Shown here: one piece after another, positions 1-64,000 of the stretch
How positions within the stretch are numbered: position 1 is the first letter of the stretch
How the letters are laid out: the number at the start of each line of letters is the position of its first letter
Assembly: GCA_035549075.1 (NCBI GenBank)
Contig: DASZRT010000151.1
Location: 26,693 to 90,692, forward strand
Length of the DNA stretch: 64,000 bases
Direction: 5' to 3'
From: Polyangia bacterium
GTDB lineage: Bacteria; Myxococcota_A; Polyangia; Fen-1088
Notes under the pieces: model-generated
The model's input: only the letters and a program-made list of their open reading frames with translations
Database searches by the model: none
Told to the model about the DNA's origin: nothing
Position numbers and translations under genes: made by a program

Positions 1-1
1 G

Positions 2-1621
2 GAGGGCGACAAGCTGCTCCAGCTCGGCAAGCTCATCAAGGGCCTGCGCCGCCCCGGCATCGTCTACTGCGCGACGGTCAAGGCCGTCGACGAGCTCTAC
101 GTCGCGCTCCGCCACGGCAAGATCCCCGTCGAGCGCTACAACGGCAAGATGACGACCGACGAGCGCGAGAAGTCGCAGGCGTCGTTCATGCAGTCGGGCC
201 GCAAGGTCGTCATGCTGGCGACGAACGCGTTCGGCCTCGGCATCGACAAGCCCGACATCCGCTACATCATCCACTACCAGATGCCCGGCTCGCCCGAGGC
301 GTACGTGCAAGAGGCCGGTCGCGCGGGCCGCGACGGCAAGCCGGCGCGCTGCGTGCTGCTCTTCCAGCCCGACGACATCGCCATTCAAGAGCACTTCTTG
401 AAAGAGGCGCACCCGACGAAGGCGCAGGCGCGCATGGTGGCCGAGGGCCTCTACGCGTGGAGCGACGAGGGCAAAGAGGTCTCGGTGCGCGACCTCGCGA
501 TGTCGCTCGCGCTGCCCGAGCGCCGCGTGCGCGTCATCTTGTCGGTGCTCGAGGCGATGGGCGTCGCGCGCGAGATCAAGGCCGCGCGCTGGGAGGGCGT
601 CGAGCCCAAGCCCTCGCGCGAGCAGATCGACAAGGCCGCGTCGGTGTTCGTCGCTCGGCAGATCTCCGATCGGCGGCGCCTCAACGATCTGCTGAAGTAC
701 ATGAACACGCAGCGCTGCCGCGTGCAGATGATGCGTGCGTACTTCGGCGAGCCCGAGGGCGACAAGTGCGGCATGTGCGACTCGTGCGCGGGCCTCGACA
801 GCGAGGTGTTCGACACGAGCGCCGACGATCGCCGCACGGGCCTGCACGCGGCCACCGACTTCCACGCGCGCCCGCGACGGCGGCGACGCGGTCGCGGCGG
901 CGCCGAGATGCCGGCCGTGGCGAATCAGCCGAGGCCCATGTCGGTGCCGGCGGCGGCGCGCCCGATCGTCTTCGAGTCGCAGATCCCGAGCGACGTCCCC
1001 GCGGCTTTGCCCGCTTGGGTGTTGCCGCCCGCCGACGAGCGCGAGCGCACGCTCGACGCGAGCGCGTGGGACGACGCGGTCTCCGCAGAGGCCTTGGCCG
1101 GCGAAGTTCTTCACGACGACGCCGACGCGTGGCTCGCCGAGATCATCGCCGCGAGCGCGCCGGCCGACGTGCCCGCGGCCACGAGCGGCGTCGAGGTTCT
1201 CGACGTGGCCCCGACGGTGAGCGAAGCGCCCATCGACGGCGTTCCCGTCGCGACCGAGGCCGATCCGTTCGCCAACGGTTGGTCCGCCGTGCGCGACGCC
1301 AACATCCGTCCGTACGTCGAGTGGCGCCCGTCGGTGTCCGTGTCGCTGCCCGCGCTACAAGCCCGGCCGGCGCAGCACGGAGCAAACGGGCAACACGGCC
1401 AAGGCGGTCGCCCCCAGCAGGGCCACCACCAGCAGCAGGGCCGCCACGGCGGGAACGGGAACGGCCGCGGCGGGAACGATCGCGGCGGCGGCAACGACCG
1501 CAACGGCCGTCGCAACAAGCGTCGCGGCCGCGACCGCGATCGCGGCAACAACAAACGCGACTTTCGCGATCGCGACCGTGGGCCGCGCCTGCCGGGCTTT
1601 TACAACCCAGGCGGCGACTAG
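2..1621 (+). CDS. recQ: RecQ-family ATP-dependent DNA helicase, C-terminal part (5' end lies outside the window). Carries a Zn-binding/RQC-like region followed by a long Ala/Pro-rich and RGG/RD-repeat disordered tail.
   Basis: Frame 2 reads continuously from position 2. Helicase motifs V/VI are present (MLATNAFGLGIDKPDIRYIIHY, QEAGRAGRDG), then CGMCDSC. The C-terminal 80 aa are G/R/N/D-rich (GRGGNDRGGGNDRNGRR...). High GC3. Confidence 0.85.
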   Translation, partial: EGDKLLQLGKLIKGLRRPGIVYCATVKAVDELYVALRHGKIPVERYNGKMTTDEREKSQASFMQSGRKVVMLATNAFGLGIDKPDIRYIIHYQMPGSPEAYVQEAGRAGRDGKPARCVLLFQPDDIAIQEHFLKEAHPTKAQARMVAEGLYAWSDEGKEVSVRDLAMSLALPERRVRVILSVLEAMGVAREIKAARWEGVEPKPSREQIDKAASVFVARQISDRRRLNDLLKYMNTQRCRVQMMRAYFGEPEGDKCGMCDSCAGLDSEVFDTSADDRRTGLHAATDFHARPRRRRRGRGGAEMPAVANQPRPMSVPAAARPIVFESQIPSDVPAALPAWVLPPADERERTLDASAWDDAVSAEALAGEVLHDDADAWLAEIIAASAPADVPAATSGVEVLDVAPTVSEAPIDGVPVATEADPFANGWSAVRDANIRPYVEWRPSVSVSLPALQARPAQHGANGQHGQGGRPQQGHHQQQGRHGGNGNGRGGNDRGGGNDRNGRRNKRRGRDRDRGNNKRDFRDRDRGPRLPGFYNPGGD

Positions 1622-1657
1622 CGGTCACGCACCAGCGTTCCGATCTTTCACAGGGCG

Positions 1658-1679
1658 GCGCGGCGCGCCCGCGCCGCGC
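1658..1679 (+). terminator. GC-rich hairpin downstream of the recQ stop (about a 10-bp stem, no U-tract)
   Basis: cgcggcgcg..cgcgccgcg are self-complementary immediately after the TAG at 1619-1621. Confidence 0.3.
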
Positions 1680-1691
1680 GCGGGGTCTTCG

Positions 1692-1707
1692 TGGCACGTC
1701 GCTTGAT
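1692..1707 (+). promoter_or_regulatory. Sigma-54 (-24/-12)-like element TGGCACG-N4-TTGA upstream of the 1720 lipoprotein gene
   Basis: gTGGCACGtcgcTTGAtacg closely matches the TGGCAC-N5-TTGC consensus. The window contains a sigma-54 enhancer-binding protein (29726..31138). Confidence 0.3.
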
Positions 1708-1719
1708 ACGAGCCGCGGC

Positions 1720-2184
1720 ATGCGTTCAGCGAAGATCTTGGTGTTGGGCGTCGCGCTCGGCGGGTGCGGCACGTCGGTGACGGTGACGCGGCTGCGTGAA
1801 AGCGACGCCGTCGGCCACCTGCGGCCGTCGCAGGTCGAAGTGTTCGCGAGCGGCCCGCCCGCGCGCCCGCACGACGACGTCGCCGTCCTCGACGCCGAAC
1901 AAGTCGAGGGTGGTGACGACACGCGCGCCTTCATCGGCGCGCTGCAATCACGCGCCGCCGAGCTCGGCTGCGACGCCATCGTCCTCGGCGGCCGCACCGA
2001 TCACGACGGCGCGCCGCTCGGCTCGGCCTGGCGCCTGGTCGATCCCGGCCGAGCGACGATGAGCGCCACCTGCATCGTCTACCGCGACGCCCGCGAGGAA
2101 ACCGTCGGTTCGTTCGACCGCCCGATCTCCACGCATCGCCGAATCGCCTCGAACCAACGCGTCGACGGCGAAGACCCGCGCTAA
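1720..2184 (+). CDS. Small lipoprotein, hypothetical (154 aa)
   Basis: An internal ATG of the 457..2184 ORF gives MRSAKILVLGVALGGCGT (signal peptide with an LGGC lipobox). The N-terminal part of the track ORF is an Arg-rich out-of-frame read of recQ. Confidence 0.7.
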   Translation: MRSAKILVLGVALGGCGTSVTVTRLRESDAVGHLRPSQVEVFASGPPARPHDDVAVLDAEQVEGGDDTRAFIGALQSRAAELGCDAIVLGGRTDHDGAPLGSAWRLVDPGRATMSATCIVYRDAREETVGSFDRPISTHRRIASNQRVDGEDPR

Positions 2185-3164
2185 GGGTTGGCTTTGACCC
2201 AGGCGGCGAAGCGCGCGATGCCGTCCTCGATCGCGACGCGCGGGGCGTAGCCGAGCGCGCGGCCCACGATCGACACGTCGGCCAGCGTGCGCTTCATGTC
2301 GCCCGGCTGCTCGGGCTTCCATTCGATGATGGGCTTCTTGCCGAGCGAATCCGAGAGCAGCTCGACGAGGCCGAGCAGCGTCGTCGTGCGCGAGCCGCCC
2401 AAATTGTAGATGCGGAAGTCGGGGGCGCCCTTCCCTTGCTGGCCCATCTGTTGGTCGATGCTGGCGACGACGCCGTCGATGATGTCGTCGATCCAGGTGT
2501 AGTCGCGCGACGTGCTGCCGTCGCCGAACAGCTGGATCGGCTTACCCGCGAGGATGTGGCGCGCGAACTTGTGGATCGCGAGGTCGGGCCGCTGGCGCGG
2601 GCCGTAGACGGTGAAGAAGCGCAGGCACGTCACGTCGAGCGCGTAGAGGTGGTGCGCCGTGAAGAGCTGCAGCTCGCCCGCGCGCTTTGTAGAAGCGTAC
2701 GGCGACAGCGGCTTGAGGCAGAGGTCGGTCTCTTTGAACGGCGGATCGCTGTCGCCGCCGTAGACCGACGACGACGACGCGAACACGAGGCGCGTGACGC
2801 CCGCGGCGCGCGCCGCCTCGGTGAGGCGCGTCGTGCCGAGAAGATTCACGTCGACGTAGCGCGCCGGATCCTCGAGCGACGGCCGCACCCCCGCGAGCGC
2901 CGCGAGGTGCACGACCGAATCGAACTTCGCGCCCAAAGGCGAAGAAGAAAAAGCCCGCCCGAGATCCGCCGTCGAGCGCAGATCGCCTTCGATCAGCGAG
3001 AAGCGAGGCGAGGCGCGCAGCCCCGCGAGGTTCCGCTCTTTGACGTCGCGTCCGTAGAACGCGTCGAAGTTGTCGAGGCCCACGACCTCGTCGCCGCGCG
3101 CGACGAGGCGCTCGGAGAGGTGAGAGCCGATGAACCCGGCGGCGCCGGTCACGAGGATGCGCAT
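2181..3164 (-). CDS. NAD-dependent epimerase/dehydratase (UDP-sugar / UDP-glucuronate 4-epimerase-like SDR)
   Basis: MRILVTGAAGFIGSHL Rossmann motif and an extended-SDR YxxxK region; 327 aa; high GC3. Confidence 0.9.
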   Translation of the reverse strand: MRILVTGAAGFIGSHLSERLVARGDEVVGLDNFDAFYGRDVKERNLAGLRASPRFSLIEGDLRSTADLGRAFSSSPLGAKFDSVVHLAALAGVRPSLEDPARYVDVNLLGTTRLTEAARAAGVTRLVFASSSSVYGGDSDPPFKETDLCLKPLSPYASTKRAGELQLFTAHHLYALDVTCLRFFTVYGPRQRPDLAIHKFARHILAGKPIQLFGDGSTSRDYTWIDDIIDGVVASIDQQMGQQGKGAPDFRIYNLGGSRTTTLLGLVELLSDSLGKKPIIEWKPEQPGDMKRTLADVSIVGRALGYAPRVAIEDGIARFAAWVKANP

Positions 3165-3188
3165 GGCCGCTCCAAAATAACCCGTCCG

Positions 3189-3941
3189 TCAGGCCGGCGC
3201 GCGCAGGTGCAGCAGAAACTCGACGTTGCCCTTGCCGCCCGTGATGGGCGAGACGGTGTCGCCGCGCGCCTCGTAGCCGAGCTCGACGGCGGCGGCGCGC
3301 ACCTCGTCGAGCGCCCGCGCGCGCGCCGCCTCGTCACGCACGATGCCGCCCTTGCCGATTTTCTCGCGCCCCACCTCAAACTGCGGCTTGACGAGCGCGA
3401 CGACGGGAGCGCCCGGCTTCGCAAAGACGATGAGCGCGGGCAGCACGAGCTTGAGCGAGATGAACGACACGTCGATGACGACGAGGTCGACGCGCGCCGG
3501 CAGCAGATCGGGCGGGGCGAGGCGGATGTTCACGCGGTCGAGCACCCGCACGCGCGCGTCCGAGGCGATCTTCCAATCGAGCTGCCCGTGCCCCACGTCG
3601 ACGCACGTGACGTGCGCCGCCCCGCGCTGGAGCAGGCAGTCCGTGAAGCCGCCCGTCGACGCGCCGACGTCCAGCGCCGTCAGCCCACGCGGGTCGACGC
3701 CGAACGCGTCGAGCGCGTGCGCGAGCTTGAGCCCGCCGCGCGACACGTACGGCATGGGCGCCGACCGCAGCCGCAGCTCCGCGCCCTCGTCGACCAAATC
3801 GCCCGCCTTTTCCACGGGCCGGTCACCCGCGAGCACCTCGCCCGCGAGGATGAGCGCCCGCGCCTTCTCGCGCGACGGCGCGAGCCCCTGCTCGACGAGC
3901 GCGAGGTCCGCGCGCGTCCGACGCGGCTTGGCGGAGGCCAT
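3189..3941 (-). CDS. tlyA: TlyA-family rRNA 2'-O-methyltransferase (hemolysin A-like)
   Basis: S4-like N-terminus (RADLALVEQGLAPSREKARALILAGEV) and FtsJ-like MTase core (LDVGASTGGFTD). ATG at 3941; an alternative TTG start lies at 3947. Confidence 0.9.
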   Translation of the reverse strand: MASAKPRRTRADLALVEQGLAPSREKARALILAGEVLAGDRPVEKAGDLVDEGAELRLRSAPMPYVSRGGLKLAHALDAFGVDPRGLTALDVGASTGGFTDCLLQRGAAHVTCVDVGHGQLDWKIASDARVRVLDRVNIRLAPPDLLPARVDLVVIDVSFISLKLVLPALIVFAKPGAPVVALVKPQFEVGREKIGKGGIVRDEAARARALDEVRAAAVELGYEARGDTVSPITGGKGNVEFLLHLRAPA

Positions 3942-4027
3942 GGGCAATCTTTAGAAGAGGTGGGTTGCAAAGTCGATCGCCCTGCGTAGAATGCAGCCGC
4001 GGTCGACGCTCCGGCGTCCACCGTGAT

Positions 4028-4103
4028 GGGGCTTTAGCTCAGCTGGGAGAGCGCCTGAATCGCACTCAGGAGGCCGACGGTTCGATCCCGTTAAGCTCCA
4101 CCA
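4028..4103 (+). tRNA. tRNA-Ala (anticodon CGC)
   Basis: Cloverleaf folds: acceptor GGGGCUU/AAGCUCC with a G3:U70 wobble (the Ala identity element), anticodon loop AUCGCAC, T-loop GGUUCGAUCC, encoded CCA end. Confidence 0.85.
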
Positions 4104-4142
4104 TCATCTCAAGTTTCGGCTCCGCCTCCCGATGCGCGGGCC

Positions 4143-5387
4143 GTGCGCCCATTCTTCGGGTTGGTCCTGGTGGCGGCGGCTGCGTTCACGCTCGGTGCCT
4201 CCTGCGGCGGTAAGGGTTCCGCCGCGGGTGAATGCACGGCGGCGGCGGACATTTCGGCCGGCAAGCTCCGATGCATGGACGAGCTCGCGACCTGCGGCTC
4301 GGTGACGGTCAACATGCTCGCCGGGGGCCTCACGTGCACGTACCCGTGTGGCACGTGCACGCCGGACGAGCGCTGCGACACGATGGACGACGTGGTCGAG
4401 GGCGGCAATGAGACGGGTGTCTGCGTCCCGCTCGACGAGCCGGACGCGTCGGTAGACGACGGCGGCGACGAGGACGCGTCGGAGCCGAACGACGCGCCGA
4501 CCAACACCTCGCCGGACGCGCCGACCGACACGCCCGTCGACCAAGCGATGACGAGCGACGCGGCCGGCGACGCGCCGGTCTCGCCGCCCTCGCTGTGCAC
4601 CGCGGTGCCGGTGCGGGCGCTCTCGATCCCCGACAGCTACAGCGGGACGCTCTCCGGCCCCAGCAAGATCGCGACGAGCAACTGCTGGGGCCAGGTCACG
4701 AGCGGCCCCGACGACGTGTTCACGCTGCACCTCGATCAGGCGACGGGCGTCGAGATCCACGCGCAGCTCGAGCCGGTGGCGTCGATCACCGACCAGACGA
4801 TCGTCGTCGGCGTCCGCAAGAAATGTGCGGACGGCGGCGGCGAGCTCGTCTGCAACGTCCATCGCAACCAAGGTACCGGCGCGCTCGTCCACACGATCCT
4901 GCAGCCCGGCGACTACCTCGTGACCGTCGATACCTTCACGGTGAGCCAGGACGGCGGCGCGCCGCCCTCGTCGGCGGCGTACTCGCTCACGACGTCGAAG
5001 TTCGACTTCCCACCCAACGTCGCATGCGCGCAGGCCGTCGAGGTCACGAACGGTCAGATGCTGACGAGCCAGGACGCCTCGGCCGGCGTCGACGATCTCT
5101 CGCGCTGCGACCGCCTCGTCACGGCGAAGGTCATCTACTACAAGGCCACCGTGCCCGCGGGGCAGACGCTCATGGTGAAGAGCACGGGCCGCAGCGCCGT
5201 GCGCATCCTCGCGTCCTGCGACGCGGCGACCTGCCTGACCGAGGCGAAGGACAACGGCACCTCGATGGGCGCGACCGCGACGTGGACCAACGCCGGCGCC
5301 GCGCCCACGACGGTCTTCATCGCGCTCGGCGCCTTCGACGCCTCGACGAGCGCCAGCTACGACATCTCCTTCGCGATCGCGCCCTGA
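4143..5387 (+). CDS. Secreted Cys-rich protein with an acidic Asp/Pro linker and two pre-peptidase C-terminal (PPC)-like beta-sandwich repeats; hypothetical
   Basis: GTG start. Signal peptide MRPFFGLVLVAAAAFTLGASC. Two repeats of ~110 aa share GTLSGPSKIATSNCWGQVTSGPDDVFTLHL and VTNGQMLTSQDASAGVDDLSRCDRLVTAKVIYYKATV. Confidence 0.75.
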   Translation: MRPFFGLVLVAAAAFTLGASCGGKGSAAGECTAAADISAGKLRCMDELATCGSVTVNMLAGGLTCTYPCGTCTPDERCDTMDDVVEGGNETGVCVPLDEPDASVDDGGDEDASEPNDAPTNTSPDAPTDTPVDQAMTSDAAGDAPVSPPSLCTAVPVRALSIPDSYSGTLSGPSKIATSNCWGQVTSGPDDVFTLHLDQATGVEIHAQLEPVASITDQTIVVGVRKKCADGGGELVCNVHRNQGTGALVHTILQPGDYLVTVDTFTVSQDGGAPPSSAAYSLTTSKFDFPPNVACAQAVEVTNGQMLTSQDASAGVDDLSRCDRLVTAKVIYYKATVPAGQTLMVKSTGRSAVRILASCDAATCLTEAKDNGTSMGATATWTNAGAAPTTVFIALGAFDASTSASYDISFAIAP

Positions 5388-5440
5388 CGTAAACCTCGTC
5401 GCGCCGCGACGCTCACAGAGCGGCGTTATGATCCGCGGCG

Positions 5441-6337
5441 ATGCCTGAACCGCGAACCGATCGCGCGCGCGGCGCCCTGTTCGGCCTCGCCGTCGGCGAC
5501 GCGCTCGGGACGACGCTCGAGTTCGCGAGGCCGGACGTTCCGTCATTTCCGACGCGGCTCGAGGGTCCTCATCGAACCATCACGGGCGCCGGGCCGTTTC
5601 GGTTGACGGCCGGCGAGGTCACCGACGACACGCAGATGGCTTGCTGCCTCGCGGCCTCGCTCACCGAGCGCGACGCGTTCGATGCGAGCGACGTTCTCAG
5701 TCGGTACAAGCGGTGGAGCCTCGTTGCGTTCGACGTCGGCCTTCAAACGAGGGCGGCGCTCTCGTTCGCCGCCGACGGCGGGCGCGCCGTGTGGGAGCGG
5801 CGAACGGGCGAAAAGCCGGCCGGCAACGGCAGCTTGATGCGGACGGCGCCGATCGGCGTGCGCTTCGCCGAAGACGACGACGCCCGCGTCGCCACGTCGT
5901 GGGCCGATTCGTCGCTCACGCACTTCGACCCGCGCTGTCTCTTCGCGTGCGTCGCCTTCAACGGCGCCGTCGCGGCCGGCGTGCGGGGCGCATCGACGGT
6001 CGAGATGCTCGCCGCGGCCACGCACGATCTCGAAGCCGCGCGCGCACGGTACGTCAAAGCTCGCTCACACATTCGCGCCGAGCTCACGAGCGGAGCGCGC
6101 GCCATCGCCGACGATCTCCGCTTCGCCGAAGCGCCCGATCCTCATCTCGAAAGCGTCTCCAGCGAAGGCGGCCTCGACCGCGGCGGCGACGCCGACACCA
6201 ACGGCGCCATCACCGGCGCGCTGCTGGGCGCGCGCCACGGCGAGAAGGCGATCCCCGCCACATGGCGCGATCGCGTTCTAAACGCGCGCGGGCTGGAGCC
6301 TCGGTACCACCCGCGCGTGTTGCTCGAGATGATTTAG
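5441..6337 (+). CDS. ADP-ribosylglycohydrolase family protein (DraG/ARH-like)
   Basis: ALFGLAVGDALGTTLEF N-terminal motif and C-terminal GGDADTNGAITGALLGARHG motif typical of ADP-ribosyl hydrolases. Confidence 0.85.
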   Translation: MPEPRTDRARGALFGLAVGDALGTTLEFARPDVPSFPTRLEGPHRTITGAGPFRLTAGEVTDDTQMACCLAASLTERDAFDASDVLSRYKRWSLVAFDVGLQTRAALSFAADGGRAVWERRTGEKPAGNGSLMRTAPIGVRFAEDDDARVATSWADSSLTHFDPRCLFACVAFNGAVAAGVRGASTVEMLAAATHDLEAARARYVKARSHIRAELTSGARAIADDLRFAEAPDPHLESVSSEGGLDRGGDADTNGAITGALLGARHGEKAIPATWRDRVLNARGLEPRYHPRVLLEMI

Positions 6338-6537
6338 GTGCGCCCGTGCGGAGGCGGGGGTGCGCTGGGCTGCTCGTCGCCTTCGCACTCTTCGAGCTTT
6401 TGTAGGTCCTTCTTCGGAATGAGCGCCGCGAGCGTCGTCCCGTACCGGGTGACCTTGATCCGTTCGCCTTTCGCCGTGCGCTCGATGAGCGCCGCGAAGT
6501 CCTTTCGCGCTTTCGCCGCCTGAACTCTTTGAGCCAT
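6334..6537 (-). CDS. Phd/YefM-like type II antitoxin-fold protein (67 aa), orphan
   Basis: KDFAALIERTAKGERIKVTRYGTTLAALIP matches the Phd/YefM N-terminal fold. It overlaps the convergent ADP-ribosylglycohydrolase gene by 4 bp. No toxin gene is adjacent. Confidence 0.55.
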   Translation of the reverse strand: MAQRVQAAKARKDFAALIERTAKGERIKVTRYGTTLAALIPKKDLQKLEECEGDEQPSAPPPPHGRT

Positions 6538-6701
6538 GACGGAAAGCTGGGTCGCGCTTTCGACACGTCAATGTGCGCAACACGGGGCCTGTCGGTAACC
6601 GCAGAAATAACGCCACCCGCAGTTGACATGGGCGAGTGCCAAACACATCTTGTACAAGAACTCGGGACTGTGTCGGTCTCGACTTCGAGGGAGGCCTCCA
6701 C

Positions 6702-7088
6702 ATGACTTCTTCCGTGGGCACGATTCTCCTCGTCGAAGACGACTTCGTCCTCCGCGCCGCGCTCGCCGAGCTGTTCACCAGCGAGGGTTATTCGGTCGCC
6801 TGTGCCGCGAACGGGCTCGAAGCGTTCGCGCTGCTCAGCAACAAAGCGATGCCGAAGCCGTCGGTGATCGTCCTCGATCTCATGATGCCGTACATGGACG
6901 GGATCGAGTTCCGCGCGCTCCAGCGCTCGTTGCCGTCGGTGTCGGACGTGCCGGTCGTCGTCATCACGGCGAACGGCAGCGTCGCCGTCGAGGCCGAGCA
7001 GCTCGCCGTCGCGCGCACGATGTTCAAGCCGGTCAACAGCTGGCGGCTGCTCGACGCCGTCCGCGAGCTCGCGCCCGCGGCGGCATGA
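6702..7088 (+). CDS. Single-domain response regulator (CheY-like receiver)
   Basis: GGGAGG RBS 8 nt upstream of ATG 6702. ILLVEDD...VLDLMMPYMDG...VVVITANG receiver motifs. Confidence 0.85.
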   Translation: MTSSVGTILLVEDDFVLRAALAELFTSEGYSVACAANGLEAFALLSNKAMPKPSVIVLDLMMPYMDGIEFRALQRSLPSVSDVPVVVITANGSVAVEAEQLAVARTMFKPVNSWRLLDAVRELAPAAA

Positions 7089-7795
7089 TGGCGTCCGAGC
7101 GTGCACGCGCCGCCGCGCTCGTGCCCGTGGACGTCTCGCTGCTGAGCCACGTGCTGCTCACCCCGCTGTCGGGGATCGTCATGTGGTGCCAGATGCTCGA
7201 GCGCCAACCGCAGCTGCCGCCGACGGTCAAGCGCGGGCTGCACGCCATCGACCACGGCGCGCGCGCGCAGGTCGCGATCCTCGAGAACCTCGTCGAGATG
7301 AGCCGCCTCCACGCGGGCGATCGCGAGCTCCATCGCACGCGCGTCGACGTCGTCGCGGGCGCGCACGACGTCGTCGCTCAGGCGACGAGCGCCGCCGAGC
7401 CTCGAGGCGTGCTGCTCGTGTTCGCGGGGCCGGCGGCGCCGTGCTTCGTCGAAGGTGATCCGGCCCGGCTGCGCTGCGCGCTCCGCAACGTCGTCGACAA
7501 CGCCGTCGCGGCTTCGTCCGACGGGGGGCGCGTCGAGGTCACCGTCGAAGAGACCGTGAACGGCGTCGTCTTCAGCGTCGCCGACGCCGGCAGCGGCCTG
7601 ACGCCCGCGACGTGGGCACGGCTGCTCGTCCTCGGTGACCTGCGCGAGGCGCGCGCGGCGCGGCGACACGGCGGCCTCGGCCTCGGCTTGCCCATCACGC
7701 GCCACCTCGTCGACCTTCACGGCGGCACGCTCGTGATGAGACCAAACACGCCGCGCGGCTGCCAGGTCGTCATCACGCTGCCGCGCGCGCCCTGA
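7085..7795 (+). CDS. Sensor-less histidine kinase (HisKA + HATPase_c only, 236 aa)
   Basis: ATGA start/stop overlap with the response regulator. H-box SHVLLTPLSGI, N-box NVVDNAV, G-boxes DAGSGL / GLGLGL. No TM or sensor domain. Confidence 0.8.
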   Translation: MMASERARAAALVPVDVSLLSHVLLTPLSGIVMWCQMLERQPQLPPTVKRGLHAIDHGARAQVAILENLVEMSRLHAGDRELHRTRVDVVAGAHDVVAQATSAAEPRGVLLVFAGPAAPCFVEGDPARLRCALRNVVDNAVAASSDGGRVEVTVEETVNGVVFSVADAGSGLTPATWARLLVLGDLREARAARRHGGLGLGLPITRHLVDLHGGTLVMRPNTPRGCQVVITLPRAP

Positions 7796-7836
7796 GCACC
7801 GTTGCGCAAGGTCGCGCGCGCGACCATGTTGGCGAC

Positions 7837-8595
7837 GTGCACCCCGCGCTGCGAACCACCGCGCACCGCCCCTGGCCGCTGCCGCGCGGGCCGTGGCGCA
7901 TGCGGCAGAGCTGGCGCGATCTCTTGTTCGCGCACTGGCCCGTGCCGGCGTCGCGCCTTCAACCGCTCGTCCCGCCCGGGGTCGCGATTCAAGAGCACGA
8001 CGGCACGTCCTGGGTCGGCGTCGTTCCCTTCCGTATGGCGGGCGTGGCGGCGCGCCCGCTGCCCGACGTCCCTGGGCTGTCGGCGTTCCCCGAGCTCAAC
8101 CTGCGCCTCTACGTCGAGGTCGCGGGACGCGCGGGCGTCTGGTTCGTGAGCCTCGACGCCGCGAGCCGCGCCGCCGTCTGGGCCGCGCGCCGCTTCTTCC
8201 ACCTGCCCTACTTCCACGCCGACATGACCGTCCGAAACCAAGGCATCCGCGTCGAGTACCGGAGCGTGCGGCGAGACGTCGCAGGCCCCCGTGTTGCGTT
8301 CGTTGGCTCGTACGGACCGACCTCGACCGTGTTCGAAGCGCGTCGCGGATCGCTCGAGCACTTTCTCACCGAACGTTATTGCCTCTTCGCGCGCGCACCC
8401 GACGGAACGTTGTTGCGCGCCGACATTCACCACGCGCCGTGGCCGATGCAAACGGCGGAAGCCGAGATCGTCGAGAACACGATCGCCGCTGGTCAGGGGA
8501 TCTCCGTACCGCTGGGGCCTCCCGCGCTGCTGCACTTCAGCCGTCGGCTCGACGTCGTCAACTGGCTGCCGGTGCCAGCGGCTGCGGCGGATTGA
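7837..8595 (+). CDS. DUF2071 (YqjF-like) family protein
   Basis: The 252-aa protein has characteristic WRDLLFAHWPV and LRLYVE motifs; coding-like composition. Confidence 0.7.
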   Translation: MHPALRTTAHRPWPLPRGPWRMRQSWRDLLFAHWPVPASRLQPLVPPGVAIQEHDGTSWVGVVPFRMAGVAARPLPDVPGLSAFPELNLRLYVEVAGRAGVWFVSLDAASRAAVWAARRFFHLPYFHADMTVRNQGIRVEYRSVRRDVAGPRVAFVGSYGPTSTVFEARRGSLEHFLTERYCLFARAPDGTLLRADIHHAPWPMQTAEAEIVENTIAAGQGISVPLGPPALLHFSRRLDVVNWLPVPAAAAD

Positions 8596-8628
8596 CGCAG
8601 GCTGATCGGACAATCGAACGGATTGGGC

Positions 8629-8643
8629 TGCACAAACTGTGCA
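8629..8643. promoter_or_regulatory. Perfect inverted repeat TGCACA-AAC-TGTGCA about 115 nt upstream of the LuxR-type regulator gene; candidate operator
   Basis: 15-nt palindrome in the 8596-8757 intergenic region. Confidence 0.3.
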
Positions 8644-8757
8644 GACCAGCTTGTTCCGCCTGCGCCCGCCACGCGTAAACACCAGAAATCACGCGGCGCG
8701 CTGGCGTGGCCGTCATGGAACACCGCTTGCTGAACGTAGCGGCGGGGGGACCTGACG

Positions 8758-9003
8758 ATGACCGTGACCAACGTGATTTTCGACCCAGCGCCTGTGCCTG
8801 CCGCCGCACCGACCGAGCCGCCCGAGCCGCCGATGCTCCTCCGGCCGCTCAGCCCACGTGAGAGCCAGATCGTTCAAATGCTCGATCAAGGCCGAACGCC
8901 GAAGGAAGTCGCCTTCGAGCTCGGCATCGCCAACGCGACGGTGCGGGTCCTGCTGTCGCGCGCGGTGAAGAAGGGCAGCCGCCCGCGCCGGGTTACCCGG
9001 TAA
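8758..9003 (+). CDS. Small LuxR/GerE-type HTH transcriptional regulator (81 aa)
   Basis: LSPRESQIVQMLDQGRTPKEVAFELGIANATVRVLLSRAVKK matches the LuxR C-terminal HTH. The 3' end overlaps the convergent cysK by 11 bp. Confidence 0.7.
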   Translation: MTVTNVIFDPAPVPAAAPTEPPEPPMLLRPLSPRESQIVQMLDQGRTPKEVAFELGIANATVRVLLSRAVKKGSRPRRVTR

Positions 9004-9928
9004 CGCGGCGGGCGAGGTCGGCGAAGACGGCGTTGTTCGCGTAGCGCTCGCCGCCATCCGGCAGCATGACGACGATGCGCTTGCCCCGCAGCTCGGGGCG
9101 CGCCGCGAGCGAGAGCGCGGCGTGCAGCGCGCCGCCGCTCGACATACCAGCCGAGATGCCCTCGCGACGCGCGAGGGAAAGCTGCGCGCGTACGGCCTCT
9201 TCCTCGGTGACGGCGACGACCTCGTCGATGACGGCGCGGTTGAGGATCTCGGGGACGAAGCCGGCGCCCAGGCCAGGCAGGTGGTGCGGCCCGGCCGCGC
9301 GGCCCGACAGCACGGCCGCGCCCGCGGGCTCGACGGCGACGACGCGAACGCCCGGCTTGCGGGCCTTGAGCACCTCGCCGACGCCCGTGATCGTGCCGCC
9401 CGTGCCGACGCCCGCGACGAAGACGTCGACGTCGCCGCCCGTGTCGGCCCAGATCTCTTCGGCCGTCGTGCGCCGGTGAACCTCGGCGTTCGCGGGGTTT
9501 CGGAACTGCTGCAGCATGACCGCGCCCGGCGTCGCGGCGACGAGCTCTTCGGCCTTCTTGACGGCCTCGCGCATGAGCGAGCCCGGCGTGAAGACGATGG
9601 TGGCGCCGAGCATGCGCAGGAAGCCGACGCGCTCTTGCGAGATGTGCTCGGGCATCGTGAGCGTGAGGGGGTAGCCCTTGGCGGCGGCGACGAACGCCAG
9701 CGCGATGCCGGTGTTGCCGCTCGTCGGCTCGACGAGCGCCGCGCCCGGCTTCAGCACGCCGCGCTTCTCGGCGTCTTCGATGAGCGCGGCGCCCACGCGA
9801 TCCTTGACGCTGCCGCACGGGTTGCGCGCCTCGAGCTTCACGAGGACGCGCGCGCCGCGCGTGTCGAGGCGGCGCAGCTCGACGAGCGGCGTGCGGCCGA
9901 CCGACTGGACGACGTCCGAGAAGAGCAT
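8993..9928 (-). CDS. cysK: Cysteine synthase A (O-acetylserine sulfhydrylase)
   Basis: PLP-lysine motif SVKDR, GNTG glycine loop, GTGGTITG; 311 aa. Confidence 0.95.
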   Translation of the reverse strand: MLFSDVVQSVGRTPLVELRRLDTRGARVLVKLEARNPCGSVKDRVGAALIEDAEKRGVLKPGAALVEPTSGNTGIALAFVAAAKGYPLTLTMPEHISQERVGFLRMLGATIVFTPGSLMREAVKKAEELVAATPGAVMLQQFRNPANAEVHRRTTAEEIWADTGGDVDVFVAGVGTGGTITGVGEVLKARKPGVRVVAVEPAGAAVLSGRAAGPHHLPGLGAGFVPEILNRAVIDEVVAVTEEEAVRAQLSLARREGISAGMSSGGALHAALSLAARPELRGKRIVVMLPDGGERYANNAVFADLARRVTG

Positions 9929-9973
9929 GGTTCCATCTTACTATCGCCGTGGGCGCACGGTACGCTCGCGGCG

Positions 9974-10561
9974 GTGAAACCCGTCGCCGTCGCCATGGCC
10001 GTCGCGCTCTCCGCGATGACGGCGGCGTGCGCGCCCGCCGTACAGAGCGCGACGGTGAAGGTCGCGTCGGAGCCCGTGCGCGCCGCCGACGACGCCGTCG
10101 TCGTCGTGATCGTCCAGCCCGAGTCGCGGCTGCGCTCGGTCGGTATTCTCGATGGGCGAGGTCAACTGGTCGCGCAGCTCGACGATCGCTCGCACGCCGT
10201 CGTGCACGTAAAGGAAGGACCCACGGTGCTCTACGCCGTGCGCGAGAACGACGTCGCGTCGGTCGATCGCGTCGAGGGCACGCTGGTCCCCGGCCGCGTC
10301 TACTACGCCATCGTCGGCGAGCGGCCGGGCGGCGTCTCGTTCGAGGTGTTGAGCCCGCGCTCGCCGGGCGGCCGCTGGGCGCACAAGGACGACTACCTTC
10401 GTTCGACGCCCCGGCTCGCCCTCGACGGCGACAAGGTCGGCCGCGTGATGAACGAGCTCGGCGATCCCGACGCCATCGTCCAGGCCGGCGAGGCCGCCGC
10501 CAGCAAGATGACGCCCGCCGCGACGGCGTCCCACACCTTCCAAGAGAACGACGGCTACTGA
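9974..10561 (+). CDS. Lipoprotein, hypothetical (195 aa)
   Basis: A GTG start gives MKPVAVAMAVALSAMTAAC (lipobox). The upstream part of track ORF 9122..10561 is antisense to cysK. Confidence 0.65.
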   Translation: MKPVAVAMAVALSAMTAACAPAVQSATVKVASEPVRAADDAVVVVIVQPESRLRSVGILDGRGQLVAQLDDRSHAVVHVKEGPTVLYAVRENDVASVDRVEGTLVPGRVYYAIVGERPGGVSFEVLSPRSPGGRWAHKDDYLRSTPRLALDGDKVGRVMNELGDPDAIVQAGEAAASKMTPAATASHTFQENDGY

Positions 10562-10682
10562 GGTGACGGGCGTCATTCCCGCGAAATAGCTCAGAATTCC
10601 TCAGGGCGCCTTCGCTGCATCGGCCAGCGATTCCGTGCCTGGTACGCCAAGGGCCATCGTCTATGTCTCCCGTACGGAGGTG

Positions 10683-12458
10683 ATGATGTCCCGAGGAATC
10701 ACGTCCACCTGCGTCGGTCTTGGCGTCGCCTTGGCCCTCGCTGGGTGCACCGGTACGATAGGCGGCTCGCCCGGCGCGGGTCGGCAGCCCGGCCAGAACG
10801 GCGGCGGTCCCGGCAGCGGCGGCACCGTTGGCTCGACGGGGGCTGGCGGAACGATCGCCGGCGCCGGTGGCACCATCGGGACGGGCTCGGGCGGTGGGGC
10901 CCCGGCGTCGTGCTCGGCGGCCGCGCCCGATCCGGGCGACACGCCCCTCGCGCGCCTCACGCAGGAGCAGTACCTCAACACGCTTCACGACCTCTTCGGC
11001 AACATCAACCTCACCTCGATCTTCCCCACGTCGCAGAGCGCCTCGCAGTTCGGGCTCGCGCAGGCCGACGTCGACGGCTCCGACCTCGACAAGTACCAGC
11101 GCGCCGCCGAGCAAGTGGCCGCCGCCGTCGTCGCCGACAAGAACGCGATGGCCAAGATCGCGCCGTGCACGGCGACCGCGGCCGCCGATCAGCGCACGTG
11201 CGCGAAGACCTTCTTGCAAAACTTCGGCACGAAGATCTACCGCGCGCCCATCGACGCCGCCGACTTCGATCGCCACCTCGCGCTCTACGACGCGGGCTCG
11301 CCCAACGGCGGCTACGCGCACGGCATCGAGCTCATGTTGCGCGGCATGATGCAGGCGCCGCGCTTCCTCTACCGCGTCGAGCTCGGCACGGCCGAGGCCG
11401 TGGGCCCGACCGCCGTGAAGCTCTCGGGCTACGAGCTCGCCTCGCGCCTGTCCTACACGCTGTGGAGCACGGGCCCCGACGACGCGCTCTTCGCGGCGGC
11501 CGCGGGCGGCAAGCTCGCGACGGCGGCCGACGCGCAGGCGCAGCTCACGCGCATGCTGGCCGATCCGCGCGGCGCGACGGCCGTGCGCCACTTCCTCGAG
11601 TCGTGGATCCACCTGCCCGATCTCGACAACGTCGCCAAGGACGGGACGCTCTACCCCGAGTGGAACGACGACGTCCGCGGCGCGATGACGACGCAGGCGC
11701 AGAAGTTCTTCGACGACGTGCTCGCGACCAAGGGCGGCACCGTCGCGTCGCTGCTGACGTCGAAGACGGTGTTCGCCAACGGCAAGCTCGCGCCGATCTA
11801 TTCGGCGCAGGCGACGACCTTCCCGACCGACGGCAGCTTCACGAGCAGCGACAAGACCGACGGCACGGCCTCGGGCCTGCTGACGCTGCCGGCGTTCCTC
11901 GCGACGCAGGCCAAGGCCAGCGAGAGCTCGCCGATCTACCGCGGCAAGTTCGTGCGCGAGCAGCTCTTCTGCCAGGAGCTGCCGTCGCCGCCCGCCAACG
12001 TCCCGCAGGCTCCCATGGTGACCCCGGGCGCGTCGACGCGCGACCGCCTCAAGCAGCACGAGAGCGACATGACCTGCGCCACGTGCCACACCCTCATCGA
12101 TCCCGTGGGCCTCGGCTTCGAGCACTACGACGCCATCGGCCGCTACCGGACCGTTGACGGCGGTAAGCCCGTGGACTCGACCGGCAAGCTCACGGGCACC
12201 GACGTCGACGGCGCGTTCGACGGCGTGAGCCAGCTGGGCACGATGATCGCCGCCAGCGCGCAGGTTCAATCGTGTGTCGCCAAGCAGTGGTTCCGCTACT
12301 CGATGGGCCGTGGCGAGCAGGACGCCGACAGCTGCTCGATCAACGCGCTCACGCAAGCCTTCACGGGCGCGGGCGCCGACCTGCGCACGCTGCCCGCGGC
12401 CATCGTCGCGACGCCCGCGTTCCTCTACCGCCGTCCGCTCGCGCAAGGGAGCAACTGA
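10683..12458 (+). CDS. DUF1592/DUF1588/DUF1585-family lipoprotein (so-called Planctomycete cytochrome-c-like) with a single CxxCH-like motif (CATCH)
   Basis: GGAGG RBS before ATGATG at 10683. Lipobox LALAGC. Gly-rich linker. C-terminal CQELPSPP...MTCATCHTLIDPVGLGFEHYDAIGRYR is characteristic of the DUF1585/DUF1588 region. Confidence 0.85.
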   Translation: MMSRGITSTCVGLGVALALAGCTGTIGGSPGAGRQPGQNGGGPGSGGTVGSTGAGGTIAGAGGTIGTGSGGGAPASCSAAAPDPGDTPLARLTQEQYLNTLHDLFGNINLTSIFPTSQSASQFGLAQADVDGSDLDKYQRAAEQVAAAVVADKNAMAKIAPCTATAAADQRTCAKTFLQNFGTKIYRAPIDAADFDRHLALYDAGSPNGGYAHGIELMLRGMMQAPRFLYRVELGTAEAVGPTAVKLSGYELASRLSYTLWSTGPDDALFAAAAGGKLATAADAQAQLTRMLADPRGATAVRHFLESWIHLPDLDNVAKDGTLYPEWNDDVRGAMTTQAQKFFDDVLATKGGTVASLLTSKTVFANGKLAPIYSAQATTFPTDGSFTSSDKTDGTASGLLTLPAFLATQAKASESSPIYRGKFVREQLFCQELPSPPANVPQAPMVTPGASTRDRLKQHESDMTCATCHTLIDPVGLGFEHYDAIGRYRTVDGGKPVDSTGKLTGTDVDGAFDGVSQLGTMIAASAQVQSCVAKQWFRYSMGRGEQDADSCSINALTQAFTGAGADLRTLPAAIVATPAFLYRRPLAQGSN

Positions 12459-13819
12459 TGAGCGCCACCGACACCCGCACCAAATTTTCGCGCCGTCGTC
12501 TGCTGGGTGGCCTCGGCGGCCTCACCGTGGCGCTGACGGCGCCCATCTGGAAGCCGGCGACGACGTTCGGTGCCGCCGCCAAGCCCGCCAAGCGCTTCAT
12601 CGGCGTGTTCTCGGCGAACGGCACGATCCCGCAGTCGTTCTTCCCCAACACGACGGCGCCCGAGTCGACGCTCGCGCTCGGCCCCGAGTGCCGCATCCTC
12701 GCGCCCATGGCCGCCCACAAGAGCCAGATGCTCGTGCTCAAGGGCGTCGACATGGTGTCGACGATCGGCGCCAACCACCCGGGCGGCCCGCACATGAAGG
12801 GCCCGGGCGCGATGCTCACGGGCGGCACGCTGCTGCCCGGCCCGTTCACGGGCTCCGAAGGCCCAGCTGGCTACGCGAACTGCATGTCGGTCGACCAGCT
12901 CATCGCGACCCGCCTTGGCACGACGACGAAGTTCCCGTCGCTCGAGTTCGGCGTGCGCATCCAGGGCCAAGAGCCGCTGCGCTACATCTCGTACCGCGGC
13001 GCCAGCATGCCCAACACGGCCGTCGACGATCCGTGGCAGCTCTACAGCCGCATGTTCGCCAACGCGGGCATGACCGACGCGCAGCTCGCGCGCACGATGA
13101 CCGAGCGCCAGAGCGTGCTCGACTTCTTGAAGGCCGACCTCACGTCGCTCGAGGCGCGCTTCTCGGCGAGCGATCGCGCGCGCCTCGACGCGCACCTCAC
13201 GGGCATCCGCACGATCGAGCAGCAGATGAAGGCGGGCACGCAAGCGTGCGCGACGCCGACGCTGCCGGCGCGCATCGACCCCGAGGTCATGGAGAACTTC
13301 CCGACCATCGCGAAGATCCAGATGGACCTCATGCTGCTCGCGCTCACGTGCGGCATGACCAACGTCGCGACGTTCATGTTCGCCAACGCCGACAGCTGGC
13401 AGTACTACCCGTGGATCGGCATCAACGAAGAGCACCACACGATGTCGCACGGCGACGACAACGACGCCGCGAACGTCGAGAAGCTCGTGCAGATCAACAT
13501 CTGGCACGCGCAGCAGATCAACTACATGCTCGACGGCCTCGCGGCGCACAACGAGGCGGACGGCAGCACGATGCTCGACAACTCGCTGCTGCTGTGGGGC
13601 AACGAGCTCGGCAAGGGCAACACGCACACCTACAAGGACATCCCCTGGATGCTCGCGGGCGGCGTGGGCGGCTCGATGCGCATGGGCCGCTTCCTCCAGT
13701 ACAACGCCCAGCCCCACAACAACCTGCTCGTCTCCGTCGCCAACGCCTTCGGCCTCAGCGACGTGAAGTCCTTCGGCGACCAGTCCGTCTGCACCGGCGC
13801 CTTGGGCAACCTCACCTGA
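12458..13819 (+). CDS. DUF1552-family protein with a twin-arginine signal (obligate partner of DUF1592)
   Basis: TGATG stop/start overlap with the upstream gene. SRRRLLGGLGGLTVALTA Tat motif; 453 aa. Confidence 0.85.
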   Translation: MSATDTRTKFSRRRLLGGLGGLTVALTAPIWKPATTFGAAAKPAKRFIGVFSANGTIPQSFFPNTTAPESTLALGPECRILAPMAAHKSQMLVLKGVDMVSTIGANHPGGPHMKGPGAMLTGGTLLPGPFTGSEGPAGYANCMSVDQLIATRLGTTTKFPSLEFGVRIQGQEPLRYISYRGASMPNTAVDDPWQLYSRMFANAGMTDAQLARTMTERQSVLDFLKADLTSLEARFSASDRARLDAHLTGIRTIEQQMKAGTQACATPTLPARIDPEVMENFPTIAKIQMDLMLLALTCGMTNVATFMFANADSWQYYPWIGINEEHHTMSHGDDNDAANVEKLVQINIWHAQQINYMLDGLAAHNEADGSTMLDNSLLLWGNELGKGNTHTYKDIPWMLAGGVGGSMRMGRFLQYNAQPHNNLLVSVANAFGLSDVKSFGDQSVCTGALGNLT

Positions 13820-13822
13820 GAC

Positions 13823-14375
13823 CGATCGGGCTCGCTCGCTGCCGCTCGCCTCGCGATGCGGGGCGACACGGGCTCGCTTGCTTCGCAAGCATCGCGGCTC
13901 GTCTCCGGTCGCTGGGCTGGCCGTGTTTGGGGATGCGTCCGCGCTCCGCGGCTCGGGCGGGCCCGACACGGCGCCAGCGGGTGTGAGGACGAAGGGGCCC
14001 TGGAAGCTCCGCGCGGCCGAGTCCCCGAACCCCTCCAGCACTGCACTCGCTACGTTCTGCCGTCGAAGTCAGGCAGGGCTCGCCGATGTTCGAGCCGCGC
14101 GCTCCAATTGTGGCGGTATCGGCCGACCTTCGAAGGCGAGACGTAGAAAGCGCGAGCGGACGGGTTTGGGGATGCGGCTGGGCGGAGCTTCCAGGCCCCT
14201 TCGACCTCACACCCGCTGGCGCCGTGCCGGGCCCGCCCGAGCCGCGGAGCCCAGACGCATCCCCAAACCCGGCCAGCCCAGCGACCGGAGACGAGCCGCG
14301 ATGCTTGCGAAGCAAGCGAGCCCGTGTCGCCCCGCATCGCGAGGCGAGCGGCAGCGAGCGAGCCCGATCGAATTG
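13823..14375. repeat. Large imperfect inverted repeat with arms 13823-14012 and 14183-14375 (about 90% complementary) around a ~170-bp spacer carrying a third partial copy of the TTTGGGGATGCG core; REP/MITE-like or structured-RNA element
   Basis: The reverse complement of 13823-13905 matches 14293-14375 almost exactly (terminal CGATCGGGCTCGCTCGC). Mirror-image ORFs on both strands translate to near-identical peptides (MLRKHRGSSPVAGLA...). An internal GCTTGCttcGCAAGC hairpin is present. Confidence 0.75.
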
Positions 14376-14415
14376 TGATTGACGGCGACCTGGGCCAGAG
14401 GCACCATGTCAAAAG

Positions 14416-15084
14416 ATGAATCGCCGTTCAGAATCTGAAATCGCGAAGGCAAATCTTCGCGAGCGCATTCGGGAGACGACCGTCCAGGCGATTCTCGACG
14501 CGGCCGAAGAGGTGTTTGCCGACGCGGGCCTTCACGCGGCGCACATGGGTGAGATCGCCGCCAAGGCCGGCACGTCGGTCGGCACGCTCTACAACCACTT
14601 CGAGGACCGCGAGGCGCTGCTGGCGGCGCTCATGGAGGCGCGCCACGCCGAGCTGGTCGCGCGCATCGACGCCGCGCTCGTCGAGAACGCCGGCCGCCCG
14701 CTGCGCGACCGGCTGCGCGGGATTCTGGGCGCGTTCTTCGCCCACTGCGAGGCGCACCGAAAGTTCGTGCTCATCGTCCTGCAGCGCGAGGTGGGGCGCT
14801 ACCACCAGACCTACCCGCAGGCGTGGGCGAAGAAGACGGACGCCATGCGCGACATCCACGCGCGCCTCGGCGACGAGATGAAGACCGGCGTCGCCGAGGG
14901 CTCGCTGCGCCCCGAGGCGCTCGACCTCGCGCCCACGTTCTTCCTGGGCATGATGCGCGCGCTCATCATCCGCGACGTCGTGCTCGAGCCGGGCGCCGAC
15001 GCGGCCGCCGACGTCGATCGCCTCATGGACATGTTCTTTCACGGCGTCGGCCCGCACGGCGCGCACCGGGAGGCGGCGGCGTGA
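14416..15084 (+). CDS. TetR/AcrR-family transcriptional regulator
   Basis: N-terminal HTH (ILDAAEEVFADAGLHAAHMGEIAAKAGTSVGTLYNHF); 222 aa. Confidence 0.9.
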   Translation: MNRRSESEIAKANLRERIRETTVQAILDAAEEVFADAGLHAAHMGEIAAKAGTSVGTLYNHFEDREALLAALMEARHAELVARIDAALVENAGRPLRDRLRGILGAFFAHCEAHRKFVLIVLQREVGRYHQTYPQAWAKKTDAMRDIHARLGDEMKTGVAEGSLRPEALDLAPTFFLGMMRALIIRDVVLEPGADAAADVDRLMDMFFHGVGPHGAHREAAA

Positions 15085-16685
15085 GCGTCGCGGCGACCTT
15101 CGCAGCGCCGGTCGCGCGCGCGCCCGTCAACAAGTGGCTCGTCACGCTGTCGGTGACGTTCGGGACGCTCATGGGCGCGATCGACACGTCGATCGTCGCC
15201 GTCGCGACGCCGCACCTCACGGGCGCGCTCGGCGCCACCGTCGAGGAGATGACCTGGGTGACGACGGGCTTCGTCATCGCGACGGTCGTCGTCATGCCGC
15301 TCACGGCGTTCCTCGGCCGCTTCTTCGGCCAGAAGCGCGTCTATCTGTTTTCGCTGGGCCTCTTCGTGCTCGGGTCGGCGTTGTGCGGCCTCGCGCGCTC
15401 GCTGCCCATGATGGTCGCGTGCCGCGCGCTGCAGGGCCTGGGCGCCGGCGCGCTGCAACCGACCGAGCAAGCGATCTTGCGCCAGACCTTCCCGCCCGAA
15501 GAGCAAGGCATGGCGATGGCGCTCTTCGGCCTCGCCGTCGTCGTCGGCCCGGCGGCCGGCCCGGCGCTCGGCGGCTACATCCTCGACAACTTCGCCTGGC
15601 CGTGGATTTTCTACATCAACCTGCCCATCGGCATCCTCGGCATCTTCATGGTGACGCGGTTCGTGCACGAGCCCGACGACATCCGCCGCGAGAACAAGGC
15701 GCGCGCCGAGCAGCAGCGCAAGAACCTCGACTGGCAGGGCATCGTGCTCATGACGGTCGGCCTCGCGTCGCTGCAGTACGTGCTGGAAGAAGGCAGCCGC
15801 AACGACTGGTTCCAGTCGACGACGATCGCCGTCATGTCGTTCGTCGCCGTGTTCGTGCTGGCGGCGTTCATCATCCGCGAGCTCACGGCGCCCGTGCCCG
15901 CCGTGGCGCTCGACCTGTTCAAGGACCGCGTGTTCCTGTCGGGCACGGTCATCGGCGCGATGATGTTCGCGATCCTCATGTCGATCACCTTCCTGCTGCC
16001 GCTGTTCATGCAGCAGCTGCTGGGCTTCCCCGCGCTCGACTCGGGCGTCGCGCTCATGCCGCGCGCGCTCGCGATGATGATCGGCATCCCCATCGTGGGG
16101 CGGCTCTACAACAAGGTGCAGCCGCGCATCCTCGTGATCCTCGGCGTCATCCTCGTGTCGACGAGCGCCGTCCTCATGTCGCGCTACACGCTCGCGACCA
16201 GCTCGCACTCCGTCGTCCTCGCCATCATGATCCAGGGCTTCGGCTTCGCGTCGCTGTTCGTGCCGCTCACGACGGTCGCGCTCGCCGGCATCCCGCGCTT
16301 CCGCCTCACCGACGCGACGGGCCTGAACTCGCTCGTGCGGCAAATCGGCGGATCGATCGGGCTCGCGGCGTTCGCGACGCTGCTGCCCCACTTCGTCGCG
16401 GCGGCGCGCTCGGGCCTCGCGGCCCACGTCGATCCGGGGCGGCCCGAGGTCGCGGCGCGCCTGCAGATGTTGCAAGGGGGCCTGCAGACGCGCGGGCTCA
16501 GCACGGGCGCCGCGCGCGAGGCCGCGCTGCGCATCGTCGACGGGACGCTGTCGATGCAGTCGTCGGTGCTCGGCTTCGAGCGCATGTTCCTCGTCGCCGG
16601 CCTCGGGTTCCTGCTCGTGATTCCGTTCGCGCTCTTCCTGCGGCGGCCCAAAGGCACGCCGGCGCCCAAAGTCGATTTGCACTGA
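15081..16685 (+). CDS. emrB: MFS drug efflux transporter, DHA2 / EmrB-QacA family (14-TMS type)
   Basis: GTGA overlap with the tetR stop. Motifs LGRFFGQKRVYLFSLGLFVLGSALCGLA and GLGAGALQP; 534 aa. Confidence 0.85.
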   Translation: MSVAATFAAPVARAPVNKWLVTLSVTFGTLMGAIDTSIVAVATPHLTGALGATVEEMTWVTTGFVIATVVVMPLTAFLGRFFGQKRVYLFSLGLFVLGSALCGLARSLPMMVACRALQGLGAGALQPTEQAILRQTFPPEEQGMAMALFGLAVVVGPAAGPALGGYILDNFAWPWIFYINLPIGILGIFMVTRFVHEPDDIRRENKARAEQQRKNLDWQGIVLMTVGLASLQYVLEEGSRNDWFQSTTIAVMSFVAVFVLAAFIIRELTAPVPAVALDLFKDRVFLSGTVIGAMMFAILMSITFLLPLFMQQLLGFPALDSGVALMPRALAMMIGIPIVGRLYNKVQPRILVILGVILVSTSAVLMSRYTLATSSHSVVLAIMIQGFGFASLFVPLTTVALAGIPRFRLTDATGLNSLVRQIGGSIGLAAFATLLPHFVAAARSGLAAHVDPGRPEVAARLQMLQGGLQTRGLSTGAAREAALRIVDGTLSMQSSVLGFERMFLVAGLGFLLVIPFALFLRRPKGTPAPKVDLH

Positions 16686-16713
16686 ACCACGCCCAACAAG
16701 AAGCACAAACAAC

Positions 16714-17958
16714 ATGGAAACAGCTCGCCAAACCACGGATCTCCCCAAGGCCGAACCCGCCGTCGCCGTCGTGCCGGCCGCCGCCGCCGCGCCCAAGCGC
16801 AAGCGGCGCCCGTTCGTCATCCTCGGCGTCGTCGCCGCGATCGCGCTCGTCGCCGTGGGCGGCTACGCGTTCGCGACGCACGGGCGTGAGACCACCGACG
16901 ACGCGCAGGTCGCCGCCGACGTCGTGCCGGTGGCGGCGCGCGTGAGCGGCCAGGTCGCGAAGGTGCACGTGCACGAGAACCAGTGGGTCAAGCGCGGCGC
17001 GCCGCTCGTCGACCTCGACGACGCCGATCTCCAGGCGCGCATGCAGCAGGCCGACGCCGAGCTCGCGACGGCGCGCGCGCAGGCGCAGGCCGCCGACGCG
17101 CAGGTGCAGATCGTCGACGCGACGTCGAAGGGCGGCCTCGCGGGGGCGCGCGCGGCGCTGTCGGGCTCGGTGGCCGGCGTCGGCACGGCCGAGGCGCAGC
17201 TCGCGAGCGCGAAGGCCGCGGCGGCGCGCGCCGACGCCGACCTCAAGAAGGCGGAGCTCGACCTCACCCGCGCGCGCACCTTGCGCCAGGCGGGCGCCGT
17301 CCCGCAGCAGCAGCTCGACACGGCGCAGATCGCCTTCGAGGGCGCGACGGCGGCCAAGGCGCAGGCCGACGCGCAGGTCGCCTTCGCGAGCGACGCGCGC
17401 GTGAGCGCGCAGAGCCGCGTCGGCGAGGCGCGCGGTCGCGTCGATCAGAGCACGCCCGTCGCGCCGCAGATCGCGGCGGCGCGCGCCGGGGCCGCGCTCG
17501 CGGCCGCGCGGGTGCGCAGCGCCGAGGCCGCGCTCGCGCTCGCCAAGCTCCAGCTCAGCTACGCGCACGTCGTCGCGCCCGCCGACGGCTTCGCGTCGAA
17601 GCTCTCGGCGCACGAGGGCCTGCTGATCTCGATCGGCATGCCGCTCGTCGAGCTCGTGCCGTCGGACACGTACCTCGTCGCCAGCTTCAAGGAGACGCAG
17701 ATCGGCCGCATGCGCCCCGGCCAGCCGGCCGAGGTCGAGATCGACGCGTTCCCGGGCCAGAAGTTCGAGGGCAAGCTCGAGAGCCTCGCCGGCGGCACGG
17801 GCGCGACCTTCTCGCTGCTGCCCCCCGACAACTCGACCGGCAACTTCGTCAAGGTCGTGCAGCGCGTGCCGGTCCGCATCTCGTGGACCTCGGCGCCGCC
17901 GGCCGACGTCGTCCTGCGCCCCGGCCTGTCGGCCGACGTCACGGTCGACACCCGCTAG
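16714..17958 (+). CDS. emrA: HlyD/EmrA-family membrane fusion (secretion) protein
   Basis: N-terminal TM segment, biotinyl-lipoyl-like VVPVAARVSGQVAKVHVHENQWVKRGAPLVDLD, long coiled coil; 414 aa. Confidence 0.85.
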   Translation: METARQTTDLPKAEPAVAVVPAAAAAPKRKRRPFVILGVVAAIALVAVGGYAFATHGRETTDDAQVAADVVPVAARVSGQVAKVHVHENQWVKRGAPLVDLDDADLQARMQQADAELATARAQAQAADAQVQIVDATSKGGLAGARAALSGSVAGVGTAEAQLASAKAAAARADADLKKAELDLTRARTLRQAGAVPQQQLDTAQIAFEGATAAKAQADAQVAFASDARVSAQSRVGEARGRVDQSTPVAPQIAAARAGAALAAARVRSAEAALALAKLQLSYAHVVAPADGFASKLSAHEGLLISIGMPLVELVPSDTYLVASFKETQIGRMRPGQPAEVEIDAFPGQKFEGKLESLAGGTGATFSLLPPDNSTGNFVKVVQRVPVRISWTSAPPADVVLRPGLSADVTVDTR

Positions 17959-18043
17959 CCGGGTCTGCTCCTCGGGTGCGGTGAAACGTCGCACCTGACG
18001 GGGCTTTGCGGGCGGTGCCCTCGCCCACTAAAATAGGCGGCCG

Positions 18044-19594
18044 ATGGACGACCAGAGCTTGCCCGCCGACGACGAGGAGGCCACCCTCCCCGCCGGAGCC
18101 AAGCTCGGAAAATACCAGGTCGTCCGCTTGCTCGGCGCGGGCGGCATGGGCGCGGTTTACGAGGCCGTACACACCGAGATCGGCAAGCGCGTCGCCGTCA
18201 AGACGCTCGCGCCGCAGGTCGCGGCGATCCCGGGCGCGCGGCAAAGATTTTTGCGCGAGGCGCAGCTCACCTCGCGCCTGCGCCACCCCAACATCGTCGA
18301 TCTCTCCGACATGGGCACGGAGGGGCGCGTCGCTTACCTCGTCATGGAGCTGCTCGCGGGCGAGGATCTCGCGGCGCGCCTCGAGCGCACGGGTCCGATG
18401 GTGCCGCGCGAGCTCGTCGACCTGACGCTGCCCGTGTGCTCGGCGCTCGTCGCCGCGCACGAAGCCGGCATCGTCCATCGCGACCTCAAGCCGCAGAACA
18501 TCTTCCTCGCCAACCAGCCGCAGGGCGTGCAGCCGAAGGTGCTCGACTTCGGCATCTCGAAGAGCGCCGACACCGACGCGTCGTCGTCGCTCACGAGCAC
18601 GGGCTCGGTCATCGGCACGCCGCACTACCTCGCGCCCGAGCAGATCAAAGACGCGCGCACGGCGAGCGCCGCGAGCGACCAGTACGCGATCGGCGTGATC
18701 CTCTACAAGTGCCTCACGGGCGACAACCCGTTCGAGGGCGACAGCATCTTCGCCGTGCTGCAGGCGATCGTCACGCAGCGGGCCGTGCCCGTGGGCGAGC
18801 GGCGCGCCGGGCTGCCGCCGGGCCTCGACGCCGTCGTCGAGCGCGCCATGAACCCGCTGCCGTGGGAGCGTTACCCGTCGGTACGCGAGCTCGGGCGCGC
18901 GCTGATTCCGTACGCGTCGCCCAAGGCGCGCATGATCTGGGAGGACACGTTCGCGGCGGGCGCGGCGACGGCCGAGCCGCCGCCCGAGGCGCGGCAGAGC
19001 CACACGATGCCCATGCCGACGCCGCAGCCGAGCGTCGTGCGCAAGCCGCAGTCGTTCTCGACGGCGAAGTCGCGGCTCGACTCGGGCACGTTGCGTCCGT
19101 CGGGAGACCTCGGGCTCGAGACGGACGTCGATGGCCTCGCGCCGTCGCGCTCGCGCCCGCGCATGATCGCGGGCATCGTCGCCGGCGCCGGCATCGCCGT
19201 CGCGGGGTTCTTCTTGTTTGCGCGCGGGTCGGGCGCGCCACCGCCGACGAGCGAGACGGTGAAGCCCGTCGCCGCGAGCGCCGCGCCGGCTCCGGCTCCG
19301 CCCGTGACGCCACCACCCGCACCGGCCGCCGTCGTGCCGGCGACGCCACCACCCGCCGCCGTCGCGCCGGCGACGCCGAAAGAAGAGCCGAAGGCGGAGC
19401 CCGAGAAGGCCGCCGTCGAACCGAAGATCGAAGAAAAGGTCGAAAAGAACGAGCCCGCGAGGTCGGCGCCGTCTTCGTCGTCGCACAAGCACGCGACGCC
19501 GCGCCACGCGCCGGCGCGCGGGAAGACCGAAGCGCCGACGACCGCACCGGCACGCCCGGCTCTGAACCCGAACGGCTCGCCCGTCATCGACTGA
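18044..19594 (+). CDS. Ser/Thr protein kinase with a C-terminal TM segment and a Pro/Ala-rich extracytoplasmic tail
   Basis: Kinase subdomains: GAGGMGAVYEA, VAVK, HRDLKPQNIFL, DFGISK, GTPHYLAPE. TM segment IAGIVAGAGIAVAGFFLF. Confidence 0.9.
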   Translation: MDDQSLPADDEEATLPAGAKLGKYQVVRLLGAGGMGAVYEAVHTEIGKRVAVKTLAPQVAAIPGARQRFLREAQLTSRLRHPNIVDLSDMGTEGRVAYLVMELLAGEDLAARLERTGPMVPRELVDLTLPVCSALVAAHEAGIVHRDLKPQNIFLANQPQGVQPKVLDFGISKSADTDASSSLTSTGSVIGTPHYLAPEQIKDARTASAASDQYAIGVILYKCLTGDNPFEGDSIFAVLQAIVTQRAVPVGERRAGLPPGLDAVVERAMNPLPWERYPSVRELGRALIPYASPKARMIWEDTFAAGAATAEPPPEARQSHTMPMPTPQPSVVRKPQSFSTAKSRLDSGTLRPSGDLGLETDVDGLAPSRSRPRMIAGIVAGAGIAVAGFFLFARGSGAPPPTSETVKPVAASAAPAPAPPVTPPPAPAAVVPATPPPAAVAPATPKEEPKAEPEKAAVEPKIEEKVEKNEPARSAPSSSSHKHATPRHAPARGKTEAPTTAPARPALNPNGSPVID

Positions 19595-19604
19595 CGCCCG
19601 TCAG
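19591..19604. terminator. Short hairpin CTGACG-cc-CGTCAG containing the stop codons of both convergent genes
   Basis: Palindrome spanning TGA (19592-19594) and TCA (19601-19603). Confidence 0.25.
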
Positions 19605-20995
19605 GGCGCGCAGCTCGGCGCTGGTGAAGGCGCCGCCATGAGCGCCGCGTGCGCCTTGGCGTCGGCGTCGGCCGGCGCGAGCCCGTCACCGAGCTGTGCG
19701 GCGACGATCGTGCGCCACACGAGCTGAAGGTCCGTCGCCGTGCCCATCGGACAGAGCGTCTTCGCGCGCGCGGCGATGGCGTCCCACTCCATCTTGAGCA
19801 AGCCGGCGGCGTCCAGCTTCTGTTCGACGCGCTCGCTGTAGGTCTTCACCTCGAACGCGAGGTATTCGGGGAAGAGCTGACCGTCGCCCGCGTACGATCG
19901 ATACACGGCGCCGAGCGGCTCGGGATCACCGGGGCAGCCGTCGAGCTTGGCGTCGACGTATCCTGGCTGGATCGTCCCCGACGCGTGACCGACGGTGACG
20001 GCCGCGTCGTAGGCCGAAGGCGCGGGGCACTTCGCGAGCGCGGGCAGCGGGTGCCAGCCCGAGGCGTCGTTGCCGGCGATCGTGCAGTCGAGGCAGCCGT
20101 CGACGGCGAGCCCCCAGCGCGCCATGCCCTCGAACACGTTGTCGCGCAGCGTGACGCCCGAGATCGTCGTCGTCTTGCCGATGACGTGCAGCCCCGCCGT
20201 GAGGCCCGTGCCCAGGTAGCGCGGCGACGTCGCCGTCACGCGGTTGCCCGAGACGACGACGCCCGTGTGATCGGCCACGATGGCGTCGCCGACGTTGATG
20301 CCCGAGAACGCGCTCGTCTTCTCGAGCGTGACGACGTTGTCGCTGATCGTCGTGCCCGCGCCGCCGTAGTAGACGATGCCGACGGCCGAGGGATCGTGGA
20401 TCTGGTTGCGCGCGATCGTCGTGTGCGAGCAGGCGATCGAGACGCCGTCGGTCCAGTGTCCGCCGGCGTCGTGCGGGCGCGACGCGCTCTCGACGACGTT
20501 GTCGGTGACGATCGACGAGTCGCACGGCTCGATGAGGTGCAGGTGCGTCCAGCCGGGCGCGTCGGTGAACGAGCAGCCGACGATCGAGTAGCCGTCGCCG
20601 GGGCCGATCTCGACGAGCGCCTGCGAGTCCTGCGTGCCCAGCACGCGTCGGTTGCCGTCGAAGCGCACCGACGCGAGGTGAATGTCGCTGCCCGAGCCGC
20701 GCACGGCGCCGCTCGAGCTGATGGGGAAGTCGGCGCCGAGACGAATCGTCGCCATCTCCGTCGGGTCGGAAGGCAGGCCCGCCGTGAAGAGCGTGAGCCC
20801 TTGGCGCAAGACGAGCAGCTGCGACAGCACGATCTCGGCGCGCGGGCACAAGAGCACGGTCTTGCGCGCGTCGATCGCCGCCTGCAGATCGGCGCCCGTG
20901 CCCGTCGCGAGGCAGTCGGTGCCGATGTACTTCGTGTCGCCGTGGCACGCGGGCACGAGCGTCGCGAGCGCAAAGACGAAGACCGCGAGCTTCAT
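19601..20995 (-). CDS. Secreted right-handed parallel beta-helix (pectin-lyase-fold) protein
   Basis: The start was re-set to an internal ATG, giving MKLAVFVFALATLVPACHG (signal peptide). The beta-helix repeats are GxxxxxNxIxxN-like (SIVGCSFTDA, TIARNQIHD, TISDNVVT, VVSGNRVTA, TLRDNVFEG). The upstream 88 codons of the track ORF are Arg-rich and overlap the upstream gene. Confidence 0.8.
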   Translation of the reverse strand: MKLAVFVFALATLVPACHGDTKYIGTDCLATGTGADLQAAIDARKTVLLCPRAEIVLSQLLVLRQGLTLFTAGLPSDPTEMATIRLGADFPISSSGAVRGSGSDIHLASVRFDGNRRVLGTQDSQALVEIGPGDGYSIVGCSFTDAPGWTHLHLIEPCDSSIVTDNVVESASRPHDAGGHWTDGVSIACSHTTIARNQIHDPSAVGIVYYGGAGTTISDNVVTLEKTSAFSGINVGDAIVADHTGVVVSGNRVTATSPRYLGTGLTAGLHVIGKTTTISGVTLRDNVFEGMARWGLAVDGCLDCTIAGNDASGWHPLPALAKCPAPSAYDAAVTVGHASGTIQPGYVDAKLDGCPGDPEPLGAVYRSYAGDGQLFPEYLAFEVKTYSERVEQKLDAAGLLKMEWDAIAARAKTLCPMGTATDLQLVWRTIVAAQLGDGLAPADADAKAHAALMAAPSPAPSCAP

Positions 20996-21936
20996 GGCAG
21001 CGGCACCGCGAGGCCGAGCGCCGCCGTGACCGACACCGGCGCGGGCGAGAACACCGTGCTCTGCGCGCCCTCGATCGCGAACGTCGGGCGCTCGAACGCG
21101 GCGGCGCCCTCGATCGTCGCGACGAGCGCGAGGTGCGACGACAGCCGGCGCTCGGCGCCCGCGCCGAGCCACGCCGTCTCCCACCACGCCGTCGCGCCGT
21201 TGGTCTCGGCGACGCCGACGCCGTTCGCGCGCGTGCGGTCGACGTCGCCGCCCGCGCACAGGCGCGCGCGCCAGCGGCCGCGCTCGGTCCAGCCGCAGAG
21301 GCCCGCGCCGAACGAAAGCAATTCGAAATCGCCGCCCGCGCCCGCGCCACCGACGGTGGCGCGCGTGCTCGCCGGGAAGATCGTGCCACGCGCGACGAAC
21401 GCGAGGTGCTCACCGCCGAGCGTCGCCTCGACGCGCGCGCCGAGCGCAGCGTGCGGCAACGCGCCGAGCGCCGCGACGCCCGACGCCGCGAGCGCGCCGC
21501 GCACATTCATCGGAGGCGGGGACGCGGGCGCTTCGATCACGGGCGCGAAGCCACCGCCCGCCTGACCGCGTTCGATCGCTGGCGCGTCGTCGGCGGCCGA
21601 GTGCTCCTCGACGGTCACGAGCGCCGCGATGACGAGCCCCAGCGTCGCCCACCGCTCGGCCGGCGCGTCGTTGGCGCGGAACGACAGATCGCGACGTACG
21701 GGCGCGCGCGCGGGCTCGCTGGGATCCGCCAGCTCGACGGTCGCCGCGCCGTCACCCGCGGACGCGACGCGCGCTTGCCAGCACGAGGCGCCGCGATCGG
21801 CGGACTCGGGCAGAACGATGCGGCAACGGCCGACGCCGAGGATCTCGCTGCAACGTCGCTCGAGCGCGGCGCGCGGCGCGTCGGCGGCGACTGGTCCGGC
21901 GATCTCGACGGCTACACAGGCCTGGGGCGCGACCAT
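20992..21936 (-). CDS. Hypothetical membrane-anchored protein (314 aa) cotranscribed with ECF sigma/FecR
   Basis: ATG at 21936 with a GGAGAGG RBS, 12 nt after the FecR stop. One TM segment (WATLGLVIAALVTV). The C-terminus is beta-strand-like (alternating hydrophobics). Confidence 0.55.
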   Translation of the reverse strand: MVAPQACVAVEIAGPVAADAPRAALERRCSEILGVGRCRIVLPESADRGASCWQARVASAGDGAATVELADPSEPARAPVRRDLSFRANDAPAERWATLGLVIAALVTVEEHSAADDAPAIERGQAGGGFAPVIEAPASPPPMNVRGALAASGVAALGALPHAALGARVEATLGGEHLAFVARGTIFPASTRATVGGAGAGGDFELLSFGAGLCGWTERGRWRARLCAGGDVDRTRANGVGVAETNGATAWWETAWLGAGAERRLSSHLALVATIEGAAAFERPTFAIEGAQSTVFSPAPVSVTAALGLAVPLP

Positions 21937-21947
21937 CCTCTCCAGGA

Positions 21948-22985
21948 TTATCGCGGATGCACCGGCGTGCCGCCAACCTCGCCCTCGATGCCGGCGCGAA
22001 CGGCGCCGAGGTTGGCGCGCGCTTGTTCCGACAGCGGTCCGCGCGGCGCGCGCGCGAGCAGCTGTTGGTAGAGGCGAGCCGCCGCGGCGCCGCGGCCCGC
22101 GCGCTGCGCCTCGAGCGCCTGTTGGAAGAGCGCGTTCTGCGCGCGGAGGTCGCTCGGACGATCCACCGGACGCTCGATCACGCGCGGCGCGACGGCGATC
22201 TTGCGCACGTGCGCCGCTTCGACGGGCGCCGGCGCCGCGGCCACGGGCGCCTCGCAGCCCCACGTCTGCCCCGGCGCGACCATGTGGGTCTCGCCGCTCG
22301 CGAACACGGCGACGAGGCCCTCCTGCACGCGCACGCACGTCGCGGGCACCGAGCCCGGGTGCAGCTCGACGTCGAACTCGGTGCCGCGCACCTGCACGTC
22401 GGCGTCGGGCGTGAGGACATGAAAGCGCTGGCCCGCGTGCAGCTTCGTCACCTTGAGGTGCGCGCGGCCGCGCAGCAGGTTCACGGCCTCGATCGCCGGC
22501 GCGCCCGCGACCTCGGTGTTGGCGGCGACGACGGTGCCGACGCGCGACGCGGGCGCGAGCGTGAGCGTCGCCGTGTTGGCGAGCTGCACGCGCGTCGCCT
22601 CGTCGGCCGGCGCCTCGAGCGCGCCCGCGCCGAGCCCCGAGGCCTCGCCCGTGCGCAGCGTGCGGCGCGCGACGCCGTCCTCGAGCCAGAGCGTGCCGTC
22701 GAGCACCGCGACCGTCGCCGTGCGCGACGGCGCGACGCGCGCGCCCGGCGCGACGAGAATGATGGCGGCCGCCGCGCTCGAGACCGCGGCGAGCGTGAGC
22801 GCCGTGCGGCGCACGAAGCGCAGGCGGCGCGTGCGCACGTGAACGCGCGCGGCGTGCGCGCGCAGCTGCGGCACGACGCGCGCGCGGCGCGATGAACGAT
22901 CTCGCGCCGGCGGGCCCCCCGCCGGCAACGCATCGACGTAACGCGCGAGCGTCACGCGCGTGTCCTCCCCCTCACCCGCGTCCAT
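21948..22985 (-). CDS. FecR-family anti-sigma factor (TM + FecR domain)
   Basis: TM segment LTLAAVSSAAAAIILVA. FecR signature GQRFHVLTPDADVQVRGTEFDVEL. It overlaps the ECF sigma stop by 14 bp. Confidence 0.85.
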   Translation of the reverse strand: MDAGEGEDTRVTLARYVDALPAGGPPARDRSSRRARVVPQLRAHAARVHVRTRRLRFVRRTALTLAAVSSAAAAIILVAPGARVAPSRTATVAVLDGTLWLEDGVARRTLRTGEASGLGAGALEAPADEATRVQLANTATLTLAPASRVGTVVAANTEVAGAPAIEAVNLLRGRAHLKVTKLHAGQRFHVLTPDADVQVRGTEFDVELHPGSVPATCVRVQEGLVAVFASGETHMVAPGQTWGCEAPVAAAPAPVEAAHVRKIAVAPRVIERPVDRPSDLRAQNALFQQALEAQRAGRGAAAARLYQQLLARAPRGPLSEQARANLGAVRAGIEGEVGGTPVHPR

Positions 22986-23619
22986 TCTGCTTCTCCTTTT
23001 TCGCGATGAAATCTAGGACGTCTTTGCGCCCGCGCACGAGGCGCGACTGAGCGGCGGCGACGGTGACGCCCGTGAGCGACGCGATCTCCGTGAGCTCGTG
23101 CCCCATGATGTCGTGCAGGATCACGGCCTCGGCGCGCGTGCGGTTGACGGTCGCGAGCGCGCCCAGCAGGCGCTCGACGCGGCGGCGCGTCTCGGCGAGG
23201 CGCTCCGGCGTGCGTCCCTCCTCGGCGACGAGCTCGAGCGCCGCCGGACCCGCGGCGCGGTCGAACAGCTTCCGCTCGCGGGTGCGCGCGCGCATCGTGT
23301 CGATCGCCAGGTTCTGCGTGACGAGCGTGGCCCACGAGCGCAGGCTGCAGTTGTTGGCGAAGCGGTTCTGGACGATCGACGTGATGACGCGCTCGAGCGC
23401 CTGCTGCGCGAGATCGTCGCGCTCGAGATCGCCCGGCCCCATCAACCGGTAGAGCACGGCGTCGACGACGTCCTCGACGCGGTCGTAGACGACCTCGGCC
23501 GCCCACGCCTCGCCCGACGCGAGCGCGCGGCAGAGCTCGGCGTCGGTGAGCGAGCTGCCGCGCGGCGCGCCCGCCGCGCCGGCTGGCCCGCTCGGCGGAC
23601 GTGCCTTGAACAAGGCCAT
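22972..23619 (-). CDS. ECF (group IV) sigma-70 factor
   Basis: An internal ATG at 23619 gives a 215-aa protein with region 2 (VYDRVEDVVDAVLYRL..DLAQQALERV) and region 4 (ILHDIMGHELTEIASLTGVTVAAAQSRLVRGRKDV). Confidence 0.85.
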   Translation of the reverse strand: MALFKARPPSGPAGAAGAPRGSSLTDAELCRALASGEAWAAEVVYDRVEDVVDAVLYRLMGPGDLERDDLAQQALERVITSIVQNRFANNCSLRSWATLVTQNLAIDTMRARTRERKLFDRAAGPAALELVAEEGRTPERLAETRRRVERLLGALATVNRTRAEAVILHDIMGHELTEIASLTGVTVAAAQSRLVRGRKDVLDFIAKKEKQNGRG

Positions 23620-23711
23620 ATCAGATACGATAGACGCCCCGGCGGCGCCGGGCAGGCAGGAAATCATGGCGTCAAAATCGTGGCGCGCGGCGGCGGCGTG
23701 CGTTGTCACGA

Positions 23712-26351
23712 TCATGGGCCCGCGATCCCCAGCGTGTTGGTGGTCCCCAGCTTCTTGACGCCCTGGTTCGGCGTGCCCGTGACCACGGACCAGGTGAAGC
23801 CGTCGAGCGGCTTCGAGGCGCGCTCGACGACGTAGACGCCGCCCTTCTGCGTGTCGAACGTGAGCGTCACGCTCGACGACGACGTCACGTCCGTGCTCGT
23901 CGCCGTCGCGCCCGCGCCGACGATCTTGCGCACCTTCACCGCCGTCGCGCCCCACGGGTTGATGACCGTCGCCGAGCCGCCGAGCTGGCTCAGGAGCCCG
24001 ACGTACTTGATGTCGCCGCCTTCGCGCTCGCTCGTGACGAGGAAGCCGCCGCGCGCCGCGAGCGTGAATCGTGTCACGAGGCCCGTGTCCTTCGGCAGCG
24101 CCGGGAACACGCGGATCCTGCCGTCGTAGCTCTGCAGCAGCGACTCGTTCATCACGCACAGGTGCACGCCCAAGTATTCGAACACCCCGTTCGTGTTGTT
24201 GGTCATGCCGTTCGGGTAGCTCTGGTAGTTCTTCAGCATCGTCTTCATGCCGGCGTTCGCGTCGTCGCCGAGGCCGAGGCGCGCGGCCTGGATCGCGTCG
24301 TTCGACCACACGTTGCCGTAGGGAAAAGGCCGCGCCTTCCAGCTCGCGAGCGCCATCGCGTAGTCGGGCGCGTCGATGCCCGTGACGTCGTAGGGCCACA
24401 GCAGCTCGCCCACGATGTTCTCGTTGTTGCGCGTCTGCGAGATCGGCGGCTCGTGCGGCAGGTACTTCGTGCCGTCGTTCGGGTACGGCGTGAGGTTGTC
24501 GAGCACGTCCTGCCACTGCGGCCGCAGATCGGCGTCGACGCCCAGCGACTGGCTGGTCTTGATGGCGACGGGGAAGAGCTGCCGCACGGCCGCGAGATCG
24601 GTGAGCGCGTTCTTCACGTGCCAGTACGTCTCGTGCGCGTTCGACGACAGCATGACGTACTTGCCCGAGCCCGCGTCCTTCGTGAGCTTCTTCACGTAGA
24701 ACTTCGCGACGTCGCGCATGAAGGGGTACGCCGTGTTCTTCAAATAGTCGGCGTCGCCCGTGTACGCGAACTGCGCGTACATGTTCATGGCGGCCTCGGT
24801 GGCCGTCGTGAAGATGTCGTTCGTGTATTCGGTGTTGCCGTCGGCGTTGCCGTTCCAGCCCATGGTCTCGGGCACCCAGAGGCCGTCGAAGCCGAACCGG
24901 CTCTTGGTGAAAGCTTCGAGCGCGGGGACGTTGCGGCTGTACAGCTTGTTGAACGGCGCCATGACGTCGGCGTGGTTCGACGCGAGGAACGAGTTGTAGA
25001 CGTCGCGCTGGTTCCAATACCAGTAGCCGTTGCTCCACTTCGTCTTGTCGGCCGTCGCGCGCTCGACGCCGTTGATGAAGTGGAACGGGTAGTTGCCGAA
25101 CCCGCCCGCGGCGATCATCTCCGTCGCGAGGAAATACACGTTCTCGAGGTAATCGGCGTCGCCGGCGGCGTTCGAGTATTGAACGAACGAGCGGCGCCAG
25201 AACGCGTGCCAGAAGTCCTCGTAACCAGCGAACGTCGTCGCGTAGGTGGCCTGCTTCGTGCGCGCGAGCGCCGCCTTCGCCTCGCCGACCGAGTCGTTGC
25301 CCGCGGCGTTCAGGCGCGACGAGCACGCGATCCAGATCGTGTAGCTCGCCGAAGGCGTGATCGTGAGGCGCACGGCGCTCGCGCTGGGCGACGACGTCGT
25401 GAAGGCCGCGCCCTCGACGGTGGCGGCGAGCGTGTAGCCGAACTCGTCGGGATCGGCCTGCCCGCGCGACAGGCCCGCGCTGTCGGCCTCGGCGTAGGTC
25501 GTGACCTTCTTCCACGTGTCGAGGTTGCGGACGTTCCAGTTCGACAGCGTCGAGAGATCCCACAGCGAGAGATCGACCGTCGCGCTCGTGACGCCCGCGC
25601 GGCCGTCGACGACGTGGATGCCGATGACCTCTGAATTCGGCGCGCCGATGACCGTGACGGTTCGGGCATCTTTGCTGGCTTCGCTGCCGTACTTCGTCGA
25701 CACGACGCCGTCGTACAGCGCGAGCCGCTGCTGGAACGCGCCGCCGCCCGAATCAATCGCCGGGTTGGTGTTGAACGCCACGAGGCCGCCCGCGTAGGCG
25801 GATTGCTCGGAGATGTCGACGTTCGACACCTGCATCGAAAGGCCGTTCTCGCTCCACACCATCGCGCCCGTGCGGCCGTTGCCGACGGTGAGGCCGTAGA
25901 GCGAGTTCGTGTTCGGCTTGGCGTAGACGAGGTCGTGCTTGGGCAGGTACGCCGCGTAGTCGACGTTGAGCACGCCCTTCGCCGTGTCGAACGCGTGGCC
26001 CGTGGGCCCGTCGACGACCGTCGTCGGCGGCGCGCTCGTGGTGCCGCCTGAGCCGCCGGTTGCGGTCGCACCACCGGTCGCAGACCCGCCCGCGCCGCCG
26101 ATCGACGACACGCCGCCAGATCCGCCGGCATCGGACGTTCCGCCCGTCGCCGTCGCGCCTGCGTCTCCACCCGTCGCCGTCACGCCGCCGGTGCCTCCCG
26201 ACGTGCCCGCTACCGCGCCGCCCGTACCCGCTGAACCCGAGCTACCGCCCGTCGCATTCGGCCCACCATGACCGCTCGACGAGCACGCGCCCAGCGCCAG
26301 CGCCAACACGGCGCCCGCTCGAAACGTTCGGCCAGAAAAGAAAGTCCACAC
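23712..26351 (-). CDS. Large secreted lipoprotein (879 aa) with a Gly/Thr/Ser linker and a putative glycoside-hydrolase-like catalytic region; function unassigned
   Basis: Lipobox LALALGAC, about 100 aa of GGT/GGS linker, then a long aromatic-rich domain (NGYWYWNQRDVYNSF, FGFDGLWVPETMGWNGN) suggestive of a carbohydrate-active enzyme. Confidence 0.7.
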   Translation of the reverse strand: MWTFFSGRTFRAGAVLALALGACSSSGHGGPNATGGSSGSAGTGGAVAGTSGGTGGVTATGGDAGATATGGTSDAGGSGGVSSIGGAGGSATGGATATGGSGGTTSAPPTTVVDGPTGHAFDTAKGVLNVDYAAYLPKHDLVYAKPNTNSLYGLTVGNGRTGAMVWSENGLSMQVSNVDISEQSAYAGGLVAFNTNPAIDSGGGAFQQRLALYDGVVSTKYGSEASKDARTVTVIGAPNSEVIGIHVVDGRAGVTSATVDLSLWDLSTLSNWNVRNLDTWKKVTTYAEADSAGLSRGQADPDEFGYTLAATVEGAAFTTSSPSASAVRLTITPSASYTIWIACSSRLNAAGNDSVGEAKAALARTKQATYATTFAGYEDFWHAFWRRSFVQYSNAAGDADYLENVYFLATEMIAAGGFGNYPFHFINGVERATADKTKWSNGYWYWNQRDVYNSFLASNHADVMAPFNKLYSRNVPALEAFTKSRFGFDGLWVPETMGWNGNADGNTEYTNDIFTTATEAAMNMYAQFAYTGDADYLKNTAYPFMRDVAKFYVKKLTKDAGSGKYVMLSSNAHETYWHVKNALTDLAAVRQLFPVAIKTSQSLGVDADLRPQWQDVLDNLTPYPNDGTKYLPHEPPISQTRNNENIVGELLWPYDVTGIDAPDYAMALASWKARPFPYGNVWSNDAIQAARLGLGDDANAGMKTMLKNYQSYPNGMTNNTNGVFEYLGVHLCVMNESLLQSYDGRIRVFPALPKDTGLVTRFTLAARGGFLVTSEREGGDIKYVGLLSQLGGSATVINPWGATAVKVRKIVGAGATATSTDVTSSSSVTLTFDTQKGGVYVVERASKPLDGFTWSVVTGTPNQGVKKLGTTNTLGIAGP

Positions 26352-26440
26352 GCGTCGTTACCGTCGAGTCCGTTCGCTGGATAGACGACGCGGACGACCC
26401 GCGGCAGGCACGAAACGAGGCCTGTTTCCCGCGGTTTTAC

Positions 26441-27376
26441 TCAGTCTTCGAGCTGCACGCGCAACGCGTAGACCAGATACGTGCGGGCGAGTGGGCCTGT
26501 CCACAGCCACGGCGGCAACAGCTCGGGGGTGCCGACCTCGGCGAGGATCGGGCGCACGACGGTGGGGTTCGCCGCGTAGTAGGCGGCGCCCTTCGCGACG
26601 ACGTCGTCGAGGACGCGGGCGAGGTCGGCGTCGGGAGGCAGCTCGTCGAGCGGATAGAAGTTCGACGACACGACGTCGCTCGCGAAGAGCGCGGTGCCAC
26701 CTTCGGCCGTGAGGCTCACGAGCGTCGACAGGTGCGTGCGCAGCAGCGCGTGGCGCGCGGCCTCGAGAGTGGGGTGGCGATCGCCGAGCGCCTCGCGCAG
26801 CGCGAACGCCATCTGCGTCATCACGCACGCCGAGACGACGACGTCGAACGGCCCGGGCAGCCGCGCGATGAGCCCGTCGAGGGTGGCGCCCGCGACCTCT
26901 TCCAGCTCGGCGGCGTCGGGCGGCGCGCGCCGCCAGCGCGCGAGGCGGCGCGCCGACAAACCCGAGAGATCGACGTCGCCGTGACGATGCAGCCGCGCGC
27001 GTACGGCGGCTTCGGGCCGCGCGACGGCGCGCGCGAGCGCCTTGCCGTCGAGGTCGACGAGGTGGATCTCCGCGAACGCGGCGTCGCCGGCGAGCGCCGC
27101 GAGATCGAGATCGTTGCACGCGCCGGCGCCGAGCACGCACAACCGCCCGCCGGGCCGCGCGAGCTGCGCGCGCACGGCCGCCGTGAAGCGCGCGCGGTGC
27201 GCGGCGTAGAGCTGCCAGTCGTCGATGGTCGCAGTCTGCGCGCGCGGGCTCAGAACTGCGACCAAAACCGCCACGTGCCGACGGTGCTCATCGGGACCTG
27301 CGGCGAGTGGCCGAGCCCCGTCGTGGGGCACCACACGACGGGGAAGCCCGGCAGGCAGCCTTGATACTCGACGCAC
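26441..27376 (-). CDS. Putative class I SAM-dependent methyltransferase-like protein; start uncertain
   Basis: CVLGAGACNDLDL (motif I-like), EIHLVDLD (motif II-like), DVVVSACVMTQM (motif IV-like). The first ATG of the ORF overlaps the upstream esterase gene by 126 nt, so the true start is probably internal or non-ATG. Confidence 0.45.
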   Translation of the reverse strand: MRRVSRLPAGLPRRVVPHDGARPLAAGPDEHRRHVAVLVAVLSPRAQTATIDDWQLYAAHRARFTAAVRAQLARPGGRLCVLGAGACNDLDLAALAGDAAFAEIHLVDLDGKALARAVARPEAAVRARLHRHGDVDLSGLSARRLARWRRAPPDAAELEEVAGATLDGLIARLPGPFDVVVSACVMTQMAFALREALGDRHPTLEAARHALLRTHLSTLVSLTAEGGTALFASDVVSSNFYPLDELPPDADLARVLDDVVAKGAAYYAANPTVVRPILAEVGTPELLPPWLWTGPLARTYLVYALRVQLED

Positions 27377-28395
27377 ACCGACGGCGTCTTCGGATCACCG
27401 TCCCAATCGTAGGGCTTGGTGTCGGTGCCGCACTTGTTGATGGCGAGGATCCGGTCGCGCGCCATCTCGCCGCCCGCGATCGGGTTCATCGTGTCGGTCG
27501 TGTCGTGCATCATCATCGCGGCGACCGGCCCGCTGCACGCAGGGATGCCCGGCGGCAAGCCGCCCGTCGTGTTCGCCTGCGCCCGCAGCGTCACGCTGCC
27601 GCGCGCGCAGCCGATCAAGTTCGACAGCCACGAGCCGCTGCTGTGGCCGATCAAAAAGACGCGCGCCTCGTCGACGCACGTGAGGCCCTCGACGTCCTTC
27701 AGGACCTGGTCGTAGTACGGCACCTCGGGCGAATTCGGGTTCATTGTGTCGAAGCAGCCGCCGCCGTAGAGCATGCCGCTGTTCTGCGAGTCCTTGGAGC
27801 GCAACGCGACGAGGATCGCGTCGCCCTTCGTCGCCTGCTCCATCGGGTACGGAATGCTGCCGTCGCAGCCGTGCGCGAGGAACACGAGCGGGTACGCGCG
27901 CGTCATGTCGTAGCCCGTCGGGAGGCGGAGATCGTAGACCCGCGTCGAATTCGTGACCGTGTGGCGCACGTAGCTCGCGAACGCCTGCGCCGGCACCTTG
28001 TTGCAACCGAGGCTGGGCATGGGCGGCGGCTTCGTCATGAGGCCGCCGTCGCCAGCGCCGCCTTCGGGCGCGCCGCCGTCGGAGCCGTCGACGCCCGCGT
28101 CGGCCGTCGCGCCGCCAGCTCCGCCCGGAGCGCCGGCGACGGACGAGCCTCCGGTGCCACCGCCTTCGGTCATCTGACCGCCCGCGCTCGAGGTCGAACC
28201 GCCGCCGCCCGAACCGCCGGGGGCCGCCGTCGCGCCGCCGGCTCCGCCGATGCCGTTCTTGGGCGCTTCACTGGCGGCGCACGCCGCCAGCGAGAGGACG
28301 AGGACCGCGAACGACCAAGGAAAGCCACCAAAATGAAACGACTTCGAGGGGGGCACGCCAGGGTCTAGACGACGGAAAAGCCGCCCGGCAGGCAT
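27250..28395 (-). CDS. Secreted alpha/beta-hydrolase: PHB-depolymerase/feruloyl-esterase-family lipoprotein with a Gly-rich linker
   Basis: Lipobox LSLAAC, GGxGG linker, VFLAHGCDGS oxyanion region, and a LIGHSSGSWL GxSxG nucleophile. Confidence 0.8.
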   Translation of the reverse strand: MPAGRLFRRLDPGVPPSKSFHFGGFPWSFAVLVLSLAACAASEAPKNGIGGAGGATAAPGGSGGGGSTSSAGGQMTEGGGTGGSSVAGAPGGAGGATADAGVDGSDGGAPEGGAGDGGLMTKPPPMPSLGCNKVPAQAFASYVRHTVTNSTRVYDLRLPTGYDMTRAYPLVFLAHGCDGSIPYPMEQATKGDAILVALRSKDSQNSGMLYGGGCFDTMNPNSPEVPYYDQVLKDVEGLTCVDEARVFLIGHSSGSWLSNLIGCARGSVTLRAQANTTGGLPPGIPACSGPVAAMMMHDTTDTMNPIAGGEMARDRILAINKCGTDTKPYDWDGDPKTPSVCVEYQGCLPGFPVVWCPTTGLGHSPQVPMSTVGTWRFWSQF

Positions 28396-28662
28396 TCGTC
28401 GACGGAATCACGAGCGTCAACGACGTGACGTCGCATCACCAGCTTCCGTCAACCCGTTCGCGGAATCGCGCCGTCGCCTCGTGAAAAGACGGGCGCCACA
28501 TTTCGTCAACCGCCCTTGGAATGACGTGGTCAACGCCGTTCTCGGCGATGGCGTTCTTTCGTCGACAGGCGCTTCGGGCGTGAGCGCCCAGCCACCTCGC
28601 TAGGTAGCCGGCCCGCGGCCGACCTGCGGCGCATCTTCCCTGCATGCTACCCTTGCGGACGC

Positions 28663-29631
28663 ATGTCGCGGGCGAGCCGCACCGGTTGGAGCCGACGCGA
28701 GGCCGTGACGGCGCTCGCAGGCGCGGGCGTCGCCGTCGGTTGCGACAAGCTGTGGCACGCGCCGACGAAATCGCTCGCGGCGGCTTCGCGCGAGCGCGAG
28801 GTCGTCAACGTCGTCGACGCGCAGCCGACGATCGAGGGCGCGGGCGTTCACCTGCGGCGCTCGCTCGGGTCGCGCGCGCTGCCGCTGCTCGATCCCTTCC
28901 TCATGCTCGACGAGTTCCACTCGGATCGTCCCGAGGACTACCTGCCCGGCTTCCCGAGCCACCCGCACCGCGGCTTCGAGACGGTGACGTACATGCTCGA
29001 GGGCGCCGTCGAGCACCGCGACAGCCTCGGCAACCACGGCCACCTGGGCCCGGGTTGCGCGCAGTGGATGACCGCCGGCCACGGCATCATCCACTCGGAG
29101 ATGCCGGTCGAAGAGCGCACGAGCCCGCGCATGTGGGGCTTCCAGCTGTGGGTCAACCTGCCGGCGGCGAAGAAGCTGATCGCGCCGCGCTATCAGGATC
29201 TGCCGCCCGCGCGCATCCCCGAGGTCGACGTCGACGACGGCCGCATCCGGCTCGTCGCGGGAACCATCGGCGGCGCGGTTGGGCCCGTCAGCGGCATCGT
29301 CACGGCGCCGCAGATGTTCGAGGTGAAGCTCGGGCGGCGCGGCTCCGTGCGCCACGACGTGCCCACGTCGCACAACGCGTTCGTCTACGTCTTCGACGGC
29401 GAGGCGCAGCTGGGACCGGCGCGCACGAAGGTCGGCGCGGGCCAGCTCGCCGTGCTCGGCCCGGGCGAGCGCCTCGTCGCGCGCGCCGAGACGTCGGCGC
29501 GTTTGCTCTCGTTCGCGGGCGCGCCCATCGGCGAGCCCGTCGCGCGCTACGGTCCGTTCGTCATGAACACCGAGGACGAGCTGCGCCAGGCCGTCGACGA
29601 CTACCGCTCGGGCCGCCTGACCTTGCTCTGA
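28663..29631 (+). CDS. Pirin-family bicupin (quercetinase-like) with a Tat-type signal
   Basis: SRREAVTALAGAGVAVGC Tat/lipobox-like leader. Pirin metal-ligand motif HPHRGFETVTYMLEG...H. Confidence 0.85.
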   Translation: MSRASRTGWSRREAVTALAGAGVAVGCDKLWHAPTKSLAAASREREVVNVVDAQPTIEGAGVHLRRSLGSRALPLLDPFLMLDEFHSDRPEDYLPGFPSHPHRGFETVTYMLEGAVEHRDSLGNHGHLGPGCAQWMTAGHGIIHSEMPVEERTSPRMWGFQLWVNLPAAKKLIAPRYQDLPPARIPEVDVDDGRIRLVAGTIGGAVGPVSGIVTAPQMFEVKLGRRGSVRHDVPTSHNAFVYVFDGEAQLGPARTKVGAGQLAVLGPGERLVARAETSARLLSFAGAPIGEPVARYGPFVMNTEDELRQAVDDYRSGRLTLL

Positions 29632-29649
29632 TCGCGCGCGCGATCAGAG
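29626..29649. promoter_or_regulatory. Perfect 24-bp palindrome CTCTGATCGCGCG|CGCGATCAGAG overlapping the pirin stop codon; terminator or EBP/operator site
   Basis: Exactly self-complementary 24-mer, 77 nt upstream of the sigma-54 activator gene. Confidence 0.4.
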
Positions 29650-29725
29650 CAAGGGTCCGTCGCCCATCCGCGGGAGAGTCCGTCGTCCGTTGCCGCGTAC
29701 GCCCGCGATCGACTAACGTCGATGC

Positions 29726-31138
29726 GTGCCGCGCGTCTCGTGGTCGGGGCCGTCGCCTGGAACCAAGCTGCGGGCCGCGCTCGCGGCCGAGGGGCTCGAG
29801 ATCGGCGCCGAACCGGACGCGATCCTGATCGTCGCGACGCGTCCGCGCGCGGCTGCGCCCAACCCTCCCCCTCGCGCGCCCTGGCTGTGGCTCGCGCGCG
29901 GCGCCGTCTCGCCCGAAGACGCGGCCCTCGCGATCGATCGCGGCGCCTACGACGTCGTCGACGGCGACGCGCCCGATGCGGCGGCGCGCCTCGCGGCACG
30001 CGCCCGCGAGCTCGCTTCGCCCGAGGCGCCCATGCCCGACATGTCGCGCTTCGTCGCCGAGAGCGAGGCCGCGCGCGCCGTGCTCCGCCAGCTCGCGCGC
30101 GCGGCCCGCACGTCGATGCCCGTGCTGCTCACGGGCGAGACCGGCACGGGCAAGGAGGTCGCCGCGCGCCTCGTCCACGAGTGGTCCGATCGGCGCGCGC
30201 GCCGCTTCATCCCCATCAACTGCGCCGCGATCCCCAACGAGCTGCTCGAGGCCGAGCTGTTCGGCTACGCCAAGGGCGCGTTCACGGGCTCTGTGCGCGC
30301 CTACGAAGGCCAGCTCGCCGCCGCCGAGGGCGGCACCGTCTTCCTCGACGAGGTCGACGACACGCCGCTGCCGTTCCAAGTGAAGCTGCTGCGTGTCCTC
30401 GAGGACCGCGTCGTCACGCGCGTCGGTGAGAACACGTCGCAGGTCGTCGACTTCCGCATCCTGGCGGCGACGAACCGCGACCTCGGGCCGCTGTGCGCCG
30501 CGGGTGCGTTCGGGTCCGATCTCTACGAGCGGCTCGCGATCGTCTCGGTGCGCCTGCCGCCGCTGCGCGAGCGCCTCGCCGATCTGCCCGCGCTCGCCCT
30601 CCACATGATCGCCCGCTTCTACAAAGAAGAGCCCGCGGCGAAGGCGCGCCACGACGTCGGCGCCGTGTCCGACGCCGCGCTCGCGGCGCTGCGCGCGTAC
30701 CCCTGGCCCGGCAACATCCGCGAGCTGCGCAACGTGATCTTCGAGGCGCTCGTCGACAAGCGCGCGGGCGACGAGCTCTTGCTCGGCGATCTCCCGCGCC
30801 GCGTGCGACGACCGCCCGCGTCCCGCGCCGAACGGGACGCCGACGTCGTCGACGCGGCCGCGATCCGCCGCGCCGTCGACGAGAACCGCTTCGATCTCGG
30901 ACGCGCGCGCGAAGCGCTCGAGCGCGCCGCCGTCGAGGCCGCGCTCGCGCGCGCCGGAAACGCCGCGGCGGCGGCCGGCCTGCTCGGCCGCGTGGGCCGG
31001 GGCGCCGCCGCCGATCCCGGCGGCACCGTGCGCGCGATGATGCGGCGGCTCGGCGTCGCGCCCGAAGATCGCGCGCCGGCCGCCACACCACCGACTAGCT
31101 CTTCGCGTTCGAAGACGAAGCGCCGCCGTTCCCGTTAG
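29726..31138 (+). CDS. Sigma-54-dependent transcriptional activator (AAA+ EBP with GAFTGS and a Fis-type HTH) carrying a non-receiver N-terminal domain
   Basis: Walker A GETGTGKE, GYAKGAFTGS, Walker B VFLDEVDD, R-finger region, C-terminal HTH (AAAAAGLLG). The N-terminal ~130 aa lack the receiver Asp motifs. Confidence 0.85.
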   Translation: MPRVSWSGPSPGTKLRAALAAEGLEIGAEPDAILIVATRPRAAAPNPPPRAPWLWLARGAVSPEDAALAIDRGAYDVVDGDAPDAAARLAARARELASPEAPMPDMSRFVAESEAARAVLRQLARAARTSMPVLLTGETGTGKEVAARLVHEWSDRRARRFIPINCAAIPNELLEAELFGYAKGAFTGSVRAYEGQLAAAEGGTVFLDEVDDTPLPFQVKLLRVLEDRVVTRVGENTSQVVDFRILAATNRDLGPLCAAGAFGSDLYERLAIVSVRLPPLRERLADLPALALHMIARFYKEEPAAKARHDVGAVSDAALAALRAYPWPGNIRELRNVIFEALVDKRAGDELLLGDLPRRVRRPPASRAERDADVVDAAAIRRAVDENRFDLGRAREALERAAVEAALARAGNAAAAAGLLGRVGRGAAADPGGTVRAMMRRLGVAPEDRAPAATPPTSSSRSKTKRRRSR

Positions 31139-32906
31139 CGCCCGCGAGCATGCGCGCCATCAGGGCCTCGGCCAGCCCCGCGCCGCCGCCCGCGCCCGAG
31201 ACGGCGACGTCGGGCACGACCTTGATGTTGCGCTCGCCGACGATGGTCGCGATCTGCATCGCCGTGTAGGCCTCGGGGCCGAGCGCGTCCTTGCCGTCTC
31301 GGTAGGCCTGCGCGCGCGCCGCGCCCAGCGCGCGCGTCGCATCGGCCTGCGCCTCGGCCTCGAGCCGCGTCGCCGCCGCGTTGCCCTTGGCTGCCTCGGC
31401 CGCCGCCTGCGCGTTCTGCGTCGCGATGCGCACCATCTGCTCGCTGCGCACGACCTCGGCCTGCAGCTCGGCGACGGCGCGCTCGCGCTCGAGCTCCTGC
31501 CGCTTCTCTTGCGACTCGCGCTGCACGTCGTACGTCCTCTTGAGCTCGTCGGCGATCTTGCGGTCGGTCTGCGTCTTCATGAGCTCGGGCGGCGGCACGA
31601 TGTCGCCGATGAGCGTGTCGATGCACTCGACGTCGTAGGCCTCGACGGCGCGCCCGATCGCGGCCTTGGCCTCGTGCTGGCGCTGGCTGCGCGCCGACAG
31701 GAAGTCGAGCACGGTCACCTCCTGCGCGCTGTTGCGGAAGTAGTTGCCCACCGTCGGCTGCAAGACGTGATCGACGAGGTTCTGCATCGAGCCGACGCGC
31801 GAGATCACGCGCGGCGCGTTCTTGGCGGCGACGTGGATGATCTGCGCGACGTCGAGCGAGAACGAGAAGCCGTCCTTCGACCGCACGAGGATCGACGACA
31901 AGCGCTCGTCGTATTGATGCGCCTCCGTGCGCTCGGCCCAGTTGAGGACGATGTTGGTCGTCGGCACGAGCTCGACCTTCATGACCTCGGTGTTGAGCGG
32001 GTGCTTGCCGGGCAGCAGCGGCTCGACCCACACGCCCTTGCGGCCCTTCTCGACGAGATCGCCGTGCGTGAAATCGGCGCCCGAGACGTCGACGTGCTCG
32101 CGACCGACGTAGCTGACGACGACGCCGACGTAGCCAATGGGGATCTCGATCATGCGCACGAGCTTCACCTCGACGAACCACGGGTTGAGGTTCCACGAGC
32201 CCGCGAGCAGCACGTCCTCCTGCAGGCCGCGGCACCCGCCCGCGTCGATGAACTTCTGGCCACGCTGGAAGCTGTCGTGGTCGGCGACGGGCGGGCCCGC
32301 GAGATCGCCCGTGGGCAGCGGGCGGCCGTCGAGGACGGTCACGATGCCGACGGCCTCGGCCGGCACCTGGCGCACGCGCAGCGACGTCGCGTCGACGCCA
32401 TGGCGCTGCGCCGAGCGCGTCGTGATGACCTCGAACAGCGCGGGGTTGATGCGGTAGCTGCCGGCCGTGAGGAAGCCGAGCTGGCGGCCGCGCTCGCCGC
32501 CGCGGCGCAGGAAGGCCTCGGCGTCCTGGTAGTCGTTGCACGCGACCTCTTTGCCGAGGATGCGCTCGGCGGGGATGGGCGCGCCGTCAGCGGCGACGAC
32601 GAGGGCGATCTCGCCCGCGGGCACGACGAGCAGCGGCACCTTGACGACGGTGTACTGCCACCGAAACGGGATGAAGTGCCACCCGGGCGCGAGCAGCCGC
32701 GCTTGGTAGCCGGCCTCGCCCGCGAGCGCGACGAGCCGCCCCGACGCGAGCGGCGGCCCGTACTTTTTTACGACGAGGCCCGATTGGTCCTCGCGGATGA
32801 TCCAGGTGCTGCTGAGGATCACGGCGGCGGCGAACATGAGGGCCGCGAAGACGGCGTAGAACCGCCCATCCGAGAGCAGGGACGAGAACAGCGTGGTCAG
32901 TGTCAT
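31095..32906 (-). CDS. SPFH/band-7 flotillin-like protein (YqiK-like) with a long C-terminal coiled coil
   Basis: An internal ATG at 32906 with an AGGAGG RBS gives MTLTTLFSSLL + TM segment. SPFH domain followed by EKRQELERERAVAELQAEVV coiled coil. Its 3' end overlaps the convergent EBP gene by 44 bp. Confidence 0.8.
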   Translation of the reverse strand: MTLTTLFSSLLSDGRFYAVFAALMFAAAVILSSTWIIREDQSGLVVKKYGPPLASGRLVALAGEAGYQARLLAPGWHFIPFRWQYTVVKVPLLVVPAGEIALVVAADGAPIPAERILGKEVACNDYQDAEAFLRRGGERGRQLGFLTAGSYRINPALFEVITTRSAQRHGVDATSLRVRQVPAEAVGIVTVLDGRPLPTGDLAGPPVADHDSFQRGQKFIDAGGCRGLQEDVLLAGSWNLNPWFVEVKLVRMIEIPIGYVGVVVSYVGREHVDVSGADFTHGDLVEKGRKGVWVEPLLPGKHPLNTEVMKVELVPTTNIVLNWAERTEAHQYDERLSSILVRSKDGFSFSLDVAQIIHVAAKNAPRVISRVGSMQNLVDHVLQPTVGNYFRNSAQEVTVLDFLSARSQRQHEAKAAIGRAVEAYDVECIDTLIGDIVPPPELMKTQTDRKIADELKRTYDVQRESQEKRQELERERAVAELQAEVVRSEQMVRIATQNAQAAAEAAKGNAAATRLEAEAQADATRALGAARAQAYRDGKDALGPEAYTAMQIATIVGERNIKVVPDVAVSGAGGGAGLAEALMARMLAGANGNGGASSSNAKS

Positions 32907-33133
32907 GAGGTGACCCCTCCTTGTTGGGTCGCCCCGAGGAGTTGCATCGGCCACACCACCGCGAAGGCCGCGAAAGCCGTGGCTTCCGGCCCGCGTCACG
33001 ACGAACGGACATCATTTTAATGACGCTCACGTCATTTAATTACGCTTCCTGTGTGCGCCGGCGAGGGACGATTGCCAGACGCGGCGCGCGGGCGTTACGC
33101 TCCGGTCTCCGCGGCTTTCCGCGGTGGCGAACG

Positions 33134-34906
33134 ATGACCATGTCGATCTCGTCTGCGGAGCCCGTCTTCACGCGCCGAAGGCGCGCGCGCGTCATGGGAC
33201 GCGTCAACGCGTGGCTCATGCGCTTCCTGCCGGCGCGGCCGCCGCAGGGCGAGGCGCTGCGCCGCGCGCTCGTCACGGCCGCCGTCGCGTGCCTCTTCGC
33301 GATCGTCGCGCCCGTGTACGCGGGGCTGTCGTTCCTGTTCGAAAAGCCGCCCCTCATCTATTACGGACTCGCGATCGAGACGGCCGTCGCGTGCACGGCG
33401 GCGCTGCTGCTCCTCAAGCGCGGCCGCTTCCGGGGGTCGGCGTGGGTGCTCATGCTCGCGGGCACGTCGGCGGTCGTCACGACGGCCGTGCGCGAGGGCG
33501 CGTCGAGCCAAGCCGCCGGCAACCTGGTCCTGCCCGTCGTCATGGCCGTGCTCATCCTCGGCTGGCGCGGCGCGCTCACGATCGGCGTGCCGGGCGTGCT
33601 GCTCATCGGGACGATGGGCGTGCTCGAGCGCGCGGGCCTGTTTCACCCGGCGGCCGAGACGCACGGGCTCGGCGTGTTCGCGATCGTGCAGGTCAGCGCG
33701 GTCATGGTCATGCTGCTCGTGTTCGACGGCGTGCGGCTCGCGCTCGTCGAGGCGCAGCGCGAGCTCGAGGCGCAGCTCGCGCGCGCGCACCGGCTAGAAG
33801 CCGTGGGCCGCGTCGCGGGTGGCGTCGCGCACGACTTCAACAACCTGCTCACGGTGATCCTCGCCAACGCGAGCCTGCTGGCCGAGACGACCCATGATGA
33901 CCCGAGCGTCGCCGACATCCGCGCCGCGGCCCAACGCGGCTCGCAGCTCACGAAGCAGCTGCTCGCCTTCTCGCGCCAGCAGAAGCTCGAGCCGCGCACC
34001 TTCGATCTCGCGGCGCAGGTGAGCGAAGAGCGCGTGCTGCTCGGGCGCCTCATCCCCGAGTCGATCAAGATCGAGGTCGAGCGCCCCCCACACCCCGTGT
34101 GGGTCCACGCCGATCCCGGGCAGATCTCGCAGGTCGTGCTCAACCTCGTCGTCAACGCGCGCGACGCCATGCCGGGCGGCGGGCGGCTGCACATCACCGT
34201 CGCGCGCGCCGACGAAGAGCGCGTGCGCCTCGAGGTGCGCGACACGGGCGTCGGCATGGATCCGCACACGCTCGAGCGCGCGTTCGAGCCGTTCTTCACG
34301 ACCAAGGGCGCCGTGGGCACGGGCCTCGGGCTCGCGACGGTGCATGGCATCGTCACGCAGAGCGGCGGCCAGATCCGCGTGCGCAGCGGCGTGGGCGGCA
34401 CGACGTTCGAGGTGACGTTGCCCGCGGGCGACGGCGCCGACGAGCCGACGCGCCAGAGCAGCGGCGAGCTGCCCATGCTCCGCCGCAAGATGATCCTGCT
34501 CGTCGAGGACGACCCAGGCGTGCGCGCGGCGACGGCCAGGCTGCTCAAGGCGCTGGGCCACGACGTCACGGCCTGCGGCGACGTCGCGACGGCGCTCGCG
34601 GCGTGGCGCAAGAGCGGCTCGCGCATCGACCTCATCTTGAGCGACGTCGTCATGCCGAACGGCGGCGGCCCCGAGCTCGTGCGCGCGTTGCCGGCGGGCA
34701 GCGGCGCGCGCGTGCTCTTCATGTCGGGCTACACCAACGACGCGCTCGAGGCGCCCGATCTCGCGCGCATCCCGTTCCTCTCGAAGCCTTTCACGCGCCA
34801 CGAGCTGGCGCGCAAGCTCGAGGAGGTGCTGACCGCGCCCGACCTCGACGACACCTCGGCGCTGCGCCGCGCGCGCGCCGCCAGCGATCCCGTCGAGCGG
34901 TCCTGA
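33134..34906 (+). CDS. Hybrid sensor histidine kinase/response regulator with a 5-6 TM membrane-embedded sensor
   Basis: Hydrophobic N-terminus, HisKA (VAHDFNNLLTVI), HATPase_c (NLVVNARDAM...DTGVGM...GTGLGL), C-terminal receiver (ILLVEDD...DLILSDVVMP). Confidence 0.9.
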   Translation: MTMSISSAEPVFTRRRRARVMGRVNAWLMRFLPARPPQGEALRRALVTAAVACLFAIVAPVYAGLSFLFEKPPLIYYGLAIETAVACTAALLLLKRGRFRGSAWVLMLAGTSAVVTTAVREGASSQAAGNLVLPVVMAVLILGWRGALTIGVPGVLLIGTMGVLERAGLFHPAAETHGLGVFAIVQVSAVMVMLLVFDGVRLALVEAQRELEAQLARAHRLEAVGRVAGGVAHDFNNLLTVILANASLLAETTHDDPSVADIRAAAQRGSQLTKQLLAFSRQQKLEPRTFDLAAQVSEERVLLGRLIPESIKIEVERPPHPVWVHADPGQISQVVLNLVVNARDAMPGGGRLHITVARADEERVRLEVRDTGVGMDPHTLERAFEPFFTTKGAVGTGLGLATVHGIVTQSGGQIRVRSGVGGTTFEVTLPAGDGADEPTRQSSGELPMLRRKMILLVEDDPGVRAATARLLKALGHDVTACGDVATALAAWRKSGSRIDLILSDVVMPNGGGPELVRALPAGSGARVLFMSGYTNDALEAPDLARIPFLSKPFTRHELARKLEEVLTAPDLDDTSALRRARAASDPVERS

Positions 34907-35977
34907 CTACTTCCTGAGCTGGAAGTGATCGGCGTAGACGACGCCGTGCCACTCGGCCGCGCCCGTGCCCGACATCGTGAGGCGGAAGCCCATCGACGTG
35001 ATGTTCGTGAGGTCGCCCGTGTTGAAGGCCGACTCGATGGGGAAGGGACGGAACTCGAGCCATTTGCCGACGGTGATCGGCTTGGTCTGGCTGGCGTTGG
35101 CGAGCAGCAGGCCCTTGTCCTTCGAGACGAGCTCCATCTGCGCCGTCACCACCGCGCCCGCGGGCAGCGCCGGGCCGTCGAGGTAGAGCCAGCCGAGGCT
35201 CGCGCGTCCGACGGCGTTGGTGATGGGCAGGCCCGTGCCCGTCGCCGGGAAGGCGAACTGCGCCTCGCCGCGCATCCCGGCGTCGCTGCCGGGCACGAAG
35301 TCGACGCCCACGGTGAGGTTCGCCTTGTAGCAGTACGGGTGGCACATCTGGACGGCATATCCGGAGAACGCCGTGCCGTAGTTCGTAATCGTCACGGGCG
35401 TCGTCGACGGGTCGTAGCCGGGCGTGAGCTTCTTGACGTTCGTGGCGTAGTTCGACGCGTCGTAGTTGGCGGCGACGTCGAAGTCGATGCCCTGATCTTG
35501 AACGTCGCACTCGCTGAAGTTCGTGTTGATGCGGTTGACGGCGCCCGCGACGTCGTTGGAGATGCACGCGGGCGGCTTGCCCGCGCCGATCGAGCCACCG
35601 CCGCCCGTCGAGCCACCCGTTGCGGTCGTGCCGCCGGCGCCGCCCGTCGCCGTCGAGCCACCGCCGCCCGTCGAGCCACCCGTCGCGGTCGTGCCGCCTG
35701 TGCCGCCGGTCGCGGGCGTGCCACCGGTCCCGCCCGTCGCCGATGAGCCACCGGTGCCGGTCGTACCGCCCGTCGCGGGCGAGCCGCCATCGCCACCGTT
35801 GCTCGAAGGCGGTGGGTTGCCCGTCGAGCCACCCGTGTCGCTCGTGCCGGCAGTGCCTCCGCTGCCTGTGCTGCCGCCCGTCGCGCCGTGGCGCGGCGGC
35901 TCGGAGCTGGTGCACGCACCGATGGCGATGGCCGCGCACGCGGTGAAGACGAACGAACGAGTCTGGGGGCGCGTCAT
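34907..35977 (-). CDS. Lipoprotein with a Gly/Thr/Ser linker and an unassigned ~230-aa Cys-containing C-terminal domain (paralog A)
   Basis: ATG 35977 with an AGGAGAG RBS. Lipobox AIAIGAC. The C-terminal domain is shared with the next gene (ITNYGTAFSGY..CHPYCYKANLTVGVD..EWHGVVYADHFQLR). Confidence 0.8.
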   Translation of the reverse strand: MTRPQTRSFVFTACAAIAIGACTSSEPPRHGATGGSTGSGGTAGTSDTGGSTGNPPPSSNGGDGGSPATGGTTGTGGSSATGGTGGTPATGGTGGTTATGGSTGGGGSTATGGAGGTTATGGSTGGGGSIGAGKPPACISNDVAGAVNRINTNFSECDVQDQGIDFDVAANYDASNYATNVKKLTPGYDPSTTPVTITNYGTAFSGYAVQMCHPYCYKANLTVGVDFVPGSDAGMRGEAQFAFPATGTGLPITNAVGRASLGWLYLDGPALPAGAVVTAQMELVSKDKGLLLANASQTKPITVGKWLEFRPFPIESAFNTGDLTNITSMGFRLTMSGTGAAEWHGVVYADHFQLRK

Positions 35978-35988
35978 CGAAAGCTCTC

Positions 35989-37029
35989 CTAGAGACCGAA
36001 GGGGTATTGGCCGGACGGGTCCTTCATCGCAGCGCCCGTGCGCATCTGCAAGTGATCGAGGTAGACGACGCCGTGCCACTCCATGCCCTTCGGCAGGTTG
36101 GCGGGCGCCGTGATGCGGAAGCCGAGGCCCGTGACGTTCATCGGCACCGTCGGGAACGTCGTCGCATTGATGCCGAAGTACTTGAACTCAGCGTGCTGGT
36201 AGTCGAGCCAGTTCGCGTAGCCGATCGGCTGCGCCTTGCCGGCGACGATGATGCCCGTCGGCGTCTCGATCACCATCTGCGCCGAGATCGTGAACGGCGG
36301 CTTCGTCGGCCCGTCGAGCTGGATCCACGCGAGCGAGTCGCGTCCCACGGCCGTGGGGATCGGCAGGCCGTTGCCCGTCGTCGGGAAGCGCACGATGACC
36401 TCGCCCTGCAGCGCCTTTGCGTCGCCGCCGCCGACGATGTCGACGCCGATCGTGAGCTCTTTGCTGAAGCAGTATGGGCTGCAGTCGTTGATCTCGTAGT
36501 ACCCGAGCGCCGTGCCGTAGTCGGTGATGCGGATCGAGCCCACCGGCTGCGGGTACGAGTACCTGTCCTCGAAGTCGAGGCTCTGCAGCAGGAAGTCGCA
36601 CTCGTTCGTCGGCTTCTGCGAGGGGATCGGCGACGGCTTCTTCACGAGGCACGTCGGCGTGGTGCGGCCGCCGGCGTCGGGCGGAAGCACGAACTCGCCG
36701 TCGGTCGTCGCGCCCGCGTCGGTGTTCGTCGAGCCGCCGCCGCCCGTCGAGCCGCCCGCGCCCGTCGAGCCGCCGCTACCCGTCGAGCCGCCGGTCGAGG
36801 TCGAACCGCCCGTGCCCGTCGAGCCGCTGTTGCCGCCCGTCGACGTCGTGCCGCCCGTGCCCGAATCACCGCCCGTCGACGTCGTGCCGCCCGTGCCCGC
36901 GCCCGTCGTCCCGCCCGTCGCCGATGATCCACCGTTGCCACCCGAGCCACCGCGCGGCGGCTCCGAGCTCGTGCAAGCAACGGCCGCGAGGACGCAAACG
37001 ACCACCAAGCGAACGCCGGACAAACGCAT
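35989..37029 (-). CDS. Lipoprotein with a Gly/Thr/Ser linker and the same unassigned C-terminal domain (paralog B)
   Basis: ATG 37029 with a GAGGAG RBS. Lipobox LAAVAC. ITDYGTALGYY..CSPYCFSKELTIGVD..EWHGVVYLDHLQMR aligns with paralog A. Confidence 0.8.
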   Translation of the reverse strand: MRLSGVRLVVVCVLAAVACTSSEPPRGGSGGNGGSSATGGTTGAGTGGTTSTGGDSGTGGTTSTGGNSGSTGTGGSTSTGGSTGSGGSTGAGGSTGGGGSTNTDAGATTDGEFVLPPDAGGRTTPTCLVKKPSPIPSQKPTNECDFLLQSLDFEDRYSYPQPVGSIRITDYGTALGYYEINDCSPYCFSKELTIGVDIVGGGDAKALQGEVIVRFPTTGNGLPIPTAVGRDSLAWIQLDGPTKPPFTISAQMVIETPTGIIVAGKAQPIGYANWLDYQHAEFKYFGINATTFPTVPMNVTGLGFRITAPANLPKGMEWHGVVYLDHLQMRTGAAMKDPSGQYPFGL

Positions 37030-37122
37030 CAAATGAAATCTCCTCGAACGAAAGATTTCGACTCTCTCACGCGGCTCCGTCGACGGACCGTGCATCCCCT
37101 CGCAAAGAGATGCACCCAATTT

Positions 37123-38406
37123 TCAACGTCGCTCGCGGCCCGTAATGAGGCGCGCGCCGTGTCGAAACCTCACGTACGACCAGAACCAATCGGCCAGCAC
37201 CGACAACCGGTTCTTGAAGTCGATGAGGTACCACAGGTGCACGAACAGCCAGGCGAGCCACGCGACCACGCCCGACATCCGGAGCTTGCCCACCTGCGCC
37301 ACGGCGCGCTGGCGGCCGATCGTCGCCATCGAGCCTTTGTCGAAATAACGAAACGGCTCGCGCGGCTCACCGCGCAGGTCGCGCACGATGGTCGCGGCGA
37401 CGTGGCGTCCCTGCTGCATGGCGACGGGGCTGACGCCCGGCAACGAGCCGCCCGCCGTCGGGAAGCACGCGAGGTCGCCGATCGCGAACACGCGCGGGCG
37501 CCCCGGCAGCGCGCAATCCTCGCCCACGACGACGCGCCCGCCGCGGTCCAGCGGCGCGCCCGCCTCCTTGCTCAACTTGGCCGCGAGCCCGCTCGCGCGC
37601 ACGCCCGCCGTCCATAGAATCGACGACGACGCGATGAGCTCCTCGCCGATCCACACGCCCTGGTCGTCGATGTTGGTGACGCGCACGCCCGTACGGACGG
37701 TCACGCCCAGCTCGGTCAGCGATTCGGCCGCCTTCTCCGACAGGCGCGGATCGAACGTCGCGAGCAAGCGCTCGCCCGCCTCGACGAGGATCACCTTGAT
37801 CCACGACGGATCCAGCGTGCGAAAGTCGCTCTTGGCGATGGGGCGCGCCAGCTCGGCGATCGCGCCCGCGAGCTCGAGGCCCGTCGGGCCGCCGCCGATG
37901 ACGACGAACGTCAAGAGCTTGCGGCGCAGCGCTTCGTCTGCAGCGTCGTCGCCCGCTCCGTGGCGCGCGCTCTCGGCGCGCTCGAGCGCGACCAAGACGC
38001 GACGGCGGATCTCGAGCGCGTCCTCGATCGACTTGAGACTGGGCGCGTGCGCGGCCCACTCGGGGTGGCCGTAGTAGTTCGTCTCGGCGCCCGCGGCGAC
38101 GACGAGAAAGTCGAACGACAGCGACGTCCCGTCGTCGAGCGCGACGGTGCGCGCGTCGAGATCGAAGCCCGTGACCTCGGCCATGAGCACCGAGACGTTG
38201 CGTTCGTCGCGGAACAGCGCGCGGATGGGCACGGCGATCTCGGCGGGGCTGAGCGCCGCCATCGCGACTTGATAGAGCAGCGGCTGAAACAGGTGGTGGT
38301 TGGCGCGGTCGACGATCGTCACGCGCACCGGCGCGTCGACGAGCGCGCGCGCGGCCGCGAGCCCGCCGAAGCCGGCGCCCACGACGACGACGTGTGGCGT
38401 ATCCAT
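37123..38406 (-). CDS. ndh: Type II NADH:quinone oxidoreductase (NDH-2)
   Basis: Two dinucleotide-binding motifs (VVVVGAGFGGL; VIGGGPTGLELAG) and a C-terminal membrane-anchoring helix. Confidence 0.9.
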   Translation of the reverse strand: MDTPHVVVVGAGFGGLAAARALVDAPVRVTIVDRANHHLFQPLLYQVAMAALSPAEIAVPIRALFRDERNVSVLMAEVTGFDLDARTVALDDGTSLSFDFLVVAAGAETNYYGHPEWAAHAPSLKSIEDALEIRRRVLVALERAESARHGAGDDAADEALRRKLLTFVVIGGGPTGLELAGAIAELARPIAKSDFRTLDPSWIKVILVEAGERLLATFDPRLSEKAAESLTELGVTVRTGVRVTNIDDQGVWIGEELIASSSILWTAGVRASGLAAKLSKEAGAPLDRGGRVVVGEDCALPGRPRVFAIGDLACFPTAGGSLPGVSPVAMQQGRHVAATIVRDLRGEPREPFRYFDKGSMATIGRQRAVAQVGKLRMSGVVAWLAWLFVHLWYLIDFKNRLSVLADWFWSYVRFRHGARLITGRERR

Positions 38407-38407
38407 C

Positions 38408-39160
38408 TCAGGCCGCCATGCGACGCCGGAACGCGCGCATGCGCCCGCTGCCGGAGCGCAGCTCGCGGTAGAGCACGCCGCGGAACACCATCGCGTAGTG
38501 CACGAACACGATGAGCACCGGGATCTTCCAGTACGGATTCCCTAGGATGAGCGCGAGCACCCCCTGCGCCGACGCGAGCTCGGACAGCTGCGTGAGCACC
38601 TGGCCCGGCGAAGACAGCGACAGCGTGCCCGTCGCCCAGAAGAAGACGAAGGCCAGCACGAGGTTCGGCGCGAACCACGCCACGGGGTGCTCCATGACGA
38701 AGCTCGCCGATTCTTTGAAGGCCGCGAACGAGCGCCCGTCGCCGTTGTAGATGACCTCGGGCAGCGCGTTGAGGAAGATCGCGATCGCGAGCTGCACGAT
38801 CCCGGCGACGGCGACGGCGTTGTCGCCGGCGCCACGCTCGATGGGCCCGAGCACGAGGCTCACGATCCACATCGCGAAGAAGACGCTCATGACGTCCCAG
38901 ATCGCGCGCATGCCCGACTTGAGATCGCGGAGGCGGATCGGCTCGCCCGCGACGACCGACGCGAGCAACGACAAGTAGCCGGCGCACAGCGCCGCCGACA
39001 CGAATCCGAGGATGAGGCTGCCGATGATCCCGAGCGGCGCGAGCATCTTGGCGGCGACGATGAATGCGAGCGTGTAGACGGGGATCGAGACGGCGGCGAG
39101 CCACCCGCGCGCGGCGCGGCGCAGGGAGAGGACGCCGACGTCGGCGAGTTGGCGGAGCAT
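38408..39160 (-). CDS. Integral membrane protein, hypothetical (about 6 TM)
   Basis: Stop/start adjacent to ndh (TGA..ATG, 1-nt gap); multiple hydrophobic helices. Confidence 0.65.
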   Translation of the reverse strand: MLRQLADVGVLSLRRAARGWLAAVSIPVYTLAFIVAAKMLAPLGIIGSLILGFVSAALCAGYLSLLASVVAGEPIRLRDLKSGMRAIWDVMSVFFAMWIVSLVLGPIERGAGDNAVAVAGIVQLAIAIFLNALPEVIYNGDGRSFAAFKESASFVMEHPVAWFAPNLVLAFVFFWATGTLSLSSPGQVLTQLSELASAQGVLALILGNPYWKIPVLIVFVHYAMVFRGVLYRELRSGSGRMRAFRRRMAA

Positions 39161-39243
39161 GCGCGAAGCCTATCTCAGAAGGGCCGTGCGTCGAATCACG
39201 TGAACGAAGAAGACCTTGTCACCGGCAGAGCGCGCAGGAATAG

Positions 39244-40380
39244 TTGCAAGTCGCGGTGTTCAAGGCCTCTCGCATCGCTCTGATCGCGCTGATCTCGCTC
39301 GCGTGCTCGGGTGCCGGCAACCCCGGCACGGGAACCGGCGGCACCGGCGGCGTCGCCGACACCGGTGGAAGCGCCGACACGGGCGGTGCGCCCGCGACCG
39401 GCGGCAGCGGCGGCGCGCCCGCGATCGGCGGCACCGGCGGCGCTCGCGACCCCCTCGACACGGCGCCGTGGCGGCCGCTCTCGATCACGGCGACGAAGGG
39501 CCTGCACCAACACATGGTGTTCGGCGAGACCTACGTCGGCGTCGACACGCGAGCCGCGAAGATGGCCGGCAAGCTGGTCGTCGATCTCGGCGTCGACCAA
39601 GGCACGTACCTGCCGTGGCTCGGCAAGCGCGGCTTCCACGTGTTCGGCGTGAAGTTCTATCACTGCCAGCACATCGACAATTGGAGCGCGCCCTACGGCC
39701 GCGATTACCCGACGAACTGCCGTTTGCAGACGTTCGACGGCATGGCGCGCGGCGGGGCCGAAAACGACGCCAACGGCAACGTCACCGCCACCAACAACAT
39801 CGCGTACAAGATCAAGACCGGCCTCGCGATGCTGCACGCGTCGTACCCGCAGGAGGATTGGGGGTACTTTCTCAACCAAGACGGCTCGGTCCGTTGGTCC
39901 GACGTCGCGATGACGGGTTACTCGCACGGCGCGCAGACGGCGGCGATGCTCGCGCACTACGTACGCCTCTACCGCGTCGTCTCGCGCTCGGGCCCGCGCG
40001 AGAACAACTGTGGCAACGGCGCGCTCGTGGGCGCCTACGATCCGAACAACCCACCGTTCAAAGCCAACTGCGACATGAGCCAGTGGGGCTCGTGGGAAGA
40101 CGTTCCGTTCGTCACGCCCGTCGAGCGCGTGTTCTCGTTCGCCGGCACGATGGACACGCAGTTCGGCGACGACATGTGGAGCTGCGATCACATGAAGTAC
40201 GTCGGGCTGCCCTTCGACGTCTCGAACACGGCGCCGCCGTACGACGGCCTGACCTACGACGGCTCGCACCGCTTCATCAGCAGCGAGGGCCACACCGCCT
40301 TCGACTCGAAGCCGAGCGAGCTCCAAGCCGAGAACGCCGCCTTCGGCGTCCTGCCCGAGAACCTGAACCCCAATTTCTAG
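39244..40380 (+). CDS. Secreted lipoprotein with a Gly-rich linker and a putative alpha/beta-hydrolase (GYSHG) domain
   Basis: Lipobox ISLACSG. GxSxG nucleophile-elbow-like MTGYSHGAQTAAML. Cys-rich. Confidence 0.7.
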   Translation: MQVAVFKASRIALIALISLACSGAGNPGTGTGGTGGVADTGGSADTGGAPATGGSGGAPAIGGTGGARDPLDTAPWRPLSITATKGLHQHMVFGETYVGVDTRAAKMAGKLVVDLGVDQGTYLPWLGKRGFHVFGVKFYHCQHIDNWSAPYGRDYPTNCRLQTFDGMARGGAENDANGNVTATNNIAYKIKTGLAMLHASYPQEDWGYFLNQDGSVRWSDVAMTGYSHGAQTAAMLAHYVRLYRVVSRSGPRENNCGNGALVGAYDPNNPPFKANCDMSQWGSWEDVPFVTPVERVFSFAGTMDTQFGDDMWSCDHMKYVGLPFDVSNTAPPYDGLTYDGSHRFISSEGHTAFDSKPSELQAENAAFGVLPENLNPNF

Positions 40381-41870
40381 TGCGGCAGGCGCAGCGCGAG
40401 CATGGCGTCGATCGTCGATTGAGGGACTTGCGACGGCAGGCCCGGCAACAGCGTCGCGATGGAGGCCGGCACGGCGTCCGGGTGAACGAGCGCGAGCTGC
40501 ACGGTGCGCGAGGCGACGTCGTACAGCGCGATGAAGTAGCGGTACCCCGTCGCGGGGCGGCGGAACGCCGCGCCCACGCTCGTCTTGTTGACGACGGCGC
40601 CGGCGGCGGCTTCGGTGTTGCCCGTCTTCTTGTTGACGAGGTCGACGGACGCCGGCAGCGCCGAGACGTCGCACTTCGTGCCGCACGGGCCCTCGCCCAC
40701 GTAGCCACCGTAGCCGAAGAAGTTGGTGCTGATGATGTCGAGGTTCTTCGAGGTGTTCTTGTCGTTGACGACCTCGAAGGCGTTCAGCTGGCCGCAGCCG
40801 TCCCCCGAGTAGTTGGCGGTCGCCGGAGGCACCGGCGGGTACGAGTAACACTGGCACGAGTTGTAGAGGCCTTGGCGCACGAGCTCACCGTGGCTGATGC
40901 CGATCCAAGGCGCGTCGTACCAGCCGTCGGTCGCGTCGTTCTTGCAGTTCTGCGCGTTCGTGATCGCGCCCGATCCGTAGTGCGGCATGGTCGCGAGGAT
41001 GATGAACATCTTCGAGCCCGACCAGCCGTAGTCCTTGCTCTTGCCGGCGCCCGGCGCGGGGCAATACGGATCGCTGCCCGGGCCACAGGGGAACGCCATC
41101 CCCGACGAGACGTCGACGAAGCAGTCGTTGCCGACGACGCCCGTGAGACCGGTCGTGCCAGGCGTCATCGGCCCGCCCGAGAACGTCATGTTCGTCGCGG
41201 CCGTCGGGCTGCGCGCGTCCCACGACGACGCCAGCTTCCATGTGCCCGTGAGGCCCGAGACCGGCTGGTAGACGGCGAACTGCTTGACCAGCATCGGGCC
41301 GCGCAACGACACGGCGAGCTCTTCGTCCCAGGGCGTGAGCTGCGTACCGGTGATGACCTTGTTCGTGAGGCAGCACGTGACGTTGCCCTTGGAGTCGGTG
41401 GTCTTCTGCACGTCGCACGGGCCGACGGCGGGATCGCGTCGCGTCGGGTACATACCGGCGGCGCCGATCATGGGGAAGGTGATCGTAGCGCCGTCGGAGA
41501 CGGGCCCCGCGGCGAGGCCGGGATACGGACCGAGGCCGCCGCCCGCGCCAGGCGCGCCGCCGCTCCCCGTCGCGCCGCCCGAAGCCGTCGTGCCGCCGCT
41601 GCCCGGCGTGCCTCCGCTGCCGGTTGTACCGCCCGGCGCCGTCGTGCCGCCGCCGCCGGTCATGCCCCCGCCGCTCGACGTCGTGCCGCCGCGGCCCGGC
41701 GAGCCGCCGGTGCCACCGCTCGCGTGGCCGCCCGCGCCGCCCGTCGTTCCGCCGCCGCCGGACGATCCGCTGGTGCCGCCGCTGGCGCCCGTCGTGCCGC
41801 CACCGCCGCCGCACGCCGCGAGGCTCAACACGGCTCCCAAGACCATCGCGAGCGTCGTTTGACTTTTCAT
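40377..41870 (-). CDS. Secreted Cys/Gly/Tyr-rich lipoprotein, hypothetical (497 aa)
   Basis: An internal ATG gives MKSQTTLAMVLGAVLSLAAC. About 110 aa of GG(T/S) linker, then a Cys-rich globular domain. Convergent with the previous gene; their stops share CTAG. Confidence 0.7.
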   Translation of the reverse strand: MKSQTTLAMVLGAVLSLAACGGGGGTTGASGGTSGSSGGGGTTGGAGGHASGGTGGSPGRGGTTSSGGGMTGGGGTTAPGGTTGSGGTPGSGGTTASGGATGSGGAPGAGGGLGPYPGLAAGPVSDGATITFPMIGAAGMYPTRRDPAVGPCDVQKTTDSKGNVTCCLTNKVITGTQLTPWDEELAVSLRGPMLVKQFAVYQPVSGLTGTWKLASSWDARSPTAATNMTFSGGPMTPGTTGLTGVVGNDCFVDVSSGMAFPCGPGSDPYCPAPGAGKSKDYGWSGSKMFIILATMPHYGSGAITNAQNCKNDATDGWYDAPWIGISHGELVRQGLYNSCQCYSYPPVPPATANYSGDGCGQLNAFEVVNDKNTSKNLDIISTNFFGYGGYVGEGPCGTKCDVSALPASVDLVNKKTGNTEAAAGAVVNKTSVGAAFRRPATGYRYFIALYDVASRTVQLALVHPDAVPASIATLLPGLPSQVPQSTIDAMLALRLPH

Positions 41871-41891
41871 CGCGACACGAGAGTTTATCGC

Positions 41892-43876
41892 ATGGCCTCG
41901 ATCGCCGACACGAAGCGCGCGCTGGACGCGCGTCACGCGAGCCTCGTCATTATTTCTTCGCTCGCCGTTTCATGCGCGCCCGGGCGCGCCGTCGTCGGCC
42001 TCGAGCGCGGCAACGACGAAGGCGCGGGCGGCAGCGGCGGCGCGACCTTCGATTTGTCGCCGATGCTCGCCGATTGGCCGCGCCTCGCCATCGGCACCGA
42101 GAGCCGCTCGATCTCCAGCTTCGATCGCGCCGGCGGCAACGACGACGGCTTCTCGGGTCGTTACTCCGAGCTCTACACCGACGAGAAAGGCGAGCACGTC
42201 ATCGTCGACGTCGGCGGCCCAGGACGCCTCAACACGCTCTGGTTCACGAGCGCCGTGAGCGGCACGGCGCCGCTCGGCCTCGGCCGCCTGCGGTTCTACG
42301 TCGACGGCGCGACGACGCCCACCTTCGAAGCGGACGCCGATCGCCTGTTCGCGGGCCAGGTCGCCGGCTTCCCGCGCGCGCTCGTGTTCGACAACCGCCG
42401 CAGCACGGGCGGTTTCGTCTCATACGTGCCCGTCACGTTCCGCTTCGGCCTGCGCGTCACGACCGAGAACAAGCCGGCTTTCTACAACGCGCAGATCGAC
42501 TCGTTGCCGGCCGACGCCGTCGTCGAGAGCTGGTCACCCGACGCGGATCTCACGAACGCCCTCGCGTCCTTCGGCGCCGGCTCGACGACGAGCGGAGACG
42601 AACCGAGCGACGACGAGGTCACGCTCGACAACGAGCGCGACGGCCCCGGCCTCGTGACGCGTCTGACGTTCTTCCCTTCCGGTTCACCCTCGGCGGCCGA
42701 GCTGCGCGCCGCGCGCGTGCGCATCTTCTGGGAAAACGAAGCGCACCCCAGCGTCGATGGCCCCGTCGACGCGTTCTTCGGCAGCGGCCTCGGCGTCGCG
42801 CCCGTCGCCTCGGCGGCGTTCGAGATGTCGCCCGCCCGTTTCGTGAACCGCGTGCCCATGCCGTTCTGGCGCCACGCGCGCGTTCAACTCACGGGCGTCG
42901 CGGGACGCCTCTTCTTGCACGTCGTCGAAAATCCCTACGACGAGTCTCACACCGCGCATTTGCACGTCACGTGGCACGAAGAGCGGCCCACGACGTCGCC
43001 CGACGACTTCGAGTACGTGACCTTCACGGGCGCCGGCAAGCTCGTCGCCACCGTGCTCACCGTCGAGCCGCCCGATGCCGCGCGCGACAAGCAATGGTGG
43101 GAAGGCGACCTGCGCTCATCGGCCGACGGCCGTCGCACCCCCGGCATTCAAGGCACGGGTTACGAGGACGACCACTTCGGCGGCTGGAGCAACGAGTTCT
43201 TCTCGACACCGTTCTCGCTGCCGCTGTCGGGCGAGCCCGCGGCGCACATCCTCGATCGCAACGGCCAGTACAACGGCGACGTCACCATGTACCGCGTGTG
43301 GCCGGGCATCCCGTTCCTCGGCGAGCTTCGCCACAGCGTCGAGCACGGCGACCAGAACGGCCGCGCCGTGAACGAATCGGCCGCGACGTTCTTTTACGGC
43401 GAGCCGCGATCGTGGCTCGTCACGTCCGACACGCTGGACCTGTGCGACGCCGACGCGCGGACGGCGCATGGCTTCATGCCCTTCGGACAGACGCGGCTCG
43501 ACACGCTCACGAGCCGCTTCGAGGGCCGCGACCCGACGCCCATCACGCACTGCCACCTCGCGCAGTCGAACACAGTGACCTTCAAGCTCGCCGTGCCGGC
43601 CACCAACGAAGGTGTCTACCTGCGCCGCTGGTTCGATCAGGCGACGGGCCCGCAGGCCGCGGTCGTCTCGGTCGACGGCGAATTCGTCGAGGTGTGGTCG
43701 ATCGCCGAGACGAACGCCTCGGCCAATTGGGCCGAGCGCGATTTTTCCTGCCGAAAAGCTTCACGGCGGGCAAAACGACGATCGAAGTGAGCCTCTCGAC
43801 CGAAACCGACATGGGCCTCGTCGCCTGGGACGCCGCTCGCTACCAAGCCGTCGCCGTCGTGCCGCCCGCGCCGTAA
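41892..43876 (+). CDS. DUF2961 (GH172-like) family protein with an apparent frameshift in a T5 run near the 3' end (frame 0 up to ~43745, frame 2 thereafter); possible pseudogene or sequencing error
   Basis: Frame 0 (track ORF ending 43790) gives a coherent protein up to ...ASANWAERDF, then junk (SCRKASRRAKRRSK). Frame 2 continues with protein-like FLPKSFTAGKTTIEVSLSTETDMGLVAWDAARYQ to the stop at 43876. Adding one T to ttttt (43742-43746) would join the two frames. Confidence 0.7.
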
Positions 43877-43933
43877 ACGACGAAGCCACGACGTCGCACC
43901 ACGCGCTCGGTGAACCGTAGTACAACACGCGGC

Positions 43934-45235
43934 ATGTCGGCCACCGATGGAATGGCGAGCAGCGCGCTCGATCGCGCCCGAAGCAAAGCCTTTTGGCACC
44001 TGCTGCCGCTTTGCTTCTTTTGCTACGTCCTCAGTTACGTCGATCGAACCAACATCTCGATCGCCAAGTTGACCATGAAGGGCGACCTTCCCTGGTTCAC
44101 CGACAAGGTGTTCGGCGACGGCTCCGGTTTGTTTTTTCCCGGCTACGTCGTGCTCGCGATCCCGGGCGCGCTCATCGTCGAGCGGTGGGGCGCGCGCAAG
44201 CTCATCACGGGCTCGATGGTCTGCTGGGGCATCGTGGCCGGCGCGATGGCGTTCATCAGCTCGCCGCTTCAGTTCTACGTGTTTCGTTTCTTGCTGGGCG
44301 TCGCCGAGGCCGGCTTCTTCCCGGGGATGATCGTGTTCCTCACGCACTGGTTCCCCACTCGCGATCGCGCGCGCGCGACGGCGACGCTCATCATCGCCAC
44401 CCCGTTCTCGCAGATCGTGAGCCCCAAGCTCTCGGGCGCCATGTTGCACATGGACATGCTCGGCCTCAAAGGCTGGCAGTGGATGTTCATCAACTGGGCC
44501 GTGCCCGCCGTGGTCCTCGGCGCGCTCATCCTGTTGCTGCTTCCCGACCGCCCCAGCGAGGCCCGCTGGCTGACGGCGGAGGAGCGCGACGCGCTCGAGC
44601 AAGAGCTGGCTCGCGAACGTCTCGCGCGCGCGGGAAAACAAAAGATGAAGGTGCTCGAGGCGCTCACACACCCCAAGGTGCTGTTGCTCGCGCTCGCCTA
44701 CTTCCTGGCCGTTTCGGCCAATTACGGCCTCGAGTTCTTCCTGCCGACGATGTTGAAGGACTGGTACAAGCTGCCGCTCGACACCATCACGTGGCTGCTC
44801 ATGCTGCCGCCGGCCGCGGCCTTGACGGGACAGCTCTTCGCGGGCTGGCACTCGGACCTGCGCAAGGAGCGGCGGTTGCACACCGTGGTTCCTCTGCTGA
44901 TCGGCGCGGTGACGCTCGTGCTCGTGAGCCGCACGCAAGGAGCCCTCGCGCTCACGATGGCGTGCTTCGTGTTGGCAGCGGCTGGCATCAAGTCGTACCA
45001 ACCGTCGTTCTGGGCGCTCCCGCCCCTTCTGTTGTCCGAGGCGGCGGCGGCCGGAAGCATCGGCTTCATCAACGCGATCGGAAATCTGGGCGGTGCTTTT
45101 GGTTCGTCCATGATGGGACGAGTCCGAACCGCAACGGGGTCATACGGTGGAGGATTGACTGTCCTCTCCGTGGCCATGTTGGCGTCGGCCGCGATCATCT
45201 TTTTCATCGGCCTCGGAAAGCGGACCGAGTCGTAG
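43934..45235 (+). CDS. MFS transporter, anion:cation symporter family (hexuronate/aldonate/sugar-acid type)
   Basis: 12 TMS. Motifs LSYVDRTNISIA and GAMAFISSPLQFYVFRFLLGVAEAGFFPG. ATG 43934; an alternative in-frame GTG start lies at 43910. Confidence 0.85.
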   Translation: MSATDGMASSALDRARSKAFWHLLPLCFFCYVLSYVDRTNISIAKLTMKGDLPWFTDKVFGDGSGLFFPGYVVLAIPGALIVERWGARKLITGSMVCWGIVAGAMAFISSPLQFYVFRFLLGVAEAGFFPGMIVFLTHWFPTRDRARATATLIIATPFSQIVSPKLSGAMLHMDMLGLKGWQWMFINWAVPAVVLGALILLLLPDRPSEARWLTAEERDALEQELARERLARAGKQKMKVLEALTHPKVLLLALAYFLAVSANYGLEFFLPTMLKDWYKLPLDTITWLLMLPPAAALTGQLFAGWHSDLRKERRLHTVVPLLIGAVTLVLVSRTQGALALTMACFVLAAAGIKSYQPSFWALPPLLLSEAAAAGSIGFINAIGNLGGAFGSSMMGRVRTATGSYGGGLTVLSVAMLASAAIIFFIGLGKRTES

Positions 45236-45263
45236 GCCGCGGCGGATCGCCGCGTCTCGCAGA

Positions 45264-45316
45264 AAGAACGTTCCGGAAATCGTTCTTCTGCGTTTGATTG
45301 GCCCGCTCGTGTATAA
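45264..45316 (+). promoter_or_regulatory. Candidate promoter/operator: inverted repeat AGAACG-TTCCGGAA-atCGTTCT followed by a TATAAA box ~33 nt before the start codon
   Basis: TATAAA is an AT island in 70%-GC DNA. A GGAGGA RBS lies 8 nt before ATG 45350. Confidence 0.35.
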
Positions 45317-45349
45317 AGAAGCGGCCACAACGGAGGACACCGCCTTTCC

Positions 45350-45739
45350 ATGTCGAACATTCAGTCAATCGTTGAAGATTTCGCCAATGAGCTGAGCGCG
45401 CTCATCGAAGAGCAGGTGCTCACGCGCGCGCGCGCCGCCGTCTCAGCCGCGCTCGGCGGCGCCGCCCCCAAGCGGGGCCCGGGCCGTCCCCCGAAGGCCG
45501 CCAAGCTGCTGTCCGCCGTGGGCGTCGCGCCCGGCCGCAAGAAGCCGCGCAAGAAGGCGCCGCCGCAGCTCTGCCCCGTCCCCGGTTGCAAGAACAAGGC
45601 GGCCCCGATCTTCGGCATGGTGTGCTCCGCGCACAAGGACGTGCCCAAGGCGAAGATCAGGGAGTACCGCGAGGCACGCCGCGCCAAGAAGGAAGGCAAG
45701 AAGCCGAAGGGCCGCAAGGCCGCGGCCGCCAAGGCATAA
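45350..45739 (+). CDS. Small basic AT-hook (HMGA-like) DNA-binding protein with a C2CH zinc-knuckle-like motif (129 aa)
   Basis: KRGPGRPPKAAK and PGRKKPRKKAPP AT-hook-like motifs. CPVPGCKNKAAPIFGMVCSAH. Lys/Arg-rich C-terminus. Confidence 0.75.
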   Translation: MSNIQSIVEDFANELSALIEEQVLTRARAAVSAALGGAAPKRGPGRPPKAAKLLSAVGVAPGRKKPRKKAPPQLCPVPGCKNKAAPIFGMVCSAHKDVPKAKIREYREARRAKKEGKKPKGRKAAAAKA

Positions 45740-45821
45740 AGGGCGCGGCGACGGCTCGCGGGCCGCGCCGAGCCCGTCGGGCGCTTGCACGGGAGCCGAA
45801 TTCCCTTTAACAATAAGGGCC

Positions 45822-46583
45822 TTGGCTCAGTCTCACAAAAGCTACAACTACTCGAGGAGCCATCGTCTCCTCGAGATTGTCGGCATCGCGGGCCTGTTCA
45901 TCCTGCTCGCCTACGTCGCCGTCCGCCTCGTCATGGGCGTGTCGACGATGTCACAAGGGCTCGCCGTCCTCGGGACCATCACGGTCGGGTATTTCCTGAC
46001 CGACTTCATCTCGGGCTTCGTGCACTGGGCGGGCGACACGCTCGGCAGCGAGACGATGCCGATCATCGGCGCGACGTTCGTCAAACCCTTCCGCTTCCAC
46101 CACGTGGACCAGAAGGACATCACGCGCCACGACTTCATCGAGACGAACGGCAACAACTGCATCCTGTCGTTGCTGCTCATGCTCCACGTCGCGATCCTCA
46201 TGCCGCGCTCGCCGGGCTTCTTCTTCTATTACGGCGCGCTCATGTTCTCGATCGCGCTGTTCACGCTGGGCACGAACCAGTTCCACAAGTGGGCGCACGC
46301 CGAGCCCGAGACGTTGAGCCCCGTCGTGCGCGGTCTTCAGCGCGCGGGCCTCATCCTCTCTCCCGAGCACCACACGACGCACCACACGGCGCCGTACGAG
46401 ACTTACTACTGCATCACGCACGGCATGCTGAACCCGCTGCTGGCGCGCATCCGCTTCTTCCGCCACGCCGAGCGCTTCTTCCAGACGGTGTGGCCGTCGC
46501 TGCTGTACCTCGACGAGCGCGTGAAGTTCGAGGCCGCCAAGCGCGCCGCCGAGGCGCCGGCGCCGACGGCGCAAGCCGGCTGA
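45822..46583 (+). CDS. carF: CarF/TMEM189 (Kua-domain) family membrane lipid desaturase homolog (plasmanylethanolamine desaturase-like)
   Basis: Four TM helices and clustered His boxes (FVHWAGD, FRFHHVD..RHD, HKWAH, HHTTHH, ITHG) as in the Kua/TMEM189 family. Confidence 0.55.
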   Translation: MAQSHKSYNYSRSHRLLEIVGIAGLFILLAYVAVRLVMGVSTMSQGLAVLGTITVGYFLTDFISGFVHWAGDTLGSETMPIIGATFVKPFRFHHVDQKDITRHDFIETNGNNCILSLLLMLHVAILMPRSPGFFFYYGALMFSIALFTLGTNQFHKWAHAEPETLSPVVRGLQRAGLILSPEHHTTHHTAPYETYYCITHGMLNPLLARIRFFRHAERFFQTVWPSLLYLDERVKFEAAKRAAEAPAPTAQAG

Positions 46584-46666
46584 CGACCTGACGCTCGTGT
46601 GACGCTCCTCCGGGCGCCATGTGCGCCTTCAGGCGACCACGGCCTCCTGCCGATGCTCCGCCTTCG

Positions 46667-47203
46667 ATGAGGCGCTTCGCCACGCCCCGAAGGCTCGCGG
46701 CCCTCGCCGCGGCGATCGCCGTCTCGGGCCTCGTCGGGTGCGCGACGGCGCCGCCGCCCGCGCCGCCGTCGTCGCCGAGCGCGCTGCTGGGCGCGCCGCT
46801 GCCGGCGTTTCGAAGGTCGACGCTCGGTGGGGCGACGTCGTTCGACACGACGACCGTCGGGCCGCGCCTGCTCGTCGTCGACTTCTTCGCCTCTTATTGT
46901 GGGCCCTGCCAGCGCGCGTTGCCCGCGCTCGAATCGCTGCACGCGTCGCGGCCCGACGTCGCCATCGTCGGCGTCTCGCTCGACGACGACGAGCCGCACG
47001 CCGCGCGCGTCGTCGCGCGCCACCACCTCACCTTCCCCGTCGTCCTCGACGGCGGCCACACGCTCGCGGGCAAGTTCCGCGTGACCGAGCTGCCCGCGGC
47101 CTTCGTCGCCGATCGCGGCGGCCGCGTCGTCTGGTCGGCGGGCCCCGGCGCCGCCGAGAACGCGCTGCCGACCGCCGTCGCGGCTCTCGAGAGCGCGCCG
47201 TGA
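46667..47203 (+). CDS. TlpA/ResA-like thiol-disulfide oxidoreductase lipoprotein (thioredoxin fold, CGPC)
   Basis: An internal ATG gives MRRFATPRRLAALAAAIAVSGLVGC. CxxC motif in FFASYCGPCQRALP. Confidence 0.8.
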   Translation: MRRFATPRRLAALAAAIAVSGLVGCATAPPPAPPSSPSALLGAPLPAFRRSTLGGATSFDTTTVGPRLLVVDFFASYCGPCQRALPALESLHASRPDVAIVGVSLDDDEPHAARVVARHHLTFPVVLDGGHTLAGKFRVTELPAAFVADRGGRVVWSAGPGAAENALPTAVAALESAP

Positions 47204-48474
47204 GCGCACGCGGACTTCTCGCCACGACGCTCGCGCTCGCCTCATGCGCATGGTCGAGCGGGCCGCGGGGCGCGCGCGCGATCCTACCGACGGCGCCAGC
47301 CGAGCTCGGCAAGTGCCGCGTCGCCGCGAGCCAATCGAGCCCGCTCGTCACCGAGTGGCCCGCGTCGGAGAAGGCGAACCTCGAGGTGCTCTCGCGCAGC
47401 GGCGCCGTCGCCGTCGCGTACTCGGGCTGCAGCCTGCGCGTGCTGCCCGAGTGCCGCGTGCGCGGCGGCTACCGCTGGCAGCGCTCGACGCCCGCGACCG
47501 ACTCGCTGCAGATCAACGACAGCGACGATCTCTACGCGAAGCTGCCGCTCGGCGCGGCGTCGCTCGAGGGCGAGCTCAAGCGGGCCGGCCAGCTGGGCGT
47601 CAAGACGGTCGTCTCGGGCCAGCTGCGCCTCGTCGACGCGAGCCTGAGCGACGTGCCCGCCGACGGCGCGTGCGCGCAGGCGACGCACCTCGTGACGGCG
47701 ATGTCCGTCGGCGCGTTCGAGCTCACGGCGGGCGGCTCGCGCGAGGGCAGCGCGAACGCGAGCGTCACGACGTTCGGCGAGGCGAAGCTCGACAGCCAGC
47801 GCGCCGTCGAGCAGCTGCGCTCGGCCGGCGACTTCGCGGCGTGCGCCGCCGCCACCGACGAGAGCCCCAACGCCAACTGCGCGTCGCCCGTGCAGGTGTT
47901 CCTCACGCCGCTGCCCGGCCGCGCCGCCGAAGAAGGTCCGCCCGGCACGGTGAAGGTCGACTTCCTCTCGGCGAACCCGTCGAGCCGCTGGGACGTGTAC
48001 GCCGACGACCAAGTCATCTGCACGACGCCGTGCGCGCGCTTCGTGCACCCCGCGCACCCCGTGATGCTGCGGACGCGCGACGACGGCTTCTTCTGGTCGC
48101 ACCCCGACAAGGTCGAGGTCGCGAGCTTCCTCGCGTACCCCGACGCTCACTTGCAGCTGCAAGCACACCCCACGTCGCGCGGCGAGCTCTCGACGGGCAT
48201 CATCTTCACGACCTTCTCGGGCGCCGCCATCATGTCGGGCGCCGCGCTCATGGGCGTCGGCTGCAGCAGCTCCGATCACCGCGCGATGTGCACGGCCGGC
48301 ATCATCTCCGGCGGCGTCGGCGCCGTCGGCCTCGCGGGAAGCCTGTGGCTGTTGTTCGACGCCATGCCGAAGGCGGAGATCGCGCCGTACACGGAGGGTG
48401 GATCGTTGATGGCGCGGCGGGGATCCGACTTTCGTTGGCACCTCTCGCCCGGCGGGGCATGGGGCACGTTCTAG
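47200..48474 (+). CDS. Lipoprotein, hypothetical (424 aa), translationally coupled to the TlpA-like gene
   Basis: GTGA overlap with the upstream stop. LALASCAW lipobox. C-terminal predicted TM/amphipathic segment (GIIFTTFSGAAIMSGAALMGVG...GLAGSLWLLF). Confidence 0.65.
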   Translation: MSARGLLATTLALASCAWSSGPRGARAILPTAPAELGKCRVAASQSSPLVTEWPASEKANLEVLSRSGAVAVAYSGCSLRVLPECRVRGGYRWQRSTPATDSLQINDSDDLYAKLPLGAASLEGELKRAGQLGVKTVVSGQLRLVDASLSDVPADGACAQATHLVTAMSVGAFELTAGGSREGSANASVTTFGEAKLDSQRAVEQLRSAGDFAACAAATDESPNANCASPVQVFLTPLPGRAAEEGPPGTVKVDFLSANPSSRWDVYADDQVICTTPCARFVHPAHPVMLRTRDDGFFWSHPDKVEVASFLAYPDAHLQLQAHPTSRGELSTGIIFTTFSGAAIMSGAALMGVGCSSSDHRAMCTAGIISGGVGAVGLAGSLWLLFDAMPKAEIAPYTEGGSLMARRGSDFRWHLSPGGAWGTF

Positions 48475-48484
48475 AAAGAACGAC

Positions 48485-49069
48485 CTAGACCATCGTCACG
48501 TCCGTCAGCGCGCCGTCCGCGAACACCGCGCGGAACACCGCGGTGTTCGCCAGCGGCGGCGGCATCGCTCCCGTCGCGCGCGCGACGAGCGCGCGGATCG
48601 AGCCGCCGTGGCTCACGACGAGCACGGCGCCGTCACCCTCGCCGTCACGCGTCTCCCCGGCGCGGGCGACGGCGGCCTCCATGCGGCGCCCCAGCGCGTC
48701 GTGCGCCTCGGCGCCGGGCGGCACGCGGCTCACGTCGGCGCGGTAGGCGGCCCAGTGCTCCGGATGTCGCGCCTGACACTCGTCGCGCGTCAGGCCTTCG
48801 AACAAGCCGAACGAGCGCTCGCGCAGATCGCGATCGACGACGAGCGGGCCCGCGCCGAGGATCGCGCGCACGATCTCCGCCGTCTCTCGCGCGCGCAGCA
48901 AGTCGCTCGTGTGGACGCGCGCGAAGACGGCACCGCGTAGCTTCTCGGCGAGCGCGCGCGCCTGCGCCCGGCCCGCGTCGTTGAGCGCGACGTCGGTGTG
49001 GCCTTGCCACCGCCCGTCGCGGTTCCAGTCGGTCTCGCCGTGTCGCGCGAGGTAAAGGACGCGTCCCAC
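48485..49069 (-). CDS. Histidine phosphatase family protein (phosphoglycerate-mutase-like)
   Basis: A GTG start 3 nt after the marR stop gives MGRVLYLARHGETDWN (RHG catalytic motif); the second His lies in VVSHGGSIRAL. Confidence 0.8.
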   Translation of the reverse strand: MGRVLYLARHGETDWNRDGRWQGHTDVALNDAGRAQARALAEKLRGAVFARVHTSDLLRARETAEIVRAILGAGPLVVDRDLRERSFGLFEGLTRDECQARHPEHWAAYRADVSRVPPGAEAHDALGRRMEAAVARAGETRDGEGDGAVLVVSHGGSIRALVARATGAMPPPLANTAVFRAVFADGALTDVTMV

Positions 49070-49074
49070 GCGCG

Positions 49075-49554
49075 TCAGCGTTTCGCTGCTTCTTCGGCGA
49101 GGCGCTCCTCGAGCACGGCCGAGAGCGCTTCGGCGAGCCGGCGCCGCGTCTCCTCGGGCAGCGCCGTCACGGCGCGCGGCGTCTCCATCGTCCGCGCCCA
49201 CAGCTTCTCTCGCAGGTGACGGCCCTTGTCCGTCAGCACGAGCACCTTGATGCGCCGATCGGTCTCGTCGGCGCGCCGCGCGGCGAGGCCGCGCGCCTCG
49301 AGCTTGTCGACGATCCCCGTGATGTTCGAGGCGTCGCAGGCGAGCTCTTCGGCGAGCGCGCTCATGGGCACCGGCTTCTCGGGATCGATCGAGCGGACGG
49401 CGTGGCCCTGCATGGGGGTCAGGTCGAACTCCGCGCACATCGCGACCCACCAGGACTTCTGACTGAGCAGAAACTCGATCATCACCGGCCAACAGTCGTC
49501 GGCCGACAGCTTCTTCACCCGATTTCGCCGGGGATTTTTGAGCTTGTCATCCAT
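49075..49554 (-). CDS. MarR-family transcriptional regulator
   Basis: Winged-helix core LAEELACDASNITGIVDKLEARGLAARRADETDRRIKVLVLTDKG; 159 aa. Divergent from the RND operon. Confidence 0.9.
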   Translation of the reverse strand: MDDKLKNPRRNRVKKLSADDCWPVMIEFLLSQKSWWVAMCAEFDLTPMQGHAVRSIDPEKPVPMSALAEELACDASNITGIVDKLEARGLAARRADETDRRIKVLVLTDKGRHLREKLWARTMETPRAVTALPEETRRRLAEALSAVLEERLAEEAAKR

Positions 49555-49579
49555 CCGCAGCTAATACTTTCACACAACT

Positions 49580-49625
49580 TAATAATTGACAACTTCAATC
49601 TTTATCGAATACGAATACCATCGCT
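49580..49625. promoter_or_regulatory. AT-rich divergent promoter/operator region between marR and the RND operon (TTGACA -35-like hexamer; ATTGA-N5-TCAAT partial palindrome; tandem CGAATA repeats)
   Basis: About 35% GC in a 70%-GC genome. TTGACA at ~49586-49591. GAGG RBS before ATG 49654. Confidence 0.4.
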
Positions 49626-49653
49626 TCACACCCACTGACCAATGAGGTCCGTC

Positions 49654-50760
49654 ATGAGAGTCCGTCCGTCGAGCTTCCTCGCGCACCCGCTTCCGCTCTT
49701 GCTCGCGCTCCCGCTGGTCATCTTCGAGGCGGGCTGCCACAAGTCGTCGGCCGAGGCGGCGCCGACCGAGGCCAAGCCGGAGGCCTCGGCGCCGGTCGCC
49801 GTCAAGGCGTTCGAGGTCCGCGAGCTCAAGGTGCCGCGCACGCTCACGCTCTCGGGCTCGCTCATCGGCTCGGAGGAGGCCAAGGTCGCCGCGGGCGCCG
49901 CGGGCAAGGTGCTCGCGACGTACGTCGAGCGCGGCGCGGTCGTCCACAAGGGCGCTTTGCTCGTGAAGCTCGACGCGCGCACGCTGGGCGCGCAGGCCGA
50001 GGAGGCGTCGGCGCAGGTCGAGTCGCTCAAGGCGCAAGCGGCGCAGGCGCAGCTCGACTGCGCGCGCACGCAGCAGATGTTCGACAAGGGCGCGATCTCG
50101 AAGGCCGAGTACGATCGTCAGCACACGGCCTGCACGACCTCGAAGTGGTCGGTGTCGGCGGCCGAGGCGCGCAAGACGCTCACGGCCGAGGCGCTGCGCG
50201 ACACCGAGATCCGCGCGCCCTTCTCGGGGATGATCGTCGAGCGCTTCGTGAGCGCCGGTGAGTACGTGCAGCCGGCGACGCCCGTCGTCGAGCTCGTCGA
50301 CGTCGACGCCCTCCGCGTCGAGCTCACGGTGCCCGAAGCCGACGTCGCGCAGGTGCGTCAGGGCATGCCCATAGACTTCCACACGGCCGCCAACGACGAC
50401 GGCCCCGCCTACCACGGCAAGATCCGCTACGTCGGCCCGTCGGTGCGCGAGAAGACGCGCGACGCCGTCGTCGAGGCCGCCGTCGAGAACCAGGGCCACG
50501 ATCTGCGCCCCGGCATGTTCGTGCAGGCGCACCTCGCGCTCGGCGTGCAGTCGCTGCCGGCCGTGCCCGCGGCCGCCGTGCGCACCGAAGGCTCGCTCAA
50601 GCACGTGTTCGTCGTGCAGGACGGCCGGCTCGAGGATCGCCTCGTCCAGGTCGCCGACGTCGTCGACGGGCACGTGCCCGTCTTGAGCGGCCTCAAGGCC
50701 GGCGAGAAGATCGCCGCCGAGGCCACCCCCGAGCTGCGCGACGGCGCGAAGGTGCAGTGA
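49654..50760 (+). CDS. RND efflux periplasmic adaptor (membrane fusion protein, AcrA/HlyD family) lipoprotein
   Basis: Lipobox FEAGC, biotinyl-lipoyl hairpin, beta-barrel and MP domains; 368 aa. Confidence 0.9.
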   Translation: MRVRPSSFLAHPLPLLLALPLVIFEAGCHKSSAEAAPTEAKPEASAPVAVKAFEVRELKVPRTLTLSGSLIGSEEAKVAAGAAGKVLATYVERGAVVHKGALLVKLDARTLGAQAEEASAQVESLKAQAAQAQLDCARTQQMFDKGAISKAEYDRQHTACTTSKWSVSAAEARKTLTAEALRDTEIRAPFSGMIVERFVSAGEYVQPATPVVELVDVDALRVELTVPEADVAQVRQGMPIDFHTAANDDGPAYHGKIRYVGPSVREKTRDAVVEAAVENQGHDLRPGMFVQAHLALGVQSLPAVPAAAVRTEGSLKHVFVVQDGRLEDRLVQVADVVDGHVPVLSGLKAGEKIAAEATPELRDGAKVQ

Positions 50761-50767
50761 GGCCGCC

Positions 50768-53700
50768 ATGCAGTGGCTCGCATCGATCTCCGTTCGCCGC
50801 CCCGTCTTCGCGACGGTGATGATCCTGACGATCCTCGTCGTCGGCATCGTCGGCTACAAGCAGCTCAACGTCGACCGCTTCCCCAACGTCGACTTCCCCA
50901 TCATCTCGATCATCACGACGCTCCCCGGCGCCGCGCCCGAGGAGGTCGAGACCGAGCTCACCGACAAGATCGAGGAGGCCGTCAACACGCTGGGCGGCAT
51001 CGAGGAGCTCCGCTCGACCTCGACGGAGGGCGTCTCGCAGGTCTTCGTGACGTTCACGCTCGACAAGAACGTCGACACGGCCGCGCAGGACGTGCGTGAC
51101 CACGTGAGCCTCGTGCTGCCCGACCTGCCCGAGGGCACGAAGCCGCCCGTCATCAGCAAGCTCGACCCCGACGCCGCGCCCGTGCTCTTCATCGCCATGG
51201 AGTCGAAGATGGCGAACCGCGAGCTCACCGAGCTCGCCGATCACGAGGTGCGCCAAGCGCTCGAGAGCATCGAGGGCGTCGGTCAGGTCACGATCGTCGG
51301 CGGCCGCAAGCGGCAGGTCCAGGTGTTCGTCGACCCCGTGAAGATGCGCGCCGCGGGCATCTCGGCGACCGAGGTCCAGCGCGCCATCGTCTCGCAGAAC
51401 GTCACGATCCCGGGCGGCGCGATCGAGACCGGCCCGCAGCGCCTCACGTTCCGCGTGCGCGGCCGCATCCAGAACGTCGCGGGCGTCGGCGACGTCATCA
51501 TCCGCAACGTCGACAACCACCCGATCCTCGTGCGCGACGTCGCGACCGTCGTCGACGGCGAGGAGGAGGCCGAGACCGCGGCGAGGGTCAACGGCGTGCA
51601 GTCCGTCGTCCTGTCGATCCGCAAGCAGTCGGGCGAGAACAGCGTCGCCGTCGTCGACGCGCTCCGCGAGCGCATGAAGGAGCTCGAGAAGACGCTGCCC
51701 AACGACACCCACCTGCGCGTCATCCGTGACAACACCGAATCGACGCGCACGTCGGTCGACGCCGTGCGCGAGCACCTCATCTTAGGCGCGATCTTCGCGT
51801 CGCTCGTCGTCCTCGTGTTCCTCGGCCACTTCCGCAGCACGATCATCGCGGCGCTCGCGATCCCGACGTCGATCATCGGCACGTTCATGGCGATGTGGCT
51901 CATGGGCTTCACGCTCAACGTCATCACGCTGCTCGCGCTCGCGCTCGCCGTCGGCATCGTCATCGACGACGCCATCGTCGTGCTCGAGAACATCTTCCGT
52001 TTCATCGAAGAGAAGCGCATCCGCCCCATGCCGGCCGCGATCTACGCGACCAAGGAGATCGGCCTCGCCGTCCTCGCGACGACGCTGTCGCTGCTGGCCG
52101 TCTTCCTGCCCGTCGCGTTCATGAACAGCATCCCGGGCCGCTTCCTGCGCAGCTTCGGCCTCACGATGGGCGCCGCCATCGCGATCTCGCTGTTCGTGAG
52201 CTTCACGCTCACGCCCATGCTCGCGTCGCGCTGGCTGCGCGTGAAGACGGGCGCCGACGGCCACCACGACAAGGGCCCATTCGAACGGCTCGTCGACGTG
52301 TTCTACCGGCCCATCGAGCGCCTCTACATGAAGGTGCTCGGCTACGTCATCGACCGCCGCTGGATCGTCGTCGTCGCGTCGATCGCGACGCTGGGATCCT
52401 GCTTCCCGCTCGTCCAGAAGGTGCCGAAGGGCTTCATCCCCAAGAACGACGAGGCGCAGTTCGAGATCACGATCCGCACGCCCGAGGGCACGAGCCTCGC
52501 GTCGACCGAGCTCACCGCCGAGCGCGTCGCGCGCGAGGTGCGCGAATGGCCCGAGGTCACGGCCACGAACGTCACGATCGGCGACAACGCCACGAAGACG
52601 CCCAACCTCGCGTCGGTCTTCGTGCGCCTCGTGCCGCCCGACCAGCGCAAGCTCACGCAGGATCAGCTGCAGGACAAGGCGCGCAAGGAGATCGTCACCA
52701 AGCTCCCGAAGGACTGGCGCGTCTCGGTGCTCGCCGTCGCGGCCTTCGGCGGCGGCGCGTTCAGCACGGCGACGGTCCAGTACGTCTTGACGGGCCCGTC
52801 GCTCGAGAAGCTCGGCGAGTACGCCGACGCGATCTCGAAGAAGCTCAAAGCGGTGCCGGGCGCCGTCGACGTCGACACGTCGATGATCACGGGCAACCCC
52901 GAGGTCGTCGCCGTCGTGAACCGGCGCAAGGCCGCCGACCTCGGCGTCAACGTCCTCGACGTGTCGGCCGCGGGGCAGATCCTCGTCGGCGGCCTCAAGG
53001 TCTCGCGCTACGAGGAGAAGGGCCGCGAGTACGACATCCTCGTGCGTGCCGAGGACAAGTTCCGCTCGAGCCCCGAGGCGCTGTCGCTGCTCACCGTGCC
53101 CTCGTCGAAGCTCGGCACCGTGCCGCTGCTCGACGTCGTCGACCTCAAGCGCGACGAGAGCCCGTCGAAGATCGACCGCATCGCGCGCCAGCGCCAGGTG
53201 ACCTTCCTCGCCAACACGACGCCCGGCGTCGGCGCCGGCGAGGTCGGCTCGGCGCTCGAGAAGATCGTCGCCGACATGCACCTGCCGGCCGAATACCGCT
53301 TCGCGCCGTTCGGTCAGTCGAAGGAGCTCAAGCGCACGGGCGGCGCCTTCATCCTGGCCTTCGGCATGGCCTTCATCTTCATGTACCTCATCCTCGCGGC
53401 GCAGTTCGAGTCGTGGCTCCACCCCATCACGATCCTGCTGGCGCTGCCGCTCACGGTGCCGTTCGCGCTCTTGTCGCTGCTGATCTTCGGGCAGGCGCTC
53501 GACATCTTCACGATGCTGGGCATTCTGGTGCTCTTTGGGGTTGTCAAAAAGAACTCCATCCTTCAGATCGACCACATCAATCATTTGAGAAAAGAGGGCA
53601 TGAGCCGCCGCGACGCGATCCTCCACGGCAACCGAGACCGTCTCCGTCCGATCTTGATGACCACGCTGGCGTTCGTCGCCGGCATGGCGCCGCTCGTGAC

Positions 53701-53965
53701 GTCGAAGGGCATCGGCGCCGAGTTCAACCGCGCGACGGCCGGTCCCGTCGTCGGTGGGCAGATCCTGTCGTTGCTGCTGACGTTGCTCGCGACGCCGATC
53801 GCTTATTCGTTGTTTGATGACCTGTCGGGCTTCGTGCGGCGCAAGCTGGGCCTCAAGGACCGTCCCGACTCCGAGACGGGCGCGAGCGAAATCATGCCGC
53901 CGCCCGATGTGATCCCCAATGTCCATGACGGCCACGCCGTCCGCACTGCCGAGGTGACTTCGTGA
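50768..53965 (+). CDS. RND multidrug efflux pump, HAE1/AcrB family (1065 aa)
   Basis: N-terminal MQWLASISVRRPVFATVMILTILVVG. 12 TMS with two large periplasmic loops; conserved TM4/TM10 regions. Confidence 0.95.
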   Translation: MQWLASISVRRPVFATVMILTILVVGIVGYKQLNVDRFPNVDFPIISIITTLPGAAPEEVETELTDKIEEAVNTLGGIEELRSTSTEGVSQVFVTFTLDKNVDTAAQDVRDHVSLVLPDLPEGTKPPVISKLDPDAAPVLFIAMESKMANRELTELADHEVRQALESIEGVGQVTIVGGRKRQVQVFVDPVKMRAAGISATEVQRAIVSQNVTIPGGAIETGPQRLTFRVRGRIQNVAGVGDVIIRNVDNHPILVRDVATVVDGEEEAETAARVNGVQSVVLSIRKQSGENSVAVVDALRERMKELEKTLPNDTHLRVIRDNTESTRTSVDAVREHLILGAIFASLVVLVFLGHFRSTIIAALAIPTSIIGTFMAMWLMGFTLNVITLLALALAVGIVIDDAIVVLENIFRFIEEKRIRPMPAAIYATKEIGLAVLATTLSLLAVFLPVAFMNSIPGRFLRSFGLTMGAAIAISLFVSFTLTPMLASRWLRVKTGADGHHDKGPFERLVDVFYRPIERLYMKVLGYVIDRRWIVVVASIATLGSCFPLVQKVPKGFIPKNDEAQFEITIRTPEGTSLASTELTAERVAREVREWPEVTATNVTIGDNATKTPNLASVFVRLVPPDQRKLTQDQLQDKARKEIVTKLPKDWRVSVLAVAAFGGGAFSTATVQYVLTGPSLEKLGEYADAISKKLKAVPGAVDVDTSMITGNPEVVAVVNRRKAADLGVNVLDVSAAGQILVGGLKVSRYEEKGREYDILVRAEDKFRSSPEALSLLTVPSSKLGTVPLLDVVDLKRDESPSKIDRIARQRQVTFLANTTPGVGAGEVGSALEKIVADMHLPAEYRFAPFGQSKELKRTGGAFILAFGMAFIFMYLILAAQFESWLHPITILLALPLTVPFALLSLLIFGQALDIFTMLGILVLFGVVKKNSILQIDHINHLRKEGMSRRDAILHGNRDRLRPILMTTLAFVAGMAPLVTSKGIGAEFNRATAGPVVGGQILSLLLTLLATPIAYSLFDDLSGFVRRKLGLKDRPDSETGASEIMPPPDVIPNVHDGHAVRTAEVTS

Positions 53966-55260
53966 AGACCCTTCTCAAGACGACCGCTCTGGGTGTTTTT
54001 CTGGTGACCGCGCCGGCGTTGGCTCAGACCGCGCCGAGCGACGGATCTGAGCTCTCGTTCGATCAAGCCCTGGCGCTCGCGCGCAAGAACAACCGCGCCG
54101 TCAAGGTCGATCGCGCGCAGCTCACCGCGGCGCAGACGGCGACAGAGACGGCATGGTCGTCGCTGCTGCCGACGATCGCGGCGCAGGGAAAGTACACGCG
54201 CAACTACAAGCAGGTGGAGTTCCCGGCGGGCACGTTCGGGCCGAAGGGGCTGCTCCTCCAGCCGACCAACCAGTTGGACGGAACGATCAGCGCGACGCTG
54301 CCGTTGATCGCGCCCGCGGCCTGGGCCGCGCTCAAGTCGGTGCAGGCCAACGTCGACTCGGCCGAGGCGAACTTCGCGGCGCAAGAGGCCGATCTGCTCG
54401 TCCAGGTGGCGCAGACGTACCTCGCCGCCGCGGGTACCGACGAGCTCGTCACGGCGCGCCAGTCGAGCCTGAGCGTCGCGCGCGCGACGCTCAAGGACGC
54501 GGAGGTGCGGCTGGCCGCGGGCTCGGTCACGAAGGTCGACGTCGACCGCGCCGAGGTCGCCGTCGTCCGCGCCGAGCAGGCGGAGCGCGAGGCGCTCACC
54601 GCGCGCGAGCGAACCTACCGCGGGCTCGGGACGCTCCTCCAGTCCAACGTCCAGAAGGTCAGCACGACTTTCCCGACGGCGCCCGCGCCGGACGCCAACG
54701 ACGTCCAGACCGCGCTGCACCTCCGCCCCGAGTTCCGCGCGCTCGAGATGACGGCGCGCTCGGCCGATCAGGAAGCCAATGCGCGCGCTTGGCTCTGGGC
54801 GCCGAGCATCTCGGCCTTCGGCAACGCGCGCAAGTTCAACTACGACAACTTCGCGCTGGATCGCTACTCGTGGGCAGCCGGTGCTCAACTCGACTGGCTG
54901 CTGTTCGACGGCGGCTCGCGCGACGCGGCCCGACACCAGGCCAACGCGCGCGCCGCGGCGGCGCGCGAGCAGGCCTCCCTCTTCGGCGACACCGTGCGCG
55001 ACGATCTCGCCAACACGTCGGCTGACCTGCGCACGAAACGCGAGGCCGTCAACGCCGCGCAGAAGTCGGCGGCGCTGTCGCAAGAGTCGCTCGACCTCAT
55101 TCGCACGCAGTACACGGCGGGCACGGCGACGCAGCTCGACCTGCTGCAGGCGCAGGACGCCCTCGTGAGCGCGAACATCGCGCTCGTCCAGGCGCACTTC
55201 GACGTCGCGGCCGCGGACCTCGCGTTTCGCCACGCCGCGGGCACGTTCCCGCCTAAGTAG
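53962..55260 (+). CDS. Outer-membrane efflux protein (TolC/OprM-like OMF)
   Basis: GTGA overlap with the RND stop. Signal peptide LVTAPALAQ. Duplicated alpha-helical/beta-barrel repeats; 432 aa. Confidence 0.9.
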   Translation: MKTLLKTTALGVFLVTAPALAQTAPSDGSELSFDQALALARKNNRAVKVDRAQLTAAQTATETAWSSLLPTIAAQGKYTRNYKQVEFPAGTFGPKGLLLQPTNQLDGTISATLPLIAPAAWAALKSVQANVDSAEANFAAQEADLLVQVAQTYLAAAGTDELVTARQSSLSVARATLKDAEVRLAAGSVTKVDVDRAEVAVVRAEQAEREALTARERTYRGLGTLLQSNVQKVSTTFPTAPAPDANDVQTALHLRPEFRALEMTARSADQEANARAWLWAPSISAFGNARKFNYDNFALDRYSWAAGAQLDWLLFDGGSRDAARHQANARAAAAREQASLFGDTVRDDLANTSADLRTKREAVNAAQKSAALSQESLDLIRTQYTAGTATQLDLLQAQDALVSANIALVQAHFDVAAADLAFRHAAGTFPPK

Positions 55261-55295
55261 AACGAGAGGCAACGGGGCACGACGGAGCGCTCATC

Positions 55296-56129
55296 GTGCC
55301 TCCCTCGCTGATAGCGCCCGAGCTCGCGCGCGCGATCCTCGCGAGCTCGGGGCCGATCGTTTTCCTCACGGGCGCCGGGGTCTCCGCCGAGAGCGGCGTC
55401 CCGACGTTCCGCGGGCCCGAGGGCTACTGGCGCGTCGGATCGCGCAACTATCAGGCGACGGACCTCGCGACGGCCGAGGCCTTCGCGCGCATGCCCGACG
55501 AGGTCTGGCGCTGGTACCTCTACCGTCGCGGCGTGTGCCGCGCCGCCGAGCCGAACGCCGCGCACCTCGCGCTCGTCGAGGCCGAGCGGCGCTTCGGCGA
55601 GCGCTTCCTGCTCGTCACGCAGAACGTCGACGGGTTGCACGCGCGCGCCGGCAACACGGCCGCGCGCACGTACCGCATCCACGGCGATCTCGATCTGTGC
55701 CGCTGCGCCGACGGCTGCGCGCCGGCCGTGCGGCCCATGCCCGCTGCGATCGCGGTGGCGTGGGCCAAGGATCGCGTGCTCGACGACGACGCACGCGCCG
55801 CGCTCCACTGCGACTGCGGCGCGTGGCTGCGCCCGCACGTGCTGTGGTTCGACGAGGCGTACGACGAGCCGCTCTTTCGTTACCTCTCGGCGCGGCGCGC
55901 AGCCGGTGCGGCGGCCGCGCTCGTCGTCATCGGCACGAGTGGCGCGACCAACTTGCCCGCGCAGATGTGCGCGATCGTCGCCGCGCGCGCGGCGCCGCTC
56001 ATCGTGGTCGATCCCGATCCAGCGGCCTACGGCGCCGTCGCGGGCCGAGGCACGCGCGGTGTCCAGATCGTCGGCGGCGCCTGCGCCACCGTCCCCCCGC
56101 TCGTCGACGCACTCCTCGCGGCCGCCTAA
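55296..56129 (+). CDS. cobB: Sir2-family NAD-dependent protein deacylase (CobB-like)
   Basis: GAGVSAESGVPTFRG, QNVDGLH, zinc-ribbon cysteines CRC..C / CDC, GTSGA. Confidence 0.85.
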   Translation: MPPSLIAPELARAILASSGPIVFLTGAGVSAESGVPTFRGPEGYWRVGSRNYQATDLATAEAFARMPDEVWRWYLYRRGVCRAAEPNAAHLALVEAERRFGERFLLVTQNVDGLHARAGNTAARTYRIHGDLDLCRCADGCAPAVRPMPAAIAVAWAKDRVLDDDARAALHCDCGAWLRPHVLWFDEAYDEPLFRYLSARRAAGAAAALVVIGTSGATNLPAQMCAIVAARAAPLIVVDPDPAAYGAVAGRGTRGVQIVGGACATVPPLVDALLAAA

Positions 56130-56143
56130 CCACCTCTCATCAT

Positions 56144-56666
56144 CCGTCACCTCTCGCCGGAGGATCCTCCTTTTGTCGGGCGGCGGGCGCTCGCGGGAAC
56201 GGGTCCTGCCGCTGCGGGGTCCTCCCCGCTGAGTCTTTTTCCCTCGTTCACCGTCGTGGTTCTGATGCTCTGATCAACCGGCAGCTGATCCCCATGGACT
56301 GCCTCGGGAAAAAGCCTCATCGGGGTCCCCCCCCTTCGCGTCACCCGTTCCCGCTCGCTTCCCGCCGCCGGCACGACGAACCCGATCCCGCCAAACTGGA
56401 TGCGGCCATGACGGACCTAAATCGGGACGATCGGGTCGTGTTGTCGGCGGGGTGTAGCCCGTGGAACGGGTGGCAGTGAGGGAAGGGGCCCGCTGAAGCT
56501 TTTTTTCGCGAGTCCATGGGGATCCGTCCGCTCGCAGCGACGAGCACGAGTCCCTCGAGGCCCGAAAAAAAGTTCAGTGGGAAGGGATCGCCGAGCTGAC
56601 AGGACCCGTTCCGCGGGATGCACCCCGCCCTCACCCGGAGAACCGTCCGCAGGCGAGAGGTGACGG
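56144..56666. repeat. ~520-bp noncoding element: two diverged head-to-head inverted copies (~250 bp each) of a unit, bounded by perfect 15-bp terminal inverted repeats (CCGTCACCTCTCGCC / GGCGAGAGGTGACGG). Multiple internal hairpins; lower GC with A/T runs. MITE-like or structured-RNA candidate.
   Basis: Shared ordered blocks in both arms: GGAACGGGTCCTG, GATCCCCATGGACT, GAAAAA(A)AGCnTCAnCGGG, CACCCGTTCC. The 12-bp palindrome GGAGGATCCTCC is present. There are four copies of GGAACGGGT, in both orientations. The ORFs in this interval lack coding periodicity. Confidence 0.65.
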
Positions 56667-56681
56667 AAGACGAGAGCCTAG

Positions 56682-57326
56682 TTAGCGCACCAAGTGGACG
56701 TTGAACATGGGCGTTTGCAGCGCGCCCATGAGGCGCACCCACAGGATCACGAACATCTCCTGGCCGCGCGCCGCCGAGAGATCGCCGAGATCGTGGACGG
56801 TCTTCCAGCCGAACCAGCCCTCGAGGATCTCCTTCACCTTGCCCTTGGCGCCCGCGTCGTTGCCGCACAGGAATGCGTCGTGCGCGCCCGCGAGGAGCGA
56901 CGGGTTCACCATGAGCTTGCAGTTCATCGTGTTGAGCGCCTTGACGACCTTCGTCTCGGGCAGCGCGCGCTGGATCTGCTCGGCCAGCGAGTCGGTGTTG
57001 GCGACCGACAGCGACGGCGGCATGCCCTTCGAAAAGTCGAGCGGGTTCGTGACGTCGATCAGCACCTTACCGGCGAGGCCCTTCGCCGCCGCTTGCGTCG
57101 CCGGGAGCGCGCCCACGCCCGACGTGCAGTTGAACGCCAGCTCGCCGAAGGCCGCGGCGTCGGCGAAGGTGCCCTGCGAGGCCTTCGGGCCCGCCGCCTT
57201 CACCCACTCGGCCGCCTTCGCGTTGTCGGCGGTGCGCGAGCCCATCTTCACTTCGTGGCCGAGCTCCACGAGCTTCGTCGCGATGGTGTTCCCGACCATT
57301 CCCGTTCCGAGAACTGCGATTTTCAT
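56682..57326 (-). CDS. NAD(P)-binding oxidoreductase of the F420_oxidored / NADPH-dependent F420 reductase (Npd)-like family
   Basis: MKIAVLGTGMVGNTIATKL Rossmann motif; 214 aa. Confidence 0.8.
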   Translation of the reverse strand: MKIAVLGTGMVGNTIATKLVELGHEVKMGSRTADNAKAAEWVKAAGPKASQGTFADAAAFGELAFNCTSGVGALPATQAAAKGLAGKVLIDVTNPLDFSKGMPPSLSVANTDSLAEQIQRALPETKVVKALNTMNCKLMVNPSLLAGAHDAFLCGNDAGAKGKVKEILEGWFGWKTVHDLGDLSAARGQEMFVILWVRLMGALQTPMFNVHLVR

Positions 57327-57368
57327 GTGGCGCCTCCGTGCGCGACTCTAGCGCAGTAAGATGCCGGC

Positions 57369-57887
57369 ATGATCGTGAGCACCATGTCGATGTTGGGGGC
57401 GTGGTTGACGACGGCCGCCGCGCCCGCGCCCGGCAAGCTCGCGCCGGCGACGAGCCACGAGATGACCGACGCGATCGTCGCCGTCAACAAGGCGCTCGGC
57501 CTCGAGAGCTGGCCCGCCCAGGGGGTCAAGCCGTGCGTCGATCGCGGCGGGCAAGGCGTGCTCGCGAAGAACGTCACGGCCGACGACGCGCGCAAGTGCG
57601 CCGCCGCCGCCGTCGAGAAAGGCTTCCCCTCGCTCGGTCCGTCGTTCGCGCTCGCGATCCTCATGAGCGAGATCGGCCCCATCACGGTGATCGCGCTCGG
57701 CACCGGCGACGCCGCGGGCTGGGGCGCCTACTCGTGCGATCCGACGCGCACGTGCAAGCCGATGAAGATCAACCCCGACAACAAGTGGGGCAAGCGGCTC
57801 GACGAGCGGCGCGCGAAGGCGTGCGCGGATGCGACGACGGTGTGGCTACCGGCGGGCGCGAGAGTTTGCGACGCGGTCGCGAAGTGA
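57369..57887 (+). CDS. Small secreted Cys-containing protein, hypothetical (172 aa)
   Basis: Signal peptide MSMLGAWLTTAAAPAPG; strong GC3 periodicity; 6 Cys. Confidence 0.6.
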   Translation: MIVSTMSMLGAWLTTAAAPAPGKLAPATSHEMTDAIVAVNKALGLESWPAQGVKPCVDRGGQGVLAKNVTADDARKCAAAAVEKGFPSLGPSFALAILMSEIGPITVIALGTGDAAGWGAYSCDPTRTCKPMKINPDNKWGKRLDERRAKACADATTVWLPAGARVCDAVAK

Positions 57888-57890
57888 CGC

Positions 57891-58343
57891 TCAGCTCTCG
57901 AGCTGCTTGACGAGCTTCACGGGCGCGATCGCGCGGTAGCTCTCTTCGATCCACGCTTCGAGCAAATCGAGCGGTGGTTTGTCGCCGGCGGCGAAGCGCG
58001 CCGTGACCCAGCCGCTCTTGCCGAGGCCGTAGCCCGTCGGCGACGCGAACGGGAGTGTCAGGGCGATGGACGCCGAGCGCGGCAGCTTCGCCGACAATCC
58101 GAAGCCGCCGTCGGTCGCCGATGTGCCCATGAAGACGAACACCTTCTTGTTCACCTTGACGACGCGATCGCCCCAGGGGAACTCTTCGACGGCGCCTGGC
58201 AGCGACAGCGCGTAGGCGCGCAGCTTCGCTTCGGCGTCACCGCCCGCGGGCACCTTCTTCGCGACGCGAGGCTTCGCTTTCGGCTTGGGCGTCTTCGATC
58301 TCGGGTTGGGCTTCGAAGACTTCGCCTTCACCTTCGTCGCCAT
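57891..58343 (-). CDS. MmcQ/YjbR (DUF419)-family putative DNA-binding protein with a histone-H1-like Lys/Pro/Ala-rich N-terminal tail
   Basis: An internal ATG 4 nt after the purL stop gives [30 protein letters not shown], followed by the YjbR core ([21 protein letters not shown]). Confidence 0.7.
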
Positions 58344-58347
58344 CGCG

Positions 58348-61300
58348 TCATCCCACCCAGGCGCGCGCGTTGCGGAACATGCGCATCCACGGGCTGTCGT
58401 CGCCGGTCCATGCGCGAGGGCGCCACGACAGCTGCACGTTGCGGAACACGCGCTCGGGGTGCGGCATGAGGATCGTGACGCGACCGCCGGCCGCCGTGAG
58501 CGCCGTGACGCCGCCGGGCGAGCCGTTCGGGTTCTCGGGGTAGCGCTCGGTGACGTGGCCGCGGTGATCGACGAAGCGCGCCGCGACGGCGCCCGCGCGC
58601 TCGAGCGCCGCGAGGTCGTCGGGCGACGCGAACTCCGCGCGGCCCTCGCCGTGCGCCGTCGAGATCGGGATGCGCGAGCCCTCCATTCCGGCGAAGAAGA
58701 TCGAGTCGCTCTTGTCGATCGCAACGAGCGGCAACCGGGCTTCGAACTGCTCGCTGCGGTTGCGCACGAAGCGCGGCCACCGCGCGGCGCCCGGGATGAG
58801 CTCCTTGAGGTTCGACATCATCTGGCAACCGTTGCAGACGCCCAGCGAGAACGTGTCGGGCCGCGCGAAGAACGCCGAGAACGCCGCGCGCGCGCCCGCG
58901 TGGAAGAGGATCGACTTCGCCCAGCCCTCGCCCGCGCCGAGGACGTCGCCGTACGAGAAGCCACCGCACGCGGCGAGCCCGCGGAACGACGCGAGGTCGA
59001 CGCGGCCCGAGAGCACGTCGGTCATGTGCACGTCGACGGCCTCGAAGCCGGCGCGATCGAACGCGGCCGCCATCTCGATCTGGCCGTTGACGCCTTGCTC
59101 GCGCAGGATCGCGACGCGCGGCCGCGACGTCACGCCGACGGTCTTCACGTCGTCGAGCGAGAACGTGAGATGCGCCGAGCGTCCCGGATCGGCGGCCTCG
59201 TGGTGCGCCGCGCGCTCTTCGTCGGCGGACGCGGCGTCGTCGCGCAGGCGCTGGATCGCGTGCGTCGTCTCCGACCACGCCGCGCGCAGGAACGTCAGGT
59301 CCTCGTCGAGGCGCACGCGGTGCTCGCCCTGACGAATTTGCACGCGGCCGCCGGTCACCGGGCGCGCGACGTCCGTGACGGCGTCGCCGAGGCCGTGCTT
59401 CGCGAACACGGCGCGCACGCGCTCCACGTCGCCCGCGCGCACCTGCACGACGGCGCCCAGCTCTTCGCTGAACAGCGCCGCGACGGCGTCGGCGTCCTCG
59501 GGCAGATCGACCTCGAGGCCCGTGCCGCCCGCGAACGCCATCTCGACCAGCGTCACGAACAAGCCGCCGTCGCTGCGGTCATGGTACGCGAGCAGCGCGC
59601 CCGCGGCGTTGAGCTCTTGCACGGCCGCGAAGAAGCCGGTGAGGCGCGCCGGATCGTCGAGGTCGGGCGGCGCGTCGCCGAGCTGGCCGTACACCTGCGC
59701 GAGGCACGAGCCGCCGAGGCGGTTCTTGCCGCCGCCGAGATCGACGAGCAGCAGCTCGGTGTCGGTGACGTCGACGTCGCCGTCGGCGCGCAGCTCGGGC
59801 GTGAGCGCGCGGCGCACGTCGGTCACGGGCGCGAACGCGCTCACGACGAGCGACAGCGGCGCCGTCACGCTCTTCTTCTCACCTCGATCGTCCCACACCG
59901 TGCGCATCGACATCGAGTCCTTGCCGACGGGGATCGCGATGCCGAGCGCGGGGCAGAGCTCGACGCCCACGGCGCGGACGGCGTCGTAGAGGCGCGCGTC
60001 CTCACCGGGATGGCCCGCGGGCGCCATCCAGTTTGCCGAGAGCTTCACGTCGGACAGCTTGGCGACCGGCGCGCTCGCGAGGTTCGTGAGCGCCTCGGCG
60101 ACGGCCATGCGCGCCGACGCCGCGGCGTCGAGCAGCGCGAGCGGCGAGCGCTCGCCCATCGCCATCGCCTCGCCCGTGTAGACGTCGAACGCCGTCGCCG
60201 TGACGCCGGCGTCGGCGACCGGCACCTGCCACGGGCCCACGAGCTGATCGCGCGCGACGAGGCCGCCCACCGTGCGGTCGCCGATCGTGATGAGGAAGGA
60301 TTTGTCGGCGATCGTCGGCAGGCGCAGCAGGCGCAGCGCCGCCTCGCGCACGTCGAGCGACGCGGCCTCGAACGGCACGCGCTTGGCGGCGACATGCGCG
60401 GCGTTGCGGGTCATCTTCGGCGGCTTGCCGAGCAGCACGTTGAGCGGCATCTCGATGGGCCGCCGCGCGAGCAAGGCGTCGTCGACGCGCAGCAGGCCGT
60501 CTCCGGTGGCGTGGCCCACGACGGCGAACGGGCAGCGCTCGCGCGCGCACAGCGCCTCGAACTCGGCCAGGCGCTCGGGCGCGAGCGCGAGCACGTAACG
60601 CTCCTGCGCCTCGTTGCACCACAGCTCGAGCGGCGACAACCCCTGCTCGTCGCTCGGCACCTTGCGCAGGTCGAACGTCGCGCCGCGCCCGCTGTCGTTG
60701 ACGAGCTCGGGCAACGCGTTCGACAAACCGCCCGCGCCCACGTCGTGGATCGACACGATCGGGTTCGCGTCGCCGCGCGCCCAGCAGCGGTCGATGACCT
60801 CCTGGCAGCGCCTCTGCATCTCGGCGTTGTCGCGTTGGACCGACGCGAAGTCGAGGTCCTCTTCCGACGCGCCCGACGCCACCGACGACGCCGCGCCGCC
60901 GCCGAGGCCGATGAGCATCGCCGGCCCGCCCAACACGATCACGGGAGCGCCCACTGGGATCGTGCCCTTCTGCACGTCCGACGGGCGCACGTTGCCGAGG
61001 CCGCCCGCAAGCATGATGGGCTTGTGGTAGCCGCGCACCTCGGTGCCGCCGCCGGGCAACGGGCTCTCCACTTCGAACGTTCGAAAATAGCCGGCGATCG
61101 CCGGACGCCCGAACTCGTTGTTGAAGGCGGCGCCGCCGAGCGGGCCGTCGATCATGATGTCGAGCGCGCTGGCGATGCGCGCGGGTTTGCCATGGTCGCG
61201 CTCCCACTCGCGCACGGCGCCCGGCAGGCGCAGGTTCGAGACCGAGAAGCCCGTGAGGCCCGCCTTCGGCTTCGCGCCGCGGCCCGTCGCGCCCTCGTCG

Positions 61301-62253
61301 CGGATCTCGCCGCCCGAGCCCGTGGCCGCGCCCGGGAACGGCGAGATGGCCGTCGGGTGGTTGTGCGTCTCGACCTTCATCAAGATGTGCACGGGCTCGA
61401 CGTGCGCGCCGTAGACGCCGGTCGACGGGTCGGGGAAGAAGCGACCGCCCGTCGCGCCCTCGATGACGGCGGCGTTGTCCTTGTAGGCCGACAGCACGCC
61501 GCGCGGGCTCGCCTCGGTGCTGCGTCGGATCATCTTGAAGAGCGACAGGGGCTGCGGCGCGCCGTCGACGACGAAGTCGGCGTTGAAGATCTTGTGGCGG
61601 CAGTGCTCGCTGTTCGCCTGCGCGAACATCATGAGCTCGACGTCGGTGGGATCGCGGCCCAGCGTCGCGTAGGCCTCGACCAGGTAGTTGATCTCGTCGG
61701 GCGCGAGCGCCAGGCCGAGCCGCGCGTTGGCGCGCGCGAGCGCGGCGCGGCCGTCGCCGGCGAGCGCGACCGTCGCCAGCGGGCGCGGCCGCTCGGTCGC
61801 GAAGAGCTTCGCCGCCTCGGCCGAGCTCGCGAGCACGGACTCGGTCATGCGGTCGTACAGCGCGCGTCGCAGCGCCGCTTCGTCGTCGACGGCGCCCGAG
61901 ACGGCGTACCAGATGCCGCGCTCGATGCGCCGCACCTTCGCGAGGCCGCAGATGCGCGCGATGTCGGTCGCCTTCGACGACCACGGCGAGATCGTCCCGA
62001 GCCGCGGCACGACGAGCATACGCACGGCGCCCGCCGGATCGGCCGCGGCGCCGAGGCGCGGGCCGTAGGTGAGCAGCCGGTCGAGGACGCCGCGCTCGGC
62101 GGCCGCGAGCTGACCGTCGTCGCCTCCGACGTCGACGAAGTGAGCGAAGCGCGCCGAGAGCGCCGAGACGCGCGGGTTGCGCGCGCGCGCCGCGGCGAGC
62201 CGTTTCTCCAAACGAGCCGGCGTGAAAGCGGGCGCGCCAGCGATTTCGATCAT
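58348..62253 (-). CDS. purL: Phosphoribosylformylglycinamidine synthase, large single-chain type (FGAM synthase)
   Basis: About 1300 aa with N-terminal, central FGAM-synthetase and C-terminal glutamine amidotransferase (GVCNGCQ) domains. The start was chosen at MIEIAG (62253); an alternative ATG lies at 62286. Confidence 0.9.
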
Positions 62254-62307
62254 GTGCCGGCAGCCTGCCAAAGCAGACCGCGACATGCAACGGCGGACCC
62301 TGACCTT

Positions 62308-63147
62308 CTACTTGGTCACCTTCGTCGCCAGCGTCGTCGTCGCGAGGTTGTTCGCGGTCTTGTCGAGCGCCGTCTTGATGTCGCCCGCGAACTGCGCCGT
62401 CGTGACGCCTGGGAGCGGGCGCGCCTTCTGCGCGTAGAGCGTGAAGACGTAGTCGTGCGTTCCGCTCGGCGGGCACGGGCGGATGTAGCCCATCGACTCG
62501 TTGTTGCCGCCGACCTGCATCGCGCCCGACGGATCGGGCGGCGTGTGCGAGGCCTGCGAGACGTCCTCGGGCAGCGCGAACGTGTCGGGCTTGATGTCCC
62601 AGATCGCCCAGTGCGTGAAGCCGTTGGTGTTGTCCTTGAGGACGATCGCGTAGCCGGCCGTGCCCTCGGGGCCCTTGCCCCACATGAGCGGCGGCGACGG
62701 CTTCGAGCCGTTGCCGCTGATGCAGGTGTACTTCATCGGGATCGTGCCGCCCGCCTCGACGACGGTGCTCGTGAGGGCGAAGCCGCCCGCGCCGGCGGAG
62801 GCGTCGGGCGTCGTGCCGCCGTCGCTGCCTCCGGAGGCCGCCGTGCCGCCGGTTCCCGTCGTACCACCGCTCGCCGTCGTGCCCCCGGTGCCCGTCGCGC
62901 CGCCCGTCGCCGTCGTGCCACCCGTGCCCGTGGTTCCACCCGTCGCGCTCGAACCGCCGGTGCCCGTGGTCCCGCCGCTCGCCGTCGTGCCGCCCGTGCC
63001 TCCACTCGCCGTCGTGCCACCCGTCCCCGTCGTGCCACCCGTGCCCCCGGGCGTCGAGCCGCCCGACGAGCAGCCGTAAACAACGAAGGCGCCCGCGAGC
63101 GCCACCACCATCCCGAACGTTTCGGCTTTGTGTCGCAACGTCGTCAT
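62308..63147 (-). CDS. YbhB/YbcL (PEBP/RKIP)-family lipoprotein with a Gly/Thr linker
   Basis: ATG 63147 with a GAGGAG RBS. Lipobox VVYGCSSGG. PEBP core (GYAIVLKDNTNGFTHWAIWDIKPD...YVFTLYAQ). Confidence 0.8.
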   Translation of the reverse strand: MTTLRHKAETFGMVVALAGAFVVYGCSSGGSTPGGTGGTTGTGGTTASGGTGGTTASGGTTGTGGSSATGGTTGTGGTTATGGATGTGGTTASGGTTGTGGTAASGGSDGGTTPDASAGAGGFALTSTVVEAGGTIPMKYTCISGNGSKPSPPLMWGKGPEGTAGYAIVLKDNTNGFTHWAIWDIKPDTFALPEDVSQASHTPPDPSGAMQVGGNNESMGYIRPCPPSGTHDYVFTLYAQKARPLPGVTTAQFAGDIKTALDKTANNLATTTLATKVTK

Positions 63148-63379
63148 CGAGTCTCCTCTCGGCATCGCGGCAGCGTCGCGCCCCGCGCCGGCGGCGATGG
63201 TGCATCCTCGCGCGAGCCGCTGCAACGGGGGGCTGCCTAACCGCCCTGCGACGCGAAAAACCCCGTGGTACTCACGGATCGGAGTTTTCCTGTCGGCGAC
63301 GGCGGCGGCGTTCGGGGGAGCGTCCGCCGCCGGCGCCGCGGGATTTACGGGCCCGCTAACAGGCCGGCCCAACGGGCCG

Positions 63380-64000
63380 TCAAAGGCCCGCTAATGTCCC
63401 GTCGGCGTCGCCGACCTTCACGTTCACGCCCATCGTCGCGATGACGCTCGTGAGCAGGTTCGAGACCTTCGTGTGCGTCGCCGTCGGGAAGAGCAGGTGC
63501 TTGCCGGGCGTGAACATGCCGCCGCCGTGGCCCGCGAGAATCACGGGCATGTCGTCATGGTTGTGGCGATCTCCGTCGGAGATCTCGCTCGAGAAGAAGA
63601 TCGTCGAGTTGTAGAGCATGTCGTTCGCGCCCTCGGGCACGGCCTTCAGCTTGGTCAAGAAGTAGGCGAACAGCTGGATCTCGTAGGTGCCGATCTGCTG
63701 CAGCATCATGAGGTTCGCCGGCATCATCCCGTGGTGCGAGATGTCGTGGTGGCCGCGCGAGATGCCGAGGTTGTTGTAGGTGCGGTTGCTGCCGGCGTTG
63801 CCGAGCATGAACGAGATGATGCGCGTCGAATCGCACTGCATGGCGAGCACCATGAGGTCGCTCATGGCCTTGACCTGCGTCTCGAAGTCCGTCGACGAGG
63901 CGGTCTTCGTCGTCGGCATCGTGCACATCGCCGTGGGCGTCGCGACGGCCGCCTGACGCTCGAGCTCGCGCACACCCGTGAGGAATTGATCGAGCTTCTC
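63380..64000 (-). CDS. Second DUF1552-family protein, C-terminal part (5' end beyond the window)
   Basis: HDDMPVILAGHGGGMFTPGKHLLF...SNLLTSVIATMGVNVKVGDADGTLAGL parallels the C-terminus of the 12458..13819 protein. The stop is at 63380. Confidence 0.75.
   Translation of the reverse strand, partial: EKLDQFLTGVRELERQAAVATPTAMCTMPTTKTASSTDFETQVKAMSDLMVLAMQCDSTRIISFMLGNAGSNRTYNNLGISRGHHDISHHGMMPANLMMLQQIGTYEIQLFAYFLTKLKAVPEGANDMLYNSTIFFSSEISDGDRHNHDDMPVILAGHGGGMFTPGKHLLFPTATHTKVSNLLTSVIATMGVNVKVGDADGTLAGL

Follow-up and report, generated by a model that had tools for sequence, protein, structure and literature searches.

A sigma-FecR cassette with a small outer-membrane barrel protein in Polyangia: a candidate cell-surface-signalling-like envelope module

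The stretch of DNA analysed here (64,000 nucleotides, referred to as the window) comes from a Polyangia bacterium, a soil myxobacterium, and contains a cassette of four genes, all on the minus strand, encoding an ECF sigma factor, a FecR-domain anti-sigma factor, a 314-aa protein and a beta-helix lipoprotein. An initial annotation had described four co-directional genes, and this was borne out by the minus-strand coordinates and by Pfam and NCBIfam assignments. The sigma and FecR genes overlap by 14 nt and the genes for the 314-aa and beta-helix proteins by 4 nt (ATGA), as annotated, whereas the spacing between the FecR gene and the gene for the 314-aa protein is 11 nt and not 12 nt. The ATGA junction suggests that the beta-helix gene is translationally coupled to the gene preceding it. 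A Ser/Thr kinase gene converges on the cassette in the window; it is not conserved in related loci.

Table 1 Features of the cassette and its putative regulon in the window.
Feature	Position	Strand	Details
Degenerate fourth promoter copy, TGCCTGGT-N14-CGTCTA	10636..10663	+	2 mismatches; intergenic
DUF1587/1595/1592/1588/1585 (PSD/PSCyt) lipoprotein	10686..12458	+	probable regulon member
DUF1552 (HXXSHH) protein	12458..13819	+	Tat-like signal; PF07586 3e-78
Beta-helix lipoprotein	19601..20995	-	464 aa; PF13229, AF2, Foldseek, lipobox
314-aa barrel protein	20992..21936	-	N-domain, hydrophobic helix, linker, 8-stranded barrel
FecR-domain single-pass anti-sigma factor	21948..22985	-	345 aa; PF04773
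ECF (group 4) sigma factor	22972..23619	-	215 aa; Pfam and NCBIfam
Promoter of sigma operon, TGCCTGCC-N14-CGTCTA	23631..23658	-	exact core
GH95-like (alpha/alpha)6 glycosidase lipoprotein	23712..26351	-	879 aa; inferred regulon member
Second ECF promoter copy (N15)	26382..26410	-	30 nt upstream of GH95-like gene
Methyltransferase-like gene	26441..27274	-	start uncertain: GTG 27274, TTG 27265 or further upstream
Esterase-like lipoprotein	27250..28356	-	368 aa; inferred regulon member, promoter directly upstream
Third ECF promoter copy (N15)	28366..28394	-	CGTCTA ends 9 nt before GTG 28356

The sigma protein matches Sigma70_r2 (7e-09) and Sigma70_r4_2 (1.7e-09) in Pfam and TIGR02937 in NCBIfam (52.5 bits, cutoff 42.9). 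With regions 2 and 4 only, a length of about 200 aa and a match to the superfamily model, it can be classified from its sequence as an ECF (group 4) sigma-70 factor. Its orthologues are 58-77% identical across all loci. The closest solved relatives are SigE, SigW and CnrH, and the top NCBIfam matches are of the PRK12513, SigE, SigW and SigM types; the 25 NCBIfam matches listed include no FecI model.

The product of the second gene matches FecR (PF04773) over residues 124-225 (51 bits, cutoff 24; 2e-13), confirming the annotated ECF sigma/FecR pair. From its N-terminus on, it consists of a short cytoplasmic part, a single hydrophobic stretch (about residues 64-84), the FecR domain and a C-terminal TPR-like helical hairpin, a layout that predicts a periplasmic FecR domain behind a single membrane span. 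In the orthologue alignment the cytoplasmic part is conserved and unusually short (about 60 aa). A VRGTxFDV motif is invariant in 14 orthologues, which also share a TCV...WGC cysteine pair and a conserved tail (SDLRxQNxLFQxAL...GPL..QAR.NL). The invariant Gly-Thr at which FoxR self-cleaves, as defined in PMC11637429, is kept in the aligned FecR orthologues. No Pfam match to the FecR_C/DUF4974 (STN-like) domain was found in the anti-sigma factor at E<=0.1; the conserved hairpin sits where this domain would be.

The third protein had been annotated as a single-TM protein with a beta-rich C-terminal domain. The hydrophobic helix stands, and the C-terminal half proved to be an 8-stranded barrel. 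Residues 1-90 form an alpha/beta domain with four invariant Cys, residues 92-116 an invariant hydrophobic helix (ERWATLGLVIAALVTVEEHSAAE) followed by a Pro/Ala linker, and residues 146-313 (about 170 residues) an OmpA/OmpX-type outer-membrane barrel. This eight-stranded antiparallel transmembrane fold was confirmed by two methods, and the system therefore has an outer-membrane component. The predicted outer loops are all short, so the barrel itself is unlikely to bind a ligand. Outside the clade, all eight barrel-family genes examined directly adjoin an ECF sigma gene, whatever else lies nearby, which argues for a regulatory role of the barrel rather than one as cargo.

No N-terminal Sec signal peptide was found in the 314-aa protein, whereas members of the wider barrel family possess one. 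It begins MxAPQAC behind a GGAG-type ribosome site, and 13 of 20 loci have an in-frame stop 2-4 codons ahead of this start and offer no alternative one. The hydrophobic helix has a homologous counterpart in the signal-peptide-bearing relatives. Lacking a signal peptide, the N-domain of this clade would be cytoplasmic and unable to contact the periplasmic FecR domain. It might then serve as a metal- or redox-sensing co-anti-sigma element that complements the short cytoplasmic part of FecR, the primary signal being intracellular or redox rather than a polymer. The sole hydrophobic segment, flanked N-terminally by positive and C-terminally by acidic residues, is consistent with such an arrangement, as are the brevity of the conserved FecR segment and the presence of four invariant Cys in place of the 2-Cys pattern of periplasmic relatives. 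We nevertheless consider this quite unlikely: the N-domain resembles no anti-sigma domain or solved structure in the searches made, and thousands of relatives carry the homologous domain in the periplasm.

The barrel family generally carries a C-terminal VPF beta-signal, with 54 of 59 members ending in F, usually as LALGLAVPF. The window copy ends AVPLP, so that an aromatic-ended beta-signal can be assigned from sequence to the family and not strictly to this member. A conserved beta-signal would suit an outer-membrane-protein assembly sentinel like RpoE/RseA/DegS, with the barrel protein as a built-in reporter substrate whose failed assembly would expose the VPF signal, perhaps to be read by the TPR hairpin, leading to anti-sigma proteolysis. 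Both the sentinel role and this route appear very doubtful to us. The hairpin does weakly match the BamD/YfiO TPR, and one related cassette includes a protein with a Kunitz protease-inhibitor domain; however, the BamD match (E 0.013) is far below cutoff and TPR matches are generic, the window barrel does not end in F, and the genes bearing the promoter motif described below encode catabolic-type enzymes, not chaperones or proteases.

The fourth protein folds into a right-handed parallel beta-helix (about residues 30-345) with a C-terminal helical bundle (360-454). The pectin-lyase fold assigned to it initially was upheld by a match to Beta_helix PF13229 (51.4 bits, cutoff 25.9; 1.2e-13), by an AF2 model (pLDDT 92.7, pTM 0.90) and by Foldseek, and the TIGR03804 repeat is also matched. 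Foldseek retrieved AlgE4/6 epimerases, GH28 enzymes, tailspikes and RbmB at E 1e-6 to 1e-4, with probability 1.0 for the first three groups; epimerase/lyase beta-helices of the AlgE/AlgG type are the top matches (E 1e-6). The catalytic motif of mannuronan C-5 epimerases and alginate lyases (AlgE/AlgG) is of the DPH(D/E) type with Tyr, Asp and His, and an RPHD motif in the beta-helix family contains an invariant His. Identity as a GH28 polygalacturonase, for which the catalytic motifs NTD, DD, GHG and RIK served as criterion, was rejected: in the profile alignment to 1k5c only xTDG aligns, and DD and GHG are replaced by VG and FSG. With these two motifs absent, any catalysis by the beta-helix protein is putative. 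Its annotated signal peptide is present but is of the lipoprotein kind (LVPAC in the window); across the family C17 is invariant after L-x-G/A (consensus L-x-G-C). On inspection of the sequences, lipoboxes with the invariant Cys likewise predict the GH95-like protein (LALGAC) and the esterase (LSLAAC) to be bacterial lipoproteins.

All related Polyangia loci with sufficient sequence (locus handles begin with L) retain the order sigma-FecR-barrel, even where the 314-aa protein is only 32-38% identical. Since it recurs despite differing flanking genes, the arrangement is not due to chance. The beta-helix gene follows these three except in the most divergent clade, from which it is absent, and its product is therefore taken as an accessory and not a core part. 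Loss of the beta-helix gene in one clade is also compatible with a self-contained sigma/FecR switch, in which barrel and beta-helix would merely be outputs made from the same transcript, such as a surface enzyme with its membrane anchor. All four genes would then be driven by the promoter upstream of sigma, the remaining regulon members are likewise secreted lipoproteins, and a sigma-70-like site (TTGGCG-18-GATAAT) lies immediately before the barrel gene. We hold this to be unlikely, as the barrel gene is missing from no cassette and the ECF sigma adjacency of all eight barrel genes examined in the wider family is what would be expected of a regulator and not of cargo.

All loci have an ECF-type promoter, TGCCTGCC-N14/15-CGTCTA, ahead of the sigma gene; its position is the same in L001, L003, L004, L007, L008, L013 and L014. 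In the window only 11 nt separate the CGTCTA from the ATG, which would make the mRNA near-leaderless. The exact core occurs three times in 128 kb (both window strands) against 0-0.05 expected, and each copy faces, in the right orientation, a gene that starts a short distance downstream, namely that for sigma, the GH95-like glycosidase or the esterase. The initial annotation had proposed the upstream secreted enzymes (23712..28395) as a regulon and a search for an ECF motif ahead of them; the second and third copies are the result and support the proposal. The annotated genes are present there, except that the esterase most likely starts at GTG 28356 rather than ATG 28395, because the latter sits inside the promoter element.

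The GH95-like protein matches Glyco_hydro_95_cat (1.9e-16), DUF5703_N (1.1e-08) and GH95_C (2.6e-06). Its orthologues adjoin the cassette in L001, L002, L007, L008, L013, L014 and L018, and the motif also precedes them in three of these (L001, L008, L013). The esterase has weak PHA-depolymerase/CE1-type similarity (NF050058 6.4e-07, below the curated cutoff). The methyltransferase-like gene and the 3' end of the esterase gene overlap, and the two genes probably share an operon; the protein matches Methyltransf_12 at 0.0073 only, below cutoff, and L004, L008 and L013 have orthologues close to the cassette. The degenerate fourth copy lies ahead of the gene for the PSD/PSCyt lipoprotein (PSD4 5e-38, PSCyt3 4e-31 and others), which overlaps the DUF1552 gene at a TGATG junction; the DUF1552 protein has the N-terminus MSATDTRTKFSRRRLLGG. 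Good copies precede orthologous DUF1592-type genes in L004 and L006, and overall five other loci carry the motif before genes of the GH95-like or DUF1592 type.

Taken together, we see about an even chance that the cassette is a cell-surface-signalling-like envelope module of Polyangia that switches on neighbouring polymer-degrading enzymes. In the mechanism we propose, the single-pass anti-sigma factor would hold the ECF sigma at the inner membrane, and its periplasmic FecR domain and TPR-like tail would communicate with an outer-membrane partner. This partner would be the small 8-stranded barrel of a large ECF-linked family, not a TonB-dependent transducer. Most members would add a co-translated beta-helix lipoprotein that binds or cuts a polysaccharide, the presumed ligand. 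Following proteolytic activation, the freed sigma would transcribe from the TGCCTGCC-N14/15-CGTCTA promoters, including that of its own operon, presumably with all four genes on one transcript. Further targets would be the GH95-like lipoprotein, the esterase unit (with the methyltransferase-like gene) and probably the DUF1592/DUF1552 pair. Counting for signalling are the observed gene content, namely firm domain assignments in a conserved sigma-FecR-barrel order, the two-method barrel fold with its C-terminal beta-signal, the 8/8 sigma adjacency, the likeness of the beta-helix model to polysaccharide-active enzymes, the ATGA coupling, the FecR Gly-Thr motif, and the promoter copies here and in five other loci. 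Counting against it are the anti-sigma factor without the FecR C-terminal domain, the short barrel loops, the missing signal peptide that would leave the N-domain cytoplasmic, the loss of the beta-helix gene in the divergent clade and the absent GH28 DD/GHG motifs.

Such a module would be a new variation on cell-surface signalling. All three features in the published description of ECF267 (ECF classification 2.0, PMC7826278) occur in the window, including the Ser/Thr kinase, which is, however, not conserved in related loci; the main text, in its account of ECF267, mentions no outer-membrane barrel or beta-helix partner. The SigX-CfrX-CmpX-OprF locus of Pseudomonas (ECF102, PMC7826278) differs in having neither a FecR-domain anti-sigma factor nor a beta-helix protein; OprF possesses an ordinary signal peptide and ends in a peptidoglycan-binding domain, and its barrel has no detectable sequence homology to that of the cassette.

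With FecI-FecR-FecA and FoxI-FoxR-FoxA of Proteobacteria the cassette shares the combination of ECF sigma and single-pass anti-sigma factor, the latter with periplasmic FecR domain and Gly-Thr motif, as well as a neighbouring gene for an outer-membrane beta-barrel, here a putative partner, and adjacent autoregulated target genes, here predicted ones. In classical signalling, the FecR C-terminal (DUF4974/STN-like) domain contacts the transducer. In contrast, the anti-sigma factor of the cassette ends in a TPR-like hairpin without FecR_C, the barrel is devoid of plug, TonB box and STN signalling domain, the sigma appears nearer SigE/SigW/CnrH than FecI, and the predicted targets encode a glycosidase and an esterase instead of iron uptake functions. 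Classical TonB-dependent-transducer signalling was rejected for lack of an adjacent receptor with plug and N-terminal signalling domain; in agreement with the initial annotation, no Plug or TonB_dep_Rec family was found in the cassette or its flanks, in the window as well as in L001, L003 and L004.

In the Rcs stress system, the RcsF lipoprotein acts with OmpA/OmpC/OmpF and IgaA. As proposed for the cassette, an outer-membrane lipoprotein and a barrel protein together inform an inner-membrane regulator of the state of the envelope or surface, but the components are not homologous and feed a phosphorelay instead of a sigma/anti-sigma pair. Bacteroidetes polysaccharide utilisation loci employ ECF sigma/anti-sigma pairs with SusC-like transducers. 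The cassette, found in phylum Myxococcota, class Polyangia, lacks SusC/SusD and has a barrel too small for transport, yet the proposed logic is alike: a glycan signal at the envelope frees an ECF sigma, which induces adjacent lipoprotein glycan-degrading enzymes.

The four genes of the cassette, in a window of ~71% G+C, are co-directional and tightly packed, as the initial annotation had described; the sigma and FecR genes overlap by 14 nt and the 314-aa and beta-helix genes by 4 nt (ATGA), while the gap between the FecR and 314-aa genes measures 11 nt and not the 12 nt noted there. Pfam and NCBIfam matches agree with the proposed assignment of an ECF sigma/FecR pair and a beta-helix protein, and the cassette is, as stated, devoid of a TonB-dependent transducer. 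PADLOC returned no match and an anti-phage defence system was therefore rejected. Few bacterial signalling devices are as abundant as ECF sigma factors, and for most of their groups no input is known. Our best-supported reading, held at about even confidence, is that the module operates in a manner similar to cell-surface signalling. The sigma factor would be held by the FecR-type anti-sigma factor, with envelope input arriving from an outer-membrane barrel partner, usually together with a glycan-binding beta-helix lipoprotein. The anti-sigma factor's proteolysis would then release sigma, which would activate its own operon and neighbouring secreted-enzyme genes.

Features of the sigma/FecR/barrel/beta-helix cassette and associated promoter sites (window positions; residue numbers for protein regions).
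Feature	Position	Strand	Evidence or context
ECF sigma gene	23619..22972	minus	Pfam and NCBIfam: regions 2 and 4, TIGR02937 above cutoff
FecR-domain protein gene	22985..21948	minus	FecR domain 51 bits vs cutoff 24
314-aa protein gene	21936..20992	minus	
Beta-helix protein gene	20995..19601	minus	Right-handed beta-helix by Pfam and NCBIfam
Promoter site	23631-23658	minus	Precedes sigma gene
Promoter site	26382-26410	minus	GH95-like lipoprotein gene 30 nt downstream
Promoter site	28366-28394	minus	Esterase-like lipoprotein gene (GTG 28356) 9 nt downstream
Two-mismatch promoter copy	10636-10663	plus	~22 nt upstream of DUF1587/1595/1592/1588/1585 lipoprotein gene start
314-aa protein, alpha/beta domain	residues 8-85		AlphaFold2 model
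314-aa protein, long helix	residues 92-116		AlphaFold2 model
314-aa protein, Pro/Ala linker	residues 117-145		AlphaFold2 model, low confidence
314-aa protein, eight long strands	residues 146-313		AlphaFold2 model

The 314-aa protein matches a hypothetical protein from a Polyangia metagenome-assembled genome at 100% identity. At 90% clustering it has 63 relatives, of which those with names come from such Polyangia genomes and the others are metagenome proteins without a name. Gene order was compared across 22 loci fetched via this protein. The order sigma-FecR-314-aa is kept wherever the contig is long enough, at 314-aa identities down to 32-38%, and the flanking genes vary. A beta-helix gene comes next everywhere but in the most divergent clade, namely L019, where an unrelated opposite-strand gene takes its place, and apparently also L021, whose contig stops 1.3 kb downstream and thus limits this call. 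Because of this absence, the core is considered to be three genes, with the beta-helix gene as a frequent fourth component. GH95-like genes adjoin the cassette in 7 loci and methyltransferase-like or esterase genes in 3. A Ser/Thr protein kinase gene (18044-19594, plus strand; Pkinase, 4.5e-49) runs towards the beta-helix gene, the two stop codons being only 6 nt apart; it is missing from related loci and a functional tie to the cassette is not supported. Within the cassette, a sigma-70-like site (TTGGCG-18-GATAAT; 21947-21976, minus strand), unique within 19300-23800 (0.0 expected), spans the FecR stop codon just before the ribosome site of the barrel gene. GATAAT, CTATAAT or GCTAAT recurs there in other loci, yet also codes for a conserved Pro-Arg-stop. 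The site could serve as an internal promoter for basal barrel and beta-helix gene expression.

Every locus has, upstream of its sigma gene, the motif (A/T-rich)-TGCCTGCC-N14/15-CGTCTA(AT), a CGTC-type -10 element being typical of ECF promoters. CGTCTA ends 10-11 nt before the sigma start codon, a spacing that would result in a near-leaderless mRNA. The pattern GCCTGNC-N12-20-CGTCTA has 3 matches in the window against 0.05 expected, and the exact 14-nt promoter core likewise 3 against 0 in 30 random sequences, with all three exact-core sites being minus-strand and intergenic. The initial annotation had suggested that the secreted enzymes encoded at 23712..28395 belong to a polymer-degradation regulon, and the ECF promoter motif is indeed present before the GH95-like and esterase genes. 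The long esterase ORF (27250..28395) begins at an ATG (28393-28395, minus strand) that falls within the promoter's -35 element; the true start is most likely GTG 28356, yielding a lipoprotein of 368 aa. The motif can also be found before GH95-like genes in L001, L008 and L013 and before a DUF1549/1585-like lipoprotein gene in L007. The two-mismatch copy is credible because good copies are found at the orthologues in L004 and L006. A DUF1552 (HXXSHH) gene (12458-13819, plus strand), whose product has a twin-arginine-like N-terminal signal (SRRRLL), overlaps the DUF1592-type gene via a TGATG junction (12455-12460), and such DUF1592/DUF1552-type pairs also adjoin barrel/sigma cassettes in L004, L006 and L028. 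Literature searches turned up neither an account of what DUF1592/DUF1552 proteins do nor one of glycosidases under FecR control. L004 carries two tandem ECF promoter copies upstream of its sigma gene (5958-5985 and 6257-6283), the first of which is similar to the promoters before the GH95 genes in L008 and L013 and is probably a relic remaining after loss of a GH95-like gene. The motif defines a putative mini-regulon of secreted enzymes and offers a handle on substrate sensing by polymer-degrading soil bacteria. The barrel and beta-helix proteins could be outputs only, which we consider unlikely; in the cell-surface-signalling-like reading they would provide the envelope input.

The model of the beta-helix protein (pLDDT 92.7, pTM 0.90) consists of a lipoprotein signal, the beta-helix and a C-terminal helical bundle. 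Its structural neighbours are mannuronan C-5 epimerases, GH28 polygalacturonases, phage tailspikes, RbmB and alginate lyases. Based on these neighbours of a predicted model, from which a specific activity is not assignable, the protein is likely polysaccharide-binding or -modifying. At the sequence level, only its TDG motif aligns with GH28, and GH28 hydrolase identity was rejected due to the absence of the catalytic DD and GHG. Paralogous beta-helix lipoproteins (P0134-P0146; about 350-395 aa, ~50% identical) do not contain the C-terminal helical bundle.

The AlphaFold2 model of the 314-aa protein was generated from 59 family sequences (pLDDT 88.3). The family C-terminus reads ...LALGLAVPF, with a terminal F in 54 of 59 members, mostly as VPF. 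This type of ending follows the pattern of the signal that the barrel-assembly machinery recognises. The window's own copy (C-terminus at 20992-21000, minus strand) ends ...AVPLP, so that the canonical terminal aromatic of the beta-signal is missing. The conserved family ending favours, and the window's own ending speaks against, the very unlikely alternative that the module is an assembly-surveillance device with the barrel's beta-signal as the signal. An odd/even hydrophobicity pattern is clear for just 3 of the 8 barrel strands. The helix ERWATLGLVIAALVTVEEHSAAE is nearly invariant across the family, as are cysteines C7, C29, C38 and C52 in the N-domain and C214 and C227 in the barrel. The N-domain has no Pfam or NCBIfam match, a joint N-domain profile gave no match among PDB sequences at E<=10, and two fold searches with the full model were both dominated by the barrel. 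A cytoplasmic metal or redox input via the 4-Cys domain, compatible with the cell-surface-signalling-like reading, appears quite unlikely.

A genuinely odd feature of the module is that an outer-membrane-type barrel protein lacks a signal peptide. Proteins of this clade start with MxAPQAC right after a GGAG-type ribosome-binding site, and 13 of 20 loci have an in-frame stop 2-4 codons upstream and no alternative start. The conserved GGAG-type site and these stops led us to reject a hidden signal peptide or wrong start. A read-through or frameshift FecR-barrel fusion, which would place the N-domain in the periplasm, is excluded because spacing (11, 28, 6, 39 or -4 nt) and frame differ among loci. 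In MAFFT alignments, the clade's N-terminal APxxC aligns with the AP..C after the first strand of signal-peptide-bearing relatives, and the internal helix is five residues longer than in these relatives. Uncharged residues run for at most 14 positions here, compared with a median of 10 in relatives, and this run is preceded by Arg and followed by EEH. If the barrel resides in the outer membrane, a coherent topology would be possible only with the helix as an internal signal or signal-anchor and the 4-Cys domain in the cytoplasm. We tentatively propose, as a possibility, that the 314-aa protein is exported via this helix, located ~95 residues in, and that the cytoplasmic 4-Cys N-domain or fragment helps control the ECF sigma factor. 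If the helix stays uncleaved, one polypeptide would then join cytoplasm, inner membrane and outer membrane, whereas with cleavage each exported barrel would leave behind a stoichiometric cytoplasmic fragment; outer-membrane protein export and assembly would thus be coupled directly to transcription. To our knowledge, neither such a biogenesis route nor this regulatory principle has been described for bacterial outer-membrane proteins. For outer-membrane biogenesis, a BAM-substrate-like protein without a signal peptide is a concrete puzzle.

When 1.84 billion representative proteins were searched by profile, there were 4,843 matches at E<=1e-3, 881 at E<=1e-10 and 15 at E<=1e-30, corresponding to a wider family of about 4,800 clusters at 50% identity. 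The distant matches (300-370 aa) share the C-terminal barrel and carry a normal cleavable signal peptide, two conserved N-domain cysteines (AP..CP and SC..LA), a shorter hydrophobic helix (AAALIxALxIDP) and a Pro-rich linker. Profile-profile comparison found clade and wider family colinear over residues 22-314 (probability 99.9). Wider-family barrel proteins have no Pfam or NCBIfam family. All eight readable barrel genes (L023, L024, two divergent cassettes in L026, L028, L029, L030 and L031) are located immediately upstream of an ECF sigma gene, after which one or two family-less proteins of 240-300 aa are encoded; the barrel proteins are therefore viewed as a large ECF-linked family. The locus thus exposes a large unannotated family of small outer-membrane barrels with a periplasmic N-domain, whose genes, where examined, sit beside ECF sigma genes; this suggests that in Myxococcota sigma/anti-sigma pairs are widely wired to the outer membrane in a TonB-independent way. 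In the window's clade, the barrel is accompanied by a FecR-type anti-sigma factor and by a beta-helix lipoprotein of polysaccharide type. Neither this family nor an ECF/anti-sigma/small-barrel module was found described in the searchable literature, and the paper that reclassified ECF sigma factors (PMC7826278) does not mention the family in its main text. In L026 (2463-9262), two paralogous cassettes, each with a barrel gene, an ECF sigma gene and two family-less proteins, lie back to back and divergent. The fourth cassette gene of L024 (8660-9562) encodes a Kunitz/BPTI protease-inhibitor domain (1.4e-20), which hints at periplasmic proteolysis as part of the control of these modules. P0319, a 590-aa protein from a 2.15 Mb contig, combines Sigma70_r2 and r4_2 domains with a barrel-family profile match (E 1.2e-13) and is either a natural barrel-sigma fusion or two merged gene calls.

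Alignment of 14 anti-sigma orthologues revealed a conserved cytoplasmic segment that is short (about 45-60 aa) and is followed by one membrane span. The FecR domain contains an invariant VRGTxFDV, after which come a Cys pair, a variable Pro/Ala stretch and a conserved TPR-like hairpin. The Gly-Thr of this motif is presumed to correspond to the FoxR self-cleavage site (Gly-191/Thr-192; PMC11637429). A weak BamD-TPR match (E 0.013) is a lead only, and PDB sequences gave no meaningful match to the FecR protein.

The module would work like FecIRA-type signalling, however, it differs in lacking both the TonB-dependent transducer and the FecR_C domain, for which the anti-sigma factor had no Pfam match; no FecI model was among the best 25 NCBIfam matches listed for the sigma factor. 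It also resembles Bacteroidetes ECF-controlled polysaccharide loci in its working, yet does not belong to them because the transducer is absent. For the presence of an OmpA-type barrel at an ECF locus, SigX/OprF provides a precedent.

Follow-up and report, generated by a model that had tools for sequence, protein, structure and literature searches.

Two paralogous linker-lipoproteins of a Polyangia bacterium share a beta-sandwich domain that is a candidate new, clade-restricted CBM-like family

Two adjacent genes in a 64,000-nucleotide stretch of DNA from a Polyangia bacterium (GCA_035549075.1, DASZRT010000151.1:26693-90692; this whole stretch is called the window below) encode paralogous lipoproteins, here termed A and B, in each of which a predicted lipobox cysteine is followed by a long Gly/Ser/Thr-rich linker and a 223-residue C-terminal domain. 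Comparisons of sequence profiles tie this domain to the CBM59/CBM44 group by remote homology, a relationship that goes beyond a common fold. We lean towards reading A and B as stand-alone, non-catalytic, lipid-anchored glycan binders that carry a CBM59/CBM44-lineage sandwich on a flexible tether, and we regard their domain as a candidate for a new CBM-like family restricted to one clade.

Translation placed both open reading frames on the minus strand, with A at 35989-37029 (346 residues, starting MRLSGVRL) and B at 34907-35977 (356 residues, starting MTRPQTRSF). An earlier note on this DNA, written from the sequence by a model, had given each gene its own ribosome-binding site, and we could read a Shine-Dalgarno-like GAGGAG at 37040-37045 (minus strand), 10 nt before the ATG of A, and an AGGAGA at 35985-35990 (minus strand), 7 nt before the ATG of B and overlapping the stop codon of A. 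The stop codon of A and the ATG of B are 11 nt apart; since a promoter and terminator scan of 34600-37400 returned nothing exceeding shuffles, it is this spacing by itself that points to co-transcription of the pair. Upstream of A, on the same strand, are genes for a type-II NADH dehydrogenase (NDH-2, 37123-38406) and a 250-residue membrane protein; downstream of B, a convergent hybrid histidine kinase gene on the plus strand ends at 34906 and directly adjoins the stop codon of B (34907-34909). The stop codons of the kinase gene and B, at 34904-34909, stand back to back and leave no room for an intergenic terminator. G+C content is ~70% across the whole window. A Polyangia bacterium MAG encodes a protein identical to A (P0113, VHJ20_23570), where it bears the annotation "hypothetical".

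The N-termini of A and B both fit the PROSITE PS51257-type lipobox pattern of a basic n-region, a hydrophobic core and a Cys. In A (36973-37029, minus strand) the predicted signal peptide covers residues 1-18, with R2 and R7 in the n-region and a hydrophobic core, and the lipobox AVAC (...LAAVAC) ends in Cys19 (codon 36975-36973); in B (35912-35977, minus strand) it covers residues 1-21, with R3 and R7 in the n-region and again a hydrophobic core, and the lipobox IGAC (...AIAIGAC) ends in Cys22 (codon 35914-35912). The predicted mature N-terminus, CTSSEPPR, is common to both proteins, and the pattern lies within the first 45 residues in 62 of 81 full-length homologues. We predict that A and B would be exported by way of the Sec-type signal peptide, acylated at Cys19 and Cys22, respectively, and then sorted to the outer membrane. 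In M. xanthus, Lys at +2 marks inner-membrane lipoproteins and Ala at +7 marks matrix lipoproteins (PMC3222651); applying these rules by analogy, we found that neither A nor B has Lys at +2 or Ala at +7.

The linker of A (104 residues, 36661-36972, minus strand) is Gly/Ser/Thr-rich and encoded by 18- and 36-bp tandem repeats (Tandem Repeats Finder rows at 36727-36894), and that of B (111 residues, 35579-35911, minus strand), of the same character, includes a 63-bp tandem repeat at 35579-35726 (period 63, 2.3 copies, 89% matches by Tandem Repeats Finder); Gly, Ser, Thr and Ala account for almost all residues of both. A second contig, L009 (GCA_964589105.1, CAZPSI010000050.1), is the same as the window over ~2.2 kb except for one 63-bp (21-residue) indel at 6040-6100, which is precisely one unit of the B linker repeat that is missing in L009 and could reflect either genuine variation in linker length or a repeat collapsed during assembly. 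A collagen-like triple helix was considered for the window linkers and ruled out, as neither is in G-X-Y register; in some homologues, e.g., P0008, the linker does keep strictly to G-X-Y and is flagged as a collagen repeat (PF01391). A match to TafF (E 0.066) in the Pfam and NCBIfam scan of the full-length proteins fell on the linker and is compositional. In E. coli outer-membrane lipoproteins, too, a disordered linker joins the lipobox Cys directly to the folded domain, and, in a preprint (bioRxiv 10.1101/2021.01.05.425367), disordered linkers are described for about half of these lipoproteins and as mattering for sorting, so that of the lineage-specific tethering proposed in the earlier note the principle is shared with E. 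coli, and the length and the Gly/Ser/Thr repeat nature are what is unusual. The linkers of A and B, in contrast to those of E. coli, run to ~105-110 residues of Gly/Ser/Thr repeats, with tandem repeats in the DNA behind them. They are much longer than typical E. coli lipoprotein linkers. In our literature search, the lipobox-linker-domain architecture drew no specific report for Polyangiaceae or myxobacteria.

The same architecture is found elsewhere in the window, where six further ORFs combine a lipobox with a Gly-rich linker (Cys codons at 10746 and 39304 on the plus strand, and at 26285, 28281, 41813 and 63072 on the minus strand); with A and B counted this gives eight ORFs, in line with the number first reported, and the source organism makes general use of this architecture. 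The cargo of four of the six could be recognised (a DUF1592/PSD set, a GH95-like domain, a Tos1-like domain matching PF10290/PF10287, and a PEBP domain), and two of these four, the GH95-like and the Tos1-like, are glycan-related. The other two, at 27250-28281 (minus strand) and 39304-40380 (plus strand), have many cysteines and no Pfam match at E <= 0.1; based on their G-x-S-x-G-type motifs (IGHSSGSW and TGYSHGAQ) they may be unclassified serine hydrolases.

The domain itself occupies residues 124-346 of A, encoded at 35992-36660 (minus strand), and residues 134-356 of B, encoded at 34910-35578 (minus strand). A BlastP comparison of the full-length proteins gave 37% identity (E 2e-33), and a tblastn comparison of the domains alone gave 37.7% identity over 228 columns (E 1e-37); as the domain-only alignment is significant, the paralogy is not produced by the low-complexity linkers, and the description of A and B as adjacent, co-directional paralogues survives proper alignment. 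Four of the five shared motifs that had been quoted are exact in both proteins, the fifth, ITxYGTAxxGY, fitting B and being slightly off in A (ITDYGTALGYY). The conserved Cys pair of the same description gives way to four invariant cysteines, C5, C24, C79 and C83 in domain numbering, which we predict would form two disulfides stabilizing the exported domain. About 40 positions are conserved at 90% or more over all subfamilies, including E23, D25, Q29, D32, Y39, Y82, D93, E105, R125, W130, E175, R199, W210, H211, D217, H218 and R222; aromatic and polar residues are thus among them (W130, W210, Y82, R125, E105, E175, H218 and R222). Part of this conservation is generic to the module class: conserved positions in PF21253-like repeats line up with the W of the W-x-E-F strand and with the last-strand motif G-x-x-Y-x-D. 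The remaining conserved residues could line a cleft for binding or coordinate a metal; that they form an active site is less likely. Specific to the family are a C-x-P-Y-C loop and an N-terminal extension of ~30 residues that contains C5 and C24 and forms a helix in B but is rich in Pro in A; an insertion with PGYDP is specific to the B-type. The A-type, for its part, has a C-terminal tail, TGAAMKDPSGQYPFGL in A (35992-36039, minus strand), that follows the last beta-strand directly and was modelled, in the monomer, with low pLDDT. Its consensus is ...(D/N)xPxGxYP(F/Y)G(L/M), at times followed by N, Q or K; of 33 A-type homologues 31 have the YP(F/Y)G(L/M) part, which the B-type lacks. The tail resembles a motif for interaction or sorting; to our knowledge it matches no established signal of either kind.

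Searches with the curated libraries left the domain without an assignment, as had been reported. Pfam and NCBIfam returned no domain match for full-length A and B, and searches of PDB sequences, whether started from one sequence or from the family profile, returned only noise (E > 0.2). We found no other domain, and no catalytic domain, in A, B or their homologues. AlphaFold2 models were obtained from the family alignment for B (mean pLDDT 93.4, pTM 0.90) and for A (mean pLDDT 86.5, pTM 0.86), and both show a beta-sandwich, a jelly roll of ~150 residues that superposes on solved CBMs. Fold searches identified as neighbours the mannanase of Bacillus sp. JAMB-602 (1WKY; scores 13.5 and 12.6), the module of which belongs to CBM59 (PMC8952944), two CBM27 structures (1PMJ, 12.1 and 11.2; 1OF3, 10.9 and 10.2), the CBM44 structure 2C4X (11.4 and 10.2) and the CBM28 structure 1UWW (11.3 and 10.5). 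Of the carbohydrate-binding or catalytic fold that the earlier note had suggested, the binding fold is thus backed by two independent models and by the fold searches, and a catalytic role found no support.

The step from shared fold to homology comes from a chain of profile matches, which leads from the family to PF21253 repeats and from these to 2C26 and 1WKY. An hmmsearch with the family profile identified P0106 (E 5.7e-9), a protein of 1622 residues in which Pfam recognises six PF21253 "mannanase galactose-binding-domain-like" modules and the N-terminus of which is GH5-like by eye (NEP motif), and P0109 (E 7e-6), which has three similar repeats. Aligned by hhalign with these repeats, the family matched over its C-terminal 98 columns with 94% probability (E 1.2e-7). 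In sequence searches, a profile of the repeats in turn reached residues 99-254 of 2C26, where CBM44 lies (E 4e-8), and residues 315-462 of 1WKY, which hold CBM59 (E 6e-7), and the PDB entries matched in this way are the top entries of the fold searches. When a broad family profile made up of A-type, B-type and divergent members was aligned with the repeats together with the 2C26 and 1WKY sequences, the match rose to 96% (E 5e-9) over 155 columns, i.e., the entire sandwich. The remote homology search that the earlier note had proposed returned relatives in CBM59 and CBM44, a result close to the confident placement in a known CBM family that the note had named as counting against its reading; its unrecognised domain matches no curated CBM model significantly and is at the same time a remote homologue of known modules, not an unrelated novelty. 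As a side observation, P0107, a protein with lamin-tail-domain repeats, also matches the family profile (E 2e-8, profile positions 48-105), and its segment CSEFxYTxNLTxDV resembles CHPYCYKANLTVGVD, possibly by chance.

The nearest characterized counterparts differ from A and B in several respects. Identity to CBM59, the C-terminal module of the Bacillus sp. JAMB-602 GH5_8 mannanase (1WKY; PF21253, Mann_GBD_bact), is 9-14%; the A/B family adds to that module the ~30-residue N-terminal extension, the four invariant cysteines and the C-x-P-Y-C loop, and its domain is the sole domain of a lipoprotein and is not attached to a mannanase. By the curated sequence model the family is not a member of CBM59/PF21253: a Pfam search with 23 domain sequences gave only noise at E <= 10, with no match to any curated CBM model, PF21253 included, in any of the 23, and the homology appears at the level of profiles. 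CBM44 and CBM30 of C. thermocellum Cel9D-Cel44A (2C26/2C4X and 2C24) are part of a cellulosomal enzyme and have neither a lipid anchor nor conserved cysteines. CBM27 (1PMJ, 1OF3) binds mannan and is appended to mannanases, and no sequence relationship between it and A or B was detectable in the searches run. The SusE/F-like SGBP-B proteins of Bacteroidota (7KWB, 7K44) are encoded in polysaccharide utilisation loci by SusC/SusD; they belong to a different phylum, have no sequence relationship to A and B, and differ from these in having such neighbours, the context of A and B being variable. CAZy defines a CBM as a module within a larger carbohydrate-active enzyme, which A, B and their stand-alone homologues are not, and this counts against the label itself. 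A and B probably act in the manner of CBMs or surface glycan-binding proteins, while belonging neither to a curated CBM family nor to the PUL-encoded SGBPs.

The family is small: an exhaustive profile search of 1.84 billion cluster representatives identified only 28 proteins at E <= 0.001. Searches with the B domain identified 88 homologue clusters, the lowest identity being 49%, and those with the A domain 40. All named sources are uncultured MAGs (Polyangia, Polyangiaceae, Polyangiales, Myxococcales or Myxococcota), all annotations read "hypothetical protein", and a scan of 185,579 species-representative genomes for the B-type pattern identified six loci, all in MAGs of the Polyangia lineage. 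The family is real, conserved and very narrow in taxonomic range. A-type orthologues are 50-73% identical to A and B-type orthologues 49-75% to B, with ~37% between the types, and one MAG has both types at distant locus tags (VNG33_04560 and VNG33_11475). At nine other loci there is a single copy within 6-8 kb, and A and B are never adjacent. A recent tandem duplication was considered and is ruled out by the ~37% between-type identity and by these separate loci; on sequence divergence A and B are two old paralogous subfamilies.

The tandem A-B pair was seen in the window and in contig L009, which is essentially identical to it; as the loci elsewhere are separate and variable, the tandem arrangement is specific to the lineage of the window. 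Two related contigs, L008 (2333-6660) and the contig encoding P0007, from relatives at 68-73% identity, have the gene order Tos1-like, 250-residue membrane protein, NDH-2 and B-type, without A. This synteny in relatives implies either an insertion of A between NDH-2 and B in the lineage of the window or a loss of A from that place in the others. In three related contigs B follows NDH-2, an association that looks like plain synteny of close relatives, and A-type genes elsewhere are in unrelated contexts. A conserved operon partner was looked for and rejected, as no neighbour is kept across the family and distant contexts differ. In the contexts examined there was no TonB-dependent transporter/SusD pair, the neighbours being NDH-2, the histidine kinase and assorted unrelated genes.

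How A and B might work can be sketched from their relatives. The tether of ~105-110 Gly/Ser/Thr residues would hold a single CBM-type sandwich at its end and, fully extended, would reach ~35-40 nm (assuming ~0.35 nm per residue), so that the domain could sweep a volume around its anchor. The domain would bind one polysaccharide chain, as its relatives do. As the sandwich is a divergent module of the CBM59/CBM44 lineage (cleft-type, binding single polysaccharide chains), the likeliest candidate ligands would be beta-linked hemicellulose-type chains (mannan, glucan, xyloglucan or xylan); for the CBM59 of ManF-X10, the reported ligands are mannan, xylan and Avicel (PMC3985142). A and B may have differing ligands or partners, given that they differ in their N-terminal segments, in subfamily substitutions such as Q77/N, G129/A, A216/I, E27/L and D34-V35/E-D, and in the C-terminal peptide of A. 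Weighing against glycan binding are the failure of curated CBM models to match even one of the 23 members at so permissive a threshold, the lack of a conserved CAZyme or transporter neighbour in six independent contexts, and a conserved set rich in Asp, Glu, His and Arg, which would also fit a metal or active site.

A rather unlikely alternative, though one that we take seriously, keeps the fold and the glycan binding and makes the target a polymer of the cell's own envelope or matrix (peptidoglycan, periplasmic glucan or exopolysaccharide), with the long tether reaching across the periplasm or into the matrix so that A and B would be structural or regulatory tethers and would not serve nutrient capture. 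It would account for the very high conservation of 55-75% across MAGs, the ~40 near-invariant positions being as expected for a constant endogenous ligand, and is consistent with polysaccharide-degrading genes not being linked in most contexts and with long disordered N-terminal linkers being common in periplasm-facing outer-membrane lipoproteins (bioRxiv 10.1101/2021.01.05.425367); the closest homologues and structural neighbours, however, are modules for plant-type beta-glycans, and the sibling linker-lipoproteins of the window carry exo-enzyme-like domains. That the sandwich instead binds a protein or another non-carbohydrate, for instance in adhesion, in cell-cell recognition or in assembly, has precedent in other members of the same fold class, and we hold it to be improbable. 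A similarly long shot is a domain that has put the CBM scaffold to a new activity, by means of its invariant Glu/Asp/His/Arg cluster, or to a new polymer specificity, with the YP(F/Y)GL tail of A mediating assembly, e.g., with B; the polymer would in that case be one that no CBM family is known to bind, such as a prey or fungal wall polymer or a myxobacterial exopolysaccharide. Still less probable is that A and B are simply enzymes on a CBM-like scaffold, for which the invariant Glu, Asp, His and Arg residues would be the active site.

Should glycan binding by A and B be confirmed, they would represent a new CBM-like family, limited to uncultured Polyangia, that is free-standing and lipid-anchored and not an enzyme appendage. 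It would bring no new mechanistic category, as the fold, the fold lineage and the tethering principle are already known. If our reading is true, A and B would be a myxobacterial counterpart of the surface glycan-binding proteins of Bacteroidota, they would aid the annotation of many "hypothetical" Gly-linker lipoproteins in these very large genomes, and they would hint at how soil Polyangia may hold polysaccharide at the cell envelope.

Follow-up and report, generated by a model that had tools for sequence, protein, structure and literature searches.

GH172 enzymes are described as encoded by Mycobacteriales and by predators of these bacteria (PMC10115798). Dg71 (DgGH172b, HMPREF9455_02471) of Dysgonomonas gadei is an exo-alpha-D-arabinofuranosidase of this family. 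[quoted passage not shown] The activity typical of the family is that of a retaining alpha-D-furanosidase, acting on D-Araf or D-Fruf. Other members include alphaFFase1 (7V1V), ExoMA1 (8IC8), Dg79 (8AH3) and BACUNI_00161 (4KQ7). These proteins are about 370–460 aa in length, and as trimers, hexamers or dodecamers they form active sites to which more than one protomer contributes. In some, the chain ends in a C-terminal helix. The catalytic residues are a pair of glutamates, E270/E291 in alphaFFase1 (PMC8605356) and E242/E264, E387/E406 and E256/E277 in Dg67, Dg71 and Dg79, respectively (preprint 10.64898/2026.08.13.744632).

The stretch of DNA analysed here, 64,000 nucleotides in length and referred to as the window, carries a gene of this family whose reading frame breaks near its 3' end. 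The source of the DNA is an uncultured soil-type myxobacterium of the class Polyangia. The features needed for the argument are the following.

40377..41870, minus strand: Tos1-like lipoprotein with N and C domains (Pfam PF10290, PF10287), divergent from the GH172 gene.
41892..43790, plus strand: GH172 (DUF2961) gene as now read, identified by its translation, PF11175, the database protein HVZ75389.1 and Foldseek.
41892..41975, plus strand: predicted lipoprotein signal peptide, read from the sequence and ending at Cys28 (TGC at 41973–41975).
43101..43103, plus strand: codon of E404 in the WWEGD motif, the predicted acid/base; an invariant column, within the WW.EGD stretch aligned to 8ic8.
43164..43166, plus strand: codon of E425 in the GTGYEDD motif, the predicted nucleophile; an invariant column, aligned to GTGTED of 8ic8 and 4kq7.
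43742..43746, plus strand: T5 run, one base short of a conserved Phe-Phe; site of the frame switch, with TTC TTC or TTT TTC in relatives.
43746..43790, plus strand: out-of-frame tail SCRKASRRAKRRSK and TGA, from the translation; not in homologs outside the same population.
43748..43876, plus strand, -1 frame: remnant of the ancestral C-terminus, from LPKSF to VVPPAP and then TAA, recognized by homologs, GC3 and the structural model.
43934..45235, plus strand: MFS transporter downstream of the GH172 gene (Pfam MFS_1, E = 1e-46).

The gene order is Tos1-like lipoprotein, GH172, MFS transporter, a 129-aa basic protein and a lipid desaturase. The same order occurs in two other Polyangia MAGs (L002, L003); there the GH172 gene is intact, and the orthologs of the Tos1-like lipoprotein, which occupy the same position, are 73–74% identical. 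An initial annotation of this DNA had described the downstream gene as an MFS sugar transporter within a carbohydrate-utilisation locus. The MFS gene is real, but NCBIfam places it closest to the organic-anion families D-galactonate and HpaX, with every match under the cut-off and none of them to a sugar-porter model. No NCBIfam names were obtained for the GH172 protein and the Tos1-like protein. With a Tos1-like lipoprotein, a GH172 protein and an anion-type MFS transporter, the locus can be called one of carbohydrate utilisation only loosely.

By sequence and by predicted structure the gene is a member of GH172 (DUF2961) with the double jelly-roll fold. The Pfam model DUF2961 (PF11175) matches residues 271–502 over profile positions 1–234 of 235 (E = 1.2e-40; 140 bits, cut-off 27), and three stretches of the protein match this profile. 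The precomputed domains of all close homologs include PF28588, PF28589 and PF11175. Sequence matches in the PDB are the GH172 enzymes 4KQ7, 8IC8, 8AH3 and 7V1V, with E down to 1.6e-9, and N-terminal residues 59–121 align where the 4kq7 fold begins. For the repaired protein, in which the two frames are rejoined, AF2 gives a model with a pLDDT of 84.8 and a pTM of 0.87. Its beta-rich blocks cover about residues 62–204, 241–345, 356–504 and 509–656, the last of these being the C-terminal beta domain (509–656). Foldseek matches the model to 4kq7, 8ic8, 8ah3 and 7v1v with probability 1.00, E 7e-15 to 1e-12 and target TM-scores of 0.46–0.59. E404 and E425 are invariant in 31 aligned sequences. They lie 21 residues apart, the same spacing as E270/E291 of alphaFFase1 and E256/E277 of Dg79, against about 19–22 residues expected of the family. 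The protein is probably a lipoprotein, as read from its N-terminus; in the orthologs the N-terminal hydrophobic stretch likewise ends in ...AC/GC-G.

With alphaFFase1, ExoMA1, Dg79 and BACUNI_00161 the window protein shares the catalytic fold and the WWEGD and GTGxED motifs. It is, however, about 200–290 aa longer and, in the model, has an extra jelly roll and the C-terminal beta domain. Judged against Dg71 as described in the literature, the modelled layout resembles that of this enzyme: the sizes are similar (73.9 kDa for Dg71, a 661-aa precursor here), the three matched stretches and the domain order of the model suggest the '1.5 DUF2961' arrangement, jelly-roll domains are predicted to be followed by a separate C-terminal beta domain, and the catalytic Glu pair is similarly placed (E387/E406 versus E404/E425). 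The structure of Dg71 is absent among the PDB matches found for the model by Foldseek. The two systems differ in that the gene here comes from a Polyangia MAG and Dg71 from a Bacteroidota isolate, in that the window gene lies outside any PUL, and in that the window copy is cut short within the C-terminal domain.

Positions 43740–43750 read GATTTTTCCTG, with the T5 run at 43742–43746, and the codons from 43731 are GCC GAG CGC GAT TTT TCC TGC. Frame 0 starts at the ATG at 41892 and encodes 632 aa: the protein runs to ...NASANWAERDF, continues with the 14 residues of the basic tail SCRKASRRAKRRSK and stops at the TGA at 43788–43790. Past the T5 run, the -1 (+2) frame reads FFLPKSFTAGKTTIEVSLSTETDMGLVAWDAARYQAVAVVPPAP, 43 codons up to the TAA at 43874–43876. 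One base added at the T5 run fuses the frames into a 661-aa protein reading ...WAERDFFLPKSF.... The initial annotation had reported this T5 run, the change of frame 0 to basic junk ending at 43790 and a protein-like continuation of the other frame to 43876; its coordinates and translations are correct.

That the second frame is open carries no weight, because with a GC content of 70.5% in the window the same -1 frame stays open for 750 codons. The open frame was accordingly rejected as evidence by itself. A 1524-aa ORF listed upstream of the ATG at 41892 is likewise an artefact of stop-poor sequence of this composition. In high-GC genomes an open alternative frame alone is no evidence, and the matter is decided by codon-position GC and homologs. 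Third-position GC, measured in 90-nt windows, is high in the frame-0 phase (0.87–0.97) up to the T5 run and then in the phase of the tail (0.77–0.87) until 43876. A gene map drawn from GC3 only is noisy, the phase being common to antisense frames, and a codon-usage Viterbi path with seven states and codon log-odds trained on 12 genes from the window was used in its place. This path switches frame at 43741/43742.

Homologs point the same way. A search with the fused query yields 251 matching proteins; the best 120 of the 251 are mostly 600–700 aa long, and nearly all of these span about 90% of the query. In 30 aligned homologs the junction is crossed in a single frame, with the motif WAERDFF(L/I/V)P straddling the break. 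Across these homologs and the window, E615 is invariant and W613, A614, R616, D617, F619, P621, P637, W646 and Y651 are nearly invariant columns. The window tail retains F619, P621, W646 and Y651, four of the five nearly invariant tail residues, and has T at position 637, where 29 of the 31 aligned sequences have P. At the DNA level, the motif was located in 28 related loci, and every one of them encodes WAERDFF(L/I/V)P...W...Y in one frame and reads on for 40–64 more codons. A tblastn search of the fetched loci with the 43-aa tail alone finds a match at the ortholog end in L003 (E = 8e-11, in a small database). The homolog alignment, the switch of GC3 phase and the codon-usage path thus agree: the downstream -1 frame is the ancestral C-terminus of the DUF2961/GH172 gene, and they support the proposal of the initial annotation that a single-base frameshift truncates the protein. 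The tail SCRKASRRAKRRSK is absent from homologs except in a second assembly of the same population. A second, compensating frameshift was considered and rejected; the tail (...VVPPAP*) stops where orthologs end.

Between GAT (Asp617) and CTG (Leu620) five bases are present (43743–43747), one fewer than the conserved Phe-Phe needs. The initial annotation proposed that a sixth T fuses the frames. One added base does restore the 661-aa reading, but the ancestral run need not have been T6. In the window 346 Phe codons are TTC and 23 are TTT (94% TTC), and the other four Phe-Phe pairs in the GH172 gene are encoded by TTCTTC (three) or TTCTTT (one). At the site itself, the four closest relatives (L002, L003, L041 and L043; 61–67% identity, GC 0.69–0.72) have GAC TTC TTC, and GAT TTT TTC occurs in one distant relative only (L011, GC 0.61). 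Loss of a T from TTT TTC and loss of the C from TTC TTC would each leave the five bases. Because the closest relatives have TTC TTC, deletion of a C may have produced the T5 run, which would then not be the relic of a slippage-prone T6 tract.

The frameshifted gene is not confined to one record. The 632-aa product is present in exact form at NCBI as HVZ75389.1 ('MAG TPA: DUF2961 domain-containing protein [Polyangia bacterium]'), encoded on a contig of 116,619 bp. The truncated protein recurs, changed at a single residue, on contig CAZPSI010000087.1 (14,915 bp) of a second assembly, GCA_964589105.1. Over 12,068 bp this assembly aligns with the window without gaps and with one SNP (41941 G/T, Ser17/Ile17), and its T run is likewise T5. 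Both assemblies sample one population, possibly through shared or related public read sets, and are not fully independent. In JGI metagenomes, an exact pattern with an optional base matched no T5 or T6 version of the same population.

Homopolymer length errors are a known failing of some sequencing platforms, and the organism could have an intact 661-aa gene from which the consensus dropped a base at or next to the short T run. The close agreement of the two assemblies, which could share reads and with them an error, is compatible with such an artefact, and a homopolymer miscall is plausible if the platform was long-read. Against this stand the two separate depositions, a SNP apart and both with T5, and the condition of the surrounding sequence. 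In all, 13 direct same-strand frame switches of the Viterbi path were examined in the window. At 12 of them the switch lies at most 15 nt from the upstream stop, and no more than about 25 nt separate that stop from a start in the downstream frame, as at normal operon junctions. The junction at 43741 lies 47 nt from the upstream stop and has no downstream start that defines a plausible gene. No other frameshift or broken gene was detected among the Viterbi junctions of the 64 kb window, although it contains 57 homopolymer runs of at least five bases. Since only the 43741 junction is abnormal among the 13, the contig is not riddled with indel errors, and a single detectable frameshift despite the 57 runs does not fit a noisy long-read consensus. 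MEGAHIT or SPAdes contig names in related TPA MAGs of the same taxon suggest short reads, and if the organism, like its closest relatives, really has TTCTTC at this site, the missing base is not a homopolymer-length error at all.

The condition of the remnant bears on its age. Tail identity divided by body identity gives 0.61 in the window; intact orthologs at similar distance average 0.65 (range 0.61–0.81). The remnant is free of decay: it is coding-like, with GC3 of 0.77–0.87, and no more divergent than the same segment of intact orthologs. Because it is still coding-like and without extra divergence, the frameshift is a recent event or is not real; a tail without decay is also what a sequencing error predicts. 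Recent mutation and sequence error, as raised by the initial annotation, are both candidates. Since the second assembly also has T5 and the window holds no other frameshift, a real, recent one-base deletion is favoured as the probable biological origin, and a sequencing or assembly artefact is considered unlikely.

The initial annotation had also offered a slippery site, and programmed -1 frameshifting, transcriptional slippage on the T run or phase variation would each give rise to a short and a full-length protein. A P-site tRNA-Phe on UUU (43743–43745) could re-pair one base back (43742–44), after which UUC CUG would be read and ...DFFLP... restored, and a 7-bp hairpin is possible at 43747–43770. 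The 0-frame sequence GA T TTT TCC is not, however, an X XXY YYZ heptamer, and UCC in the A site cannot re-pair in the -1 frame. The hairpin follows the run directly, without a spacer, in contrast to the 5–9 nt downstream looked for in a stimulatory structure, and the predicted fold of the 100 nt downstream is no more stable than that of shuffled sequences (z = 0.15; 107 of 200 shuffles at least as stable). Positions 41000–46000 have no match to Rfam families, and no Shine-Dalgarno-like stimulator was found in the 40 nt upstream. The site resembles those of dnaX (A AAA AAG) and of IS-element transposases in having a run of identical bases where overlapping frames jointly encode a full-length protein, but it differs from them in lacking a heptamer, a stimulatory element and conservation among relatives. 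As none of the 28 related loci with the motif breaks frame at the site, nor any of the 30 aligned homologs, the frameshift is not conserved. A 5-base run is also shorter than the tracts known for useful transcriptional slippage or phase variation. Contingency tracts usually have seven or more bases, and the length is the same in both assemblies. Programmed frameshifting or phase variation at T5 is unsupported, and recoding of any of these kinds is regarded as extremely improbable.

The preferred reading, a recent one-base deletion, suggests the following course of events. (i) One base would have been lost from the six that code for the Phe-Phe of WAERDFF(L/I/V)P, either a T from GAT TTT TTC or a C from GAT TTC TTC. 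(ii) Translation would then exit the ancestral frame after F618, add 14 unrelated basic residues and stop 86 bases early (43790 rather than 43876). (iii) Both catalytic glutamates would remain in the truncated product, together with every jelly-roll domain and the signal peptide. (iv) The last 43 residues would be gone; in the model these make up roughly three strands and one short helix of the C-terminal beta domain. (v) Probably unable to fold, this domain, whose counterpart in Dg71 forms the dimer interface, would not support dimerisation, and the enzyme would probably be unstable, the gene being a young pseudogene or a crippled allele. In the AF2 model the lost segment comprises the end of the strand at 613–621, a helix at 622–625 and strands at 630–636 and 650–656, with pLDDT of about 87–97. 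The cut falls inside the C-terminal beta domain, off any domain boundary, and all 30 aligned homologs retain the lost segment. A truncated GH172 protein that is misfolded or non-dimerising is the probable outcome of the deletion, and enzyme activity may be abolished in this copy, its effect on folding and activity being drawn from the model and the alignment.

The deletion could also be real and the shortened enzyme functional, a tolerated C-terminal variant that keeps catalysis and loses dimerisation. Both catalytic glutamates and all jelly-roll domains are encoded upstream of the break, and the neighbouring genes are intact. Some activity may be left to the truncated enzyme, because the catalytic residues are untouched, as read from the sequence, and the C-terminal domain of Dg71, by analogy, lies outside the active site. 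The cut nevertheless removes predicted high-confidence strands from within a beta domain, which usually blocks the folding of a beta-sandwich, and the segment is kept in 30 of 30 aligned homologs, with F619, P621, W646 and Y651 nearly invariant. A functional truncation is thus judged quite unlikely. Bolder versions, in which T5 is real and the gene is alive, are very unlikely: tRNA-Phe might occasionally slip by -1 on U UUU and so yield some full-length enzyme, a mixture of T5 and T6 in the population might turn a surface glycosidase of a predatory myxobacterium on and off, or the short form might be a natural, active, monomeric GH172 enzyme of the Dg71 type.

Taken as a real deletion, the feature is like the ordinary pseudogenes and truncated alleles that arise from single-base indels at short repeats, with a missing base, a readable ancestral frame, a premature stop, and intact neighbours and orthologs. 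Aside from the matter of biological or technical origin, no difference from such cases was found. Such a one-base frameshift is ordinary, the enzyme family is known, and no new mechanism is involved. The finding matters chiefly for annotation: the 632-aa product is recorded under HVZ75389.1 like any normal DUF2961 protein, yet it is a frameshifted copy, and the true C-terminus lies in another frame. For the biology of the organism, the finding adds at most one more case of gene decay, within a conserved Polyangia block of a Tos1-like lipoprotein, GH172 and an MFS transporter. For the family, it offers a natural truncation that could be used to probe the role of the C-terminal domain in GH172 enzymes of the Dg71 type.

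The window, whose GH172 gene encodes a predicted DUF2961 lipoprotein, was compared with a second assembly from the same population (GCA_964589105.1, contig CAZPSI010000087.1). Over the 12,068 bp compared, the sole difference is a G/T substitution at 41941. It falls in the signal-peptide region of the GH172 gene and replaces Ser with Ile at residue 17. The features considered here are as follows.

Features of the window
39216–43790, + strand: mechanical ORF of 1524 codons
40377–41870, − strand: Tos1-like predicted lipoprotein (Pfam PF10290 and PF10287 matches)
41624–43876, + strand: mechanical ORF of 750 codons
43934–45235, + strand: MFS transporter, on the 3′ side of the GH172 gene
45350–45739, + strand: Lys/Ala/Pro-rich basic protein of 129 aa (ORF; a Pfam search returned no match)
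49075–56129: MarR-type regulator, divergent, and RND efflux operon (second-assembly gene calls and the frame map, a codon-usage Viterbi path)

The two mechanical ORFs reach their length because stop codons are rare at 70.5% GC. Both cross several real genes, on both strands. In this window, neither the length of an ORF nor an open alternative frame can serve as evidence.

Protein identities were determined for the block at 40377–46583 against two other Polyangia MAGs (L002 and L003) that carry the same genes. Divergence across the block is uneven. The GH172 protein (61–65% identity) and the MFS protein (53–56%) are far more diverged from their orthologues than are the flanking proteins, namely the Tos1-like protein (73–74%), the 129-aa basic protein (77–82%) and a lipid desaturase (80–82%). 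The 129-aa protein, whose counterparts lie at the same position in both MAGs, contains a Cys/His cluster, CPVPGC...VCSAHKD. Top family matches of the MFS protein are two organic-anion transporter models that score under their cut-offs, TIGR00893 (D-galactonate transporter) and TIGR02332 (HpaX), and its family-model matches include no sugar porter. The RND efflux operon adjoining the MarR-type regulator encodes a membrane-fusion protein as well as an ACR_tran pump, the latter approximately 1065 aa long, and is followed by one further gene in the window.

The GH172 gene adjoins the Tos1-like gene in divergent orientation, an arrangement in which the Tos1-like orthologue occupies the same place in both L002 and L003. 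The Tos1-like product includes a long Gly/Thr/Ser-rich linker, and its Pfam matches (PF10290, E = 2.5e-9; PF10287, E = 3.9e-6) are to the N- and C-domains of Tos1/YJL171C, a cell-wall protein of fungi. Together, this bacterial Tos1-like protein and the adjoining GH172 gene may be read as functioning in the digestion of prey cell walls.

Follow-up and report, generated by a model that had tools for sequence, protein, structure and literature searches.

Inherited gene order probably places a predicted CarF/PEDS1-type desaturase beside a small basic protein of an unnamed family in a Polyangia lineage

Introduction

Does a small basic protein encoded immediately ahead of a CarF-like desaturase share a function with its neighbour, or do the two genes merely lie side by side? 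The question arises in a stretch of Polyangia MAG DNA (64,000 nucleotides, ~70% GC, referred to hereafter as the window), for which a first-pass annotation had suggested that an AT-hook protein, a Kua/TMEM189/CarF-type desaturase and a TlpA-like lipoprotein could form a photo-oxidative stress module. The precedent lies in Myxococcus xanthus, where plasmalogens made by CarF mediate singlet-oxygen signalling and where CarD uses AT-hooks (PMC9131029; PMC2919716). The genes of the region, with the evidence that identifies them, are:

43910–45235, + strand: MFS transporter gene (PF07690 MFS_1, E=1.1e-46); upstream context, outside any module
45350–45739, + strand: gene for a basic protein of 129 residues, the "small gene" (homologues, alignment, AlphaFold2 model)
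45822–46583, + strand: carF, predicted CarF/PEDS1-type membrane desaturase of 253 residues, TTG start (PF10520)
46667–47203, + strand: TlpA/ResA-like thioredoxin-fold lipoprotein gene, a variable insert; the reading frame opens at 46619
47200–48474, + strand: gene for a lipoprotein of 424 residues with no function assigned (LASC lipobox); its start overlaps the TlpA stop (GTGA)
48485–49069, − strand: His_Phos_1 phosphatase gene, conserved member of the collinear block
49075–49554, − strand: MarR regulator gene, conserved member of the collinear block

Results

The downstream gene encodes a predicted PEDS1-type desaturase

The product of 45822–46583 matches PF10520 (Lipid_desat) with E=7.5e-52 and 176.3 bits (gathering threshold 26.4) over profile positions 1–166 of 175, such that the profile search upholds the Kua/TMEM189/CarF membership first proposed for it; because PF10520 is the only family that matches, we rejected the reading as a generic sterol or fatty-acid desaturase. 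This domain is common to the window desaturase, M. xanthus CarF and animal PEDS1 (TMEM189), and the likeness extends to the motifs H-x3-D, F-x2-HH, a further His nine residues on, H-x3-H and HHxxHH, as well as to four hydrophobic segments (residues ~16–34, 45–67, 110–128 and 132–150, by Kyte-Doolittle hydropathy alone). The residues essential in mouse PEDS1 and M. xanthus CarF are H96, D100, F118, H121, H122, H131, H187, H191, H215, H218 and H219 (PMC8960569; PMC9131029). At the same spacing the window desaturase presents H68, D72 (within HWAGD, equivalent to mouse D100), F90 (within FRFHH, equivalent to mouse F118), H93, H94, H103, H155, H159, H184, H187 and H188, so that in the comparison of His motifs with CarF and PEDS1 all nine His, the Asp and the Phe fall in register; these essential residues are invariant in an alignment of 12 bacterial homologues. 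Identity to the human PEDS1 sequence is approximately 41% over 216 residues; the numbering of the human sequence used agrees with the published D99 and F117 (PMC9131029).

Eight of these His (H68, H93, H94, H155, H159, H184, H187 and H188) are also common to plant FAD4 and the alphaproteobacterial PF10520 desaturases, which belong to the same Pfam family, and the distinction between the two types lies in the ninth. This PEDS1-specific residue, H131 in mouse and H113 in CarF, is missing from FAD4 and alphaproteobacterial homologues (PMC9131029; PMC8960569) and is usually Arg in plants; in the window desaturase it is H103, in ITRHDFIE, nine residues past the HH pair. The presence of H103 therefore places the protein with the PEDS1 type, and we rejected the FAD4-type reading. 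FAD4-type proteins do not complement an M. xanthus carF deletion (PMC9131029; PMC8960569).

By these sequence features, the gene product is a clear member of the CarF/PEDS1 family and a predicted di-iron membrane desaturase, and conservation of the essential residues suggests that it most likely converts plasmanyl (alkyl ether) phosphatidylethanolamine to the vinyl-ether plasmalogen. It differs from CarF itself in that it scores 229.6 bits against the NCBIfam equivalog NF045946 (PlasmethDesatCarF), for which the cut-off is 500, and in that its host is an uncultured member of the Polyangia; a PDB search found no solved relative. A 100% identical protein already bears the NCBI name "fatty acid desaturase CarF family protein", an automatic annotation that leaves the CarF call little to add. 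PEDS1 in Myxococcota has likewise been surveyed across GTDB (bioRxiv 10.1101/2025.10.10.681575), and according to reviews CarF in myxobacteria is limited for the most part to Cystobacterineae (PMC9131029). What the window contributes is an enzyme of the PEDS1 type, complete in its catalytic residues, from a Polyangia lineage.

The upstream gene belongs to an unnamed multi-copy family

The 129-residue reading frame described 82 nt ahead of the desaturase is a genuine conserved gene; because its GC3 is 0.90 and it has 966 homologues (429 clusters at 50% identity), we dropped the reading as a shadow ORF. The encoded protein (pI 10.7, with 30 Lys and Arg against 9 Asp and Glu) is one paralogue of an unnamed multi-copy family that lacks a Pfam, NCBIfam or PDB entry. 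All family members come from metagenomes of uncultured Polyangia, and a single genome may carry five copies or more (five in SMAG_U10178, for example). In a search started from a divergent two-module relative, as in cluster look-ups, every entry recovered was a "hypothetical protein" from MAGs and metagenomes, none of them named or cultured. Searches of the small protein against Pfam, NCBIfam and PHROGs gave nothing above threshold, and a PDB sequence search with the family profile gave chance matches only (E>1).

The layout of the protein comprises an amphipathic helix (residues 4–34), an AT-hook (K41–K49), a basic patch, a zinc knuckle, a basic helix (100–116) and a Lys-rich tail. An AlphaFold2 model (mean pLDDT 72) gives a consistent picture of helix, disordered hook, knuckle and helix, with the N-terminus modelled as a single long helix. 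Two AT-hook-like GRP motifs had been claimed; one stands, namely G45-R46-P47 within KRGPGRPPK, of which R42, G45, R46, P47 and K49 are invariant across 31 aligned sequences, whereas the second, GRKKPRKK, lacks GRP and is instead a conserved basic patch running into the zinc knuckle. The hook core is PGRP rather than the canonical RGRP, and the Pfam AT_hook model (PF02178) does not match even at E<=5, which, given a very short model and strict filters, is weak negative evidence.

The CxxxxC...CxxH motif reported at the outset is present as C75-x4-C80-x11-C92-x2-H95 and is invariant in the 31 aligned relatives. Its profile and fold comparisons matched no named zinc-finger family. The ligand spacing equals that of the A20 zinc finger, C-x4-C-x11-C-x2-(C/H), with His rather than Cys as the last ligand here, and CPxPGC, with which the knuckle opens, is also how zf-C2HC (MYT1-type) begins. 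The Foldseek resemblance to an A20-type finger has E=6 over 27 columns and zf-C2HC scores at most 13.8 bits (cut-off 32.3) over 9 residues only, and on these grounds we rejected membership of either family. In some relatives the module is duplicated intact, giving two knuckles, and some carry long KAPAKK-type, histone-H1-like tails, one of which matches the H1-like family HC2 below threshold.

Comparison with CarD bears out the view that the two architectures differ. CarD combines an N-terminal CarD_CdnL_TRCF domain, which interacts with RNA polymerase, with a run of acidic residues and four hooks of the RGRP type (PMC2919716). The small protein resembles CarD in its myxobacterial origin and in a GRP core set in a basic context, the AT-hooks being the means by which CarD binds DNA; it has none of CarD's domains (CarD_CdnL_TRCF was not detected with Pfam or NCBIfam), a single PGRP hook where CarD has four hooks and HMGA three, and a zinc knuckle that CarD lacks. 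In Anaeromyxobacter, CarD carries an H1-like tail in place of the hooks, and this resembles the tails of some relatives of the small protein.

Zinc binding, DNA binding and oligomerisation are predicted here from the sequence and a model of medium confidence, and the layout suggests that DNA binding in an architectural or nucleoid-associated role is the most likely function of the small protein. The conserved amphipathic N-terminal helix would serve self-association or partner binding, and the one AT-hook would insert into the minor groove where DNA is AT-rich, in a genome of 70% GC mainly at promoters and in foreign DNA; the Cys3His zinc knuckle, followed by the basic helix and the Lys-rich tail, may make further DNA contacts.

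Each gene has its own promoter-like element

The non-coding features on either side of the small gene are:

45238–45292, + strand: two hairpins just past the MFS stop codon, probable MFS terminator
45312–45317, + strand: TATAAA, −10-like box of the small gene, placed by its conserved position across loci
45332–45336, + strand: GGAGG, Shine-Dalgarno-like element 13 nt ahead of the ATG
45742–45769, + strand: GC-rich hairpin GGCGCGGC-N12-GCCGCGCC, directly 3′ of the small-gene stop codon
45785–45814, + strand: sigma-70-like putative promoter of carF, TTGCAC-17 nt-TAACAAT, ending 8 nt short of the TTG start

The inverted repeat upstream of the small gene had been singled out as rare, and it is indeed unique in the 64-kb window (expected 0.05), but its spacer had been read two bases short: the full form is AGAACG-TTCCGGAA-AT-CGTTCT (45265–45286), after which comes GTTTGATT. 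The repeat widens to a bulged stem of ~11 bp, CAGAAAGAACG/CGTTCTTCTG (45260–45290), and follows a first hairpin with a GC stem (45238–45254); the hairpin region folds with −28.2 kcal/mol (z = −2.7 against shuffles). The repeat is absent at the orthologous loci L001–L005, L087 and L088, which include the closest relative (85% identity), and its most likely role is to terminate transcription of the MFS gene that precedes it.

TATAAA, likewise called rare, occurs just once in the 64 kb with both strands counted (expected 0.11). The surrounding "GTGTATAAAG" is identical at L005, L087 and L088, and L001–L004 have TATGAT or TATATG at that position; "ACGGAGG" is conserved at L005, L087 and L088. No good −35 lies at standard spacing from TATAAA, which we treat as the −10 box of a putative, promoter-like element of the small gene. 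AT-rich −10 boxes also precede paralogues of the small gene. Another sequence, GGAACGTT, seemed recurrent upstream at L003 and L004 and was dropped as an operator candidate, with 2 matches in the window against 1.5 expected.

On the other side of the small gene, the 45742–45769 hairpin is a possible terminator without a T-run; at the orthologous locus L083 a hairpin followed by TTTTT stands at the equivalent place. In the intergenic regions between the small gene and carF at nine orthologous loci, CTTGC and T.C..TA..AA are invariant, and the carF promoter-like element includes the AT-rich stretch TTTAACAATAA, which an AT-hook could bind. A scan for consensus promoters and terminators across 45150–46750 returned 0 sites, and because of this the promoter calls rest on conservation across loci. 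From these elements the small gene and carF look like separate genes, each with a promoter-like element of its own.

The adjacency is confined to one collinear block

The small gene and carF adjoin in one orthologous group only, where all 12 loci have the pair, on the same strand and 47–87 nt apart. Gene order throughout this group follows a collinear block, YaeQ/MFS-small-CarF-...-His_Phos-MarR-RND. The MFS gene is kept upstream at most orthologous loci (53–56% identity); at L003 and L004 it is lost and YaeQ becomes the neighbour upstream. Past CarF, too, the genes change from locus to locus, while the pair is never broken. Outside the group, CarF is nearby in 0 of the 78 other loci of the small-protein family, and a member of that family is nearby in 0 of the 61 loci of CarF homologues with 43–64% identity. 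The other paralogues lie in unrelated gene contexts, sometimes adjoining mobile-element genes. (Clustering of neighbours from stop-to-stop ORFs was overwhelmed by the shadow ORFs of high-GC DNA, and gene tables were used instead; the stop-to-stop clustering was kept for one point only, that every group of paralogues lies in a context of its own.) Because the YaeQ, His_Phos, MarR and RND genes are equally constant, collinearity of the block explains the pair, and we read the adjacency as gene order passed down within a single lineage rather than as a conserved functional module.

The third gene of the proposed module matches its description as a TlpA-like thioredoxin lipoprotein, with Pfam matches to Redoxin (52 bits), AhpC-TSA (50 bits) and Thioredoxin_8 (45.9 bits), an LVGC lipobox and a CGPC motif; it scores below the cut-offs of the NCBIfam TlpA and ResA equivalogs. 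It is a lineage-variable insert: nine of the ten orthologous loci examined are without it (among them L001–L005, L081, L083 and L088), and at L087, the closest relative and the only locus to have it, an opposite-strand gene lies between CarF and the TlpA-like gene. There the redoxin gene is followed by a 437-residue counterpart of the 424-residue lipoprotein, which itself matched no Pfam or NCBIfam family.

Discussion

On balance, we lean towards reading the locus as two neighbouring, separately transcribed genes, one for a predicted PEDS1-type desaturase and one for a putative DNA-binding protein of architectural or nucleoid-associated kind, brought together by inherited order. The proposal that the AT-hook protein, CarF and the TlpA-like protein form a photo-oxidative stress module, responsive to light or singlet oxygen through the AGAACG...CGTTCT palindrome, draws on the M. 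xanthus precedent, on the suitability of a thiol-disulfide oxidoreductase to an oxidative-stress theme and on the arrangement of three genes on one strand. It also passes the test that the first-pass annotation had set for it (a desaturase without a profile match and a pair never syntenic in relatives), because PF10520 matches and close relatives keep the two genes in synteny. Comparative data nevertheless largely refute it, and we regard it as highly improbable: the pair is restricted to one orthologous group, the palindrome is missing in every relative examined and sits, terminator-like, directly 3′ of the MFS stop codon, the TlpA-like gene comes and goes, and the promoter-like elements are separate. 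A Pfam scan of ~28.7–62.3 kb of the window detected no carotenoid, CarR/CarQ or CarH-type gene, and no ether-lipid precursor gene (ElbD, AGPS/FAR/GNPAT) either; factors of the M. xanthus singlet-oxygen pathway reportedly occur, moreover, for the most part in Cystobacterineae only (PMC9131029). Later annotation should accordingly not carry this adjacency forward under the name "photo-oxidative stress module".

A lineage-specific local regulator, in which the CarF-linked paralogue acts on carF or on its own promoter through hook and knuckle at the AT-rich −10, is a weak form of the same earlier idea. Persistence of the pair at 12 of 12 orthologous loci through loss of the MFS gene and variation downstream would suit such a regulator, as would the shared strand and short spacing, the unusually AT-rich conserved core of the carF promoter-like element and the similar conservation of the two proteins (~72–85% identity for the small protein, 75–84% for CarF). 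We nonetheless judge it unlikely, in that block collinearity accounts for the pair, the other paralogues are all found in unrelated contexts, CarF homologues outside the group have no small-gene neighbour, and comparison of the regions upstream of the small gene and of carF found no common repeat or operator. It is less probable still that the small protein binds RNA or a protein partner (ribosome- or RNA-polymerase-associated, for example) and that GRP is incidental. Cys3His knuckles and Lys/Arg-rich tails do occur in RNA-binding proteins too, and the weak likeness to an A20-type finger (E=6) suggests one that binds proteins; against this, the GRP core and its flanking Lys/Arg are invariant across the subfamily, relatives have histone-H1-like tails, and multi-copy paralogy, sometimes beside mobile-element genes, resembles that of the H-NS and Lsr2 families.

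The preferred reading of the small protein as a nucleoid-associated or architectural DNA-binding protein invites comparison with known bacterial chromatin proteins. H-NS, Lsr2, MvaT and MucR/Ros are small and basic, with N-terminal helical self-association and a C-terminal DNA-binding region, and they read the minor groove of AT-rich DNA by AT-hook-like RGR/GRP motifs in H-NS and Lsr2 and by a zinc finger in MucR (PMC4466236; PMC7710501). The small protein is like them in its basic character, its N-terminal helix and its several paralogues per genome, some on mobile elements; neither its sequence nor its fold matches one of these proteins, and the statement that it may work like H-NS, Lsr2, MvaT or MucR is an analogy only.

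The small protein is the more useful result of this analysis, being a member of a multi-copy family that is large and strongly conserved and whose zinc-knuckle domain no existing model covers. We tentatively raise the possibility, itself rather doubtful, that the CPVPGC...FGMVC..H family is an unrecognised class of bacterial chromatin protein, in uncultured Polyangia of high GC, functionally analogous to H-NS, Lsr2 and MucR, in which the helix would oligomerise, hook and knuckle would read AT-rich DNA, and paralogues would be distributed over chromosome and mobile elements. A weaker addition to this is that the CarF-linked paralogue might tune plasmalogen synthesis in its lineage. Should the family prove to organise the nucleoid or to silence genes, it would fill a gap concerning the chromatin proteins of high-GC Myxococcota and justify a new domain family.

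Gene order around the CarF locus

The window has a GC content of ~70%, and the coding ORFs around the pair formed by the genes for the 129-aa small protein and the 253-aa desaturase CarF have GC3 values of 0.88–0.94 (database proteins identical to both come from a "Polyangia bacterium" MAG).

Genes and putative signals around the pair
40377–41870, −, Tos1-like gene (real by GC3 and Pfam)
42054–43790, +, GH172/DUF2961 gene (real by GC3 and Pfam)
43910–45235, +, MFS transporter (Pfam; ORF and GC3)
45350–45739, +, small gene, 129-aa ORF
45742–45769, +, GC-rich hairpin after the small gene's stop codon
45785–45790 and 45808–45814, +, putative carF promoter, −35 TTGCAC and −10 TAACAAT (cross-locus conservation)
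45822–46583, +, carF, 253-aa ORF, TTG start
46667–47203, +, thioredoxin-fold lipoprotein (TlpA-like)
47200–48474, +, 424-aa lipoprotein
48485–49069, −, His_Phos_1 phosphatase
49075–49554, −, MarR regulator
beyond MarR, RND efflux operon (MarR and RND together span 49075–55260)

A 1524-aa ORF at 39216–43790 (+) was rejected as a high-GC artefact on GC3 and Pfam. The RND operon, complete with a HlyD-type adaptor, an AcrB-type pump and an OEP outer-membrane factor, runs divergently from the MarR gene; across the collinear block shared with relatives, this MarR/RND pair is as constant as the small–CarF pair. A Pfam scan of ~28.7–62.3 kb of the window found no carotenoid, ether-lipid, CarR/CarQ or CarH functions.

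The desaturase carries all residues required of PEDS1

The first-pass annotation placed the desaturase in the Kua/TMEM189/CarF family, and this holds: the only desaturase family that the protein matches in Pfam is PF10520 (Lipid_desat), at 176 bits. It scores 229.6 bits against the NCBIfam CarF equivalog model, clearly homologous yet under the cut-off of 500. PEDS1/CarF function needs eight histidines common to plant FAD4, mouse PEDS1 D100 and F118 are also required, and a ninth histidine (mouse H131, CarF H113) is present in PEDS1/CarF and missing from FAD4 (PMC9131029, PMC8960569). The window protein has every required residue at identical spacing (H68-x3-D72, F90-x2-H93-H94, H103, H155-x3-H159, H184/H187/H188), H103 being the ninth histidine, and these are invariant across an alignment of 12 bacterial homologues at 45–100% identity. 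Because of these residues and spacings, together with four hydrophobic segments arranged as two pairs, we assign the protein by sequence to the PEDS1 type; its most likely activity would be formation of the plasmalogen vinyl-ether bond. An identical protein is already named "fatty acid desaturase CarF family protein" at NCBI, and a posted survey covers PEDS1 in Myxococcota across GTDB, so this part of the locus is already known.

The small protein combines an AT-hook with a conserved knuckle

Searches of Pfam, NCBIfam, PHROGs and PDB gave no match to the small protein. When 31 relatives (59–82% identical) are aligned, they show a conserved N-terminal amphipathic helix (I4, V8, D10, F11, A12, L15, I19, Q22), an AT-hook (KRGPGRPPK, residues 41–49) in which R42, G45, R46, P47 and K49 are invariant, and an invariant block R67-K69-P71-Q73-C75-P-x-P-G-C80-x-N...A-P-x-F-G-M-V-C92-x-x-H95-K, after which comes a basic helix. 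The proposed CxxxxC...CxxH motif is thus borne out as C75/C80/C92/H95; of the two AT-hooks proposed, residues 41–49 hold the sole GRP core, and the second "hook" is a basic patch, GRKKPRKK. An AlphaFold2 model (mean pLDDT 72) predicts a helix at 4–34, a disordered hook and linker, the knuckle at 73–99, and a helix at 100–116. Together with an excess of 30 Lys+Arg over 9 Asp+Glu (pI 10.7), these features suggest a nucleoid-associated or architectural DNA-binding protein, for which DNA binding, zinc content and oligomerisation are predicted properties.

Probable separate transcription signals for the two genes

Since a strict consensus scanner found no promoter or terminator in this region, our assignments rest on conservation. 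Between the small gene and carF, all nine aligned loci (the window and L001–L003, L005, L081, L083, L087 and L088, relatives' loci with the orthologous pair) hold a sigma-70-like element, CTTGC(A/G)N, 17–18 nt, TAA(C/G/A)AAT, in which the −35 core is invariant, as are four positions of the −10, and whose −10-like box ends 7–9 nt before the TTG/GTG start in every case. Given this element and the hairpin after the small gene (in L083 a hairpin plus TTTTT occupies the matching position), carF is probably transcribed separately, as a near-leaderless mRNA. Such a transcript, leaderless or nearly so and with a non-AUG start, would be unusual.

Upstream of the small gene, TATAAA at 45312–45317 is the sole occurrence within 64 kb, as rare as had been claimed; because the nearest relatives conserve both "GTGTATAAAG" and GGAGG, we take it as the putative −10 box of the small gene. 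The inverted repeat reported earlier is present at 45265–45286, with its reading corrected to AGAACG-TTCCGGAA-AT-CGTTCT. It lies 25 nt past the MFS stop codon, with another GC hairpin ahead of it and GTTTGATT behind it (fold z = −2.7); it is absent from all relatives compared, even the closest, whose MFS stop codon and small-gene ATG are only 50 nt apart. The repeat is best read as a candidate MFS terminator.

In L001–L004, ~20–45 nt upstream of the small-gene ATG, a conserved hairpin, CTCTCCCAATCGAGAGGG, includes a Shine–Dalgarno-like GAGAGG in its 3′ arm and may serve translational control; the leader of the window and of L005/L087/L088 differs.

Shared ancestry and the pairing of the two genes

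The two genes, the TlpA-like gene and the inverted repeat had been proposed as a possible photo-oxidative stress module, a reading opposed from the small-protein side, the CarF side and the collinear block. CarF lies within 6 kb in only the five closest (70–82% identity) of 80 GTDB small-protein loci, and gene tables of further relatives show the pair at 72–85% identity; paralogues at 64–69% identity lack CarF pairing (one is beside GH3, SpoIIE and HupE genes, two beside mobile-element genes). Conversely, three CarF homologues at 48–64% identity have no small-protein family member nearby, and a metagenome scan with eight diverse family queries found a member at 0/58 informative loci with CarF at 43–59% identity and at 2/2 with CarF at ≥77%. 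Wherever found, the pair sits inside a long collinear block (Pirin ... NDH2, Tos1-like, GH172, YaeQ, MFS, small, CarF, variable slot, His_Phos, MarR, RND), so that shared ancestry is, on gene order, the explanation for the adjacency. Synteny in close relatives does hold: the pair is intact in 12/12 orthologous loci despite loss of MFS in L003/L004 and turnover after CarF, so a regulatory link specific to this lineage retains some probability, although we consider it unlikely.

The TlpA-like protein is, as annotated, a real thioredoxin-fold lipoprotein (CGPC motif, LVGC lipobox), and the stop codon of its gene and the start of the 424-aa lipoprotein gene overlap. This gene pair is missing from eight relatives' loci (L001–L005, L081, L083, L088) and is split from CarF in L087 by an opposite-strand HbpS-like gene; the TlpA-like gene is a variable insert rather than a conserved CarF partner. 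The carF–His_Phos slot (window 46584–48484) is a hotspot of gene turnover: empty in L003, it holds an HbpS-like gene in L088, HbpS-like and NHL-repeat genes in L081/L083, HbpS-like, redoxin and 437-aa protein genes in L087, and redoxin and 424-aa lipoprotein genes in the window.

The first-pass observation is confirmed in part: its family assignments stand, and the proposed photo-oxidative module lacks support. As a whole, we lean slightly toward an ordinary PEDS1-type CarF gene under its own putative promoter, whose neighbour would be a paralogue from an unnamed zinc-knuckle/AT-hook family that occurs in multiple copies (likely nucleoid-associated or architectural DNA-binding proteins), with the inverted repeat as presumptive terminator of the upstream gene and the TlpA-like gene as a probably unrelated insert.

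A multi-copy family in Polyangia

Newness is confined to the small-protein family, which joins known DNA-binding parts to an unmodelled domain; that its members form a new chromatin- or silencer-protein class in high-GC Polyangia is a tentative idea. We detected 966 homologues (429 clusters at 50% identity), all those seen being "hypothetical protein" from metagenomes or Polyangia/Myxococcota MAGs. The family is multi-copy: ~43 MAGs contribute the best 80 GTDB loci, and as many as five copies occur in a single MAG. Distant relatives from outside the window (P0252, P0263, P0272, P0280, P0291, P0292, P0339) carry two tandem CPVPGC...FGMVC..H knuckle modules together with long histone-H1-type tails rich in Lys, Ala and Pro, one tail giving a sub-threshold HC2 match. 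Some distant relatives have GRPK immediately before the knuckle without a separate AT-hook.

The −10 boxes upstream of paralogues are AT-rich, and some lie near enough to the ATG to predict a leaderless mRNA. One paralogue group (L006, L007, L009–L013, L015, L024, L025) has CTTGTTTGC, ~17 nt, TATTAT, then CCGCGCCG and ATG, a pattern ~60 nt ahead of the small-gene ATG (at ~6001) that we read as a strong sigma-70-like promoter, positioned such that the transcript would be leaderless; a different group has TAGTCT and a short leader with AGGGGGA. Two paralogues adjoin mobile-element genes (L082, P0103, HTH_17 and a PDDEXK nuclease; L090, P0118, an rve integrase and HTH_17), recalling H-NS-/Lsr2-like genes borne by mobile elements. 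One member lies in a MAG labelled Gemmatimonadales (L022, JBBRGF010000339.1); because the contig is short (2.9 kb) and the distribution otherwise exclusively Polyangia/Myxococcota, this is probably a binning error, not a wider taxonomic range.
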